DNA from: a bacterium
GTDB lineage: Bacteria; Patescibacteriota; Microgenomatia; UBA8517
Assembly (NCBI GenBank): GCA_021790215.1
Contig: JAJYIG010000003.1
Coordinates: forward strand, 1 to 42,406
Length of the DNA: 42,406 bases
Reading direction: 5' to 3'
Part shown: positions 1 through 42,406 of the stretch, in pieces
Position numbering within the stretch: the stretch's first letter is position 1
Layout of the letters: each line of letters starts with the position of its first letter
Translations under genes and position numbers: made by a program
Notes under the pieces: generated by a model
Databases searched by the model: none
Seen by the model: the letters and a program-made list of their open reading frames with translations, nothing else
What the model was told of the DNA's origin: nothing

Positions 1-28
1 ATGCGGTAAAATATGCTTGTTCAGATGA

Positions 29-102
29 TGCGGGATCGTCTAACGGTAGGACACGGCCCTCTGGAGGCTGGTATCGGGGTTCGAATCCCTGTCCCGCAGC
101 CA
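29..102 (+). tRNA. tRNA-Gln (anticodon CTG), CCA encoded
   Basis: Acceptor stem TGCGGGA/TCCCGCA, anticodon arm CGGCC-CT-CTG-GA-GGCTG, T-loop GGTTCGAATCC, 3' GCCA. Confidence 0.96.
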
Positions 103-150
103 AGTTGGGCACCCTAGAGACCGAGATCTCTAGAAAAGCCCAATAACACC
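97..150 (+). repeat. Left island boundary (attL-like), copy 1 of imperfect direct repeat
   Basis: 44/54 ungapped identity to 20204-20257, starting at CAGCCAAG (tRNA 3' end); includes hairpin TTGGGC..CTAGAGA-CCGAGA-TCTCTAG..GCCCAA (105-143). Confidence 0.8.
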
Positions 151-329
151 TTCAAAACCACCATTTTTATTACCAAACTCCCGTACCACACGCTCGTTGT
201 CTGGAGAAAGACCGTAAAATAGGTCTTTTTGCTAGTTATAGGGATAAATTTCGGATAAAATAGTAGCTGGATGCTGAGGTTGGCGAGGCAGCAATAAGCA
301 TCTGATTAATTAATACAAACACAAACTTC

Positions 330-346
330 ATTAATTAAATCTTAAT
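330..346 (+). promoter_or_regulatory. Putative OmpR-type tandem box 1 (ATTAAT-N5-CTTAAT)
   Basis: Same 11-bp-period motif at 1933, 3302, 5351; 10 nt upstream of TACCAT -10-like hexamer. Confidence 0.6.
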
Positions 347-375
347 TTTTCACTTGTACCATTGACTTAGAACAG

Positions 376-618
376 ATGGAAGAGATAGATAAAAATCAAA
401 TACTTAAGAAGTTGGGTTTGGCCAAAGACTCTATTAAGAAAACTATTTCCATGTTGGAAAAAGACATTCTTTGGACAGATATTCTTCATCAAAATTCAAA
501 ATCTATTAATTATTTAGATGTGGCTACTAGGTTGCTAGTCAAATACCACCTTTCTCATGTCCAAATTAACAAGAATAGTACAAACGAAATAGTAAAGATG
601 TATAGATATTTAAATTAA
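376..618 (+). CDS. CsoR/RcnR-like metal-sensing repressor, degenerate ligands
   Basis: Size and pattern (M-L-E-K-D..D-I-L-x-Q...L-L...H-L-x-H) match the CsoR fold; heads a copper cluster; both Cys ligands absent. Confidence 0.6.
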   Translation: MEEIDKNQILKKLGLAKDSIKKTISMLEKDILWTDILHQNSKSINYLDVATRLLVKYHLSHVQINKNSTNEIVKMYRYLN

Positions 619-619
619 T

Positions 620-1114
620 ATGTCAGCTAAGGCAATTATTATTAGTTCCATAATATTTATAGGTTTGATAGTTGGAATGGCTTTTTTATTCACCTCAGGT
701 CAAAAACCAGAGGTTAAAGCAATTTCCTATTCTCAATCAGATACCGACAGGCCTAAGGCGGAGGTGGGTAATAAATTTACCGATATTGGAAGTATGGGCG
801 TTAACGATGAAAAAACTGCAGATTTTTCACTTAAAAACACCGGCACCAGACCATTGCAAATACTGGATGTAACTACGAGTTGTCACTGCACCTTTGGCCA
901 GATTATTTACAAAGGAACAGAAAGTCAGAAATTTAGTATGAACGGATCGGGATTTGTTTCAGAGATTGCTCCGGGAGATACTGCAACGGTCAGAATAACG
1001 TACATTCCATCAATTATGCCGGTCTCAGGAATTATCGAAAGAGAAGCTTACGTTAAAACAAATGACCCTGAAAATCCAAGAATAATTTTTAGCATACAAG
1101 CAAACGTTAAATAA
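620..1114 (+). CDS. Membrane-anchored DUF1573-like Ig-fold protein
   Basis: N-terminal TM; KNTGTRPLQI..V.TSCHCT and IAPG motifs. Confidence 0.75.
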   Translation: MSAKAIIISSIIFIGLIVGMAFLFTSGQKPEVKAISYSQSDTDRPKAEVGNKFTDIGSMGVNDEKTADFSLKNTGTRPLQILDVTTSCHCTFGQIIYKGTESQKFSMNGSGFVSEIAPGDTATVRITYIPSIMPVSGIIEREAYVKTNDPENPRIIFSIQANVK

Positions 1115-1115
1115 C

Positions 1116-1937
1116 ATGAATACAAATTTTCTTTTTGGAATTTCTCTAACAGCGTCATTTTTAGCAGGGGTACTAGCTCTTTTTGCGCCATGTTGTATTA
1201 CATTTTTGTTTCCATCATATCTTGGGACAATATTTAAAGAGGGAAAAAGAGTCATGTACTATACGCTAGTATTTGCAGTAGGCTTAGGATTTGTTTTAAT
1301 TCCTATTGCGCTCGGTGTACGTTTTGTTGTTTTCTTTTTAGATTCTTATCATTCTCAGGTTTACTATTTAGGTGCTTTGATCATGATTGCAATGGGGTTC
1401 ATGACGTTAAAACCTGTATTTCATTTACCACAGTTTTTCCATGTCAGTGGAATACAAGATAAAAAAATTAACACGGCTAGCGTTTTTGGGCTCGGGTTAA
1501 TGTCAGGTTTAACATCTGCATGTTGTGCACCGGTTCTTTTTGCAGCAGTTACTTTGACTTCACTTTCGCCGACACTTCTCCAAGCGATTTTTGTTTCTGT
1601 TGCCTATATAACCGGTATTGTTATGCCACTTTTCTTAATTTCAATGTTTTATGACAAGGTTACTAATAAAATTGCAGGCGCAAATAGAAAGAAAATTTAT
1701 GATGTTCTCAAATATATCGGCGCCGGAATATTTTTTATTACAGGGATTTTGATAGCAGTTTTTAACTATCTCGGAAAGATTCAGATGAACCAAATGGAAG
1801 GCTATGGCAGGTCAATCCGTTTAACTGTCTATTATATTTCTAAATATTTTCAAAATCCTTTAGTTGATTTGTTAACTTTCGGTTTAATTGTTTTTAGCTT
1901 TTATAAGCTATTGAAACATAAAGACAAAGAATCTTAA
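1116..1937 (+). CDS. CcdA/DsbD-family transmembrane electron transporter (cytochrome c biogenesis type)
   Basis: FLAGVLALFAPCC and SACCAPVL motifs, multiple TM helices. Confidence 0.85.
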   Translation: MNTNFLFGISLTASFLAGVLALFAPCCITFLFPSYLGTIFKEGKRVMYYTLVFAVGLGFVLIPIALGVRFVVFFLDSYHSQVYYLGALIMIAMGFMTLKPVFHLPQFFHVSGIQDKKINTASVFGLGLMSGLTSACCAPVLFAAVTLTSLSPTLLQAIFVSVAYITGIVMPLFLISMFYDKVTNKIAGANRKKIYDVLKYIGAGIFFITGILIAVFNYLGKIQMNQMEGYGRSIRLTVYYISKYFQNPLVDLLTFGLIVFSFYKLLKHKDKES

Positions 1938-1949
1938 TTAAATCTTAAA
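1933..1949 (+). promoter_or_regulatory. Putative OmpR-type tandem box 2 (CTTAAT-N5-CTTAAA)
   Basis: 11 nt upstream of TATTAT (1961-1966), which lies 7 nt before ATG 1974. Confidence 0.65.
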
Positions 1950-1973
1950 GTATCGCTTAGTATTATTAATAAA

Positions 1974-2924
1974 ATGGCAAAATTTACAATTAACCTACCA
2001 GATGTTTCAAAATTAGTCCCTTTGATCTTATTTTTGAGTTTAATTACAAACCTGATTTTTGTGATTATTCTTGTTCCTTCATTGCTAAGTCAATTTAGAT
2101 CAACAAGCAATAAATCAACAACATCAACTGCTACAACTAGCAAAGACAATATTTTCGACCAGATTAATCCTACCAGCGGATTTGAGATAAATGCAACTTA
2201 CGGTGATTTGGGGCCGAAAATGGTCGCTCTTGGAGTGATCGACCAAAAGAAGTTCGAAAGCACATACCAAAATTCTAATCAGCCATTAACGGCCGATCAA
2301 GAAAAAATTTTGACTCAAGGCTCGGATCAAAAAATTAAAATCACAAGTGACAATTCCTACTTCTTGCTTAACTTTTTTTGGGCGGTAGGTCTCGCCAATA
2401 AATCAAATATCCTCTCTCAGGGGGATATGGTCAAATATGGAGGTCAGGGCGGAGCAGGCAACTTTGCTTCAACCGGTGGTTGGACTTTGGCTAAATCTTC
2501 TGCAATGAATTATTATTCGAAATCTCCCTTGATTTCGCTCACACCAGATCAAGAAAAGTTAGTCGAGAACGTATCCTCAAATATTTATAGACCATGTTGT
2601 GACAACCCAACGTCCTTTCCTGATTGCAATCACGGAATGGCACTCCTGGGAATCTTGGAGCTGATGGCTTCTCAGGGCGCGAGCGAAGCGGATATGTACA
2701 ATGCTGCTAAATATATAAACGCTTTCTGGTTCCCGGGTAACTATTCTGATTTGGCTTTATATTTCAAGAATAAAGAGGGTAAATCGTTCAAAGATATCGA
2801 TGCAAAAACCATTTTAAGCAAGGATTATTCATCGGCTACAGGCTATCAGAACAAGAAACAATGGCTGACTCAGAATGGTGTAGTAGAAACTCCTGCAAAA
2901 CAAGGTGGGGGTTGCGGCGTGTAA
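1974..2924 (+). CDS. Membrane-anchored exported protein with Cys/His motif
   Basis: N-terminal TM, S/T linker, RPCCDNPTSFPDCNHG motif, C-terminal GGGCGV. Confidence 0.8.
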   Translation: MAKFTINLPDVSKLVPLILFLSLITNLIFVIILVPSLLSQFRSTSNKSTTSTATTSKDNIFDQINPTSGFEINATYGDLGPKMVALGVIDQKKFESTYQNSNQPLTADQEKILTQGSDQKIKITSDNSYFLLNFFWAVGLANKSNILSQGDMVKYGGQGGAGNFASTGGWTLAKSSAMNYYSKSPLISLTPDQEKLVENVSSNIYRPCCDNPTSFPDCNHGMALLGILELMASQGASEADMYNAAKYINAFWFPGNYSDLALYFKNKEGKSFKDIDAKTILSKDYSSATGYQNKKQWLTQNGVVETPAKQGGGCGV

Positions 2925-2925
2925 T

Positions 2926-3024
2926 ATGAACCTGAATACAGTATTATTAATATTAGTAATACTTGCCTGCCCTCTTATGCATTTATTTATGATGCGGGAA
3001 CATAAAGGGAAACACAGGCATTAA
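2926..3024 (+). CDS. Small DUF2933-like membrane peptide (32 aa, not in ORF track)
   Basis: Translates MNLNTVLLILVILACPLMHLFMMREHKGKHRH; LACPLMHLFM plus His tail is the DUF2933 signature, often near Cu ATPases. Confidence 0.75.
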   Translation: MNLNTVLLILVILACPLMHLFMMREHKGKHRH

Positions 3025-3037
3025 GGAGGTTATATAA

Positions 3038-3295
3038 ATGAAATTAAAAGTAATGGCAATGGCAAATGCCGCCGGACTTCTAGGGGCAATCTACTTTATC
3101 GGTTGTTGGGTTATCGCCGGAATTTTACCTGATTTATACAAAGCAATTTTTGTTAGTTGGATGCACATGATTGAAGTTTCATCCCTCTGGAAAACCGGCT
3201 CGTCTAGTTTCTTATTAGGTTTCGTGAGTTTTACGGTAGTTAGTTGGGTAACAGGCTGGCTTTTTGCCTGGTTTTACAACAAATTTGCCAAATAA
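3038..3295 (+). CDS. Small two-TM membrane protein (DUF5676-like)
   Basis: AAGGAGG RBS; hydrophobic; SWMH and GWLFAWFYN motifs. Confidence 0.7.
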   Translation: MKLKVMAMANAAGLLGAIYFIGCWVIAGILPDLYKAIFVSWMHMIEVSSLWKTGSSSFLLGFVSFTVVSWVTGWLFAWFYNKFAK

Positions 3296-3301
3296 AACCA
3301 A

Positions 3302-3318
3302 CTTCATGAAATCTTAAT
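3302..3318 (+). promoter_or_regulatory. Putative OmpR-type tandem box 3 (CTTCAT-N5-CTTAAT), autoregulatory
   Basis: 10 nt upstream of TATAAT (3329-3334), 6 nt before response regulator ATG. Confidence 0.65.
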
Positions 3319-3340
3319 GATTTTTTAATATAATACGCTC

Positions 3341-4003
3341 ATGTGTATTCTAATTGTTGAGGACGAAAGGCGTCTTTCGAATATTATAAAAAGAGGCCTT
3401 ACCGAAGCTGGTTTCGCAGTCGACCAAGCTTTTGATGGCGAGGAAGGTAGTTACCTAGCTGAGGAGGAAGATTACGATCTAATTATTCTTGACTTGATGC
3501 TGCCCAAAGTTGACGGGATTACGGTATGCAAGAATCTTCGCAAGAACGGTGTTAAAACACCAATTATAATCCTTACCGCCAAATCCTCTATTGAAGACAA
3601 ACTTCAGGGGTTAGACAGTGGAGCTGACGATTATCTTACCAAACCATTCTCTTTTTTGGAACTTAAATCGAGGATTCATGCACTCATTAGAAGAAGCTCT
3701 AAAGAAGCCACTCCGGCCCTCACAATTGAAGACCTTACTCTTGATCCAATAAAACATTCTGTAGTAAGAAATGGCGAGTCTGTTAATCTCACTCCAAAAG
3801 AATTCTCTATTCTAGAGCTTCTTATGCGCCATAGGGACGAGGTGATAACAAGGTCAATGATAATAGAACATGTTTGGGATTATAACTACGACGGAATGAG
3901 TAACGTAGTTGACGTCTTTCTGACTACACTGCGGCGCAAAATAGATTCTAAAGCCAATAAAAAGCTAATCCAAACCATACACGGTGTTGGATATAAAATT
4001 TGA
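3341..4003 (+). CDS. OmpR-family response regulator (CusR/CzcR-like)
   Basis: VEDE, LDLMLP phosphoacceptor, GADDYLTKPF, C-terminal wHTH ending TIHGVGY. Confidence 0.95.
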   Translation: MCILIVEDERRLSNIIKRGLTEAGFAVDQAFDGEEGSYLAEEEDYDLIILDLMLPKVDGITVCKNLRKNGVKTPIIILTAKSSIEDKLQGLDSGADDYLTKPFSFLELKSRIHALIRRSSKEATPALTIEDLTLDPIKHSVVRNGESVNLTPKEFSILELLMRHRDEVITRSMIIEHVWDYNYDGMSNVVDVFLTTLRRKIDSKANKKLIQTIHGVGYKI

Positions 4004-4007
4004 TAAT

Positions 4008-5366
4008 ATGAACACAAAAGGAATTAGATTTAAGATTATTTCTTGGTTCACTGTAACTCTTTTTCTGGTTGTCACTACTACTTTTGCCTCCTTTTATCTA
4101 ATTACTAGACAAATCCTTTTTGCACAGGTAGATAGTGAACTTAAAAATCACTCACAGAAGTTCGTACCGGCATTAACTAATAGGACACAGATTAAAAACA
4201 TAGATTTTAGTGACACACCCGGGATGGTTGTTACACTTTTGGACCAGAACGGAAGTGCGCTGCAAAGTTCCTTGAGCTTAAATAGCCCATTTGTTTCATA
4301 TAAATATCCTTTTAGCGTGGTAGAGAATAGCCCCGAACCTGTTTTTATAGACCAAAGTATAAGCAATATGCCAATGAGATTTATTGCCGTTCCAGTTAGA
4401 GATGGAGATAAACTATTAGGCGTTGTGCTCGTAGCCCACCCAATTGATGTGATTCAAAAGTCATTAAATATTCTGATAGTCGCTCTTGCCGCACTCTTAG
4501 TACTACTTATTTTCCCCATTGTAATCATTGGTAACTTCCTGGCTGGAAAAATGGTAAAACCGCTGACCGAAGTGGTCAATAAAATGCAACATATAAGCTC
4601 CGAAAATCTTGATGAGAGAGTAAATGTCCCCAAGACTAAAGATGAACTACAAAGTCTTGGTATTACGTTTAATAGCCTTCTCGATCGTCTACAGGATTCT
4701 TTCAGAAGGGAAAGACAATTTATTGGAGACATGGCTCATGAGTTAAAAACCCCCATTGCTACTTTAAAAAGTGAGATAGAGTTATCGCTTTCAAAAAATA
4801 GGACAATTGATGAGTACAGAAAAACCTTAGAAAGTTCACTAATCGATACGAACAGGTTGTCAACCTTAACGGGAAACATTTTAGATTTGGCTTGGACCAG
4901 GGCACAGAAAAACTCGGGGAAGAAATTTAGTTTGTCTGATTTGATAAAGGAGATGGGGGAAATTGCAAATAAACTGGCACTTCAAAAGGAGATAACCATC
5001 AAAACCGACATTGGCGATAATGTTTTTATTACAGGTTTCCCCGATAAAATGGGACGAGCAGTATTAAATATCTTGGATAATGCTATCAAATTCACCCCAA
5101 AAGGCGGGGTGGTATCATTAAATCTGTATAAAAAGGGCAATAAGGCTCAGATAGAAATCAAGGATACAGGAATTGGGATTCCAGCAAAGGAACTTCCACA
5201 CATTTTCGAGAGATTTTATAGAGGGACCAATGAGAATAAAGCTACAGGTACCGGATTGGGACTGGCGATTTCCAAAGGAATTATAGAAATGCACAATGGA
5301 AGTATTAATATTAAGAGTAAGGTCGGAGTAGGGACAATCGTAACCATAATCTTAATGAATTCTTAA
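4008..5366 (+). CDS. Sensor histidine kinase (HAMP-HisKA-HATPase)
   Basis: Two TMs, DMAHELKTP H-box, NILDNAIKF, DTGIGI, GTGLGL; start moved to ATG 4008, just after the regulator stop. Confidence 0.95.
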   Translation: MNTKGIRFKIISWFTVTLFLVVTTTFASFYLITRQILFAQVDSELKNHSQKFVPALTNRTQIKNIDFSDTPGMVVTLLDQNGSALQSSLSLNSPFVSYKYPFSVVENSPEPVFIDQSISNMPMRFIAVPVRDGDKLLGVVLVAHPIDVIQKSLNILIVALAALLVLLIFPIVIIGNFLAGKMVKPLTEVVNKMQHISSENLDERVNVPKTKDELQSLGITFNSLLDRLQDSFRRERQFIGDMAHELKTPIATLKSEIELSLSKNRTIDEYRKTLESSLIDTNRLSTLTGNILDLAWTRAQKNSGKKFSLSDLIKEMGEIANKLALQKEITIKTDIGDNVFITGFPDKMGRAVLNILDNAIKFTPKGGVVSLNLYKKGNKAQIEIKDTGIGIPAKELPHIFERFYRGTNENKATGTGLGLAISKGIIEMHNGSINIKSKVGVGTIVTIILMNS

Positions 5367-5367
5367 T
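5351..5367 (+). promoter_or_regulatory. Putative OmpR-type tandem box 4 (CTTAAT-N5-CTTAAT)
   Basis: 11 nt upstream of TACTAT (5379-5384), 6 nt before ATG 5391. Confidence 0.65.
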
Positions 5368-5390
5368 CCGAATTCAGATACTATTTAACA

Positions 5391-5750
5391 ATGGATTTAC
5401 AAAAACTGCTCGTCACAATTTTTAGTTTTGGAGGCATTGCTTTTACCTACTGGTTCTTTTTGATGAAAAAAGAGAAAGAGGTAGAAGCTTCCGATTCAAT
5501 AAATATAACAGTTAATGGTGGTTATAATCCTGAGGTTATATCAATACCGTTTGGTAAAACTACAATTTTGAATTTCACACGAACAGATCCAACAGAATGC
5601 CTGAATGAAATTGTCTTAGGGGACTTCAATATCAGACGAGAACTTCCTTTAGGTAAAAAGATAGCTATAAAACTCGATCCCAAGAAAAAAGGAGAATTTG
5701 GATATTCGTGCGGGATGAATATGTATCATGGAAAAATCGTCGTCAAATAA
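5391..5750 (+). CDS. Membrane-anchored cupredoxin-domain protein (CupA-like)
   Basis: [23 protein letters not shown] motifs; directly upstream of copA. Confidence 0.9.
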
Positions 5751-7974
5751 TCAAACAACAAAAACATATCCAATTAAAGGAATGCACTGTGCAAGCTGCG
5801 TTCGAGTGATTGAACGTGCACTGTCCGTCGTTCCAGGGGTGTCAAAATGTAATGTTAATCTGGCAACTGAAAAGGCAACCGTTGTTTTTGACCAAAATAA
5901 AGTTACAAACGACACGATAGCAAATGCTGTCAAAAATGTTGGGTACGAGGCAATTGTTGATCAAAAAATTGAAGAAAAGGACGAACTTCAGCAAGAAAAA
6001 TTAAAGGAACTAAAAGCCCTAAGAAACAAAGTAATCATTGGGCTTTCACTTGGAATCTTAATTCTTTGGGGAAGCTTCCCTGGCCTAATGCACACAGCCC
6101 CAATGATATTACAGAACTTTTGGGTACAAATGCTTTTGGCTACTCCGGTTCAGTTTTGGGTTGGTTGGGAATTTTATAGAGCGACAATAAACTCGCTGCG
6201 CCACAGGACTGCCAACATGGATACATTGGTTACTATTGGCACAACAGTTGCCTATTTATACTCTGTTGTTGTAACGATATTTCCCGCTCTAATAAGTGGA
6301 ATTACCAATAATCCAATGCCTTATTTTGATACGTCTACAATTATTATTGGTCTAATTCTTCTTGGAAGATATTTTGAAGCCAAAGCAAAAGCCGGTACCA
6401 GTGAAGCTATAAAAAAACTCATCGGGCTACAGGCAAAAACAGCCAGAGTTATTAGAAATGGCGAGGAAGTAGATATTCCTATTGATCAAGTAAAAATCGG
6501 AGATGTTATACGAGTTAGACCCGGAGAGAAAATTCCAGTTGACGGAATAATTCTAGAAGGAGAAAGCTCGATTGATGAATCGATGATTACCGGGGAAAGC
6601 TTGCCTGTAGACAAAATTAAAGGTGATACAGTGGTTGGCGCCACAATGAATAAAACCGGCTCCTTTACTTATAAAGCGACCAAAATCGGGGAAGATTCAA
6701 TGTTGGCTCAGATTATTAAATTAGTCGAAGATGCCCAAGGTAGCAAAGCCCCTATCCAACGTTTGGCAGATTTGGTTTCTTCATATTTTGTCCCAATAGT
6801 ATTGATGCTGGCTTTTGTCACTTTTGCTATTTGGTTTGATTTTGGACCAACACCTGCTTTTCTTTTTGCGCTTCTTAATACCGTTGCCGTTCTTATCATC
6901 GCTTGCCCTTGTGCCATGGGTTTGGCGACTCCTACTGCGATTATGGTTGGAACAGGAATTGGCGCTGAGAATGGAATTTTAATTAAAGATGCAGAAAGTC
7001 TGGAAATTGCCGGAAAGATAAAATCTGTCGTTTTTGATAAAACGGGAACTTTAACCAATGGAAAACCAGAGGTTACTGATGTAATACCGGGTGCGGGTTT
7101 TACTAAAAATGACATTTTAAGGATTGCAGCTTCTATTGAAATTAAATCTGAACATTCTCTTGCCGAAGCAATTGTATCGAAAGCTAAACTCGAAAAAATA
7201 AAATTGGTAGATTTAGAAAAATTCCAAGCCATTCCGGGCCACGGAGTTTCTGGTCTAATTAGCAAAAATAAGATCCTTTTTGGTAACGGAAAGTTAATGG
7301 ATAAAGAAGGTATTGTTTTTTCAAAACAGAAAGGTGATATTGAAAATCTTGAAAACGAAGGTAAAACTGTAATGCTTCTAGCTCAGAGTAAGCAATTAAT
7401 AGGTCTTGTTGCCGTTGCCGATACTTTGAAGGAAAGTGCTAAGAATGGTGTAGATAAACTCAAAAAGATGGGAATAGAAACGATTATGTTTACAGGTGAT
7501 AATACTCGCACGGCTAACGCCATTGCTAAAAGAGCTGGTGTCGATAAAGTTCTTGCAGAAGTATTACCGGGGGATAAGGAATCAGAAATAAGAAAAATTC
7601 AGGCTATTGGTAAAAAAGTTGCTATGGTGGGTGACGGAATTAACGATGCACCCGCTCTTGCTGCCGCTGACGTCGGAATTGCAATGGGCACAGGAACTGA
7701 TGTCGCGATTGAGGCCGCGGACATTACACTTATCAACAAAAATCTTGAGTCTGTTGCCAATGCTATCGAACTTTCAAAAAAGACTATGCGGACTATCAAG
7801 ATGAATTTAATTTGGGCCTTTGGCTATAACATTATCTTAATCCCAATAGCGATGGGGGTGCTTTATCCGTTTTTTAGAATTTTACTTAATCCGATATTTG
7901 CTTCGGTTGCGATGGCTTCAAGTTCTGTCTCAGTTGTAACCAACTCCTTGTTACTTAAGAGATTTAAAATTTAA
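5728..7974 (+). CDS. copA: Cu(I)-translocating P1B-1 ATPase
   Basis: [32 protein letters not shown] and MASSS metal-site motifs. Confidence 0.95.
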
Positions 7975-7976
7975 AA

Positions 7977-9098
7977 ATGGAAGAAAATTCAAAGAGCTTA
8001 TTTAAAATACTTATTGGAGTCTTAGTTGTACTTGGAATTGTCACGAGCTATTTGTTAATCAAATTATTCTTGGTTACAAACACATCAATTGATTTAACCA
8101 AACTGGCACCCGGTAATACGAATCTTATTCCAATTTTTCTGACAGGGCTTTTAACTGGGGGTCTGACTTGTCTTGCGGTTCAGGGTGGTCTTTTGGCTTC
8201 CACTATTGCAATGCAGGAAGAGGAGAGGTTGGAAGAAAAAGGTAAGAAAAGCGGAAATGCGGTTCCAATATTGTCCTTTTTAATAGCAAAACTAATTGCT
8301 TATACGATTCTTGGATTTTTGTTGGGTTGGTTTGGATCACTTTTCCAATTATCCTTAACTGCTCAAGTAATAATGCAGTTTGTCGTGATCATTTTTATGA
8401 TAGGCACAGCTGGAAACATTTTAGAAGTTCACCCAATATTCAGATATTTTGCGATTCAACCTCCCAGATTTTTAACTAAAATAATTAGGAATCAATCCAA
8501 AAGTAAAAACATTTTCGCCCCTGCTTTTTTAGGGGCGCTTACAATTTTCATTCCTTGCGGAACAACCCAGGCGATGATGGCGTTGGCAATTGGAAGCGGA
8601 AAACCAATCTTGGGGGCTTCCATCCTTTTTTCATTTATCCTAGGCACGACCCCCCTCTTTTTCATTCTTGGTTATTTTGCAACAAAGCTAGGAGATACTT
8701 ATCAAAAAAAATTCATGAAAGTAGCCGCAGTCGCATTGATTTTACTATCAATATTTAATCTCAAAAATGCACTAGGGCTCGCCGGAATCAATATTGGATC
8801 GATCAAACCTTCAAATACTGGCGATGTTGCCGTTAATAATCCTACTATAGAGATAACTTCGAGTGGTTATTCTCCGGGAAGTATAAACGTTAAATCTGGA
8901 GCTAAAATCAAGCTAACATTAAATAACACTACGGGCGGTGGATGTATCCAATCCTTTGTAATACCGAAACTAGGAGTTCAGCAAGTTGTTAGAGAAGGAA
9001 CAACTCAAACTGTGGAATTTACCGCACCAGACCAAAAAGGCCAGATAGCTTTTATGTGCGGCATGGGAATGTTTAGAGGAGTAATTAATGTTATATGA
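7977..9098 (+). CDS. DsbD_2/TauE-like membrane protein with C-terminal cupredoxin domain
   Basis: LTCLAVQGG, FIPCG, F.LGT.P motifs; C-terminal FMCGMGMFRG. Confidence 0.85.
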   Translation: MEENSKSLFKILIGVLVVLGIVTSYLLIKLFLVTNTSIDLTKLAPGNTNLIPIFLTGLLTGGLTCLAVQGGLLASTIAMQEEERLEEKGKKSGNAVPILSFLIAKLIAYTILGFLLGWFGSLFQLSLTAQVIMQFVVIIFMIGTAGNILEVHPIFRYFAIQPPRFLTKIIRNQSKSKNIFAPAFLGALTIFIPCGTTQAMMALAIGSGKPILGASILFSFILGTTPLFFILGYFATKLGDTYQKKFMKVAAVALILLSIFNLKNALGLAGINIGSIKPSNTGDVAVNNPTIEITSSGYSPGSINVKSGAKIKLTLNNTTGGGCIQSFVIPKLGVQQVVREGTTQTVEFTAPDQKGQIAFMCGMGMFRGVINVI

Positions 9099-9322
9099 GT
9101 AAAATTAGAGAGGCGAAATTCAAAATAGACGGTATGCACTGTGTAAGTTGCGCCATGAATATTGATTTTGATTTGGAAGATTTGGACGGAATTCACAGCG
9201 CAAAAACCAGTTATGCTAAATGCGAGTGTCAAGTTAAATATGACGAGGAAAAAATAAACCATAACGATGTGATATCACAAATTAATAAAACAGGATATAA
9301 AGTTAAGGAGGTGAGTATCTGA
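9095..9322 (+). CDS. copZ: Copper chaperone / HMA domain protein (CopZ-like)
   Basis: IDGMHCVSC, 75 aa, ends TGY. Confidence 0.85.
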   Translation: MSKIREAKFKIDGMHCVSCAMNIDFDLEDLDGIHSAKTSYAKCECQVKYDEEKINHNDVISQINKTGYKVKEVSI

Positions 9323-9323
9323 G

Positions 9324-9515
9324 ATGATGAATTTTGGGTATTATGGAGGAGATTGGAATAATGTACCTAACTATATGCAACAAATGATGCAGAACTATTA
9401 TGGAGGGATAGCTCCTTTTGGAGGACTTCTGGGTTTTTTACAAGTTGTAATTTGCCTATTATTAATAGTTTTGCTGGTCGTGTTAATTAGATATTTTTGG
9501 TTGAAGGCCAAATAA
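9324..9515 (+). CDS. Small Met/Gly-rich membrane protein
   Basis: AAGGAGGTG RBS; one C-terminal TM. Confidence 0.7.
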   Translation: MMNFGYYGGDWNNVPNYMQQMMQNYYGGIAPFGGLLGFLQVVICLLLIVLLVVLIRYFWLKAK

Positions 9516-9524
9516 AAAAAACAC

Positions 9525-10829
9525 CTAATGTGCTCTAAGTGAAGTTATGTTCCCATTCTGGACGAATAGAGGAAAGTTAAAAAGATTAAATAGCTCCCGT
9601 TTTTCTTCTATATTTTTATTTGTTATTACATATCTCGCATAATCTCGTATATCCCAAATTCTTGAGTTTGGATTAATATCTTGTTGGAGAAAAATTGCCT
9701 CTCTCATTCTTTTGAATTCGTTTAGACCCTCTTGAATTTTATCTGTTAAGACTAACTCATGAGAATGGGCAATATACATAAAATTGATAAGTTTCAGCAA
9801 GCTTCTTTCTAATTCTTCTTCAGAAATGTACGGTTCCTTACAAGTGTGATCAATTTGCCTCGAGCAGTGATAGTAAATATGATATCTAGGCTCCTTATTT
9901 AATCTTTCTCTATATCTATCTTCTCCAACAATACTTGCTTTACAATTCGCACATTTGAGCAATCCCCTATATGTAAAGGTCTTTGATCCCCATTTAGATT
10001 TTTTGGGAACTACTAATTTTTTCTGAACTTTATCGAATATTTCTTTTGTGATCAAAGGCGGGTAGGATCCTTTGTACCAATTTCCGCTTTTTAACGGAAA
10101 TTCAAACTCTCCGTAATAAAACGGGTTTCTTAACATTAAATATATCTGACTAAGGCTAACCGGAATACCTGATTTGTTAGAAAATTTTATTTCGTCTAAC
10201 CATTTTTTGATCTTTCTACCACTTGCATTTTCTTCAATAACTTTTGTGAACATTTGGGTAATAATTGGGCTTCTTTCCGGATCAAGTATTACGTCTTTTA
10301 TGCCATTAAAACTTCTATTCATATATCCAATTGGGCTAGGCCCCGGTCGCCATCCCATCTCGCATTTTGCCCTGATTCCTCGTTTTACATTTATTCCTTT
10401 TTGGTCATTCTCGAGTTTTGCCTGGGAGCAAAGAATCATTAAAAGAAACTTCTCATTGGGATTATTTGAAAACATTTGTGAGAAAGTTCTAATTTGTAAA
10501 AGCTTTCCCTGATCCATTAAGTCGACTAAATTTCCCAAATCGCCAGCGTTACGTGACAATCTATCTGGTGCCCATGTAAGAATTCCGTTAAATCTTTTTT
10601 CTCGGATGTCGCTAAGGAGTTTCATGAACATCGGGCGTTGTCCTGAATCTTTTGCCGAGTGGCTTTCCTGTAGAATTTCAGTTACCTTCAAACCTTCTTT
10701 AATCGCAAGAGCCTGCATCTCCTTTAATTGGCTATCAATACTCATTACTTGCCGTTCGTCACTTTCTGATGACTTTCTTGCATACAAACAATAGTTTATA
10801 GGTTGTTCTAAGGGTAGGGTTGTTTCCAT
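9525..10829 (-). CDS. Large serine recombinase (resolvase + recombinase + Zn ribbon)
   Basis: YARKSS catalytic Ser, DRLSRN, recombinase domain (PIGY, LRNPFYYG), CANC...YHCS...C zinc ribbon. Confidence 0.95.
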   Translation of the reverse strand: METTLPLEQPINYCLYARKSSESDERQVMSIDSQLKEMQALAIKEGLKVTEILQESHSAKDSGQRPMFMKLLSDIREKRFNGILTWAPDRLSRNAGDLGNLVDLMDQGKLLQIRTFSQMFSNNPNEKFLLMILCSQAKLENDQKGINVKRGIRAKCEMGWRPGPSPIGYMNRSFNGIKDVILDPERSPIITQMFTKVIEENASGRKIKKWLDEIKFSNKSGIPVSLSQIYLMLRNPFYYGEFEFPLKSGNWYKGSYPPLITKEIFDKVQKKLVVPKKSKWGSKTFTYRGLLKCANCKASIVGEDRYRERLNKEPRYHIYYHCSRQIDHTCKEPYISEEELERSLLKLINFMYIAHSHELVLTDKIQEGLNEFKRMREAIFLQQDINPNSRIWDIRDYARYVITNKNIEEKRELFNLFNFPLFVQNGNITSLRAH

Positions 10830-10866
10830 CAGGATGGAGAGTACCGCAAAAATTGTAAAAGTCTAG
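10796..10866. repeat. Recombinase-start site, copy R1 (promoter plus first 11 codons; dyad TCCATC-AG-GATGGA)
   Basis: 61/71 ungapped identity to 14347-14417; exact 39-bp core 10804-10842 = 14355-14393. Confidence 0.93.
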
Positions 10867-10875
10867 AGGTATAGC

Positions 10876-13512
10876 CTAAGTATTAGTTCTTTTCAGTAGT
10901 CGGGCAGAGTTTAGAAAAACAGCGACATCAGGGAATGATTGGGCGGCAGCTGCAAATACTGGAGGTAAAAATCCGATTGAGGCTAATCCCATTCCTACAA
11001 TATCAAAACCTATTCCTAAGGCGATATTTTGTTTAATCGTGCTAAAGGTTTTCTTGGCAATAGCAATTGCTTCCGGGAGTTGATTCCAATCATCTCCCAT
11101 CAGCACCACATCGGCGGCTTCTAGGGCAATATCAGTACCGGCTGCACCCATACCGATGCCCACATCGGCCTGTGAAAGTGAAGGTGCGTCATTTACTCCG
11201 TCACCCACCATTGCTACTTTGTACCCTCGTTCTTGTAAATCTTTTACCACCTGAATTTTGTCTTCAGGTAATAATTCCGCCTGACAATCAATGCCTAAAG
11301 CAGATGCCACTGTTTGAGCAGAGTGTTTATTATCTCCGGTCAGCATGATGATCTTTTTAAACCCGAGTTTCTTTAGTGTTTCTATCGCCGGTTTCACTTC
11401 GTTACGGATAATATCAGTGATTGCCAACAAACCCAAAACACCCTCTTTTCTATTGGCTAAGATCAAGACGGTTTTTCCTTGTTTCTCAGATGCTTCAATC
11501 AGGTCTTTTGTTTTAAAGTTGATGGTAATACCCTGTTCATGGAGCAATTTTTGATTACCCAAATAATGGGTTTGCTTTTTAATACTGGCGATCACCCCTT
11601 TACCGGCAAGAGTCGAAAACTTGTCCGGTTCGGATAGATGTACAGCCAACTCAGCCGCCTTATCAAGCACGGATTTAGCCAAAACATGCTCTGAATACCG
11701 TTCCACTGATGCAGCAATCGAAAGGATGTCATCGCTTGTCAAATTAGAAACAGAAATAATATCGGTTACCTGCGGTCTGCCAAAGGTTAAGGTGCCGGTC
11801 TTGTCCACCAATAGCACATTTACTTTAGCTAACAGTTCCAGATAACGACCACCTTTAATGAGAATCCCTTGCTTGGCCGCTCTACCTGTTGCCGCTACCA
11901 CAGCCATAGGAGTCGATAAGGCCACGGCACAGGGACAAGCTACTACCAGTACGGCAATTGTTGCAGATAAGTTTCTGGTGAATAAATATGTCGCGGTGGC
12001 AACTAGGATTACCAAAGGCAAGTAATAACCGCTAAACCGGTCAGCAAACTTTTGAATAGGTGCCTTATTTGTTTCAGCCTCTTCAACCAGATGAATAATT
12101 TTACCCAAAGTAGTATCGGCTCCTACCCGGTTTACCTTGATCTCCAAATGACCTGATTGATTCATTGTGGAAGCAAAAACCTGACTTCCCAGTTCAATCC
12201 GAACAGGTGTAGATTCGCCGGTAATTGTCGCCTGGTCCACCGCACTGACCCCTCGGGAGACAATACCGTCAACAGGAATTCTCTCACCGGGTTTAACCAC
12301 TATCGTGTCTCCAACGATAATATCTGTAATATTGACTTCAACTTCCTTACCTCCTTTTTTAATCCACGCCGTGGTGGGAGCCAATTTAATAAGTTCATTG
12401 ATTGCTTGGCGGGAACGGTCAACAGTAAAACTTTCCAAAAAATGAGCAATGCGCACAAAAAATACAATTAATAATGCGGCAGATAGCTCATGTGAGACGG
12501 AAGCCGCGGTTATACCCACAGTCATGATCAAATCGGTATTGACCTCCTTGTGTAGTAGGTTTTGCAGGGCACTTTTAAAAATCGGATAGCCTCCAACTAA
12601 AACAGCACCAATCAAAAGCCAGTTCGGAATGGGAACAAGTACAGCCTCAAGAATACCAAGTCGTTCAAAGACAATTTCGACTAACAAAAGAACGGCTAAA
12701 AAACCAACAAAAGCAAAAGTAATGATGCCGTCAATCTTGATTCCCTGGGTTTTTGCATCGTTTACCACCTTAAGCCCTGAGCGTTGAATCAACTGTTTAA
12801 TATCAGCCAGCGAAATTATATTTTCGTCATAAGTCAGAGATACTTTTTCAGCAGTAAAAAGAAAGTTATAAGTACTGATACCCGTCTGTGTTTTAAGCAC
12901 TTTCTCCAAAGGAAGAGCGCATTCAGGGCAATCTAATCCTTTCACTTTTAGACTTATCTCTTTTATCGCTTGAGTCTTTGCCGTTGAGTCGATAGTTAGC
13001 CCTGCAACATTTTCAGTCGATTGACGGCTACACTGTCCTTCAGCACACGTATTACAGTTATTATCTTTTCTAATTCGATAAAAACCATATATAACAGAAA
13101 GCAAGGTTAAACCGGCAATAATTGGTTTGGTAACACCCAAAAACGAGACTCCAAATATCCCGGCATAGATAGCCAGCATGGGTGATCCGCAGCAGCCAAT
13201 TAAAAAACAGCCGGCAATCGATAAAATGGAAACCAAGGACAGTCCACCAAAAACGCCTTTCAGATTGCCAGGAGAGGAACGGCGACGGTCTAGATAATTA
13301 ATAAAGGTAAATGTCATAAATGCCGTAGCCAAAGCATAGGAAAAGCCAAGGAAATAGTCCCTTTGATCAAAATATCCTTGAATAATTAGTGGAATCTGGC
13401 TGTTATCGACCACCCAGGGAGAAAAAAGTGTTTTGCTTAATATTCGAAAGCCAAAGTGGAGAACAAAAACGGCTATAAATACGACAAATGGGAGGTAATG
13501 TCTAAATTTCAT
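10876..13512 (-). CDS. Heavy-metal P1B-type ATPase with extra N-terminal Cys-rich membrane domain
   Basis: GLDCPEC HMA, TGES, CPC, DKTGT, GDGVNDAP; N-terminal ~170 aa with TMs, GCCGSP and CNTCAEGQC. Confidence 0.92.
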   Translation of the reverse strand: MKFRHYLPFVVFIAVFVLHFGFRILSKTLFSPWVVDNSQIPLIIQGYFDQRDYFLGFSYALATAFMTFTFINYLDRRRSSPGNLKGVFGGLSLVSILSIAGCFLIGCCGSPMLAIYAGIFGVSFLGVTKPIIAGLTLLSVIYGFYRIRKDNNCNTCAEGQCSRQSTENVAGLTIDSTAKTQAIKEISLKVKGLDCPECALPLEKVLKTQTGISTYNFLFTAEKVSLTYDENIISLADIKQLIQRSGLKVVNDAKTQGIKIDGIITFAFVGFLAVLLLVEIVFERLGILEAVLVPIPNWLLIGAVLVGGYPIFKSALQNLLHKEVNTDLIMTVGITAASVSHELSAALLIVFFVRIAHFLESFTVDRSRQAINELIKLAPTTAWIKKGGKEVEVNITDIIVGDTIVVKPGERIPVDGIVSRGVSAVDQATITGESTPVRIELGSQVFASTMNQSGHLEIKVNRVGADTTLGKIIHLVEEAETNKAPIQKFADRFSGYYLPLVILVATATYLFTRNLSATIAVLVVACPCAVALSTPMAVVAATGRAAKQGILIKGGRYLELLAKVNVLLVDKTGTLTFGRPQVTDIISVSNLTSDDILSIAASVERYSEHVLAKSVLDKAAELAVHLSEPDKFSTLAGKGVIASIKKQTHYLGNQKLLHEQGITINFKTKDLIEASEKQGKTVLILANRKEGVLGLLAITDIIRNEVKPAIETLKKLGFKKIIMLTGDNKHSAQTVASALGIDCQAELLPEDKIQVVKDLQERGYKVAMVGDGVNDAPSLSQADVGIGMGAAGTDIALEAADVVLMGDDWNQLPEAIAIAKKTFSTIKQNIALGIGFDIVGMGLASIGFLPPVFAAAAQSFPDVAVFLNSARLLKRTNT

Positions 13513-13931
13513 TGGGGTTTGAGCTGTGAGGCCTTAATTATTAACTTACCCGAGCCGTCACGGAACACTGTGCCTGAAACTTGGACAAAATCTTTAACAT
13601 TGGGTAGGGTTCCTGAGTAACTTACCGGAATCTGATTGATGGCGCAAGTGACTACCCCGCAATTGGCAAATTCCTTGTTATCAATAATCACCAGTGTTTG
13701 GCTTTCCGGATAAACAAAGGAAACTACCCCTCTAAGATTTATTGATTTATCAAGGTATTGGTTGACATTGTCTGCCATAGTATTAACGTCTAGGACGGTT
13801 CCTGAATTTATTTGGCTAAGGTTGTTCGTACTATTTGTTGCTTTGATCAGCGTTTCGTATTTGACGATTAAGCCAACTCCAATAAGCAGCATTATTATTA
13901 AAACGATAGATAAATATTTTGTTGATTTCAT
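13509..13931 (-). CDS. Membrane-anchored OB-fold-like protein with CxxxxC
   Basis: N-terminal TM, LRGVV...V.VSG.V pattern, CGVVTC; stop overlaps ATPase start; start set to ATG 13931. Confidence 0.7.
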   Translation of the reverse strand: MKSTKYLSIVLIIMLLIGVGLIVKYETLIKATNSTNNLSQINSGTVLDVNTMADNVNQYLDKSINLRGVVSFVYPESQTLVIIDNKEFANCGVVTCAINQIPVSYSGTLPNVKDFVQVSGTVFRDGSGKLIIKASQLKPQ

Positions 13932-13936
13932 AATTT

Positions 13937-14266
13937 TTAGTATCTGGTACACTCAAAAATATTATTGGCGGTCAACTTCAAGATACTTTGCCCGAGTTTT
14001 ATCAGTTCGGCGATTTTTTCATCCACCAAACAATAAAAAACCTGTCTGCCGTCTTGTCTGCTTTGAACTAAGCCGCACTCCTTAAGACAACTTAGGTGGG
14101 CTGAAACATTTGGTTGTGACAAACCCGTAACTTCAACTACCTCATTCACTGACTTTTCTTTGTCGATTAAGGATTTAAGAATTGCCAAACGGGAACTGTC
14201 GGCAAAACCGTTAAAAAGACGGGCTTCTAGTTGGATAGTGTTTTGATTGGTGATATTACGACTCAT
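13937..14266 (-). CDS. ArsR/SmtB-family repressor (CmtR/CadC-like)
   Basis: ADSSRLAIL, SQPNVSAHLSCLKECGLV, GRQVFY, C-terminal Cys; start set to ATG 14266. Confidence 0.92.
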   Translation of the reverse strand: MSRNITNQNTIQLEARLFNGFADSSRLAILKSLIDKEKSVNEVVEVTGLSQPNVSAHLSCLKECGLVQSRQDGRQVFYCLVDEKIAELIKLGQSILKLTANNIFECTRY

Positions 14267-14320
14267 ATATATAATCGTGTAATTATATATCAATATATTA
14301 ATATTTTTTCAGATTGTCAA
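14267..14320 (-). promoter_or_regulatory. Sigma70 promoter and ArsR-type operator
   Basis: Minus-strand TTGACA(14320-14315)-N17-TATATT(14297-14292); 9-6-9 inverted repeat ATATATAAT-N6-ATTATATAT at 14267-14290. Confidence 0.7.
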
Positions 14321-14346
14321 TAACACTACATTTTATAAGTATTATG

Positions 14347-14417
14347 TTATGGGCTGTTCTAAGGGTAGGGTTGTTTCCATCAGGATGGAGAGTGCCGTAA
14401 GGATAGATGAAGTCTAG
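14347..14417. repeat. Recombinase-start site, copy R2 (encodes stub METTLPLEQPIT*)
   Basis: Direct repeat of 10796-10866; minus-strand ATG at 14380 gives 11 residues identical to the recombinase N-terminus, then T and stop. Confidence 0.93.
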
Positions 14418-14441
14418 TCACAAGAACAAAACTTATCATAG

Positions 14442-15950
14442 TTACCAGTTATCATCACTGTTGAAAGACAGTGAACGACTAATGCTTTCGTACGGGCCGA
14501 TACAAGGTACGAAATATACGTCAATACCCGGGGTGCTGGCCACTTCTAAGATTTTTAATAGAAGAAGTGAAAAAGCATCTGCCAAATCATCATGCCTTTC
14601 GATTCCGAATCCTGTTAACTGATTTATTAATTCTTCAGCGCCGTATCTTGGAAACCAAACTTTTCCTTGTTGAATTATATGAGTAACTAAAGCGAGTCTG
14701 GTTCTTTTGTCCTGGCCATGAATTTGGACTCCCTCGACGAGAATACTTTTGCTACTCAGATAATCAATGAAGGCTTTTTGATAACCGACCTCTTCGATAA
14801 ATAACTTCGTTTGTTCCCCATTTACTACAGTTTTTGAAAGTGAAATAGCAACATCAACCGTTGTCGGAAAATCCATCCTTTTATTTATAGGGTTTGGTAG
14901 GATATACACACCCAACTTTTCTCCCCGACCAAACATATATGCAGAAACCATTGCGGTGTAATCTGCCGATTCTCTTTCAGAGATAGCAAGATCAATTCCT
15001 ACTGCTGCAAATTCAAAATCATCTGCATCTGGGGAAGGGAGATTATCATAAAATTTAATCCACTCACGTTTAACAAGTCTATCCTCGTCTGAAATAATTT
15101 TGAGTAAATATTCACGATAGAAAGCTGACTCCTGCAAAAATGTTTTCTTTAGTTTTTCGACATCTTCCATGGTGGGGTATTTGGCGGGCCACAAAATATT
15201 TTTACCGTCATCAATAAGGGGATATTCAAAAAATTCTCCCGATAATCTTCCCTCATAGATAGATTTTTTAAATCTCATAATTAAACTGTCCTCGTGAAGA
15301 AGATTTCCGATTACCAAGGTCTTTGTATTTTTATCTCCTACTGGAACAATTTCGGCGTTAAACCATGTATTGGTTCGGTCCCGTCCCTCTTTGGTTTTAA
15401 CGCTGTTTATATCTTCAATATCATCACAAATGATTAGATCGGGTCTATATTGTTCATGCCTTATCCCGCGGATACTTTGTTCGGTAGAAACAGCCGCAAT
15501 CCTTGCTCCGAACTTTGGGATTACAATTGAGTTGGATCCCCACTCGTCTTCCGGTGATTCAAATGGCCCGATATCGGCCTTAAGTAAGTCGTTACTTTCC
15601 AGTTCCCGCTTTATATTTTCCAAGTGCAGTTTTGCCTGCGCTTGGGTTTGGCTGACAATTAATACAAACTTTTTTTGCTGAATTCCTACGATTGACCAAA
15701 TCACATAGGAAAGAGTGACCAGAGTTGACTTTGCCGATCCGCGAAACGCCACAAGAACGGCGAACTCAACATTTTCTTCAGTCAATTTAAATATCTCATG
15801 ATGGAATGGTGCAAACTCACAGTTTATGTAGTGGGGTAGATAAAGTGAGAAAAACCAATAATGGCTTTTCCTGGCAAGAGCACGCCTGATTTTTCTGTCT
15901 CTCCTGATCTTATTCAACTCTTCCTGACCGAGTTGTGGAAAATAAGTCAT
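14442..15950 (-). CDS. Phage-type terminase large subunit
   Basis: Walker A AFRGSAKST, RGIR, Walker B IICDDIED, RNase-H nuclease GIDLA ... HDDLADA. Confidence 0.9.
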   Translation of the reverse strand: MTYFPQLGQEELNKIRRDRKIRRALARKSHYWFFSLYLPHYINCEFAPFHHEIFKLTEENVEFAVLVAFRGSAKSTLVTLSYVIWSIVGIQQKKFVLIVSQTQAQAKLHLENIKRELESNDLLKADIGPFESPEDEWGSNSIVIPKFGARIAAVSTEQSIRGIRHEQYRPDLIICDDIEDINSVKTKEGRDRTNTWFNAEIVPVGDKNTKTLVIGNLLHEDSLIMRFKKSIYEGRLSGEFFEYPLIDDGKNILWPAKYPTMEDVEKLKKTFLQESAFYREYLLKIISDEDRLVKREWIKFYDNLPSPDADDFEFAAVGIDLAISERESADYTAMVSAYMFGRGEKLGVYILPNPINKRMDFPTTVDVAISLSKTVVNGEQTKLFIEEVGYQKAFIDYLSSKSILVEGVQIHGQDKRTRLALVTHIIQQGKVWFPRYGAEELINQLTGFGIERHDDLADAFSLLLLKILEVASTPGIDVYFVPCIGPYESISRSLSFNSDDNW

Positions 15951-16369
15951 TTTTGCCCCTCCTTTTCTACTGCCGGAATTAGTGAAGCCAGCTGTAAGGC
16001 TTTTGTCACCAACGCTTCCTGTTCAGGGGTTAATGTTTCGTTTTGATTCTTTAAATTCGCTGTAACTTCAACCTTGGTTGCATAAGCTTGATGGTGGTGC
16101 TTTAACCAGAAAATAATAGCTGTCATGTTTTGATCCTTTATGGCCGTCAGGAGCTGGCTCTCCGCCATATCATTCACTAGAGCAGACCCTGCTTCCAGGG
16201 CCAACTCCGCTTCTTTTGCAAACTTTTCGTCATTTATTTTCCATCTGTAATATGTAGCCCTGGCTATCCCGATTTTTCTGCATGCAACCTCAACTACGGG
16301 AGTCTCCTTTAATTTTTCCAGTAAATCTTTCTTCTGAATTGATTGTCTTTTGATAATTGTATTTGTCAT
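15947..16369 (-). CDS. HTH protein, probable terminase small subunit
   Basis: ACRKIGIARATYYRW HTH, TAIIFWLK motif, ATGA overlaps with both neighbours. Confidence 0.75.
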   Translation of the reverse strand: MTNTIIKRQSIQKKDLLEKLKETPVVEVACRKIGIARATYYRWKINDEKFAKEAELALEAGSALVNDMAESQLLTAIKDQNMTAIIFWLKHHHQAYATKVEVTANLKNQNETLTPEQEALVTKALQLASLIPAVEKEGQK

Positions 16370-17715
16370 TGCATTTTTACGGCTTTTAGCCCGGTCAGGT
16401 TCTCCCATCTTTTTTTAATGACCTCAGCGTAAACCGGCGACTTTTCCATCACATAACATCTTCTATGCATCTTTTCGGCCGCAATTAGGGTACTACCGGA
16501 ACCGCCAAAAGGTTCAATTATTAAATCATTCCTTTTAGTTAGAACTTTTATATAGGGGATAAGTATTTCAATCGGTTTAGTTCCAAAAATTATTCCCTGT
16601 CCAGAACTTTTTTCATCTGATGCCTTATATTCAATAAAATCAGTCGGACAGTATTTCTTCCCTTTCTCATAACTTTCCCATGTTGGTTTACCGGATGTAG
16701 CGTAAAGTGCGGTCTCATATTCCTCTTGAAGTAGGGGTTCACCCTCAGGATCTTTATTCAGATTTATATTTCCTGAGGTTCCCAGCATAGCGAAATCGTA
16801 TTTATTAAAAAACTTATATTTTGCCGCAAATCCCTGCATTCTGTTTGGTAGATGCCAGATAATCGTGTTTCGATATTTCCAATGTTTTTCTAACTCATTC
16901 CAAATAGTTCTTAAGTTCTTCGGATTTTCATAAACAATAATTGAAAAATTCGGTTTTTGGATTTTGGAAACGTTTTCCATCCATTTTTCCGTAAAATCAG
17001 GTGGTAGAACATCGGTCTCCAAATATCTTCGATCCCTTTTGGCCCCGAATCCTGTAATGGCTCCGTTATATTTTTTCTTTCCATGTAGGTAATCCAAGAT
17101 GTAGGGTGGATCGGTGAAACACATGTCTGCTTTTTCATTACCCACTAGTTTCAACACATCAGCTTCAACTGTGGAGTCACCGCACATCAATCTCGAATCC
17201 CCAAGCAAATAGATATCACCTTTTTGAAAATCGATCTTGTTTATATCCAGTTTTTTGAGCTCCTTTTCCAAATCAAATTGTTCAGGTGTTGAATCGATTT
17301 CAAATATTTCGTCAAGGTCTTCTGAAGAAAATCCGACCACCGAAAGAAAGTCTTCGTCAAATTTGGCAAGAAGTTCCCAATCCCACTCTCCGACATTTTT
17401 ATTGAGCCTCAAATTTAACTCCTTTTCCTTCTCAATATCCGGAATGTTTACATAAACTACGGGTATTTCTTTAAATCCCAGGTCTTTAGTAACTTTTAAT
17501 CTAAAATGCCCACCAATAACAACATTCAACCTATTCGGGGCTTTGTTTACTATTATCGGATCCACCAATCCGAATTTTTTGATGCTTGAGGATAATCCGT
17601 TAATTGCCTCAGTTGACCACTTTCTGGGATTATATTCAGCAAATTTAAGCTCTTGTATGTCAACATCTACGATTTTCAGCTTGTCAGATACTGTTTCCAT
17701 AAGCATCTGAAGCAT
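16366..17715 (-). CDS. ParB/Srx-like domain fused to N6/N4 DNA methyltransferase (beta order)
   Basis: YNPRK..SIKKFGLVDPII..GGHFR ParB-like part; TDPPY followed by PFGGSGST; exact start uncertain (17715/17706/17700). Confidence 0.9.
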   Translation of the reverse strand: MLQMLMETVSDKLKIVDVDIQELKFAEYNPRKWSTEAINGLSSSIKKFGLVDPIIVNKAPNRLNVVIGGHFRLKVTKDLGFKEIPVVYVNIPDIEKEKELNLRLNKNVGEWDWELLAKFDEDFLSVVGFSSEDLDEIFEIDSTPEQFDLEKELKKLDINKIDFQKGDIYLLGDSRLMCGDSTVEADVLKLVGNEKADMCFTDPPYILDYLHGKKKYNGAITGFGAKRDRRYLETDVLPPDFTEKWMENVSKIQKPNFSIIVYENPKNLRTIWNELEKHWKYRNTIIWHLPNRMQGFAAKYKFFNKYDFAMLGTSGNINLNKDPEGEPLLQEEYETALYATSGKPTWESYEKGKKYCPTDFIEYKASDEKSSGQGIIFGTKPIEILIPYIKVLTKRNDLIIEPFGGSGSTLIAAEKMHRRCYVMEKSPVYAEVIKKRWENLTGLKAVKMQ

Positions 17716-17758
17716 AAAACACCGAAAATCTTATTAAAACGGGAACGGACGGGGAAAA

Positions 17759-18340
17759 TTAATTCGGAAGCTTTGAAATTCCTAACAATCTGTAGCCTTT
17801 TTGCTTCTCTCTGTATAAATCAATCTGTAATCCCGAGTCTCTCAGGGCATCTTTAAGATCCCTTCGTACATATCCTATTCCTTTCATCGGGTTCATAAGA
17901 TCAAGTTCTCTAATCGCTTCAGCATCAGACACATAATTCTCACCATCCGTTAAAAGTAGCTTCAAAAGCTTTCCGTGCTTGGAATTGGTTGTAACAGTAT
18001 CAACCGGCTGGCTCTTAAAAAAGAATCTGCCCTCAACCGATACTGAGAGATCGGTAATACCGCCAATACTGATAACTTCCGCCTCCTGCACGTATGTATC
18101 GGGTTCAAAATTTATTGCAAGCGGATTTATTGCAAGTATTAGACTTTTGGCCAAGCTTATTTGCATTTCCCTCAAACTTTTTGCAAACTCTGCAAATGAC
18201 GGGGTGAGTGCGCTTCGGATTGCCTCGGCACATTGCCTGGCTACCGCATTCTGCATCTCCATCAATTGATTACTAAGCCCCAGTGAAAAATTCATCATCG
18301 GATTTGGATATGCCGCAAGCGTGTTTGACTCTGATTTCAT
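17759..18340 (-). CDS. Hypothetical protein with C-terminal winged-HTH-like domain
   Basis: KLLKLLL....YVS....I.E...RRDLKD.L.......KGYRL resembles OmpR-type wHTH; TAGAAT 6 nt before ATG. Confidence 0.6.
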   Translation of the reverse strand: MKSESNTLAAYPNPMMNFSLGLSNQLMEMQNAVARQCAEAIRSALTPSFAEFAKSLREMQISLAKSLILAINPLAINFEPDTYVQEAEVISIGGITDLSVSVEGRFFFKSQPVDTVTTNSKHGKLLKLLLTDGENYVSDAEAIRELDLMNPMKGIGYVRRDLKDALRDSGLQIDLYREKQKGYRLLGISKLPN

Positions 18341-18554
18341 ACTTATATTCTATCAGGCCACGCAAGATAGAATTTCTAATATCACACACTATATGATGCG
18401 AGGCTAAAAGTGCTAAAATTGGCCAGAATGGCAAAAGATTATTCTACTTGGTTACCAAGTTTATCTAATTCTCTAAAGAAAACGAAGAATTTTTCAAAAA
18501 ATATGCCAAAAAACCTTTAATGAAAATTAAATTCGTTAATCCGAGTACTACAAA

Positions 18555-19178
18555 ATGACTTTATATAAAATCGATCCACAATTAACTTCCATTCAATTAA
18601 TAAAGGAAAACTTGAATTTAGCCAGAAGATTAATTGGAAATTCTCAGAAAAAAATTATTCCATTTGACCCAAACGACACGCTTTCTTTTTACAAGGGAAG
18701 GGCAAAACATTTACAAACCATGGCGTTTCTTGGAATAACAACGGAATATCTTTTGAAATTAATTGTATCCAAACGAGGTTATTCAATTCAGGAAGTAGAT
18801 TATATTAAGGGTGTGGGTAAACATATTGATATTAAATATGCCGAAAAGACTATTTCATATGAGAAATCCGTCTCATTATTTAAGAAGTCAAACCCACATA
18901 ATTACTACAAAAATACCAAAGTATATGAGTTTAATACCCACAATATAGATTATCAGTATTCATATTTAGGATATAAGCGGATTGATCCGGAAACTTGTGT
19001 AACTTTGATACAAAAAATAAGGAACAACTACCTACATAAAGTTGATTCCCATGGAGAATGGAACGGCATAATTTGGTATGTTTATGATTTTATTGTTTGG
19101 TTGGCAAAAAAAGAATTCGGCAGTAGTTTTTCAAGATACAGGTTAATTGGAAGTGACGAGATAAAAAAGCTTTTTTGA
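18555..19178 (+). CDS. Putative HEPN-like protein
   Basis: TEYLLK (ExxxK) in N-terminal helix and RNNYLH (Rx4H) near C-terminus; AT-rich. Confidence 0.55.
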   Translation: MTLYKIDPQLTSIQLIKENLNLARRLIGNSQKKIIPFDPNDTLSFYKGRAKHLQTMAFLGITTEYLLKLIVSKRGYSIQEVDYIKGVGKHIDIKYAEKTISYEKSVSLFKKSNPHNYYKNTKVYEFNTHNIDYQYSYLGYKRIDPETCVTLIQKIRNNYLHKVDSHGEWNGIIWYVYDFIVWLAKKEFGSSFSRYRLIGSDEIKKLF

Positions 19179-19182
19179 TAAA

Positions 19183-20061
19183 TTAGCTCATTAGCTTATC
19201 GGGGAGTAGACTATCCTTTGTCCATTTTCCATCATAAAAAGCAGAATTATTCTCTGAAATTCTTGTAATATCTCTGTCGCCATTTTTGTCTTTAGTTTCT
19301 TCAAAACGATTGATACCAAAATCAACAGCAGCCATTTCTGCATTCTTGGCTGTGTTTGAAAAACCCTTTTTTAAAAGTTCGTTTGAATCAATCCAGGCGA
19401 AATATTCGTGAAGTTTGTGTTCCGGACCAAATGTATTTGTCAACCAAAGATTATTTTCTTTCGATTTGAACTGAAGAATAACCCTCCAAGCTTGATTCTT
19501 TATAGAAACGGGGTGTGTGGCGTAAGCCTCGATTCTTAGACCCGGGGTCAATGTCTTACTATATTTACCATCCCACCAATTCGGATTTTGGACCTCCCGG
19601 AATTTGCCATTCTCAAACTCGAAAGTAAATGTGTCACCGTCGTTAACCAAGTTCTTATCGATATATTCTTTGATCTTTTCAATTGGAAGATTGTCCAAAT
19701 CATCTTTGAGACCGGTTCTGGCAAATAAACTGAGTCCGGAAACTGCAAAGGCAAATCCTACCCATTCATTTTCTTTTTCGGCGGTAACCTTCCCTATGAC
19801 GCCAAAATTTCCCGTCATACTGGCATACCCTTCGCTGTACCATGCGATGGAGTAACCTTTATATTTAACGACTTGGCTATATTGAATAAGTTTTGGATTT
19901 ACTTTAACAAACTCGAGAATATCATCCTCCTTATAGCGCCTGTCTCCGCGGTCGTTTACTTTGATAGCTACCAGTTTTCCTTCCCGATCCCAACGTCTTA
20001 GGGTTTCTGGGTTTACCTTAATTAGAGCAGCTGCCTCATTAATGTCTATGAGTTTGTCCAT
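19183..20061 (-). CDS. MerR/excisionase-type HTH fused to unknown domain
   Basis: INEAAALIKVNPETLRRWDREGKL...RGDRRY N-terminal HTH. Confidence 0.8.
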   Translation of the reverse strand: MDKLIDINEAAALIKVNPETLRRWDREGKLVAIKVNDRGDRRYKEDDILEFVKVNPKLIQYSQVVKYKGYSIAWYSEGYASMTGNFGVIGKVTAEKENEWVGFAFAVSGLSLFARTGLKDDLDNLPIEKIKEYIDKNLVNDGDTFTFEFENGKFREVQNPNWWDGKYSKTLTPGLRIEAYATHPVSIKNQAWRVILQFKSKENNLWLTNTFGPEHKLHEYFAWIDSNELLKKGFSNTAKNAEMAAVDFGINRFEETKDKNGDRDITRISENNSAFYDGKWTKDSLLPDKLMS

Positions 20062-20203
20062 ACGTATATTATCTTATACTAACTTATACATTTATGCAAG
20101 TGGCTTTTCTCTTTTATTGTGTCCCAAATGTCTCATTTAGCCTCGGGTGTGATACACTACTCTCAAGCGGTTATGGGCTCAGAAGGGCCTAGACCGAGAT
20201 GCT

Positions 20204-20257
20204 CAGCCAAGCAGTGCACCCCAGTGACCGAGACTTCTAGAATAGCCCAGAAACACC
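20204..20257 (+). repeat. Right island boundary (attR-like), copy 2 of direct repeat
   Basis: CAGCCAAG core plus 44/54 identity to 97-150; extra GACCGAGA copy at 20192-20199. Confidence 0.8.
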
Positions 20258-20422
20258 GCCAAAAAAGCTATTTTCAAAAGCGAGGATTATAACCATCGTT
20301 TACTCTCGAAAAAGCCCCGTTCGAATCTCTATTCTGTTGAGTTTATGGGATATAATCAAATAACATGAATCACCAAAACTTATGGTTCGTCTTTATATGT
20401 ACAAAAAAGTTAAATAATTTTT

Positions 20423-21022
20423 ATGGATGAAATTGAAATCAGGGGAAAAATAAATGATGACGAGTTTAAAAAACTTCACGAGTTTTTGTCTAAAAAGGCA
20501 CAACCGGTAGATGAATATGAAAGATTAACTGTAGACATTTCTCCAGGCTTTGACCCCCAAACCCGTAATTGGGGTCAAGTAAATAAAGCAAATAATAACA
20601 ATCAGATTGATTTGCGTATTAAAAAATCTGGCAAAAATGAAAAGATCTCTGTCAAACTTGGCCACTACGCTTCAAAAAATCGGCAGGAATTTGAGATTGA
20701 TCTAAAAGAAGGGGAACTGGTTGATGCTCTACATCTTTTCGAAGCTCTTGGATTTAAAACAGGAATGATTTATTTTTGGAAAAGTAGCCTTTACAAATAC
20801 AAAAATTTTGAGATAAAAATAAATGAATACCCAAGCGGGAATAGGGATTGGGAAATTGAATCACAAAATTCAGAGAGTGACCCGGATGACTTGGCGAAAG
20901 AATTGTCTCTTCATCCGTTTACGGAAGAAGAATTCCGTGAATATATAAACTGGAAAAATATTAATCTCCACGATTTATATTCCTTAGATAGGGTGAAGGA
21001 ATTACTTGAAAAATATGTTTAA
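20423..21022 (+). CDS. CYTH-domain protein
   Basis: N-terminal EIEIRGK, LRIK, E.EI, WEIE motifs. Confidence 0.8.
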   Translation: MDEIEIRGKINDDEFKKLHEFLSKKAQPVDEYERLTVDISPGFDPQTRNWGQVNKANNNNQIDLRIKKSGKNEKISVKLGHYASKNRQEFEIDLKEGELVDALHLFEALGFKTGMIYFWKSSLYKYKNFEIKINEYPSGNRDWEIESQNSESDPDDLAKELSLHPFTEEEFREYINWKNINLHDLYSLDRVKELLEKYV

Positions 21023-21746
21023 CGAAAAAGTATCCTTTGAAGAAATTAATGGTAAGCAGATTTTTTGCGATTTTTCCGAACCCGAAAATCCACAAAAGAA
21101 ACTTGTGATAATGAGCCATGGCTTCAGGGGTTCTTCAACTGGTCCTGCCAGAACATTTGTTGATTTCCAGAGAATACTAAATAAAGAAGGATTTTCAGTT
21201 TTGCGTTTTGATCAGTCAAATGGCGGAAATTCAGAAGGAGACTATTTAGAGACCTCATACAACGAATGGGTGGACACGATTGTTTACTTTGCTAAAAAGT
21301 ATTTAGATCGGGGCTATAAAGTTGCGCTTTTAGGACAAAGCATGGGAGGAGCAGCAACGGTCGTTGCAACTAATAAGCCAGAATTGAAAGATAAAATTCC
21401 TGTAATTCTTCTTTGGGTTCCGGGTGTTAACGAAGGAGACTTTAACGGAAAGCCAGAAGAAATTTTTGAAGAAGCCGGACAGAAATATAAAGGAAAGTTT
21501 TGGATGGAAGCAAGAAATGCTGATTTCTTTAAATGTTTAGATGAATATAAGGGAAAGATTCATTTGGTTTACGGAGAATATGACAAATATATTTCACAGG
21601 AATTAAGAAATAAAGTTATGGATGTAATCAAAGCAAAAAATCAACCTGTAATGGTTCTGAAGGGTCAAGATCATAGCCCTTGGGAATTCGATGTGGCCCA
21701 GGAGGTATATAAAGAGGAATTGGGACTTCTTAAATCTACGCTCTAA
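21015..21746 (+). CDS. Alpha/beta hydrolase
   Basis: HGFRG, RFD..NGG.S.G, GQSMGG nucleophile, GEYD, DH. Confidence 0.9.
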   Translation: MFNEKVSFEEINGKQIFCDFSEPENPQKKLVIMSHGFRGSSTGPARTFVDFQRILNKEGFSVLRFDQSNGGNSEGDYLETSYNEWVDTIVYFAKKYLDRGYKVALLGQSMGGAATVVATNKPELKDKIPVILLWVPGVNEGDFNGKPEEIFEEAGQKYKGKFWMEARNADFFKCLDEYKGKIHLVYGEYDKYISQELRNKVMDVIKAKNQPVMVLKGQDHSPWEFDVAQEVYKEELGLLKSTL

Positions 21747-21761
21747 GGATAATGCGTTTGA

Positions 21762-22016
21762 ACCACTTCTCCTGACCCAGATAACGGCGAACAAAATGTT
21801 GAGCTTTTTATTCTTGGTGATATTAATAAATTTAAAGAGCTAGAACACCACCTTGACCCCCAACATCCGGAAGGCCACATGTGGCTTACCTGGTATGACA
21901 TGAATAATCTACCTGACAATTTATTCCCCAAGCCGCTAACTAAAAAGTTAGTTGAAGATTACAAAAAAGGGTTTCCAAACGCTGGAGAATATGTAGGGAG
22001 AATGGATAGCAAGTAA
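21762..22016 (+). pseudogene. Truncated 3' gene fragment, NUDIX-like C-terminus
   Basis: Open frame ...VELFILG...WYDMNNLPDNLFPKPL...EDYKKGFP..EYVG with no upstream start. Confidence 0.45.
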
Positions 22017-22435
22017 TATATTTATCCTTTTTAGGGTATACCCTTAAGGCTTCTTTTAGTACACCCAGTATTCTTTTTGAAGCTGATTTACATCAAAAGT
22101 CTCTTTTTGACACTCAATATCGTGACTTATTAGAAATTGGTTTTATTCAAATACCCGACGTATAGGTGCTTGTTTAGGAATAACAATCTTCTATCCAACG
22201 TCTTGGTCGTTATTCATGAGTTCATTACTTTTAAGGCAGGTGGCATCTGTTATCGTTTGTTTTCTTTTATCAATGCCATAAAGTAGTGCAGGTGCAACAA
22301 CCAAAAACCACGCAACAAACATTGCCAACATACCTGAAAATCTAAGAAAAAATTGTAGCATCAATTCAAATTATATACGATCGGAATTAAATGCGGGATA
22401 TTGTGTAGGCCCAAGCACTGCGCTGGTTTTTTGAC

Positions 22436-22687
22436 TTAACGACTATTGGGGCCACCCCTTTTAACACAGTCTTGAACCAAACTTTCTGAAGCTGCTTGTA
22501 GTTGCAGATCTCCTAATTTACTATCCCCTGTTCCCAACATGGATCCTAAATTTTGAACATACCGTTTGCACCTAGACTCAACTGAATTGTAATTAAATAG
22601 GTAAATTACCCCAACAACAATAGCCAAAACTAAGACAATGATAAGGAAATATTTGTTCTTGAAGAGGTCGTCTCTAAGTATGTCCAT
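22436..22687 (-). CDS. Small membrane-anchored hypothetical protein
   Basis: One TM, two Cys; overlaps upstream small gene. Confidence 0.6.
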   Translation of the reverse strand: MDILRDDLFKNKYFLIIVLVLAIVVGVIYLFNYNSVESRCKRYVQNLGSMLGTGDSKLGDLQLQAASESLVQDCVKRGGPNSR

Positions 22688-22844
22688 TTTTGTTTTTTAC
22701 CGATTTCCAAATAAATCCCAAGATAAAACCACCCACCGGGCTTAAAACCAAACTCCAAATTATCCCTGAGATGAAACTCAACCCCCATTTTTTCCACAAA
22801 TAGCCCATGGCTATTGCAACTAATATCCAAACTATATAAATCAT
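22674..22844 (-). CDS. Small two-TM protein (56 aa, not in ORF track)
   Basis: Translates MIYIVWILVAIAMGYLWKKWGLSFISGIIWSLVLSPVGGFILGFIWKSVKNKNGHT. Confidence 0.6.
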   Translation of the reverse strand: MIYIVWILVAIAMGYLWKKWGLSFISGIIWSLVLSPVGGFILGFIWKSVKNKNGHT

Positions 22845-23053
22845 AAATTTGACATGTTACCTTTTTCTCTCCGTCTTTTTTCTAATTCGACTTCCTGCTG
22901 TAAATCATGCTTAACTTGACAAATAGTAAACTTACCTACAGCTATTTTTAACAAGGCTACCTCTCTTAGTATCAATAATTTGATTATATACCAATCCTCT
23001 TCCCGTATGTCAATCTCCAATTGGTGTACAATATGAAGATTCATTTAGTTTCT

Positions 23054-23839
23054 ATGAAAATACCGCTACTTAAACGTATTACAACTAAAGGGTTACAGAA
23101 AGTCCCTGAAATAACAGTTTTCTTTTGGATCGTTAAACTGTTCACCACTGCAATGGGAGAGTCGACGTCCGACTACCTTGTACACCACATTAATCCCGTT
23201 ATCGCCGTCATTATTGGAGCGTTCGGGTTTGCCATCGCAATAGCTCTTCAATTTTTGACGAAGAAGTATATTGCATGGGTTTATTGGTTGGCAGTCATGA
23301 TGGTTGCTGTATTTGGCACAATGGCTGCAGATGTGGTTCATATTGTACTTGGTGTTCCGTATCTTATTTCAACAATTGTTTTTGCGACCCTTTTGATAAT
23401 TGTCTTTACTTTATGGCATAAAATAGAGCATTCACTTTCTATTCATAGCATTACAACCCCACGCCGGGAGTTTTTTTACTGGTTAACCGTAGGGGTAACG
23501 TTCGCTCTCGGAACCGCTGTGGGTGACATGACTGCTATGACTTTCCATCTTGGTTATCTCAACTCAGGTATACTCTTTGCCTTCCTATTTGCGCTACCAC
23601 TTCTTTTCAACCGAATGTTTCATACAAATGAGGTAACAACATTCTGGGCTTCCTATGTTGTGACACGTCCCATTGGCGCTTCGTTTGCCGATTGGTTTGG
23701 ACGAACACAGGACTTGGGAGGCATAGGTTTTGGCACAGGCAGGACAAGTATAGTTTTAACAGTGTTTATCATTCTTTTTGTCGTCTATCTAACCATTACA
23801 AAAGCAGATACAAAAAACGCTCATCAACTGCATTTATAA
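23054..23839 (+). CDS. COG4705/DUF347 membrane protein
   Basis: KVPEITVFFWIVK..TT.MGE..SD, GT..AD, TFALGTAVGD, TRP.GAS.AD repeats. Confidence 0.9.
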   Translation: MKIPLLKRITTKGLQKVPEITVFFWIVKLFTTAMGESTSDYLVHHINPVIAVIIGAFGFAIAIALQFLTKKYIAWVYWLAVMMVAVFGTMAADVVHIVLGVPYLISTIVFATLLIIVFTLWHKIEHSLSIHSITTPRREFFYWLTVGVTFALGTAVGDMTAMTFHLGYLNSGILFAFLFALPLLFNRMFHTNEVTTFWASYVVTRPIGASFADWFGRTQDLGGIGFGTGRTSIVLTVFIILFVVYLTITKADTKNAHQLHL

Positions 23840-23841
23840 AA

Positions 23842-24044
23842 ATGATGAATCTACTCATTGTTCTTATTGCACAATACGCGTTTCTTCTCTCTATCGGAAT
23901 AGCTGCTATTTCATTTGGAAAAGCTCAGCGTCCGTACGAAAACATATCATAAAATTTTCCTTCGTAGCATTACCCTTTGGACATTTACTGACAAAACTCT
24001 CCCGTATGCTCTGGTGCAATCCGCAGCCGTCTGTTTCTGATTAA
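23842..24044 (+). pseudogene. Frameshifted N-terminal remnant of a PAP2/BcrC-like phosphatase
   Basis: MMNLLIVLIAQY... then in another frame VALPFGHLLTKLSRMLWCNPQPSV (degenerate K......PRPF motif). Confidence 0.4.
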
Positions 24045-24273
24045 TTCTACCGTACTGATATATCCTACTCTCACATCTCTTTACCACTATATGATCAACA
24101 TCTCAAAAAGTTTGCCTCTTAGAATAAGAAATATTCTAATGATTAACGCAATCCTAGTTACCAGGCTTTTTACCAATCTCTATATATTCCTTCGGTTCCA
24201 TCACTTAAGAGGACTGTCCTCTAAAGTAACTTGACAAAAATTCAAAATTACGTAATCATGGATAAAGTGAGTT

Positions 24274-24441
24274 ATGAAAGATAAAGGTATGGGAGGAATT
24301 TACGGATTAGCTTTTATTGGAGCAGCTATCTACTTTGTTCAACACTCAACTTCTTTTTGGAATGGAGTCCTTGGATTTCTTAAAGCCCTTGTTTGGCCAG
24401 CAGTTCTTATGTACAAAGTGTTAGAGCTCCTGAAGATATAG
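24274..24441 (+). CDS. Small membrane protein (55 aa, not in ORF track)
   Basis: MKDKGMGGIYGLAFIGAAIYFVQHSTSFWNGVLGFLKALVWPAVLMYKVLELLKI. Confidence 0.7.
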   Translation: MKDKGMGGIYGLAFIGAAIYFVQHSTSFWNGVLGFLKALVWPAVLMYKVLELLKI

Positions 24442-24446
24442 TCTCC

Positions 24447-25733
24447 TTAAGAATCAGCGGGTAACCCTATCGGTATTCCCTTTACTTCTTTTGGTTGTAT
24501 TTTTCTAAACCAAACAAAATAAAGAATTGCGTTCATTCCGGAAAAGAGAGCACTTGCAAAAAATGGCAATTCGAGCTCGTTAAGACTTAGCCAATAACCG
24601 GAAATTGCCGGCGAAATTGCGGCAGGAAGCCTTCTCGCTACCCCTCCTATACCAGCCGCTGTCCCGCGAAATTCCTCATCGATAATCCCCATTGTGTAAG
24701 ACTGGCGGATAGGCATTGCAGACATTGTAGAAACCATTCTGATAACCACAAGAAATGCCGCAACCGGATATGTAGGCGAAAAGGCAAGTAAGACGGTGAA
24801 TAAAACTCCAAGAAGTCTGGAGACAGAGATAATATTAACCTCACCGAATCTTCTTGCAAAAGGTGCGATCCAAAGTGACGTAAAAGCTGTCAGAAGTGAA
24901 CTTATGCCAATTACAGGGCCTATTAACATCGGCGAAACTCCAAAACGAAGGTAAAGCCAGTAAGGGAGAAGCCCGCCTATAAATCCAAAACCCACTCCGT
25001 TAAGTAACCCGGCAACGGAAAATTTCCAGATGATTTTAAAATTTGCCTTACGTTTAATTTTTTCGCCATCTGTTTTTGGCCTATTACTTCTAGGAATCTC
25101 CGTAATAGGCAGAAGAACAAAAAGAGATAAAGCTCCGATTGCGGCGACACTTAAAAAAAGAGGCTTATATGATGCGAGGAAAGATAAATGAAGTGCCCTT
25201 TGTAAAAGTTCCGGAATTCCAGCTATAAGTCCACCAACTGCCGTAGCGGAAGTCCCTACCATATTATTAAAACTAAATACCTTCGGGCGCGTCTCAACCG
25301 TAGTTTTTTCGGAAAGGAGAGCCGTTTCTGCCGGGGCAAACGGGCCGGCCTGGCCTCCTGCCCCACCACTTCTTCCAATGCCCCCCAAGGCACTTACTGC
25401 AATAATAACAAATGGTATTGTAGTAATACTAAAAACGATACCGGAAAAAATTAACAAGATACTGTAAAGAATCAAAAACGGTTTTCTACCGAATTTATCA
25501 CTCAGAATTCCTGTAAAAAGCGTGATTACTGCACTTACCAGACTTCCGATACCAAGAGTAATGCCAATAAGCCAATTCGAAAATCCAATCTGGCTCAAAT
25601 AAATGGCAAATATCACAATAATGTATCCTTGTGCAAAACTTCTAAGCCCACGCACGATAACAAGCCTCCTAAGGTCTTTTGTTGGCAACCATTTCTCAAT
25701 AAAGTTCGTGATCAACATCTTATATCTCAGCAC
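24447..25733 (-). CDS. MFS transporter
   Basis: GILSDKFGRK motif A, ~12 TMs. Confidence 0.9.
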   Translation of the reverse strand: MLRYKMLITNFIEKWLPTKDLRRLVIVRGLRSFAQGYIIVIFAIYLSQIGFSNWLIGITLGIGSLVSAVITLFTGILSDKFGRKPFLILYSILLIFSGIVFSITTIPFVIIAVSALGGIGRSGGAGGQAGPFAPAETALLSEKTTVETRPKVFSFNNMVGTSATAVGGLIAGIPELLQRALHLSFLASYKPLFLSVAAIGALSLFVLLPITEIPRSNRPKTDGEKIKRKANFKIIWKFSVAGLLNGVGFGFIGGLLPYWLYLRFGVSPMLIGPVIGISSLLTAFTSLWIAPFARRFGEVNIISVSRLLGVLFTVLLAFSPTYPVAAFLVVIRMVSTMSAMPIRQSYTMGIIDEEFRGTAAGIGGVARRLPAAISPAISGYWLSLNELELPFFASALFSGMNAILYFVWFRKIQPKEVKGIPIGLPADS

Positions 25734-25762
25734 ACTATATTATATCTACATCGAAGGTGTTA

Positions 25763-26044
25763 TTAAGGTTTATTTTCTATTCTGATTGCTTTGCCTTTGA
25801 TAATCCCTTCTGCAACTTTTTTTTGAGCACTACCTAAAATTCTGGCAAAGGTTGGTTGGGAAACTTTCATCTTTCCTGCAGCTTTTATCTGTTCCAATCC
25901 GTCAACTTCATAAAGTTTTAAAGCTTCCAGTTCATCCGGTAACAGAATTACTTCCTCAAGCTGCCACATGGGAATCCCCTGGGGTTTGAAATAGGTAACA
26001 TCAGGGTTAAATCTAAGGCAGCGGTGAATTCTTGGTCTTGGCAT
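25763..26044 (-). CDS. DUF134 (UPF0251) DNA-binding protein
   Basis: MPRPR, FKPQG, DELEALKL, VSQPTFARIL, GKAIRIE. Confidence 0.9.
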   Translation of the reverse strand: MPRPRIHRCLRFNPDVTYFKPQGIPMWQLEEVILLPDELEALKLYEVDGLEQIKAAGKMKVSQPTFARILGSAQKKVAEGIIKGKAIRIENKP

Positions 26045-26068
26045 GATCCACGCTTGAGAAACAAGTAT

Positions 26069-26320
26069 TTATACTTGTTTCTCAAGCTCTCCCGATTCTT
26101 TCTTTACATACTCAAGCTCTTCCTCAAGAGCTTTTTTGTAGTCGGCAAGGGCTTTTATCTTTTTCTCTTTGCTTTGGGGTTCGTTCCAACCAAAATATCT
26201 TCCCATTTCACTGCCAGCACCAAATCTACGGCGCCATCCCAGACCTAAACCACAAGGTCCAAAGCCATATCTAGTTCCCGGACCCATTCCTCTTGGGCAT
26301 GTTCCATCAAAGTTCGGCAT
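26069..26320 (-). CDS. DUF5320-family protein
   Basis: MPNFDGT.P.G.GP.T..G.G.C Gly-rich start and coiled-coil end; AGGAGGT RBS. Confidence 0.85.
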   Translation of the reverse strand: MPNFDGTCPRGMGPGTRYGFGPCGLGLGWRRRFGAGSEMGRYFGWNEPQSKEKKIKALADYKKALEEELEYVKKESGELEKQV

Positions 26321-26351
26321 ATTTATTTTACCTCCTTTCTGATACTAATAT

Positions 26352-26394
26352 TGAATACCTATTCATTATAGAAGAATAAAAAATATTTTGTCAA
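26352..26394 (-). promoter_or_regulatory. Sigma70 promoter with TGAATA-CC-TATTCA dyad
   Basis: Minus-strand TTGACA(26394-26389)-N18-TATAAT(26370-26365); palindrome at 26352-26365. Confidence 0.65.
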
Positions 26395-26407
26395 GAAGCG
26401 GGCGGGT

Positions 26408-27373
26408 TCACAAAACCCAGTTAAATAAGTAGCCTGTGAAAATGATTCCTATCGTCAAAATGGCAATATAAATCGCCAAAAGTTTTGGCTTAAGAACTTT
26501 TCTTAAAATTATCATTTCGGGGAATGATAAGGCAGTAACCGACATCATAAACGCTAAAGCGGTACCAATTGGCAAACCTTTTTCGATAAGTGACTTAACA
26601 ATCGGGATTGTTCCGGCAGCATTTGAATAAAGGGGAACTCCGATTAGAACTGCAAGTGGAACCGCAAAAAGATTCCCTTTGCCGGCAATTTTTGCCAAAA
26701 GGTTTTCCGGAGCGTAACCGTGAACTAACGCCCCCGCTGCAACCCCGACCAAAACATAAGGGAAAACCTTTTTAATAAGATCCAAGGTGTATTGGTATGC
26801 TTCTCTGAGTCGGTCCGTAAATGTTTTTTTGATATCTACCGTTTGACAATTTGCCTTGATTTTCCAGACATAGTCCTCAACCAGATATTCAAGTTTCAAT
26901 CTTCCAAGAATGAATCCAACTATAACTGCTATAGCGACTCCAGATACAATGTATAAAAGTGCAATCATTGGTCCAAAAAGTCCCAGAAGCATAACAGCCG
27001 CAACTTCATTAACCATCGGGGCAGAAATAAGATAAGAAAAAGTTACCCCCAAAGGAACTCCGGACTCAACCAACCCGATAAAAAGTGGGACCGCAGAGCA
27101 GGAGCAAAACGGCGTCACGATACCGATTAGAGCAGCAATAATATTGCCGACTATTTCAAAACGATTTGTTAACCACTTTTTAGTTTTTTCCGGAGGCAAA
27201 TACGAACGAATGACCGATACCGCAAAAATAATTACTGAAAGTAAAAGAAATATTTTAACGCTATCATTGACGAAAAAATCCACGGCCCCACCCAAAATAC
27301 TTCCTTTTACAAAATGGAGAATCGAATAGGTAATCCAATCAGCTAGTATCTGGATAGGGTAAAAAATGTCCAT
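26408..27373 (-). CDS. ArsP/DUF318-family permease
   Basis: TPFCSCSAVP, SAPMVNE, GVPLYSN, ALSFPE motifs. Confidence 0.9.
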   Translation of the reverse strand: MDIFYPIQILADWITYSILHFVKGSILGGAVDFFVNDSVKIFLLLSVIIFAVSVIRSYLPPEKTKKWLTNRFEIVGNIIAALIGIVTPFCSCSAVPLFIGLVESGVPLGVTFSYLISAPMVNEVAAVMLLGLFGPMIALLYIVSGVAIAVIVGFILGRLKLEYLVEDYVWKIKANCQTVDIKKTFTDRLREAYQYTLDLIKKVFPYVLVGVAAGALVHGYAPENLLAKIAGKGNLFAVPLAVLIGVPLYSNAAGTIPIVKSLIEKGLPIGTALAFMMSVTALSFPEMIILRKVLKPKLLAIYIAILTIGIIFTGYLFNWVL

Positions 27374-27613
27374 TTAGAGATTCTCTTTTATAAGCTTTTT
27401 GATTTTCTCCGTGTCTGGGGTAAACCCAACCATTACAGGTTTGCCGTTTACAATGAGAACCGGGCTACTCATAATCCCAAGCTCAATAATTTTTGTAACA
27501 TCGGTACTATACTCAACTTCGTCTTTTAAGTTTAATTCCTTTGAAATCTCCTGGACCACCTCATATAGTTTTCTGCAGGTGGGGCAACCGGAACCTAGAA
27601 CCTGAATTTTCAT
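27374..27613 (-). CDS. Small thioredoxin-like redox-active disulfide protein
   Basis: MKIQVLGSGCPTC, GIMSSP. Confidence 0.9.
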   Translation of the reverse strand: MKIQVLGSGCPTCRKLYEVVQEISKELNLKDEVEYSTDVTKIIELGIMSSPVLIVNGKPVMVGFTPDTEKIKKLIKENL

Positions 27614-27975
27614 TTTTCCTCCACTCCCTTCGGTCTGCCATAGCTTTTAGCGGTGGCGACCTTTTTTGGAATCCTAAAAAGCAAATCTGTAATTCTTCTG
27701 CCTTCCGGAGTCAGAGAATAAAATACATTCAACCCTTGTTTACTACTCTTGACAATTCCTTCAGCCTTCAAGTCCTTCAGATGATGAGAGATTAGGCTCT
27801 GCGAGGCTTTAGTGTGGTCGTTTATTTCACAAACACAGTGCTCACCTTGCCTTAAAATGCATAAGATTTGCAAGCGACTACCCTCCCCTACAAGCTGCAA
27901 TATTGAGGAAATTGAACCAACTTTTTTATATTCATCTTTGTCTGGCGAGCAACAACTATATGAACTCATATTCAT
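27610..27975 (-). CDS. ArsR/SmtB-family repressor
   Basis: SRLQIL, EHCVCEI, SQSLISHHLKDLK; N-terminal CC; start 27975 or 27969. Confidence 0.92.
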   Translation of the reverse strand: MNMSSYSCCSPDKDEYKKVGSISSILQLVGEGSRLQILCILRQGEHCVCEINDHTKASQSLISHHLKDLKAEGIVKSSKQGLNVFYSLTPEGRRITDLLFRIPKKVATAKSYGRPKGVEEK

Positions 27976-27981
27976 ATAGTT
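27954..27981. promoter_or_regulatory. ArsR operator, perfect 11-6-11 inverted repeat over the start codon
   Basis: AACTATATGAA-CTCATA-TTCATATAGTT. Confidence 0.7.
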
Positions 27982-28025
27982 TATACTTGAAATTTTCTTT
28001 TGCAAGAGGCGATTTTAGATTCCTG

Positions 28026-28430
28026 TTACACTTTTTGAAGTACCCCACAATACTTACACCTTTTTGCTGTTAGAGGAATCTGGCTCAGACACTCCGGACA
28101 GACTTTTTCTGTAACGTCAACTTTCTGTCCTTTATTAATACGTGCCGTAATTTTATTCATCGGCATAACTATCAAGAAGTAAACAACGGAGGCAGTAATC
28201 AAAAAAGAAACGAGTGAATTGACAAAATCGCCAACCATAAATTTGCTGTTATTGATAGTAAAATACAGCTGCGAAAAATCAGCTTCGCCACCAAAAGCTG
28301 CAATAAAAGGCGTTATAACGTCCTTTACAAGTGAGGTAACAATTCCATTGAAGGCTGCTCCAATAACGACAGCTACTGCCAAATCAATAACGTTTCCCCT
28401 TAAAATAAAATCTCTGAAACCTTTAAACAT
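28026..28430 (-). CDS. mscL: Large-conductance mechanosensitive channel with C-terminal CxxC..CxxC
   Basis: FRDFILRGNVIDLAVAVVIGAAF; CPEC...CKYC tail. Confidence 0.95.
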   Translation of the reverse strand: MFKGFRDFILRGNVIDLAVAVVIGAAFNGIVTSLVKDVITPFIAAFGGEADFSQLYFTINNSKFMVGDFVNSLVSFLITASVVYFLIVMPMNKITARINKGQKVDVTEKVCPECLSQIPLTAKRCKYCGVLQKV

Positions 28431-28542
28431 CTTCTCACTTCAAATATTATATATTTTCCCTTCATAAATCAAATCTATTTTCGACAATTTAAGTTTTGTT
28501 TCAGCTTCCAAACGATAGAATTAGGCTTTACTTAACTTTTTT

Positions 28543-29472
28543 ATGATATCCAAGAAAACCAGACCAATATATAACAAAACCGTTACGATCTTGCCGATAG
28601 TTTTTATGGCCGCTATCTCTTTTTACATGATTTCTCATAGAATCTGGTTTTCTCCGGACCAATTTTTTATCTTTGCTTTGGTGGGAGTAATGTTTATAGG
28701 AAGGGTAAAGCTTTTCATCTTGGATTGGGGACCGTTTATGCTTTTGTACCTAAGTTATGAATTCTTGAGAGGGTTGGTCCCTTTCATCAGCAAACATGTC
28801 AATATCTTTCCAATGGTCAATATGGACGAGAAGATCTTTGGTTTTATTCCAACAGTCAAATTACAAAGTCTTTTTTATAATCCTATAAATCTTCATTGGT
28901 ATGATTACGTTGCCGTCACCCTTTATATCTGCCATTTTGTCACGCCAATGATTGTGGCTTTTATCTTTTGGATGAAAGACAGGCAGATTTTCAAAAGATA
29001 CACTCTGGCTTTACTTATTCTTTCCTATGCCGCATTTTTAACATACATAATTTATCCCGCAATGCCTCCCTGGATGGCATCAAGTTACGGATATATTCCG
29101 CCGATTAAAGAGGTTACGGGAGTAGTAATGTCTCACTTTTTCACTACCCCGTTTCATCTACCGTCCCTCTATTCAATAATGGATGCCAATCCTGTTGCAG
29201 CAATGCCGTCTCTCCATTCTGCTTTCCCAATGTTGATACTACTTTATCTTGTTAGAAAATATAAAGTGTCGGGGCTATTATTTTTGCCCTATGCTATGGG
29301 AGTATGATTTGCAGTAATGTACCTAGGCGAACACTACTTTACAGATGTTGTGGCCGGAATAATTTATGCCACAGCCTCATTTATCTTGGTTGAATGGGGT
29401 TTAAAGAAAATCTCCTATTTGATCCCTGATAAGGTCTTGCAAAATAGGTATGTCGGGTTGCTATACAGATAA
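28543..29472 (+). pseudogene. PAP2/Aur1-like phosphoesterase with one in-frame TGA (29305-29307)
   Basis: YPAMPPW and AAMPSLHSA before the stop; YLGEHYFTDVVAG in the same frame after it; frame ends at TAA 29470-29472. Confidence 0.8.
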
Positions 29473-29484
29473 GTACTACAAAAG

Positions 29485-30321
29485 TTACGGCGTTGGGGTG
29501 GGAGTAGGAGTTGCAGTTGGTGTCGGAGTCGGGGTACCAGTAGGAGTAGCTGTCGGTGTCGGAGTAGGAGTACTTGTTGCAGACGGAGTCGGTGTCGCAG
29601 TTGCCACAGGAATCGGGGTCTGGCCAACTCTAAGCCCAGTAATAATAACTACTTGCTGTGATTGGTAAGAGCTTGGATCTACTTGTTGGACATTTTGATA
29701 AATTTGAGACAATTCCTGAGTAATATCGGCCGAAATGCTCTGGTCAACACTTGATAGGTATGAAACTGTAGTTGAGGTGTGATTGGCAGTAGTATTTCCC
29801 AAAGTTATACCTGAATAGCCTAACACACTTAACTTAGTCTGGAGATAGGCAGCTTCTCCCATAATTCCCGTCCCGTTCTCAATTAAAATAGTGATGTTAC
29901 TTTTACCGGATGCAGGAGTCGCAACTGGTGTAGATAAATTAACATCGGCCGGTGTCGGTGCAACTGTTGCATCTGGCGTAGCGGCGGGTGCACCGGATCC
30001 TCTTGCAAGTCTACTGGAAAGTACCGCACCAAAGATAACTCCAGAAGCAATAATGATTGCGCCAACAATAAAAAGAATGCCGTTTGTCTTTTTTCCAGGC
30101 GCCTGGAAATTAGGGTTTATGCCATTTCCATCAACCTGTGGGCGAAAACTCCCTGGCTGACGATGACTACGGAAATCCGTAGGGAGTGGTCTTAAAACTC
30201 TTGTCGAAGAATTTACAGGTTGGCTCTGGGTCGGTAATGGGTTCACAACTGGAGTATTCCCAAGATTATTGCCAGCTGTAACCGGGGGTTGGAAACTACT
30301 ATTCGTCTGGTCATTTTGCAT
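29485..30321 (-). CDS. Membrane-anchored LytR C-terminal-domain protein with Pro/Thr tail
   Basis: TM, ILIENGTGIMGEAA..L..LGY...GN, VVIITG; start uncertain, set to ATG 30321. Confidence 0.8.
   Translation of the reverse strand: MQNDQTNSSFQPPVTAGNNLGNTPVVNPLPTQSQPVNSSTRVLRPLPTDFRSHRQPGSFRPQVDGNGINPNFQAPGKKTNGILFIVGAIIIASGVIFGAVLSSRLARGSGAPAATPDATVAPTPADVNLSTPVATPASGKSNITILIENGTGIMGEAAYLQTKLSVLGYSGITLGNTTANHTSTTVSYLSSVDQSISADITQELSQIYQNVQQVDPSSYQSQQVVIITGLRVGQTPIPVATATPTPSATSTPTPTPTATPTGTPTPTPTATPTPTPTP
29488..29612 (-). repeat. Low-complexity (PT/AT)n coding repeat
   Basis: TPTPSATSTPTPTPTATP... with varied codons. Confidence 0.8.
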
Positions 30322-30403
30322 GCCTGATGTATCGTATTTAATTTTCCTGAGTTCCATCTTAAATATTTTGAGGCCCATCCAAATGGGTCTAACTATCATA
30401 ACA

Positions 30404-31438
30404 CTACCCTGTCAATTTACTAAGATGCGGTAACTTGTGAACTAAATAAGCGATAAGTAGAGAGGTTGAGGATGTCAATATAAATATAAGTGGATCGAAG
30501 ATAAATCTTCCAAAGATGTTCCCACTAATTAGATTAAATAGACCATTTCCGATATATCTCCAGACATATTCCAAGATTGCAACATGGATAAAGAAAACAA
30601 AAAAGGATAGTCCTGACAACTTTTCGAAAAATGCAGACTGAAATCGTTTCTGCCCAAAAAGATAAAACAGGAAAGCGCCAAGGCAAACGGTATAAATTAA
30701 AATGTCCGGCCTCCATTGCGAATAAAACGCTTTTATATCAAACGTCCTGAAATAAAGATACCTGCCTTGGGCGGTAATAAAGAAACCCAAAATTCCAATC
30801 CCAAGCAGTAGATATTTTTTAGTTCTCACAACAAATTCGGTAATCCGGTCTTTGTGGCGGGCAGCAATCATCCCAATGATAAATACAAAATAGGCAAGAA
30901 TCGCAACGCGAATCGGATCCGGATAGGTAAACTCCTTAACATAATAGTCATACAACAAAAAACCGATTTGGGAAACAAGAAGAAGCCCTAAAATCCATTT
31001 GTTAGAAACAAAATTATAAAATTTATGAAGCAAGGGAAATATTAAATAAAAAATGCAAAGCGTGGGAATAAAATAAAGTTGATATGATGCACCACCGGTT
31101 AAAAGTGCATAGAAAAATTTTTCATTATTTCCTGTATAAATCAAAAAGAAATAAAAGGTGCTCCAGAAAACATATGGAATAAAAATTCTACTGAAGCGTC
31201 TTTTTAAATAATAGAGAAAATTTGGATGGAAATCATAGTTTAATTCCAGAGTAAATCCTGAAATCATAAAAAACATTGGTACTGCAAATCGGACTATTTG
31301 ATCCAAAAAGAGAGTCCATATGAATCCGTTCAGGTGAAACCCAGCAACCTCAAGGGTACGGGTGGTTGTATGAATCATTACAACTCCCAAGATAGAAATA
31401 AGTCTTATATAGTCGATTGGTTTAATATGCTCTTTCAT
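30404..31438 (-). CDS. Acyltransferase-3 family (OafA/YiaH-like)
   Basis: IDYIR..SILGVVMIH, FAVPMFFMISG, KRRFSRIFIPY, YQLYF, SF..F.IH. Confidence 0.9.
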   Translation of the reverse strand: MKEHIKPIDYIRLISILGVVMIHTTTRTLEVAGFHLNGFIWTLFLDQIVRFAVPMFFMISGFTLELNYDFHPNFLYYLKRRFSRIFIPYVFWSTFYFFLIYTGNNEKFFYALLTGGASYQLYFIPTLCIFYLIFPLLHKFYNFVSNKWILGLLLVSQIGFLLYDYYVKEFTYPDPIRVAILAYFVFIIGMIAARHKDRITEFVVRTKKYLLLGIGILGFFITAQGRYLYFRTFDIKAFYSQWRPDILIYTVCLGAFLFYLFGQKRFQSAFFEKLSGLSFFVFFIHVAILEYVWRYIGNGLFNLISGNIFGRFIFDPLIFILTSSTSLLIAYLVHKLPHLSKLTG

Positions 31439-31447
31439 TTACGAAGA

Positions 31448-32458
31448 TTATTTTAGATAGTGATTGAAGAAATTGATAGTCCTTTGCATAGCAATTTCAA
31501 AGCTTTGGTTGATATCATGATTTGCCCCGGGATATTCATAAAGGGCGGCAACCTTGCCGGCAGCTTTAAGTTTAGTGTAAAGACTCTCCGAAAAAACCGG
31601 CGGAACCTGCGTGTCATTAAGCCCTACCGAAAGCTGCAACGGCGCATTGATATCACTCACAAAATGGGTCGGGTCCACTGAATTCCAAAAATCCGGATTC
31701 TGACCCGGTGTTCCATAAAGTCCCAACAAAGTGTTAAGGTTTTTGGTCCTCAGAGCCACATCTTCCGCATTTGGTTCATAGGAAACATCACCCTGCCAAT
31801 TGAAAATTATGTCATTGCAGTCTCCGACCACCCCGCTCCAGATTGCTGCCGCTTTTATATCTTTTGTATCGACAACCAAATCTCTAATAGTGATGTTGCC
31901 TCCCATTGAATGTCCCCAAACACCAATTTTTTCCGGGTTAACTTCTTTAAATTTCTTAATGGAGGAAATGGCATTTAGATCGTCAATCGTGTAATCGGGC
32001 ATAAAGTATGGGTTTCCCGGACTGCCCTCCGATTTACCATTGCCACGGTAATCAGGTTTAAAAACAACATACCCATTCCTGGCAAAAGCATCCATATAGG
32101 GAATGTAGTTTCCCTCAGGGGTATAGAGTTCTGGTATGATATAGCCATGATTCAAAACTATGGCAGGAAATCCCTTAGTAGGCACTCTGCCTTTTGGAAC
32201 AAGTAGAAGTGCATAGATTTTTAACCCATCGGATTCATAAGAAGCAATGTATCTATTGTAAGTGACGGCTGGATTTAGAGTCTGTTCGATAGTGATGTCA
32301 CTCCCCGGGTAGCTTCTCTCACGCATAGCCTGAATTGCTAAAGGGTTTAACTGAGAAGGTGTGTTTCGGCTAAAAAAGACTTGAAAAGGAGCAAAAATTC
32401 CGGCAAAGAAAGTTGTAAAAGTTAAAAAATAGGAAATCAGTAGATGAATGGCAGTCAT
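31448..32458 (-). CDS. Exported S9-like alpha/beta hydrolase
   Basis: NHGY, PDYRGNG.S, GHSMGG, D.QVP, GANH. Confidence 0.9.
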   Translation of the reverse strand: MTAIHLLISYFLTFTTFFAGIFAPFQVFFSRNTPSQLNPLAIQAMRERSYPGSDITIEQTLNPAVTYNRYIASYESDGLKIYALLLVPKGRVPTKGFPAIVLNHGYIIPELYTPEGNYIPYMDAFARNGYVVFKPDYRGNGKSEGSPGNPYFMPDYTIDDLNAISSIKKFKEVNPEKIGVWGHSMGGNITIRDLVVDTKDIKAAAIWSGVVGDCNDIIFNWQGDVSYEPNAEDVALRTKNLNTLLGLYGTPGQNPDFWNSVDPTHFVSDINAPLQLSVGLNDTQVPPVFSESLYTKLKAAGKVAALYEYPGANHDINQSFEIAMQRTINFFNHYLK

Positions 32459-32565
32459 TTTTTAATTATATAGTCATCTCGAATCAAAACACCAGCTGTC
32501 CAAACCGTGCTTTTGAGATATCGGCCATTGAATTAAAGACCTTTTTCTTTTAGAATTTGATCTTT

Positions 32566-33804
32566 ATGCAAAAATTATTTAATCATAAAAATGACAAGTT
32601 GATTTTCATCCTTGTCACAATGTTTTTAAATTTCCTGGGATTTTCAATCATTATTCCAATCTTACCGTTTTTGATCCAGGAATTTGTCCCCAATACAAAC
32701 AGTTTAGCCATTTACGTAGGAATAGTCTTCTCCACATACGCTCTCTGTCAATTTTTGGCAGCTCCAGGCCTCGGAGCCTTAAGTGATCTTTGGGGCAGGC
32801 GACCAATACTTCTTATAAGTTTACTTGGATCAATTGTTGGGTATCTATTTTTGGCTCTTGGGGGAAGCTTCTGGATGATTCTTGTGGGGCGTATTATTGA
32901 TGGGTTCACGGGTGGAAATATTTCAACGGTCTACGCATATCTGGCGGATATCACAGACCCAAAGGAAAGGAGCAAATATTACGGAATGGTCGGGGCTGCA
33001 GGAGGGTTCGGTTTCATGGTAGGCCCTGCCATAGGAGGAATTTTAGGTGCAGCCCATTTAACCCTTCCACTTTTCCTTGCCGCCGGAATAACACTTCTAA
33101 ACATGATCTGGGGGTATTTTGTGTTACCTGAAAGTCTTAAAGACGAACACAAGCTCAAAAAATTCGAGATCAAGTATCTCAATCCGTTGGGTCACCTTTT
33201 TGATCTATTTTCAATTGAAATTCTGGCCAAACTTTTTTCCGTCAGCTTAATATTCTTCTTTGCTTTTAACGCAATTTACGGAATTACATCTGTATTTTCC
33301 AAAAATGTCTTGGGTTGGGGAACTACAGGAATCGGAATAATGCTATTTGTCGTTGGGGTAATTGACATATTTTCTCAGGGATTTTTAATAAGAAAAATGA
33401 TCCCAATTTTCGGAGAAATTAAGCTTTCAATAATGGGTCTTATCTTGGCTGCTTTCGGAGTTGCACTTGTTGCAACAACTTCAATTACTCTCTCGGAAAT
33501 GGTTTTTTATATTGGTTTTATTATTCTTAATATAGGCGACGGTCTCTTGGAGCCATCCGTCTCCGGGCTTATAGCAAATTCTGTTGGGCCAAAAATGCAA
33601 GGAAGGGTTCAGGGTGCAAATCAGAGTGTCCAAGCAGTAGCAAGAATCTTAGGGCCGCTTTTTGCTGCATGGGCTTATGGAATTTGGAAAGGTCTTCCCT
33701 TTGCATCAGGATCTATCTTCTTCATAATCTCTGTGGCAATTTTATTCTTAGCCATTCCGGCAATAAAAAATCACAAAGTTAAAGATGCTTTTGCAAAGTC
33801 TTAG
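32566..33804 (+). CDS. MFS drug:H+ antiporter (TetA/DHA1-like)
   Basis: GALSDLWGRRPILL, GRIIDGFTGG, GFMVGPAIGG. Confidence 0.9.
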   Translation: MQKLFNHKNDKLIFILVTMFLNFLGFSIIIPILPFLIQEFVPNTNSLAIYVGIVFSTYALCQFLAAPGLGALSDLWGRRPILLISLLGSIVGYLFLALGGSFWMILVGRIIDGFTGGNISTVYAYLADITDPKERSKYYGMVGAAGGFGFMVGPAIGGILGAAHLTLPLFLAAGITLLNMIWGYFVLPESLKDEHKLKKFEIKYLNPLGHLFDLFSIEILAKLFSVSLIFFFAFNAIYGITSVFSKNVLGWGTTGIGIMLFVVGVIDIFSQGFLIRKMIPIFGEIKLSIMGLILAAFGVALVATTSITLSEMVFYIGFIILNIGDGLLEPSVSGLIANSVGPKMQGRVQGANQSVQAVARILGPLFAAWAYGIWKGLPFASGSIFFIISVAILFLAIPAIKNHKVKDAFAKS

Positions 33805-34052
33805 GAAATATCCTTTTTCATCTGATCAAACTCTTTCTTATTGATTTCTCCTTTTGCGTAACGCTCCTTCAAAATCTTCAAGGCGTTATCTGATTTATCT
33901 TCATTAGTTTCACTTTCGCCATGTCCTCCGGATACAAACCATTTGATTAGACCGACAACTAAAAGTATCAGAAGAACCCAAAAAACAATACCAATTATTG
34001 AACCGAAGATTGATATTCCGGGGCCAAATCCCCAACCGTAATAACCCATCAT
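33801..34052 (-). CDS. SHOCT-domain membrane protein
   Basis: ALKILKERYAKGEI.K.EF; GGAGG RBS before ATG 34052. Confidence 0.88.
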   Translation of the reverse strand: MMGYYGWGFGPGISIFGSIIGIVFWVLLILLVVGLIKWFVSGGHGESETNEDKSDNALKILKERYAKGEINKKEFDQMKKDIS

Positions 34053-34147
34053 TTTATTACCTCCTCCATAAGTAACTATTCTAATCAAATCTTCTGAAAG
34101 ACAGCTGAGACCTGACTGGCCAGACCAGATCATTTCTTTATCAAATT

Positions 34148-34354
34148 TTACTTTTTAAGCGTGGATATCTTGAAAAGTTTGTAAATAGCACAAAACCCGC
34201 TTATTCCAGTTACAAGAGCGATGGTACCTAAAACATATCCTAAAATCTGAACGGTCCCGGCTAGTGCGGAATAGGAAACATATAAAAAGAAAATACCCAC
34301 CACAACCCGAATTGCTCTATCTAAAGAGCTTTCATTCTGATATTTTTTCATCAT
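34148..34354 (-). CDS. DUF2892/YgaP-like membrane protein
   Basis: NE..LDRAIR, TG..GFCAIY.LF.IST. Confidence 0.88.
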   Translation of the reverse strand: MMKKYQNESSLDRAIRVVVGIFFLYVSYSALAGTVQILGYVLGTIALVTGISGFCAIYKLFKISTLKK

Positions 34355-34448
34355 TAATCACCCCCTAAAATAATATATTAGTGTTTACTAATATTATGTC
34401 AATTAGCAACTTCCTAATGTGTATTCTTATTATATAATCAAGCAGCAA

Positions 34449-35024
34449 ATGATTTATAAAAAAAGGCTATTTAAAAACGAGGAAATTGATGGAGAAGATT
34501 TTGAAAATGTGATTTTTGAAACATGTAAATTCGTCGGATTAGATTTCAAATTTGTCAACTTCAAAAGCTGCATTTTTAAAGATTGCGACTTTTCAGAAAG
34601 TTTTTTAACCTCGGTAGACCTTTCAAGTTGCAAGTTTCCCGGATCTAAACTAAGTTTCTTGGATTTTGGAAACGCTTCGATACTAAACTGTGACTTTTCC
34701 GATTCTATCGCCGAAAATTGCATTTTCCAAAAATTGAAAGGCGGCAGCAAAAGCGAAAGAAAATTAATGAATCTAACAAGCTGTAAATTTGAAAATACCA
34801 ACCTTTCCGGTACTATTTTTGCATTTTGTAATCTGGAAAAATTAAGGTTTACAAATTCAGACCTGACAGGAGCGGTATTCGATAAATGTAATTTAGAAGA
34901 AACTGATTTTACCGGTGCAAAACTTCCGGGAACAGGTTTTACCGACTGCAAAGTCAAAAAAACCTATCTCGACATGAACGGCTTTATCGACTTGGGGAAT
35001 TCAAAGGGGTTTGTGATGAGATAA
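34449..35024 (+). CDS. Pentapeptide repeat protein
   Basis: Recurring F..C.F / L..A.F pentapeptides. Confidence 0.9.
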   Translation: MIYKKRLFKNEEIDGEDFENVIFETCKFVGLDFKFVNFKSCIFKDCDFSESFLTSVDLSSCKFPGSKLSFLDFGNASILNCDFSDSIAENCIFQKLKGGSKSERKLMNLTSCKFENTNLSGTIFAFCNLEKLRFTNSDLTGAVFDKCNLEETDFTGAKLPGTGFTDCKVKKTYLDMNGFIDLGNSKGFVMR

Positions 35025-35028
35025 CTTC

Positions 35029-35718
35029 TTAATACTGCGGATATTTCTCTCCTTGAAGAGTCTCTTTCCAAAAACGCTCCGGATTAAATTCCACTCCAAA
35101 AACTTCCTTCAAAACAACTTTTGCTATATATGCATTACCTAGTTGGTTTGGATGAGTCGAATCAGGAGCTCCCTTTTCCTTAAATGTAAAAAACTTTTCT
35201 AAGGGAAATCTCTTAAAAATTTTCAACATGTTAATCAATCGGAGTCCTTTCTTTTCCTGAATCTCAAGGAGTGCGTCTGCATAAGTACCATAAACTTTGT
35301 TCCTCTCCTCATTAATCGAAAGGGTCGATGTGCACCACACAACATTTGTTTTTACTTTATTAATTATTTCTTCGATGTTGGCAACATGCTTTTCAGGACT
35401 TATCCCAAATTTCACATCATTACTTCCCATAATGCTTATTAACATATCGGGGTGAACCAGATTTATATCGCTAACTTTATCTAAGATATCTTTTGTAGTT
35501 GCCCCATCGTAACCAAAGTTGTAGCACCGAATCCCCCAGGAAGGAATTCTCCAATTTTCTCCATACTCTCTTTCCAGCTCTTCTTTCAATACATATTCAA
35601 CGATCTCTCTCCAGTTTGGGTGAACCCATTCACAAGAAGTCTTAGAATCCCCAACAAAGGCGATCCAAAATTTTTTCTTGCGTTCAACCAAATCAGATAT
35701 TTCTTTAAGAGAAACCAT
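35029..35718 (-). CDS. SGNH/GDSL hydrolase
   Basis: FVGDS, N.G.DG, GSND, DSTHPN blocks. Confidence 0.9.
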   Translation of the reverse strand: MVSLKEISDLVERKKKFWIAFVGDSKTSCEWVHPNWREIVEYVLKEELEREYGENWRIPSWGIRCYNFGYDGATTKDILDKVSDINLVHPDMLISIMGSNDVKFGISPEKHVANIEEIINKVKTNVVWCTSTLSINEERNKVYGTYADALLEIQEKKGLRLINMLKIFKRFPLEKFFTFKEKGAPDSTHPNQLGNAYIAKVVLKEVFGVEFNPERFWKETLQGEKYPQY

Positions 35719-35790
35719 ACCCCAATTCTAAATCAGACTCACGGGAGACGCAATGCTAGCCGAAGATCACCCTATCAATCAAGTCTTCCT

Positions 35791-35815
35791 TTTACGATGC
35801 ATTAATGTATAATAA
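35791..35815 (+). repeat. 25-bp direct repeat copy 1, upstream of TrpR-like gene
   Basis: TTTACGATGCATTAATGTATAATAA identical to 36234-36258; contains TATAAT 6 nt before ATG 35820. Confidence 0.92.
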
Positions 35816-35819
35816 GAGT

Positions 35820-36230
35820 ATGCCACAAGTCTCAAAACGCAAAATTGAACCACGGATTGAAAAGAATCTTCTGGATTCACTCTCCTATTCAATCAAGGAA
35901 CTAAAAACAAAAATCGAAGTTGATAAATTTTTACAGTCCACACTCACTAAAACAGAAAGATTAATGATAGCAAAAAGAGTTCTAACTGCTTATTTGCTAG
36001 ATAATGGGGTAGAAGAAACAAAAATTAGTCATTCCTTAAAATTAACCAATGCAACAATTACTAGATTTAAAATGTGGATTAAACTTCACAAAGAGGGATT
36101 TGATCTGGTTTTCAGAAAATTACGAAAAAAGAGCGCAGAGGACATGGGGAAGCAAATACTTAATAAACTTCTAAGATATGCTTCAAGTGCCGCTTTTGGC
36201 AAGACTCCAAATCCATTCAAAATTCCCTAA
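35820..36230 (+). CDS. TrpR-like (YerC/YecD) HTH protein
   Basis: FL...LT.TER.MIAKR......L..G.....I...L....ATITR; start set to ATG 35820 (MPQVSK). Confidence 0.82.
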   Translation: MPQVSKRKIEPRIEKNLLDSLSYSIKELKTKIEVDKFLQSTLTKTERLMIAKRVLTAYLLDNGVEETKISHSLKLTNATITRFKMWIKLHKEGFDLVFRKLRKKSAEDMGKQILNKLLRYASSAAFGKTPNPFKIP

Positions 36231-36233
36231 TCC

Positions 36234-36258
36234 TTTACGATGCATTAATGTATAATAA
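36234..36258 (+). repeat. 25-bp direct repeat copy 2, 3 bp after TrpR-like stop
   Basis: Identical to 35791-35815. Confidence 0.92.
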
Positions 36259-36327
36259 TAAAAGTAATATCATTGAACCTAACCAAGAAAGCTTGCGGCG
36301 TAATACGAACCCCAAATTTCGAAAACG

Positions 36328-36789
36328 TCAAATTTCCCCCGTGATGTAGTGAATCTGAAGATTAAAATTCTTGGCGTTATTGTGCTCACTAATTGAACCT
36401 TTCGAAATCTCCCATCTGGGAGTCATAAAGATATCAGTTACATATCCCGATCCCAAAATATCTCTCCAAAATTCTTCCCAGTCGGCCGCAGCAATTTTCT
36501 CCATACCGAGTTTTGTAAATAAGTCATCACTAATTACATCCGTTGAAGCAAAAATCGGAAAATTATTTTTTGAACGGATATCATCTGCGTATCTTATTAG
36601 TCTCTTGACATTCTTGTCGATATTTTCTGGCCCTTCCGAAGTAATAAGCCCCGCAACATAGCCAATTCTCTCAACTCCATTTTCCCTAGCGGATTTAAGA
36701 ACATTAAGCAGGATTGTCTTAACCTCTTCTATGTTTTTTGCACTGGTAACAGCTTCTCCAATCTCTTTTTGAATCTCTTTTCCTGCCAT
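36328..36789 (-). CDS. DUF4406/nucleoside deoxyribosyltransferase-like protein
   Basis: YVAGLITS and IFMTPRWEISKGSISEH motifs. Confidence 0.7.
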   Translation of the reverse strand: MAGKEIQKEIGEAVTSAKNIEEVKTILLNVLKSARENGVERIGYVAGLITSEGPENIDKNVKRLIRYADDIRSKNNFPIFASTDVISDDLFTKLGMEKIAAADWEEFWRDILGSGYVTDIFMTPRWEISKGSISEHNNAKNFNLQIHYITGEI

Positions 36790-36836
36790 TTGTCCAATTA
36801 TATCATCCCGGATTTCTTAAGCGCTAAATCTTGCAG

Positions 36837-38045
36837 CTATTCATACTTTAGAGCTTCGATGGGGTTGAGTTTACTCGCGCGGGCGGCGGGGGCAACACCA
36901 AAAATAACTCCAATGACAGCTGAAACTCCGAATGAAAGCGCCACACTCCACCAGGTAACTGTTGTTGCAATAAAATGGTTAATACCCCATGCACCAAGCG
37001 CACCAATAGCAACTCCGATCATTCCGCCACCGAGAGATAGAACCACCGCCTCAATCAAGAATTGAACCAAAATATCACTGGGCTTTGCGCCAACAGCCTT
37101 CCTGAGTCCAATTTCGCGGGTTCTTTCGGTTACCGAAACAAGCATGATATTCATTATTCCCACCCCTCCAACAACCAAAGAGATCGCCGCAATTCCACCA
37201 AGAGCCAATGTTACAACTCCCAAAATCTGGTTTATTGTTGAGAGTAGGCTTGAAGAATCAAGTACCGAGAAATCGTCACTTTTTAGCACCTTTCCCAACT
37301 CTTTGTTGGCCATTGAAATAACCTGGGGGATACTCGCTTTATCGCGGGCTTTGATGCTAATTGCCTGAACAGTCTTCATTCCGGTAATTCGTTGTGCTGC
37401 AGTAATAGGAATTACTGCATAACTATTTATGTCTACCCCAAACCCGCCTGCACCGATTTTACTCAAAATTCCGACAACCTGGAATTTCTGACTGCCAATG
37501 GTGACTTCCTTACCAATTGGGTACGATGCCCCAAAAAGAGTGGTAGCAAGCCCCTCACCTATATCAATCACACTCCGGGCCGAAGAATTATCTGAATCAC
37601 TAATCATTCTGCCCGATGAAGTAACTAAATTACGCATCTTTTGATATTCCGCAGTCACTCCCGCAACGGTTGTATATTTAGATTTACCAAGATAAGAAAC
37701 TCTTGACTGAGTTTCGATCCCAGCACCAACTGACTCAATTGGGCCTCCAAGAAGAGAAAGTCTGTTCACGTCTTCCAAAGTTAATTTACTCCCAGCAATA
37801 TTTGGAGCAGAAGAAATTGAAGCGCCGCCGCTACTCGATACCTTTCCTGGCAAAACTACAACCAAGTCGCTTCCCAATGATTGAAATTCTTCAGTTATGT
37901 AATTTTGCAAACCTTGTCCTATGGAAACCAATAGAATCACAGCCGAAACTCCGATTATAATTCCCAACATCGTTAAAAGGGAACGGCTTTTGTTCCTGAG
38001 TAAACTCTGTATTGCCAGTTTTACAATTTCATTAATTGCAATCAT
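36837..38045 (-). CDS. MacB/FtsX-type ABC permease
   Basis: RSLLTMLGIIIGV, GGVGIMNIMLVSVTERTREIGLRKAVGA, PIEALKYE. Confidence 0.95.
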   Translation of the reverse strand: MIAINEIVKLAIQSLLRNKSRSLLTMLGIIIGVSAVILLVSIGQGLQNYITEEFQSLGSDLVVVLPGKVSSSGGASISSAPNIAGSKLTLEDVNRLSLLGGPIESVGAGIETQSRVSYLGKSKYTTVAGVTAEYQKMRNLVTSSGRMISDSDNSSARSVIDIGEGLATTLFGASYPIGKEVTIGSQKFQVVGILSKIGAGGFGVDINSYAVIPITAAQRITGMKTVQAISIKARDKASIPQVISMANKELGKVLKSDDFSVLDSSSLLSTINQILGVVTLALGGIAAISLVVGGVGIMNIMLVSVTERTREIGLRKAVGAKPSDILVQFLIEAVVLSLGGGMIGVAIGALGAWGINHFIATTVTWWSVALSFGVSAVIGVIFGVAPAARASKLNPIEALKYE

Positions 38046-38767
38046 TTATGACCTCCATTATTCTTCTTTCCCGTCCGGCCGGAAACCAGATGATCAGAAA
38101 TAATCAGACCATCCTTTATTTCTATTATCCTTTTACTTTCCAGGGCAATATCCCTTTCATGAGTAACCAAAACAATAGTATTACCTGACTCATTTAAGGC
38201 CTTTAACAAATCAATTATTTCCTGACTGGCTTTGCTATCCAAATTACCAGTCGGCTCATCGGCTAGAATTAGACTCGGTTTCGTTATTAAAGCTCTTGCG
38301 ATTGCGACCCTCTGTTGTTGTCCGCCGGAAAGTTGCGAGGGAGTATGACCAACTCTGTCCCCCAAACCAACCACTCTCAATACTTCAAGCGCTTGCTTCC
38401 TTCTTTCGGATGAAGAAACTCCCGAATAAATTAAAGGGAGCTCTACATTCTCAAGCGCAGAAGTTTTTGGGAGTAGATTAAAAGCCTGAAATACAAAACC
38501 GATATGTTTATTCCGTAACTCCGCCAATTTTTCCTCCGGAAGCTCTATAATATCCTTCCCCTCAAGGCTTACCGTACCAGAAGTGGGCTGGTCCAAGATC
38601 CCAATAATATGCATCAAGGTAGATTTCCCGGACCCCGACGGCCCGATTATGGAAACAAACTCTCCCTGCCCTATTTCCAAATCAATTCCCTTAAGGGCTT
38701 GTACCTCAATATCTTCGCCCAGTTTATATTTTTTTGTGACTTTTGAAAGAGAAATAAGTGAAGCCAT
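38042..38767 (-). CDS. ABC transporter ATP-binding protein (LolD/MacB-like)
   Basis: [28 protein letters not shown]. Confidence 0.95.
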
Positions 38768-38811
38768 ATTAAAAATAACTAATTTAAAATTATAAATTTC
38801 AAACGAAACCG

Positions 38812-39885
38812 CTAAGAACCCACTCTTTGTCCTTCTTTAAGCGTTGGTGATGGTTGAGAAATTATTTGCTCACCTTCCGTCAACCCAGACGTGATTTGGA
38901 TCTCATCAGCATTTGAGGCGCCCACCTCGACATTAACTTTCTTCGCTCTCCCATTTTCGATCATCCAAACATAATTTGTGGAATCGGTAACAAGTGCGGT
39001 TGAGGGGATTTTTAGAACATTTTCAATTTTATTGAATACTATATCCGCATCTCCACCCATTCCGACTCTAAACTTCAAACCACTATTATCCGGAAGTGAA
39101 ATTCTTACATGATAAGCATTGCCACCAGTTGATGAAGTAAACGCAACAACTCCGATACTTGATACTTTACCCTGAAAAGTCTGGTCCGGATAAGCGTCAA
39201 GTTTTATGTTGGCTGTTTGCCCAACCGTTACATTTAGTAAATCCATCTCCTCCACCTGTGCATCAAAATATACAGAAGAAGGATCAACTATTGTGTAATT
39301 AGCAGCACCTGCCGTAACATTAACTCCGGGAGAAGACGGGGAAACTGTGTCAACTATTCCATCGAATGGTGCATATAAAGAAGCATTTTTCAATGCATCC
39401 TCAGCTGCCAAAACATCATTGTATGCGTTATCATTTGCCACCTCTGCTGCAGTGCGGGTTGACTTTTGTGAGAAAGTTTCAGCGCTGCCATAATTTTTAT
39501 CGTTATCGTGCTCAAGTTGAACCGCAGCCTGGGTTGCCCTATAAGTATTTAGGGCATTTTGATAGGCAGCATTAAGGGAAACAGCGTCTACCTGAGCAAT
39601 AAACTGCCCCTTTTTAACTGTTTCACCTACTTTTACCCCAACCGCTGTAACTTTTCCGCCAGCAGGAAATGTAAGTTCAGTATCTCTGTCCGCCTCAACA
39701 TAACCCGAAGTAGAAACCGATTCAGTAAGTTCACCTGACGTAACTTTTGCAGTTTGAACATTAACAGACTTATTAGCTGAAACAATAACCCGCCAAATAA
39801 TGATTGCAGCGATCACTAAAAATACCCAAAACCATTTCCCCAATCTTTTCCTGAAATTGCTTATTGAATCAAATATTCTTTTCAT
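38812..39885 (-). CDS. MacA-like periplasmic adaptor (membrane fusion protein)
   Basis: V.VGETVKKGQ, LYAPFDG.V lipoyl halves, IPS.AL, GL.EG. Confidence 0.92.
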   Translation of the reverse strand: MKRIFDSISNFRKRLGKWFWVFLVIAAIIIWRVIVSANKSVNVQTAKVTSGELTESVSTSGYVEADRDTELTFPAGGKVTAVGVKVGETVKKGQFIAQVDAVSLNAAYQNALNTYRATQAAVQLEHDNDKNYGSAETFSQKSTRTAAEVANDNAYNDVLAAEDALKNASLYAPFDGIVDTVSPSSPGVNVTAGAANYTIVDPSSVYFDAQVEEMDLLNVTVGQTANIKLDAYPDQTFQGKVSSIGVVAFTSSTGGNAYHVRISLPDNSGLKFRVGMGGDADIVFNKIENVLKIPSTALVTDSTNYVWMIENGRAKKVNVEVGASNADEIQITSGLTEGEQIISQPSPTLKEGQRVGS

Positions 39886-39934
39886 ATTATGGCAAACTCA
39901 GATTTTACTCCTTAAGTATGACTTCGCACAATAC

Positions 39935-40237
39935 TTAGCGAAAAATCCTCTTAATAATAAATCTCCAAAAAGATTCGGGGGCATTTTTGTTTTCGGAGGC
40001 AGAACTTGACCAAACCGAAAGAATTACCCATTCATGCCTCTCATTTTGTTTTGCAACAACCTCAATCCGGGTTTTTCCATACCTACGATAATAAACCCGC
40101 GAACCGGAAGCGGTTCCTTTTCTTGATCTTTCAGGATTTCTCCATGTAGCCCAGGCATCGCTTTGCGATATTCTACGCTGTCTTAACCTTTCAAGCGCAT
40201 GATTTGTCCAGATAACTTTACCGAAATTTGGATCCAT
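39935..40237 (-). CDS. DUF4258-like protein
   Basis: TNHALERLRQR.IS, ..VV.......VILSVW. Confidence 0.7.
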   Translation of the reverse strand: MDPNFGKVIWTNHALERLRQRRISQSDAWATWRNPERSRKGTASGSRVYYRRYGKTRIEVVAKQNERHEWVILSVWSSSASENKNAPESFWRFIIKRIFR

Positions 40238-40240
40238 AGA

Positions 40241-40573
40241 TTACCCATTCAATGATTTGATTTCCGACAGCAAATCATCTGAAATCTTTTTTAGTTCTTG
40301 CTTTAATATTTCTTCAATATTTTCATCTGTTTTTCCATGCAGGTAGGCAAAAATGATTTGTTCATCATGAGGACTTTTATGAAAAATCTCCAAAAATTCT
40401 TCATGGCATTCTCTTGGTAACTTGTCTAATATCTTTTCAATCACTTTATGGTTGATAATCTCATCAACTAACATCCACATCTCGTCCCGTTCCTCCTTGG
40501 AGGAAGCGGAATTTTTAATTACAAGTTCTATCTCCTTAAATTCAATTAGATTATCAAAAAAAAGTTTTGACAT
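40241..40573 (-). CDS. Hypothetical protein
   Basis: Tightly spaced in minus-strand operon; acidic, helical. Confidence 0.7.
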   Translation of the reverse strand: MSKLFFDNLIEFKEIELVIKNSASSKEERDEMWMLVDEIINHKVIEKILDKLPRECHEEFLEIFHKSPHDEQIIFAYLHGKTDENIEEILKQELKKISDDLLSEIKSLNG

Positions 40574-40576
40574 ATG

Positions 40577-41554
40577 TTACGCCTGCGTCAAAGTTACTCC
40601 AGGAACGTTGATTTTATTGTACTCTACCGGCCCCAGAGGAACTTTGTTCTCAGGATCATCAACAAAAAACAAAAGTACAACTCCCTTTTTGTACCTTGGT
40701 CCACCCAGGTAATTCATGACCTCGGGGCTTCCTCCAAATTGCTTCCCCGTCCAGTCGGCTGGTCCGGAATCCGCGATATCAGCCACAACCGCATTACCAT
40801 TAAGAGTATTAACAACCAAAACTTTTCTATATTTGTACCAATTCTGGAGGTATGGTTGACGGCTGTTCCAATCCGGAAGGTACAAAGTCTGAACAGCCAC
40901 ATACCATTCTTCATCGCTTGCCAATTGGGAAGTCAGAGATGACTTGGATAAAGCAAAATATCCCCAAGCTCCAAGCCCCGGGGCCATCCCTTCATCAAGC
41001 TGTGGGACTTTGGGATGCACCGCCATGGTATCTCCGGGGTAGCGGGCCAGGTGCTGCTCTGCCCCAATATAACCATATGTGGTATTTAGATGTTCCCCCT
41101 CCAAAGAGGCACGTGCAGGAACTCCCGTTAACTCTGTTAGAACTTGTTCCAGAGTTTTTTCCTGATATCTATTGAGTGGGCTTACTTTCTGGGGCAATGT
41201 AGACTTTAGATCGTTAATGAGACTTTCCTGAGGAGAAATATCCAAAGAGTTTCCCCCGATATCTGAAACATTTTTTACGATCTCGGTTACGGAAGGAATA
41301 TTTTTAGCAATGATAGGAGGAGTAAAAAGTAAGGTTCCTGTTAGAGCTCCAGTTGCAATAACTTTAGCTGAGTGTTGCCTGATTTTTCCCAAATCTACTC
41401 CTTTTTCCGAAAAGAATTTTGCAACATGGGGATACCTTCCAAAAAGTGAGTTTTTAGTCTCAATACTTTTGAGTTTTAACTTGTTTCGAAGAAATTCACT
41501 ATCAACCTTTTCCTGTATAAACTTTTGGTATGTTCTTTTGGCAGGCTGCGTCAT
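40577..41554 (-). CDS. Hypothetical membrane-anchored protein with RlpA-like DPBB C-terminus
   Basis: KVLVVNTLNGNAVVADIADSGP resembles the RlpA V.V.N..NG.SV.V.I.DRGP motif. Confidence 0.65.
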   Translation of the reverse strand: MTQPAKRTYQKFIQEKVDSEFLRNKLKLKSIETKNSLFGRYPHVAKFFSEKGVDLGKIRQHSAKVIATGALTGTLLFTPPIIAKNIPSVTEIVKNVSDIGGNSLDISPQESLINDLKSTLPQKVSPLNRYQEKTLEQVLTELTGVPARASLEGEHLNTTYGYIGAEQHLARYPGDTMAVHPKVPQLDEGMAPGLGAWGYFALSKSSLTSQLASDEEWYVAVQTLYLPDWNSRQPYLQNWYKYRKVLVVNTLNGNAVVADIADSGPADWTGKQFGGSPEVMNYLGGPRYKKGVVLLFFVDDPENKVPLGPVEYNKINVPGVTLTQA

Positions 41555-41584
41555 ATTGTCCGACCAGCTTTAAAGGAGACTCCT

Positions 41585-42406
41585 CTAAAGTAAGGGTTTT
41601 AACCTTTCCAAGGTTTTCTCTTTTCCTAAAATAATAATTGAATCGTTAATGGGAGGAGTAAACTTCTTCCCGGTTATTGCAATACGAAGATCCATAAAAA
41701 AGTCGCCAGTTTTATAATTTTTCTCTTTTATATTTTGCATCAGCTTTCCATTAAGAGTTTCCAGATTCCATTCTTTAGAATTTCCGATAATTTCAGCCGC
41801 ATCCGAAATATGACTTTTGTAATTTTTACCAAGGAGGTTTTTGTCTACATCTTTTTTCTCCCAGAAAAATCCTGCAATATTTTCCAAATCAGAAATCTTT
41901 GTGATTCTATCCTTTATCAATTTAGTAATTTGAATTTTTGAATTTTTATTCATTGATTCAAATTTAGAATTTAGAATTTCGAATTTGCCGCAAAGCTCAG
42001 AGTCACTGAGCTTCCTAATATATTCTCCGTTAAACCAATCAAGCTTGTCAGTAAAAAATCTGGGGTTTGCTTCCTGAAAACCTTTTATGTCAAAGTGTTC
42101 AACAAATTCGGAAAGGGTAAAAATCTCCCGGTTATCCTTTGGAGCCCATCCCAGAAGCATTACAAAATTGAGAAGCGCCTCAGGTAGATACCCTTTTTCT
42201 AAAAATTGTTCCACAAAAACAGAGTCCCGTCTTTTACTTAACTTTTTTCCTGTAGTTGCAGAAAGAATATCAGTTAAGTGCCCTATTTCAGGGCGTTTTC
42301 CGCCAAGATATTCAAAAAGAAGGAGGTGAATCGGAGTTGAAGGCAGCCAGTCGTGACCCCTGAGAACATGACTCACTCCCATATCGAGATCGTCAACTGG
42401 CATTGC
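41585..42406 (-). CDS. gltX: Glutamate--tRNA ligase, 3' part (continues beyond window)
   Basis: VDD..M..SHVLRG.DWL, KLSKR, GYLPEALLNF, KL.W.NG.YI, LR.AITG. Confidence 0.95.
   Translation of the reverse strand, partial: AMPVDDLDMGVSHVLRGHDWLPSTPIHLLLFEYLGGKRPEIGHLTDILSATTGKKLSKRRDSVFVEQFLEKGYLPEALLNFVMLLGWAPKDNREIFTLSEFVEHFDIKGFQEANPRFFTDKLDWFNGEYIRKLSDSELCGKFEILNSKFESMNKNSKIQITKLIKDRITKISDLENIAGFFWEKKDVDKNLLGKNYKSHISDAAEIIGNSKEWNLETLNGKLMQNIKEKNYKTGDFFMDLRIAITGKKFTPPINDSIIILGKEKTLERLKPLL

What the first reader, a model, noticed from the sequence alone, without database searches (positions are those of the whole stretch)
10796..14417. Candidate serine-recombinase cassette system: a metal-resistance cassette bracketed by two copies of the recombinase's own promoter/start site
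Seen: a 71-bp ungapped repeat (61/71 identity, 39-bp exact core) at 10796-10866 and 14347-14417 tightly brackets arsR, the OB-fold gene and the P1B ATPase. Both copies are centred on TCCATC-AG-GATGGA, a dyad around a 2-bp centre; in R1 the symmetry extends imperfectly to 13 bp (10/13). Homology runs 35 bp on one side of the AG and 34 bp on the other. The recombinase ATG lies inside the dyad. R2 encodes a stub METTLPLEQPIT*, and its two differences within the 11 shared codons are synonymous (CAA/CAG, CCT/CCC). Known: serine recombinases exchange strands at a central dinucleotide flanked by inverted arms. Inference: a non-autonomous circle carrying a homologous site inserted at the recombinase 5' end without breaking the gene, i.e. 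integron-like cargo capture by a large serine recombinase.
Basis: partly seen in the sequence, partly recalled or inferred. Interest (0 to 1): 0.88.

Follow-up and report, generated by a model that had tools for sequence, protein, structure and literature searches.

The report
Metal-pump operon inserted beside island recombinase
A foreign heavy-metal efflux operon sits inside a 20-kb mobile island of a tiny groundwater-type bacterium, flanked by two copies of the island recombinase's promoter and gene start, but the evidence points to an ordinary one-off recombination accident rather than a new integron-like capture system.

Summary
The repeat is real. It runs 71 nt (61/71 identical), extends to 84 nt, has a 39-nt exact core, and occurs twice in the 994-kb genome. 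It brackets a self-contained arsR / 147-aa protein / P1B-ATPase operon lying between terL and a large serine recombinase (LSR).

Relatives confirm an insertion. Several carry terL–site–LSR with nothing in between, and one (L110) shares the window's terL-to-site linker. In 55 terL–LSR pairs the interval holds 0 to more than 9 kb of unrelated cargo.

The integron-like mechanism is not supported:
- The repeated unit is a conserved two-block, promoter-like motif (CTAGACTTC-N8-10-GCGGTAC, then ATG). The same motif also precedes a small ORF family.
- None of 164 other LSR starts has a similar stub duplication.
- R2 is mutated at two near-invariant motif positions.
- The LSR's likely own sites lie elsewhere: 71-nt imperfect repeats at 97-167 and 20204-20274 bound a 20.1-kb island at tRNA-Gln. 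A relative shows the empty site. These repeats are unrelated to R1/R2.

Best reading: a one-off recombination between two diverged copies of the LSR promoter–start segment. LSR catalysis at R1/R2 remains possible (about 0.1). Read-level tests could not be made.

The parts
29..102 (+). tRNA-Gln (CTG), the chromosomal anchor of the island
   Evidence: ARAGORN. Nearly identical to the tRNA in the island-free relative G008.
97..167 (.). Left island repeat (attL-like). It overlaps the last bases of tRNA-Gln and contains the palindrome CTAGAGA-CCGAGA-TCTCTAG.
   Evidence: 71-nt alignment with 20204-20274, 55/71 identical, score 39 against a null of 8.8, 0 of 500 shuffles. Three-way alignment with G008.
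620..9515 (+). Left cargo between the tRNA and the LSR: DUF1573 protein, two unknown ORFs, response regulator, histidine kinase, cupredoxin, CopA-type ATPase, DsbD_2-cupredoxin protein, HMA (CopZ-like) protein
   Evidence: Pfam and NCBIfam. In L023 and L110 the LSR stop is only about 200-245 nt from tRNA-Gln.
9525..10829 (-). Large serine recombinase, 434 aa; the only recombinase found among the island ORFs scanned
   Evidence: Resolvase + Recombinase + Zn_ribbon_recom domains; PHROG integrase, E = 2.5e-60.
10783..10866 (-). R1: functional LSR promoter-like motif (CTAGACTTT-N8-TTGCGGTAC), start codon and first codons of the LSR
   Evidence: 17.8 bits against the family motif model.
10804..10842 (.). 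39-nt exact core shared with 14355-14393
10876..13512 (-). P1B heavy-metal ATPase, 878 aa (Cd/Zn/Pb-type models score best among the specific ones)
13509..13952 (-). 147-aa protein of a rare family with a weak OB-fold (tRNA_anti-like) hit
   Evidence: 13 homologues among 5.8 billion proteins. 0 of 400 class genomes and 0 of 124 family genomes besides the window's own.
13937..14293 (-). ArsR/SmtB metalloregulator. This is the mechanical ORF; the likely start is the in-frame ATG at 14266.
   Evidence: start read from the sequence.
14292..14320 (-). The cassette's own near-consensus promoter, TTGACA-17-TATATT. It is followed by an AT-rich inverted repeat that looks like an ArsR-type operator (inference).
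   Evidence: sequence.
14334..14417 (-). R2: relic copy of the LSR promoter-start segment. It encodes the stub METTLPLEQPIT* and its block B is mutated (TTACGGCAC).
   Evidence: 15.1 bits; substitutions at positions that are G in 74/81 and T in 80/81 sites.
14442..15950 (-). Terminase large subunit homologue
   Evidence: PHROG 38, E = 2.6e-80; Terminase_6C.
15947..16408 (-). Terminase small subunit-like HTH protein
16366..17715 (-). ParB-N / DNA methyltransferase fusion
19183..20061 (-). MerR/excisionase-like HTH protein at the far end of the island
20204..20274 (.). Right island repeat (attR-like). From here on the sequence is collinear with the DNA that directly follows tRNA-Gln in G008.

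Best explanation
Shown:
- The window carries a 20.1-kb integrative island (about 103-20203) inserted at the 3' end of tRNA-Gln.
- Its backbone is ParB-methyltransferase, terS, terL and a large serine recombinase.
- That backbone recurs in many Patescibacteria, with highly variable cargo on both sides of the recombinase gene.

Inferred:
- R1 and R2 are two copies of the recombinase gene's own promoter-like motif, start codon and first 11 codons.
- The 3.5-kb arsR / 147-aa / P1B-ATPase operon is foreign and brings its own promoter. It entered the terL-LSR cargo slot through recombination between two diverged copies of that promoter-start segment. One copy was the resident one, contiguous with terL. 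The other came on incoming DNA from another island variant that carried the operon just upstream of its own recombinase promoter.
- The join could have been made in several ways: one homologous and one illegitimate crossover, a single crossover with a circular intermediate, or a tandem arrangement followed by deletion.
- The recombinase acting at a dedicated cassette site is not required.
- R1 now drives the intact recombinase gene and R2 is a decaying relic.
- The recombinase's own substrates are most likely the 71-nt repeats at the island ends.
For: Ancestral state:
- L110 has terL (85% aa, full length) joined to its LSR by the same roughly 30-nt linker and motif that the window has at terL-R2.
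- G016/L013 has the terL stop codon inside the motif, followed directly by the LSR.

Chimeric pattern:
- The R2 upstream half (spacer ATCTATCC) resembles L110 and L111 (ACCCACCC, ACGCACCT). The R1 spacer (TACAATTT) does not.
- The R1 downstream half (CAA CCT ATA AAC) equals L110. R2 diverges there.
- Mismatches are confined to the flanks (P = 2.4e-4).

The repeated unit is promoter-like:
- Block A is followed 8-10 nt later by block B, which contains TA..T, and the ATG lies about 8-12 nt further on. The spacing is the same in 81 distinct LSR sites.
- The motif occurs upstream of 113 of 164 LSR starts. It also stands 6-10 nt before the start of a 45-53-aa ORF family.

R2 is degraded at two near-invariant positions.

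The cassette is foreign and self-contained:
- It has its own 11/12 consensus promoter.
- The 147-aa protein was found in 0 of 400 class and 0 of 124 family genomes besides the window's own.
- G+C is 0.42-0.44 against about 0.38 for the surroundings.

The structure is a one-off: 0 of 164 other LSR starts show such a duplicate, and the positive control recovered the window's.

The LSR's own sites lie elsewhere:
- A tRNA lies convergent downstream of the LSR in 11 of 13 relatives' loci scanned and in the window itself. Different LSR subfamilies sit next to different tRNAs.
- The 71-nt end repeats are significant.
- G008 shows the empty tRNA-Gln site.
- The end repeats show no significant similarity to R1/R2 (P 0.04-0.76 in four uncorrected tests).
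Against: - The donor structure was not found. The flanks of the closest homologues of the 147-aa protein (81%, 78%, 73% identity) could not be fetched.
- Every route requires the two parental copies to share an identical 39-nt core while their flanks differ by about a third. That needs later gene conversion or a very specific donor.
- Homology between closely related LSR loci ends within 0-10 nt of block A in 95 of 115 pairs (15 of 27 pairs at >=88% identity). In L165 versus L158 it ends inside block A. A recombination site would also produce this pattern.
- Four or five loci have cargo lying between two motif copies: the window, G061, L054, L158 and perhaps L175.
- That the 71-nt end repeats are the LSR's substrates is an inference from position, not a test.
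Confidence: 0.6

Rival explanations
1. First reader's model. The LSR exchanges strands at a site that overlaps its own promoter and start codon. A non-autonomous circle carrying a matching site, with a replacement promoter and the first codons, was integrated there. This would make the terL-LSR interval an integron-like or SCC-like capture platform.
For: - Empty and alternative alleles exist.
- R1 and R2 have the reciprocal-exchange pattern.
- The motif is far more conserved than the flanking DNA.
- Homology breaks cluster at block A.
- Cargo lies between two motif copies in G061, L054 and L158 as well.
Against: - The proposed dyad and AG centre are not conserved.
- The motif has promoter geometry and also precedes another gene.
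- No other stub duplication was found among 164 LSR starts.
- Most cargo-bearing loci have one motif copy only.
- The LSR is placed as the integrase of a tRNA-Gln island whose end repeats are unrelated to R1/R2.
- Sharp breaks at block A are largely expected from gene packing: the median distance from the nearest upstream ORF end to block A is 21.5 nt.
- R2 has lost two near-invariant motif bases.
- A 39-nt identical core is unusual for serine-integrase sites (recalled knowledge, not from a call).
Confidence: 0.12
2. The two-block motif is a recombination hotspot used by some other enzyme or process. Candidates are another of the genome's five serine recombinases, or transcription-associated breakage at a strong promoter. 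It would not be the adjacent LSR.
For: - Breakpoints cluster at the motif.
- The 1-Mb genome holds five Resolvase-domain genes and one full-length tyrosine recombinase gene plus a fragment.
Against: - There is no specific candidate enzyme.
- Gene packing explains most of the clustering.
- The motif always travels with the LSR or the small ORF, as a promoter would.
Confidence: 0.08
3. In-place duplication (a long target duplication or slippage) followed by divergence of the two copies.
For: Direct repeats flank the insert exactly.
Against: - The 16 mismatches are confined to the flanks, with a 39-nt perfect run (P = 2.4e-4).
- The R1 spacer is of a different type from the lineage's spacers, whereas the R2 spacer matches them.
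Confidence: 0.03
4. Assembly artefact: a separate 3.5-kb circle or a second strain was threaded into the island at the shared 39-mer.
For: - The window is a contig of a metagenome-assembled genome.
- Public contigs of the same study break at the repeat.
Against: - Both junction sequences are unique chimeras that an assembler using words longer than 39 nt would not invent.
- Contigs from two runs reproduce the LSR-core and core-ATPase junctions at R1 and the core-terL junction at R2 without differences (table 8). The arsR-side junction of R2 (14285-14363) is not in the rows listed.
Confidence: 0.04

Closest known systems
tRNA-integrated genomic islands and phage satellites (PICI- or PLE-like; PLE is recalled to use a large serine recombinase)
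   Same: - Inserted at the 3' end of a tRNA gene and bounded by direct repeats.
- Integrase next to the tRNA.
- Carries packaging genes (terS, terL) but no capsid or tail genes in the island.
- Accessory cargo for metal resistance.
   Different: - The integrase is a serine rather than a tyrosine recombinase.
- Both terS and terL are present.
- The end repeats are long (71 nt) and imperfect (77%).
- The host is a Patescibacteria genome of about 1 Mb.
- Helper dependence is untested.
Staphylococcal cassette chromosome (SCC) elements with Ccr large serine recombinases (recalled)
   Same: - A large serine recombinase; the nearest NCBIfam models are CcrB, CcrC and CcrA.
   Different: - Scores are far below the family cut-offs (97 bits against 900).
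- The island target is tRNA-Gln, not rlmH.
- The repeats around the cassette do not resemble the island's integration-site repeats.
- There is only one such cassette.
Integrons (recalled)
   Same: Variable cargo accumulates immediately upstream of the recombinase gene and its promoter.
   Different: - The recombinase is serine-type.
- The cargo units are whole operons with their own promoters.
- The repeated element sits at the 5' side and has promoter geometry.
- No attC-like array is present.
- Most loci have one motif copy.
res sites of Tn3-family resolvases, which overlap the resolvase promoter (recalled)
   Same: A serine recombinase gene preceded by a conserved DNA element at its promoter; two direct copies flank a DNA segment.
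   Different: - No three-subsite res architecture is evident.
- The recombinase is a large, integrase-type protein.
- The motif also drives another gene.
Homology-facilitated illegitimate recombination and mosaic exchange between related mobile elements (recalled)
   Same: - One junction lies in shared sequence and the other at an arbitrary point inside the LSR's 5' codons.
- The copies are chimeric.
- The backbone is conserved and the cargo variable.
   Different: The donor was not observed, and the perfect 39-nt core needs an extra assumption.

Membership tests
Large serine recombinase | N-terminal resolvase catalytic domain followed by a recombinase domain and a zinc ribbon | tested here: met
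   PF00239 (residues 15-159), PF07508 (184-272) and PF13408 (288-348), all above their cut-offs.
Large serine recombinase | Catalytic serine motif near the N-terminus | tested here: met
   The translation reads ...YCLYARKSSESDERQ... (sequence). That this matches the family motif is recalled, not computed.
Large serine recombinase | Recombines defined att sites at a central dinucleotide | not testable with these tools
   Only candidate sites could be named (97-167 and 20204-20274).
Integron | IntI-type tyrosine recombinase next to the capture site | tested here: not met
   The adjacent recombinase is serine-type. PF00589 matches only on contigs C56 and C66.
Integron | Array of cassettes, each bounded by a recombination site | tested here: not met
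   The window has one cassette with two motif copies. 0 of 164 other LSR starts have a stub duplicate.
Integron | Promoterless cassettes read from a platform promoter | tested here: not met
   The cassette has its own 11/12 consensus promoter at 14320-14292.
SCC-type cassette chromosome | Ccr-family recombinase | tested here: not met
   CcrB 97.4 bits against a cut-off of 900; CcrC 67 against 900; CcrA 55 against 700.
SCC-type cassette chromosome | Cassettes flanked by repeats of the integration-site sequence | tested here: not met
   R1/R2 show no significant similarity to the island-end repeats.
tRNA-integrated genomic island | One border at the 3' end of a tRNA gene, with flanking direct repeats | tested here: met
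   tRNA-Gln at 29-102. Repeats at 97-167 and 20204-20274, 55/71 identical, 0 of 500 shuffles.
tRNA-integrated genomic island | Empty site in a relative | tested here: met
   In G008 (L202:6620-6850) tRNA-Gln is directly followed by the homologue of window 20204-20345.
tRNA-integrated genomic island | Excision as a circle | not testable with these tools
   Only contigs, not raw reads, were on offer.
Phage satellite | Packaging genes without capsid or tail genes | tested here: met
   terS and terL are present. No structural protein family appears among the island ORFs scanned. Several ORFs have no family.
Phage satellite | Mobilisation by a helper phage | not testable with these tools
   No helper is known.

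The most novel reading that the evidence does not exclude
The conserved CTAGACTTC-N8-10-GCGGTAC element in front of the recombinase gene is both its promoter and a recombination site. Patescibacteria islands of this family would use it to capture promoter-bearing gene cassettes next to the recombinase gene. The window would have caught a recent capture before the second site decayed. This would be a serine-recombinase counterpart of the integron.
Probability: 0.12. Interest if true: 0.85.

Novelty: new member of a known kind. Interest (0 to 1): 0.38.

Why it matters

The evidence instead points to an ordinary island with a recent cargo insertion, which lowers the claim. What remains useful:
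1. A widespread and apparently undescribed island backbone in Patescibacteria (ParB-methyltransferase, terS, terL, serine recombinase). It sits at tRNA genes and carries metal-resistance, restriction-modification and other defence cargo.
2. A concrete candidate attB/attL/attR set for a compact 434-aa serine integrase.
3. A dated example of how such tiny genomes in mine drainage acquire metal efflux genes.

Three full-text searches found no description of such a backbone or capture system (listings only).

Tried and rejected
**Reads.** One search found 4 runs of one mine-drainage study, all kept as contigs. Laid on 8000-17000, the contigs stop and start at the 39-nt core. No joint linking R1 to R2, no circle junction and no empty site is listed. 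92 pieces and 68 loose ends were not shown. This says nothing either way.

**Rfam.** 0 matches at E <= 1 in 9000-16500.

**Hairpin or dyad at the start codon.** Folding 52 of 81 sites gave a mean z of -0.68. A large subfamily has no stem at all. Rejected as a family feature.

**Mosaic breakpoint inside the LSR at the stub end.** Sliding identity shows that L110 matches the window at about 80% for the first 540 nt and about 60% afterwards. There is no switch at codon 11.

**A second copy of the tRNA-side sequence at the far end of nine relatives' loci.** Nothing longer than 18 nt lay away from the tRNA-flank query region itself; L046 also gave a 28-nt inverted match inside that region. The far ends may lie outside the 10-kb flanks.

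**The small ORF family.** Not found in the window and it has no Pfam family.

**Origin of the cassette.**
- The 147-aa protein is unrelated to the OB-fold cargo protein of L024.
- No match in plasmids.
- The contexts of its 81%, 78% and 73% identical homologues could not be fetched.

**Breaks at block A as proof of a site.** Weakened by gene packing.

**Literature.** Three full-text searches gave 0, 2 and 17 papers, none describing such a system. Only the listings were seen. No paper was read and no supplements were seen.

One search failed on an index error and was corrected. One search used wrong coordinates and was corrected.

Full report
**1. Observation**

The repeat is as described. The repeat finder reports one family, 10783-10866 and 14334-14417 (84 nt, 81% identical, spacing 3551). 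The exact core is 39 nt (10804-10842 = 14355-14393). With up to three mismatches it occurs only at these two places in the 993,967-base genome, of which the window is contig C12. An 18-nt part is expected 0.06 times by chance in the window. The alignment score of 52 is reached by 0 of 500 shuffles. The dyad TCCATC-AG-GATGGA, the start codon inside it and the stub METTLPLEQPIT* with two synonymous differences can all be read directly from the sequence.

**2. Local anatomy**

Gene order on the minus strand is:
- ParB-N/DNA-methyltransferase (17715-16366)
- terS-like (16408-15947)
- terL (15950-14442)
- R2
- ArsR/SmtB regulator
- a 147-aa protein
- an 878-aa P1B ATPase
- R1
- a 434-aa large serine recombinase (LSR, 10829-9525) with Resolvase, Recombinase and zinc-ribbon domains

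The operon is self-contained. A TTGACA-17-TATATT promoter lies at 14320-14292. It is followed by an AT-rich inverted repeat and an in-frame ATG at 14266 (read; the operator role is inference). The ATPase stop is 9 nt from R1. No terminator-like site was found between the ATPase and the LSR start, so read-through into the LSR is possible (inference).

**3. It is an insertion**

Several relatives have terL and the LSR adjacent, with the terL stop close to or overlapping the motif in front of the LSR. The gap from the estimated terL end to the LSR start is:
- G016 (L013, L023, L103): 28 nt
- L104 and L105: 28 nt
- L086: -26 nt
- L081: 54 nt
- L110: 66 nt
- L053: 117 nt

.

L110 is the most telling. 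Its terL is 85% identical to the window's over all 502 residues. The roughly 30 nt from the terL stop to the motif match the window's terL-R2 junction. So R2 stands at the ancestral position and the operon was inserted downstream of it.

The two copies are chimeric:
- The R2 upstream half has the spacer type of this lineage (ATCTATCC; compare ACCCACCC in L110 and ACGCACCT in L111). R1 has a different, AT-rich spacer (TACAATTT).
- Downstream of the core, R1 matches L110 (CAA CCT ATA AAC) and R2 does not.
- The 16 mismatches lie only in the flanks (P = 2.4e-4).

This is the pattern of an exchange between a resident copy and a diverged incoming copy. It is not the pattern of a duplication made in place.

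**4. What the repeated unit is**

I collected 80 loci from species genomes and 80 from metagenomes with relatives of the LSR (36-87% identity). Titles name Woesebacteria, Shapirobacteria, Collierbacteria and other Patescibacteria. In front of the LSR start lies a two-block element, C-T-A/G-G-A-C-T-T-C, then 8-10 nt, then G-C-G-G-T-A-C/T-n-n-T, with the ATG about 8-12 nt further on.
- A loose pattern finds it within 330 nt upstream of 113 of 164 LSR starts. The same pattern also hits 359 times in reversed control sequence over 2.2 Mb, so only the position is meaningful.
- In 81 distinct sites the core bases are 91-100% conserved. These sites were picked with that pattern, which inflates the figures.
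- The spacing and the TA..T hexamer are those of a -35/-10 promoter for a nearly leaderless mRNA (inference). The simple sigma-70 scan did not call it.
- A profile of the element finds 134 copies at E <= 0.05. Of these, 105 are next to an LSR start and 29 are not.
- Most of those 29 lie 150-420 nt upstream of the LSR, 6-10 nt before the start of a conserved 45-53-aa ORF (...LLKRCEKYFYKYLLT.DK.YIDRFF.TSKR.K...). That ORF has no Pfam family. In L063, L064 and L066 two copies in tandem each precede a small ORF.
- So the element behaves as a promoter or operator shared by the recombination genes.
Folding of 52 sites shows no family-wide stem.
- R2 has substitutions at two positions that are G in 74/81 and T in 80/81 sites. 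It scores 15.1 bits against a median of 24.6; R1 scores 17.8.

**5. The cargo slot**

In 55 terL-LSR pairs the interval runs from -26 to 9327 nt. This count includes the window and a few contigs fetched twice. The upper bound is set by the 10-kb flanks. The 137 ORFs in intervals over 600 nt match 91 Pfam families, including HTH regulators, tRNA_anti-like OB proteins, type I restriction-modification, efflux proteins, MFS transporters and P-type ATPases.

In an unbiased sample, terL homologues occur in 25 of 401 genomes of the class (30 places). Of these, 27 have a same-strand LSR 0.1-25 kb downstream. Without the unpublished G118 the count is 25 of 28.

A distant second motif copy with cargo between the two copies occurs in:
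- G061 (L185/L035): motif, small ORF, 9.7 kb holding a type I restriction-modification system and a Shedu-like nuclease, motif, LSR
- L054
- L158
- perhaps L175

. In G061, L054 and L175 the distal copy is simply the small ORF's promoter.

A self-search of the 210 nt around each of 164 LSR starts found no other direct duplicate of a promoter-start segment. It found only paralogous LSR genes in L053, an inverted 80-nt match in L091, a 34-nt match well upstream of the start segment in L028, and matches of 22 nt or less. The same search recovers the window's repeat.

**6. The island and the recombinase's own sites**

A tRNA gene lies convergent downstream of the LSR, and its identity tracks the LSR subfamily:
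- tRNA-Gln in the window (29-102), L023, L110 and L024
- tRNA-Glu(CTC) in L154, L155, L158, L165 and L178
- tRNA-Glu(TTC) in L086
- tRNA-Ser in L046 and L052
- none found in L047 and L090

.

Window 97-167 and 20204-20274 form a 71-nt imperfect direct repeat (55/71; 0 of 500 shuffles). In G008, a complete genome of another genus in which no relative of the LSR was found (DNA search; protein search at E <= 1e-60), tRNA-Gln is followed directly by the homologue of window 20204-20345. Hence window 103-20203 is a 20.1-kb island with the LSR as the only recombinase among the ORFs scanned.

The 9.4 kb between the tRNA and the LSR holds a two-component system, a cupredoxin, a CopA-type ATPase, a DsbD_2-cupredoxin protein and a CopZ-like protein. 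This is a second cargo block, since in L023 and L110 the LSR ends about 200-245 nt from the tRNA.

The island-end repeats show no significant similarity to R1/R2 (P 0.04-0.76 in four tests).

**7. Weighing the mechanism**

For a recombination site at the motif:
- Among 82 distinct LSR-adjacent sites, 115 pairs are >=80% identical over 300 nt. In 95 of them upstream homology ends within 10 nt of block A. The same holds for 15 of 27 pairs at >=88% identity. The pairs are not independent.
- In L165 versus L158 the break falls inside block A.

Against:
- The nearest upstream ORF ends a median of 21.5 nt from block A, so any change of neighbour breaks homology there.
- The motif has promoter geometry and a second client gene.
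- The stub duplication is unique to the window.
- R2 is decaying.
- The LSR has a separate, unrelated pair of candidate sites.
- A 39-nt identical core is not what serine integrases need (recalled).

I therefore favour a homology-driven or partly illegitimate exchange between two island variants (0.6) over LSR catalysis at R1/R2 (0.12). Every route needs either an unusually similar donor core or later gene conversion, and the donor was not seen.

**8. Comparison with known systems and novelty**

The whole structure is a tRNA-integrated island with a satellite-like backbone and a serine integrase. The cassette is a recent cargo gain. It is not an integron: it has a serine enzyme, its own promoter and no array. 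It is not an SCC element: Ccr models score far below their cut-offs, the target differs, and the repeats are unlike the integration site. Three full-text searches returned no description of such a backbone or capture system. Only listings were seen.

**9. Limits**
- No raw reads were available.
- The origin of the cassette is open. The 147-aa protein has only 13 relatives among 5.8 billion proteins, the best being 81% identical. It has none in 400 class or 124 family genomes besides the window's own, and none in plasmids.

Noticed in passing
window 29-20274: The finding lies inside a 20.1-kb island inserted at tRNA-Gln and bounded by 71-nt imperfect direct repeats (97-167 and 20204-20274). The relative G008 (L202:6620-6850) shows the empty site.
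   Followed up: yes
L023-L185; G-handle places: The backbone ParB-methyltransferase / terS / terL / variable cargo / serine recombinase, without capsid or tail genes, recurs across Patescibacteria. 27 of 30 terL places in 401 class genomes have the recombinase downstream. It may be a satellite-like island family.
   Followed up: partly
L117:9843-10001, L185:15374-15523, L064:9623-9757 and about 20 other loci: A conserved 45-53-aa ORF family (...LLKRCEKYFYKYLLT...YIDRFF.TSKR...) starts 6-10 nt after a copy of the same promoter-like motif, usually just upstream of the recombinase gene. It has no Pfam family. It could be a directionality factor or a regulator.
   Followed up: partly
L185:15336-15367 to L035:9919-9965 (G061): A 9.7-kb block lies between two copies of the motif. 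It holds a type I restriction-modification system, a Shedu SduA-like nuclease and a DUF2779/Cas4-like protein.
   Followed up: partly
window 3341-9322; L015:5217-18672 (G010): The copper-resistance genes to the left of the recombinase (CopA-type ATPase, DsbD_2-cupredoxin, CopZ-like) have homologues in G010. There they lie on the other side of the recombinase, in a 17-kb interval between it and terL.
   Followed up: partly
L165, L158, L155, L154, L178, L086, L046, L052: Different recombinase subfamilies sit next to different tRNA genes (Gln, Glu-CTC, Glu-TTC, Ser-GCT), as expected if target specificity has diversified.
   Followed up: partly
G000:C64:234-434; G000:C69:1016-1831; contigs C11 and C47: The 1-Mb genome holds a second tRNA-Gln with the same 128-nt flank (85% identical over 201 nt). 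It also holds a paralogue of this recombinase that appears frameshifted, and five Resolvase-domain genes in all.
   Followed up: no
window 20127-20173; L202:3653-3698 and 6216-6263; L024:883-977: A short conserved element just inside the right island end also occurs twice in the island-free genome G008 and at the far end of the L024 island. Its nature is unknown.
   Followed up: no
window 10830-10875: No terminator-like site separates the ArsR-controlled ATPase operon from the recombinase gene, so metal stress might raise recombinase expression by read-through.
   Followed up: no
window 10875-12196 (run X1, record 5): The same sample holds a 17.5-kb contig with an ATPase gene about 85% identical at the DNA level. 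Its similarity to the window stops at the ATPase stop codon. A relative of the cassette may therefore live in another context there.
   Followed up: no

Follow-up and report, generated by a model that had tools for sequence, protein, structure and literature searches.

A probable phage-hijacking element of a new kind: a tRNA-integrated Patescibacteria island with its own terminase and no capsid genes

An island of ~20 kb adjoining a tRNA-Gln gene (about positions 143-20203 of the window, the whole 42,406-nt stretch of bacterial DNA analyzed here) is probably a phage-hijacking element of a new kind and a carrier of metal-resistance and defence genes, because it couples a recombinase to a complete and well-preserved terminase without capsid genes, in a core that recurs in related genomes. 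Predicted from these genes, the island would be satellite-like, bringing its own terminase and borrowing the capsids of a helper, a reading to which we give roughly even odds (about 0.5). It would then be a phage satellite with a whole terminase, lacking capsid, portal, tail and replication genes.

Gene content and boundaries of the island

The core module lies on the minus strand, where a large serine recombinase (LSR), a cassette of P-type ATPase, OB-like and ArsR genes, the terminase large subunit (TerL), a TerS-like protein, a ParB-methylase and a winged-helix protein follow in this order, all co-oriented (Table 1). Pfam and PHROGs recovered all of the module genes named in a sequence-only reading of this DNA, apart from the winged-helix identity, which is considered below. 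The ATGA coupling it described is present at 16369-16366 (methylase stop and TerS start) and at 15950-15947 (TerS stop and TerL start), with the TerS-like gene directly upstream of terL.

Table 1. Features of the island and its integration site, in window coordinates
Feature	Position	Strand	Evidence or remark
tRNA-Gln (CTG), integration target	29..102	+	ARAGORN; Rfam tRNA, 54.9 bits
attL-like repeat	97..142		covers final 6 nt of tRNA-Gln including CCA; aligned with relatives
Left cargo block	376..9515	+	Pfam; between attL and recombinase
LSR, 434 aa	9525..10829	-	Resolvase 1.6e-20, Recombinase 4.3e-13, Zn_ribbon_recom 2.7e-8
Direct-repeat copy B	10783..10866		repeat family D1; contains true recombinase start, translation METTLPLEQPINYC
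Inserted cassette	10876..14293	-	Pfam; flanked by direct repeat D1
P1B-type ATPase with HMA domain	10876..13512	-	E1-E2_ATPase 2.1e-53
Membrane-anchored OB-like protein	13509..13952	-	weak tRNA_anti-like match, 6.9e-4, under Pfam cut-off
ArsR regulator	13937..14293	-	Pfam
Direct-repeat copy A, next to terL	14334..14417		repeat family D1; 12-codon recombinase-start remnant at 14380-14342, METTLPLEQPIT then stop
TerL, 502 aa	14442..15950	-	phrog_38 2.6e-80, residues 18-470
TerS-like HTH protein, 140 aa from ATGA-coupled start	15947..16369	-	ORF open back to 16408
ParB_N-domain N6/N4 DNA methyltransferase, 449 aa	16366..17715	-	N6_N4_Mtase 6.6e-20, ParB_N 2.7e-11, phrog_498 2e-80
193-aa protein, OmpR-type winged-helix-like C-terminal half	17759..18340	-	Atlas model
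207-aa protein, no assigned family	18555..19178	+	no match in Pfam, PHROGs, PADLOC, NCBIfam
292-aa protein, excisionase/BldC/MerR-type HTH (residues 1-60) and beta-rich domain	19183..20061	-	Pfam MerR_1/HTH_17
Conserved non-coding segment, island right end	20110..20203		column-for-column alignment with tRNA-Gln (degenerate tRNA-like)
attR-like repeat	20204..20249		native downstream flank comes next

TerL matches terminase profiles over both of its domains, including Terminase_6C (PF17289; 1.1e-5, 25.9 bits against a 22.6-bit cut-off) and NCBIfam NF033889, the N-terminal part of T7-type terminases (6.7e-18, under the equivalog cut-off), and its closest solved sequence is T7 gp19 (4bij; 3.7e-7, Walker A region). 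The ATPase (Walker A/B) and RNaseH-like nuclease carboxylates, earlier read as intact, are confirmed as such in an alignment of 28 sequences, where the conserved columns are F69, R70, K74, S75 and T76; D176, D177 and E179; and D320, E386, D454, D455 and D458. The TerS-like protein lies just over the PF13022 cut-off (7.5e-7, 29.7 bits against 27.9) and matches PHROG TerS families down to 2.7e-8; its model (pLDDT 81.8) gave weak fold matches (E 0.13-1.8), to phage phBC6A51 protein 2ao9 (probability 0.97, E 0.13) and Sf6 TerS 3hef (probability 0.57). All three Pfam domains of the LSR exceed their cut-offs, and the protein also matches phrog_95 integrase (2.5e-60).

The 193-aa protein encoded upstream of the methylase had been labelled a wHTH protein. 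It matches no family in Pfam, PHROGs, PADLOC or NCBIfam, and residues 85-190 of its Atlas model align to an OmpR-type Trans_reg_C domain at TM 0.44-0.50 by query, so the label is plausible from the partial fold alignment and, with no family match, not proven. Homologues with 31-38% identity are located directly upstream of the methylase in two genomes of the same family (G416 and G424), and HMM iteration from three seeds (the protein and these homologues) added no further members; as judged from these searches, sequence conservation of the gene at this position does not extend beyond the family. The fold model suggests that the protein is likely a regulator of the module.

The island ends in an imperfect repeat at the tRNA-Gln 3′ end, with 38 of 46 nt identical between the attL-like and attR-like copies. 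Alignment with relatives identifies an uninterrupted site in genome G408, where tRNA-Gln, repeat and downstream flank are contiguous, and the same tRNA-Gln is occupied by islands in three same-family genomes (G416, G424 and G410); in G416 the att repeat is ~190 nt from the recombinase gene with no cargo in between. The 46-nt repeats, the uninterrupted site and the G416 spacing fit an element flanked by att sites close to its large serine recombinase gene. The best explanation, evenly poised when taken as a whole, is that the island's own large serine recombinase inserted it at the tRNA-Gln 3′ end. More widely, tRNA genes are present on the recombinase side in nine of the 27 loci scanned (L002, L003, L041, L044, L046, L047, L048, L050 and L056).

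Family relatives carry the tRNA-like right-end segment in several copies per genome; in the circular form it would serve as the P-arm. Rfam reported only the tRNA at its gathering threshold, with chance-level rows across 19900-20500 and no family for the segment itself; a tmRNA or riboswitch within 20110-20340 was rejected on ARAGORN and Rfam searches. Contig C64 was rejected as an empty site of the island, having only window 1-153 in common and no right flank. Contigs of sequencing runs X1-X4 aligned to window 500-20499 (a segment shorter than the island plus both att copies) yielded no reliable excision or circle junction; the joints listed have sides of 21-31 nt and lie within the ATPase or other cargo, so none was counted as excision. 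Contigs of X1 and X2 span the right junction of the island, and none of 16 whole contigs has the terminal overlap of a circular contig.

The left cargo block encodes a DUF1573 protein, unknowns, a DUF5676 protein, a response regulator, a histidine kinase, a cupredoxin, a Cu-type P-type ATPase, a DsbD-cupredoxin and an HMA protein, and the metal-resistance cargo proposed from the sequence does sit in a bounded, tRNA-integrated island. The ATPase/ArsR cassette, judged from its flanks, is an insertion. It is bracketed by the 84-nt repeat D1, whose copies are 81% identical, and is missing from the closest relatives (L002 and L003); the recombinase-start remnant beside terL, and the direct adjacency of terL and recombinase in 10 of 31 related loci, bear out the earlier proposal that terL adjoins the recombinase once the cassette is removed. 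A promoter and terminator scan found sites no more numerous than in shuffles, with one 11-of-12 promoter-like site upstream of the ArsR gene. Near the right end, the 292-aa protein (model pLDDT 90.3) resembles BldC (Z 7.9), Pukovnik Xis (Z 7.8) and the RdfS excisionase (Z 7.3), and its 102 relatives, where named, come from Patescibacteria lineages. Its C-terminal beta-rich domain has no convincing fold match, the match list being filled by the N-terminal HTH; the model makes the protein a candidate directionality factor or regulator.

Recurrence of a capsid-less core across Patescibacteria

Of 401 genomes sampled from the phylum, 47 (about one in nine) contain TerL relatives (E≤1e-20); among the 53 matches listed, frames are intact in 49, with an in-frame stop in two and a short internal fragment in two. 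Synteny across 31 genomic loci, a check proposed with the sequence-only reading, places the methylase upstream in 30 and a co-oriented LSR downstream of terL in 25, with a portal in none, and by clustering the only genes common across loci are those for the ParB-methylase, TerS, TerL and recombinase. This recurrent layout argues that the module is not a one-off remnant. The sequence-only reading would have given way to a decayed prophage had close homologues been found in complete prophages and the terminase under relaxed selection; instead, close homologues (TerL 42-92% identical) have the same capsid-less layout, and selection on terL is strongly purifying, with dN/dS values of ~0.04 (0.040 between the window and L002 at dS 1.58, and 0.046 between L004 and L005). 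The other core genes have values of 0.083 (methylase), 0.058 (recombinase) and 0.126 (TerS), with dS saturated, and the relaxed selection, broken genes and structural leftovers of a cryptic prophage were not found.

Two MAGs titled Falkowbacteria and Uhrbacteria (L004 and L005) are 92.7% identical over 5,122 nt spanning just the four-gene core, and host families are not tracked by the TerL tree. Both observations suggest that the four-gene core is mobile, which counts for the satellite reading. In G416 the recombinase, TerL, TerS, methylase and winged-helix genes all lie within about 5.3 kb.

The lack of portal, capsid, tail, primase and relaxase genes noted earlier holds for the window ORFs scanned (53 by Pfam and 17 by PHROGs), and structural families are absent genome-wide too: the window's own genome (99.28% complete) has no match to phrog_2662, phrog_12, phrog_10, PF05065 or PF04860, and with these families no helper phage or portal was found in it. 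Searches with phmmer using sister-phage portal and capsid seeds were negative for the genomic loci, for the window and for own-genome ORFs of at least 80 aa. None of 289 neighbour proteins from 28 loci matches a portal, capsid or tail family, and primase/Rep families are absent both from these proteins and from the window island (Pfam, PHROGs).

Cargo varies across loci between metal resistance and defence systems, and occupies one of three places: the gap separating terL from the recombinase, the outer side of the recombinase, or the region upstream of the methylase. Cargo and control genes include restriction-modification, CBASS, Shedu and AIPR/Z1 systems; an Ltp superinfection-exclusion lipoprotein is encoded in the gap from terL to the recombinase, and LexA-like S24 repressors are neighbours of the methylase. 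These genes are satellite-like and count for the satellite reading; helicase domains in neighbours (PIF1, UvrD, HerA) are sporadic cargo. Counting against it, there is no replication module to account for the concatemers that headful packaging needs, and in one subfamily (L008-L010) TerL is only 396 aa long, lacks its nuclease half and lies beside a ParB-domain methylase, a poor fit to a canonical terminase.

Sister phages and known satellites

Portal, protease and capsid genes do occur on viral contigs whose TerL is 34-46% identical. The TerL phylogeny suggested with the sequence-only reading separates these portal-bearing phages from the elements as a sister clade: the phage TerLs group by themselves (SH-aLRT 98), nested together with every element TerL in a larger clade of 55 rows (SH-aLRT 99). 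The sister-clade tailed phages (IMG/VR L073 and L077-L084) have a TerL of phrog_38, as in the island (scored for L079, L080 and L082), with a T7-type Walker A, and in these phages and two Patescibacteria prophages (G358 and G190) a ParB/methylase gene is often upstream of the terminase, as in the elements. In the phages, however, the genes after terL encode a 624-771-aa portal (phrog_2662), a protease and the major capsid protein, whereas in the elements cargo or the recombinase comes next. Both prophages have the order methylase-TerL-portal-protease-capsid, one with a serine recombinase nearby, and in G358 the recombinase is upstream of the methylase rather than after terL.

The portal-bearing sister phages are potential helpers, as judged from their genes. 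The phrog_2662 portal family occurs in 14 of the 401 genomes, and only one element-bearing genome of the sample (G016) also has a portal-capsid contig. No cultured phage is close: a tblastn search of INPHARED gave 404 records, all below 60% identity and, among the matches listed, at 23-31%. The 18 IMG/VR loci with TerL at least 41% identical all lack a sign of particle origin. This, the single co-occurrence in G016, the own-genome helper search that found nothing, and the failure to see an excised circle, an empty-site read or a reliable joint all count against the satellite reading.

On the satellite reading, infection by a sister-lineage tailed phage with a phrog_2662-type portal would derepress and excise the island, island TerS would recognise island DNA, and island TerL would cut this DNA and pump it into phage-supplied procapsids. 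The methylase may mark or protect DNA, or gate cleavage at the packaging site, and, once in the recipient, the island would be re-integrated by the recombinase alongside a tRNA gene.

Classical PICIs and SaPIs are likewise chromosomal islands without structural genes that have TerS, regulators and accessory or defence cargo. They encode a tyrosine integrase and a primase/replicase and use the helper's TerL, whereas the island family has its own TerL, a ParB-methylase and a serine recombinase; no primase or Rep family was found in the island. The cf-PICIs are integrated satellites equipped with a TerS and a TerL, comparable to the TerS-like protein and TerL of the island; it is terL that sets cf-PICIs apart from PICIs, and cf-PICIs encode capsid, portal, protease and head-tail connectors, according to the satellite census (de Sousa et al. 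2023, PMC10085698). They are reported to steal only tails. The island differs in having no capsid, portal, protease or adaptor/connector genes, a serine recombinase as integrase and no primase-replicase.

PICMIs are minimalist satellites too: their core is very small and they have no genes for capsid remodelling. Their description places them next to fis, with a core of three excision/replication proteins and no packaging genes (Barcia-Cruz et al. 2024, PMC10803314); against that account the island core, packaging and integration without replication at tRNA sites rather than fis, is roughly the mirror image. Tycheposons resemble the family as tRNA-targeted elements of streamlined genomes with interchangeable cargo modules, and the island shares with them tRNA integration with a partial tRNA repeat (att over the tRNA-Gln 3′ end, and a tRNA-like right end). 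According to the preprint (Hackl et al., bioRxiv 10.1101/2020.12.28.424599), tycheposons carry replication modules, large serine recombinases serve a minority of them, and the PICI-like members have terS or a capsid gene for packaging and no cargo; none described there has terL with a ParB-methylase. No polymerase, primase or helicase is among the island core genes.

A literature search found no such Patescibacteria element in print, and the large satellite census (PMC10085698) mentions Patescibacteria 0 times. Slightly more tentative than the satellite reading itself, at just under an even chance, is the wider proposal that these are the first satellites of Patescibacteria (candidate phyla radiation), with a new satellite architecture in which a ~5 kb four-gene unit would supply the whole terminase holoenzyme, draw capsids and replication from a helper, and be a major shuttle of defence and metal resistance for ~1-Mb genomes. 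A bolder variant of this proposal would see the nuclease-less TerLs with the ParB-domain methylase as a capsid-independent DNA-moving machine. An element family in about one in nine genomes would be a concrete, testable object. If true, the proposal adds a satellite type with its own terminase, no capsid and no replication, and names an exchange route among ultra-small bacteria for defence systems and, in the mine-drainage community indicated by the run labels, metal-resistance genes. The 46-nt att sites and compact recombinase are candidate genome-engineering tools.

Other possible roles for a terminase without capsids

The terminase could instead be mainly an anti-phage device: TerS/TerL would compete with an infecting phage for its procapsids, load these wrongly, or cleave the phage DNA, aborting infection, with transfer incidental or by other routes. 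We consider this unlikely, even though defence systems abound in the islands, strong purifying selection acts on a core that has no capsid gene, and known satellites are reported to interfere with their helpers. No PADLOC defence model matches TerL, and TerS gives chance-level rows only (E 0.003-0.006); the constant recombinase/att linkage and the four-gene unit in distant MAGs point to selection for transfer. This explanation overlaps the satellite reading rather than excluding it.

Similarly doubtful is capsid-independent processing, whereby TerS/TerL and the ParB-methylase would act on island DNA by cutting, resolution or translocation, either to maintain it or to pass it on without a phage, for example through competence uptake or cell contact. 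Its attraction is that 45 of the 47 TerL-positive genomes have the phrog_2662 portal nowhere in the genome, that the island has no replication genes, that the ATPase-only TerL subfamily sits beside a ParB-domain methylase, and that the ParB-methylase is the most conserved core gene in 20 of 28 genomic loci (64-74% identity). However, the TerL motor is known to work only when docked on a portal, and its closest relatives are genuine phage terminases with a portal gene next in line. In addition, 34 of 47 element TerLs have a hydrophobic or aromatic final residue after a variable linker, a C-terminal tail that may be a docking peptide.

A functionless, decaying prophage remnant that has lost its structural genes is largely refuted and very improbable. 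The gene order of the phylum's real prophages, one with a nearby serine recombinase, and a broken second recombinase on contig C69 of the window's genome are consistent with it, but the minimal layout is present in 25 to 30 of 31 loci from many families, the four genes are intact at dN/dS 0.04-0.13 (at saturated dS), no structural-gene fragment occurs among the neighbour proteins, and the recombinase position differs from that in G358. Equally improbable is a complete virus whose structural genes, too divergent to recognise, hide among the unknown ORFs or in another part of the genome. Many neighbour ORFs do lack a family, and the phylum's viruses are poorly sampled, but the loci share only their four core genes, PHROGs readily found portal, protease and capsid in the sister phages, and some islands are too small, as in the segment common to L004 and L005 and in G416.

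Gene content of the island

The sequence-only reading described a co-oriented packaging module without structural or replication genes, and its account of the genes is correct: those named are present, all on the minus strand (see table), with ATGA overlaps at both the methylase/TerS and the TerS/TerL junctions. The window is the entire 42,406-bp contig C12 of its genome (G000; 993,967 bp in 80 contigs, completeness 99.28%), and, as that reading had also claimed, Pfam, applied to 53 window ORFs, and PHROGs, applied to 17, give no match to families of portal, capsid, tail, primase or relaxase. For the 193-aa protein, structural comparison makes an OmpR-like winged helix plausible, and homologues occur at the same position in two same-family islands (G416 and G424). 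At the right end of the island, a 292-aa protein combines an HTH of excisionase/BldC type (Z 7.3-7.9) with a second domain for which a fold search gave no match.

Features of the island, its genome and related loci
Feature	Position	Strand	Content
Region under study	9525-18340	minus	six entries below
193-aa protein		minus	no family
DNA methylase		minus	ParB_N-N6/N4 type
TerS-like HTH protein		minus	
TerL		minus	phrog_38, 2.6e-80
Three-gene cassette		minus	P-type ATPase with HMA domain, weak OB-like membrane protein, ArsR
Large serine recombinase		minus	Resolvase, Recombinase, Zn_ribbon_recom
46-nt repeat, first copy	97-142		covers last six bases of tRNA-Gln
46-nt repeat, second copy	20204-20249		
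Insertion	~143-20203		
tRNA-like segment	20110-20203		just inside right end
Genes outside island	23021-28430		ArsP permease, ArsR, thioredoxin, MFS, DUF134, DUF5320, MscL with zinc ribbon
gltX neighbourhood	40241-42403		
G000, second tRNA-Gln and att repeat	C64:310-462		98% identical to window 1-153 over 153 nt, then unrelated
G000, second serine recombinase	C69:697-1831		64% identical to island's, split in two frames
G416 island			~23 kb; recombinase directly adjoins terL
G424 island			14.4 kb
G410 island			~17 kb of metal-resistance genes separate recombinase from terL
396-aa TerL variant	L008:9995-11185; L009:9995-11185; L010:3369-4559		ATPase half (query residues 24-295)
Tandem terL duplicates	L044:8311-11479; L064		two TerL ORFs, 48-50% identical to query
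tRNA genes (Phe, Arg) in cargo slot	L053:10935-11175; L054:8848-8999		immediately downstream of terL

Recurrence and relation to phages

The capsid-less module is a family, not an accident. Among 8,000 candidates scored, 3,451 proteins are related to TerL at E<=0.001; the best 120 of these are 57-100% identical to it, some of them located on contigs as long as 906,714 bp. Even sampling of the phylum gives a TerL match at E<=1e-20 in 47/401 genomes (43/339 among high-quality genomes); the count takes in G000, three matches that are partial and a weak one of phage type (G395). The synteny survey that the sequence-only reading had proposed was run on 20-kb neighbourhoods of 20 phylum-sample sites, nine genome-contig loci and three same-family islands (n=31 after dropping L049, a duplicate of L006), with genes called by a greedy longest-ORF procedure rather than a trained gene finder. 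No portal is present at any of the 31 loci. In 30 of them terL has the methylase upstream, at a distance of no more than three co-oriented genes; downstream of terL, 25 have a recombinase in the same orientation, which is directly adjacent in 10; for L142, the recombinase sits in the neighboring locus L141. The only protein clusters widely shared between loci are methylase, TerS, TerL and recombinase. tRNA genes (Gln, Ser, Leu, Asn, Lys/Glu) are found on the recombinase side of 9 of the 27 loci scanned. At two loci, tRNA genes occupy the cargo slot (see table).

None of the 289 selected neighbor proteins (145 + 144) from 28 loci has a Pfam match to a family of portals, capsids, tails, primases or replication initiators, and phmmer with portal and capsid seeds from the sister phages matches in viral loci only. 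The portal family of those phages, phrog_2662, occurs in 14/401 phylum genomes. Only two of the 47 TerL-positive genomes have this portal family: in G016 it is on a different contig from TerL, together with protease and capsid, and in G395 it is within a prophage. G000 has no match to any of five families searched (phrog_2662, phrog_12, phrog_10, PF05065 and PF04860), for which control genomes were positive. Very divergent capsids could escape a search with these five.

No deposited phage is close: all 404 INPHARED records matching TerL fall below 60% identity (23-31% for the 25 listed). In IMG/VR, 16 of 18 loci with a TerL at least 41% identical have the capsid-less layout, and in L073 and L077 (42-46%), which make up the 18, terL is followed by a portal; loci with a TerL at 34-40% identity encode a 624-771-aa portal, a protease and a major capsid protein, the portals of L079, L080 and L082 belonging to phrog_2662 (1e-106 to 1e-113). 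The TerL phylogeny, another proposed check, was a quick maximum-likelihood search (LG+G4) on 62 sequences. It places the eight portal-bearing rows in one clade (SH-aLRT 98), nested in a 55-row clade (SH-aLRT 99) containing all element TerLs; the base of the latter is too poorly resolved to settle monophyly of the elements. In the prophages of G358 and G190, a methylase is followed by an ORF of 451-460 aa in the terminase position and then by portal, protease and capsid; the methylase-terminase arrangement is thus native to the phylum's phages, and the elements have retained it without the rest.

Island ends, cargo and mobility

The island is bounded by an imperfect 46-nt repeat (38/46 identical). 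In G408, a genome of the same family, nothing separates tRNA-Gln, the repeat and the sequence found after window position 20249, so the intervening DNA is an insertion; this tRNA is also the site of islands in G416, G424 and G410. A segment immediately inside the right end, conserved at the corresponding place in related islands, can be aligned column for column to tRNA-Gln and matches no Rfam family; we read it as a putative tRNA-like arm of the attachment site in the circular form. It is present two to four times in each of the genomes G408, G416, G424 and G428, and in G416 the left-end sequence of another island comes after it, suggesting that islands lie in tandem. The window contig begins 28 nt before the tRNA, and the repeat shared with contig C64 probably broke the assembly. 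In L003, the gltX neighborhood adjoins tRNA-Gln, and in the window the two are at opposite contig ends in inverted orientation, which indicates a probable inversion or rearrangement around the island. Besides the split recombinase on C69, G000 has two further, more distant serine recombinases on contig C47.

An 84-nt direct repeat flanks the cassette, and its terL-side copy holds the first 12 recombinase codons, then a stop. Recombination at the 5' end of the recombinase gene therefore brought the cassette in, and terL formerly adjoined the recombinase, in line with the sequence-only reading, in which the recombinase directly follows terL once the cassette is removed. Copper/metal modules are also present in L009, L010, L044 and G410. 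Outside the island, metal/arsenic-type genes fit the mine-drainage label of the runs containing the sequence (contigs from one study).

Cargo in other loci includes restriction-modification systems (Eco57I, type ISP, AlwI and type III), as well as PLD-helicase, AIPR-Z1-DUF4420, Shedu, HEPN, PIN-TPR, TIR, CBASS (SMODS and patatin), GmrSD and RHS. Phage-like items include an Ltp superinfection-exclusion lipoprotein between terL and recombinase (L052 and L055), LexA-like S24 repressors adjoining the methylase (L050 and L052), and small Cro/C1-type HTH proteins (L002, L003 and L044). Loci L004 and L005, whose MAGs bear the titles Falkowbacteria and Uhrbacteria, are 92.7% identical over 5,122 nt; the similarity begins ~485 nt before the methylase and stops where the recombinase ends, and the flanks are unrelated. 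The genes are mosaic: the window is 90% identical to L002 in TerL and 61% in recombinase, and 83% and 87%, respectively, to L003 (both records titled 'uncultured Gammaproteobacteria'). Islands from the same host family are scattered over different parts of the TerL tree.

Possible working of the island

The island integrates at a tRNA and has no particle genes; moving together in it are a methylase, a serine recombinase and an intact terminase holoenzyme set (TerL and the TerS-like protein) that is under selection. The phages of the phylum include some with a related terminase and a recognizable portal. The reading we prefer, at a probability of roughly one half, is a satellite that brings its own terminase and uses a helper's portal. 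The recombinase would excise the island, TerS would mark its DNA, TerL would dock on the portal of the helper phage and then cut and package the DNA, and the methylase might protect island DNA or gate cleavage. The C-terminal residue is F, L, W, M or I in 34/47 element TerLs, where it follows a variable linker that is often rich in glycine or acidic residues, and an ending like M-D-x-K-F is common to several distant branches; this tail may be a docking peptide. With no replication module in the island, amplification is unaccounted for in the satellite reading.

The island resembles a phage satellite most in its working, yet it falls outside each described family. cf-PICIs (PMC10085698) share terL and add capsid, portal and connectors, which the island lacks; PICIs rely on the helper's TerL and have a primase, whereas the island has its own TerL and no primase. 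PICMIs (PMC10803314) are described with excision and replication only, in contrast to a core of packaging and integration here. Tycheposons (10.1101/2020.12.28.424599) are likewise tRNA-targeted with cargo, but have a replication module and at most a terS or capsid gene, and the island has terL without such a module. Full-text searches yielded no printed description of such an element; supplementary tables of satellite and tycheposon papers could list relatives.

It is unlikely that the terminase module serves defense only, and we likewise consider DNA processing independent of a capsid improbable. A remnant in decay, for which relaxed selection had been named as one sign, is very hard to sustain. 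Pairwise dN/dS (Nei-Gojobori) for TerL is 0.040 between the window and L002 (dS 1.58) and 0.046 between L004 and L005, the latter pair giving 0.083 for the methylase, 0.058 for the recombinase and 0.126 for TerS; in most remaining pairs synonymous sites are saturated, with proteins 42-90% identical. Across 28 TerLs, conservation covers Walker A (AFRGSAKST, which aligns to the T7 gp19 motif), Walker B (DD.E) and the carboxylates of the nuclease, in agreement with the apparently intact motifs noted earlier. Because dN/dS is low and the motifs are conserved, relaxed selection is refuted. A complete but unrecognizable virus is very improbable. A small share of the probability is assigned to none of these readings.

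Three loci, in records titled Saccharibacteria and Paceibacterota, share a conserved TerL variant missing the nuclease half, still preceded by methylase and TerS. The two elements with tandem terL duplicates have a second methylase beside the ParB-methylase, versus the usual single one, and the phylum search also found adjacent pairs of TerL matches in G182 and G229.
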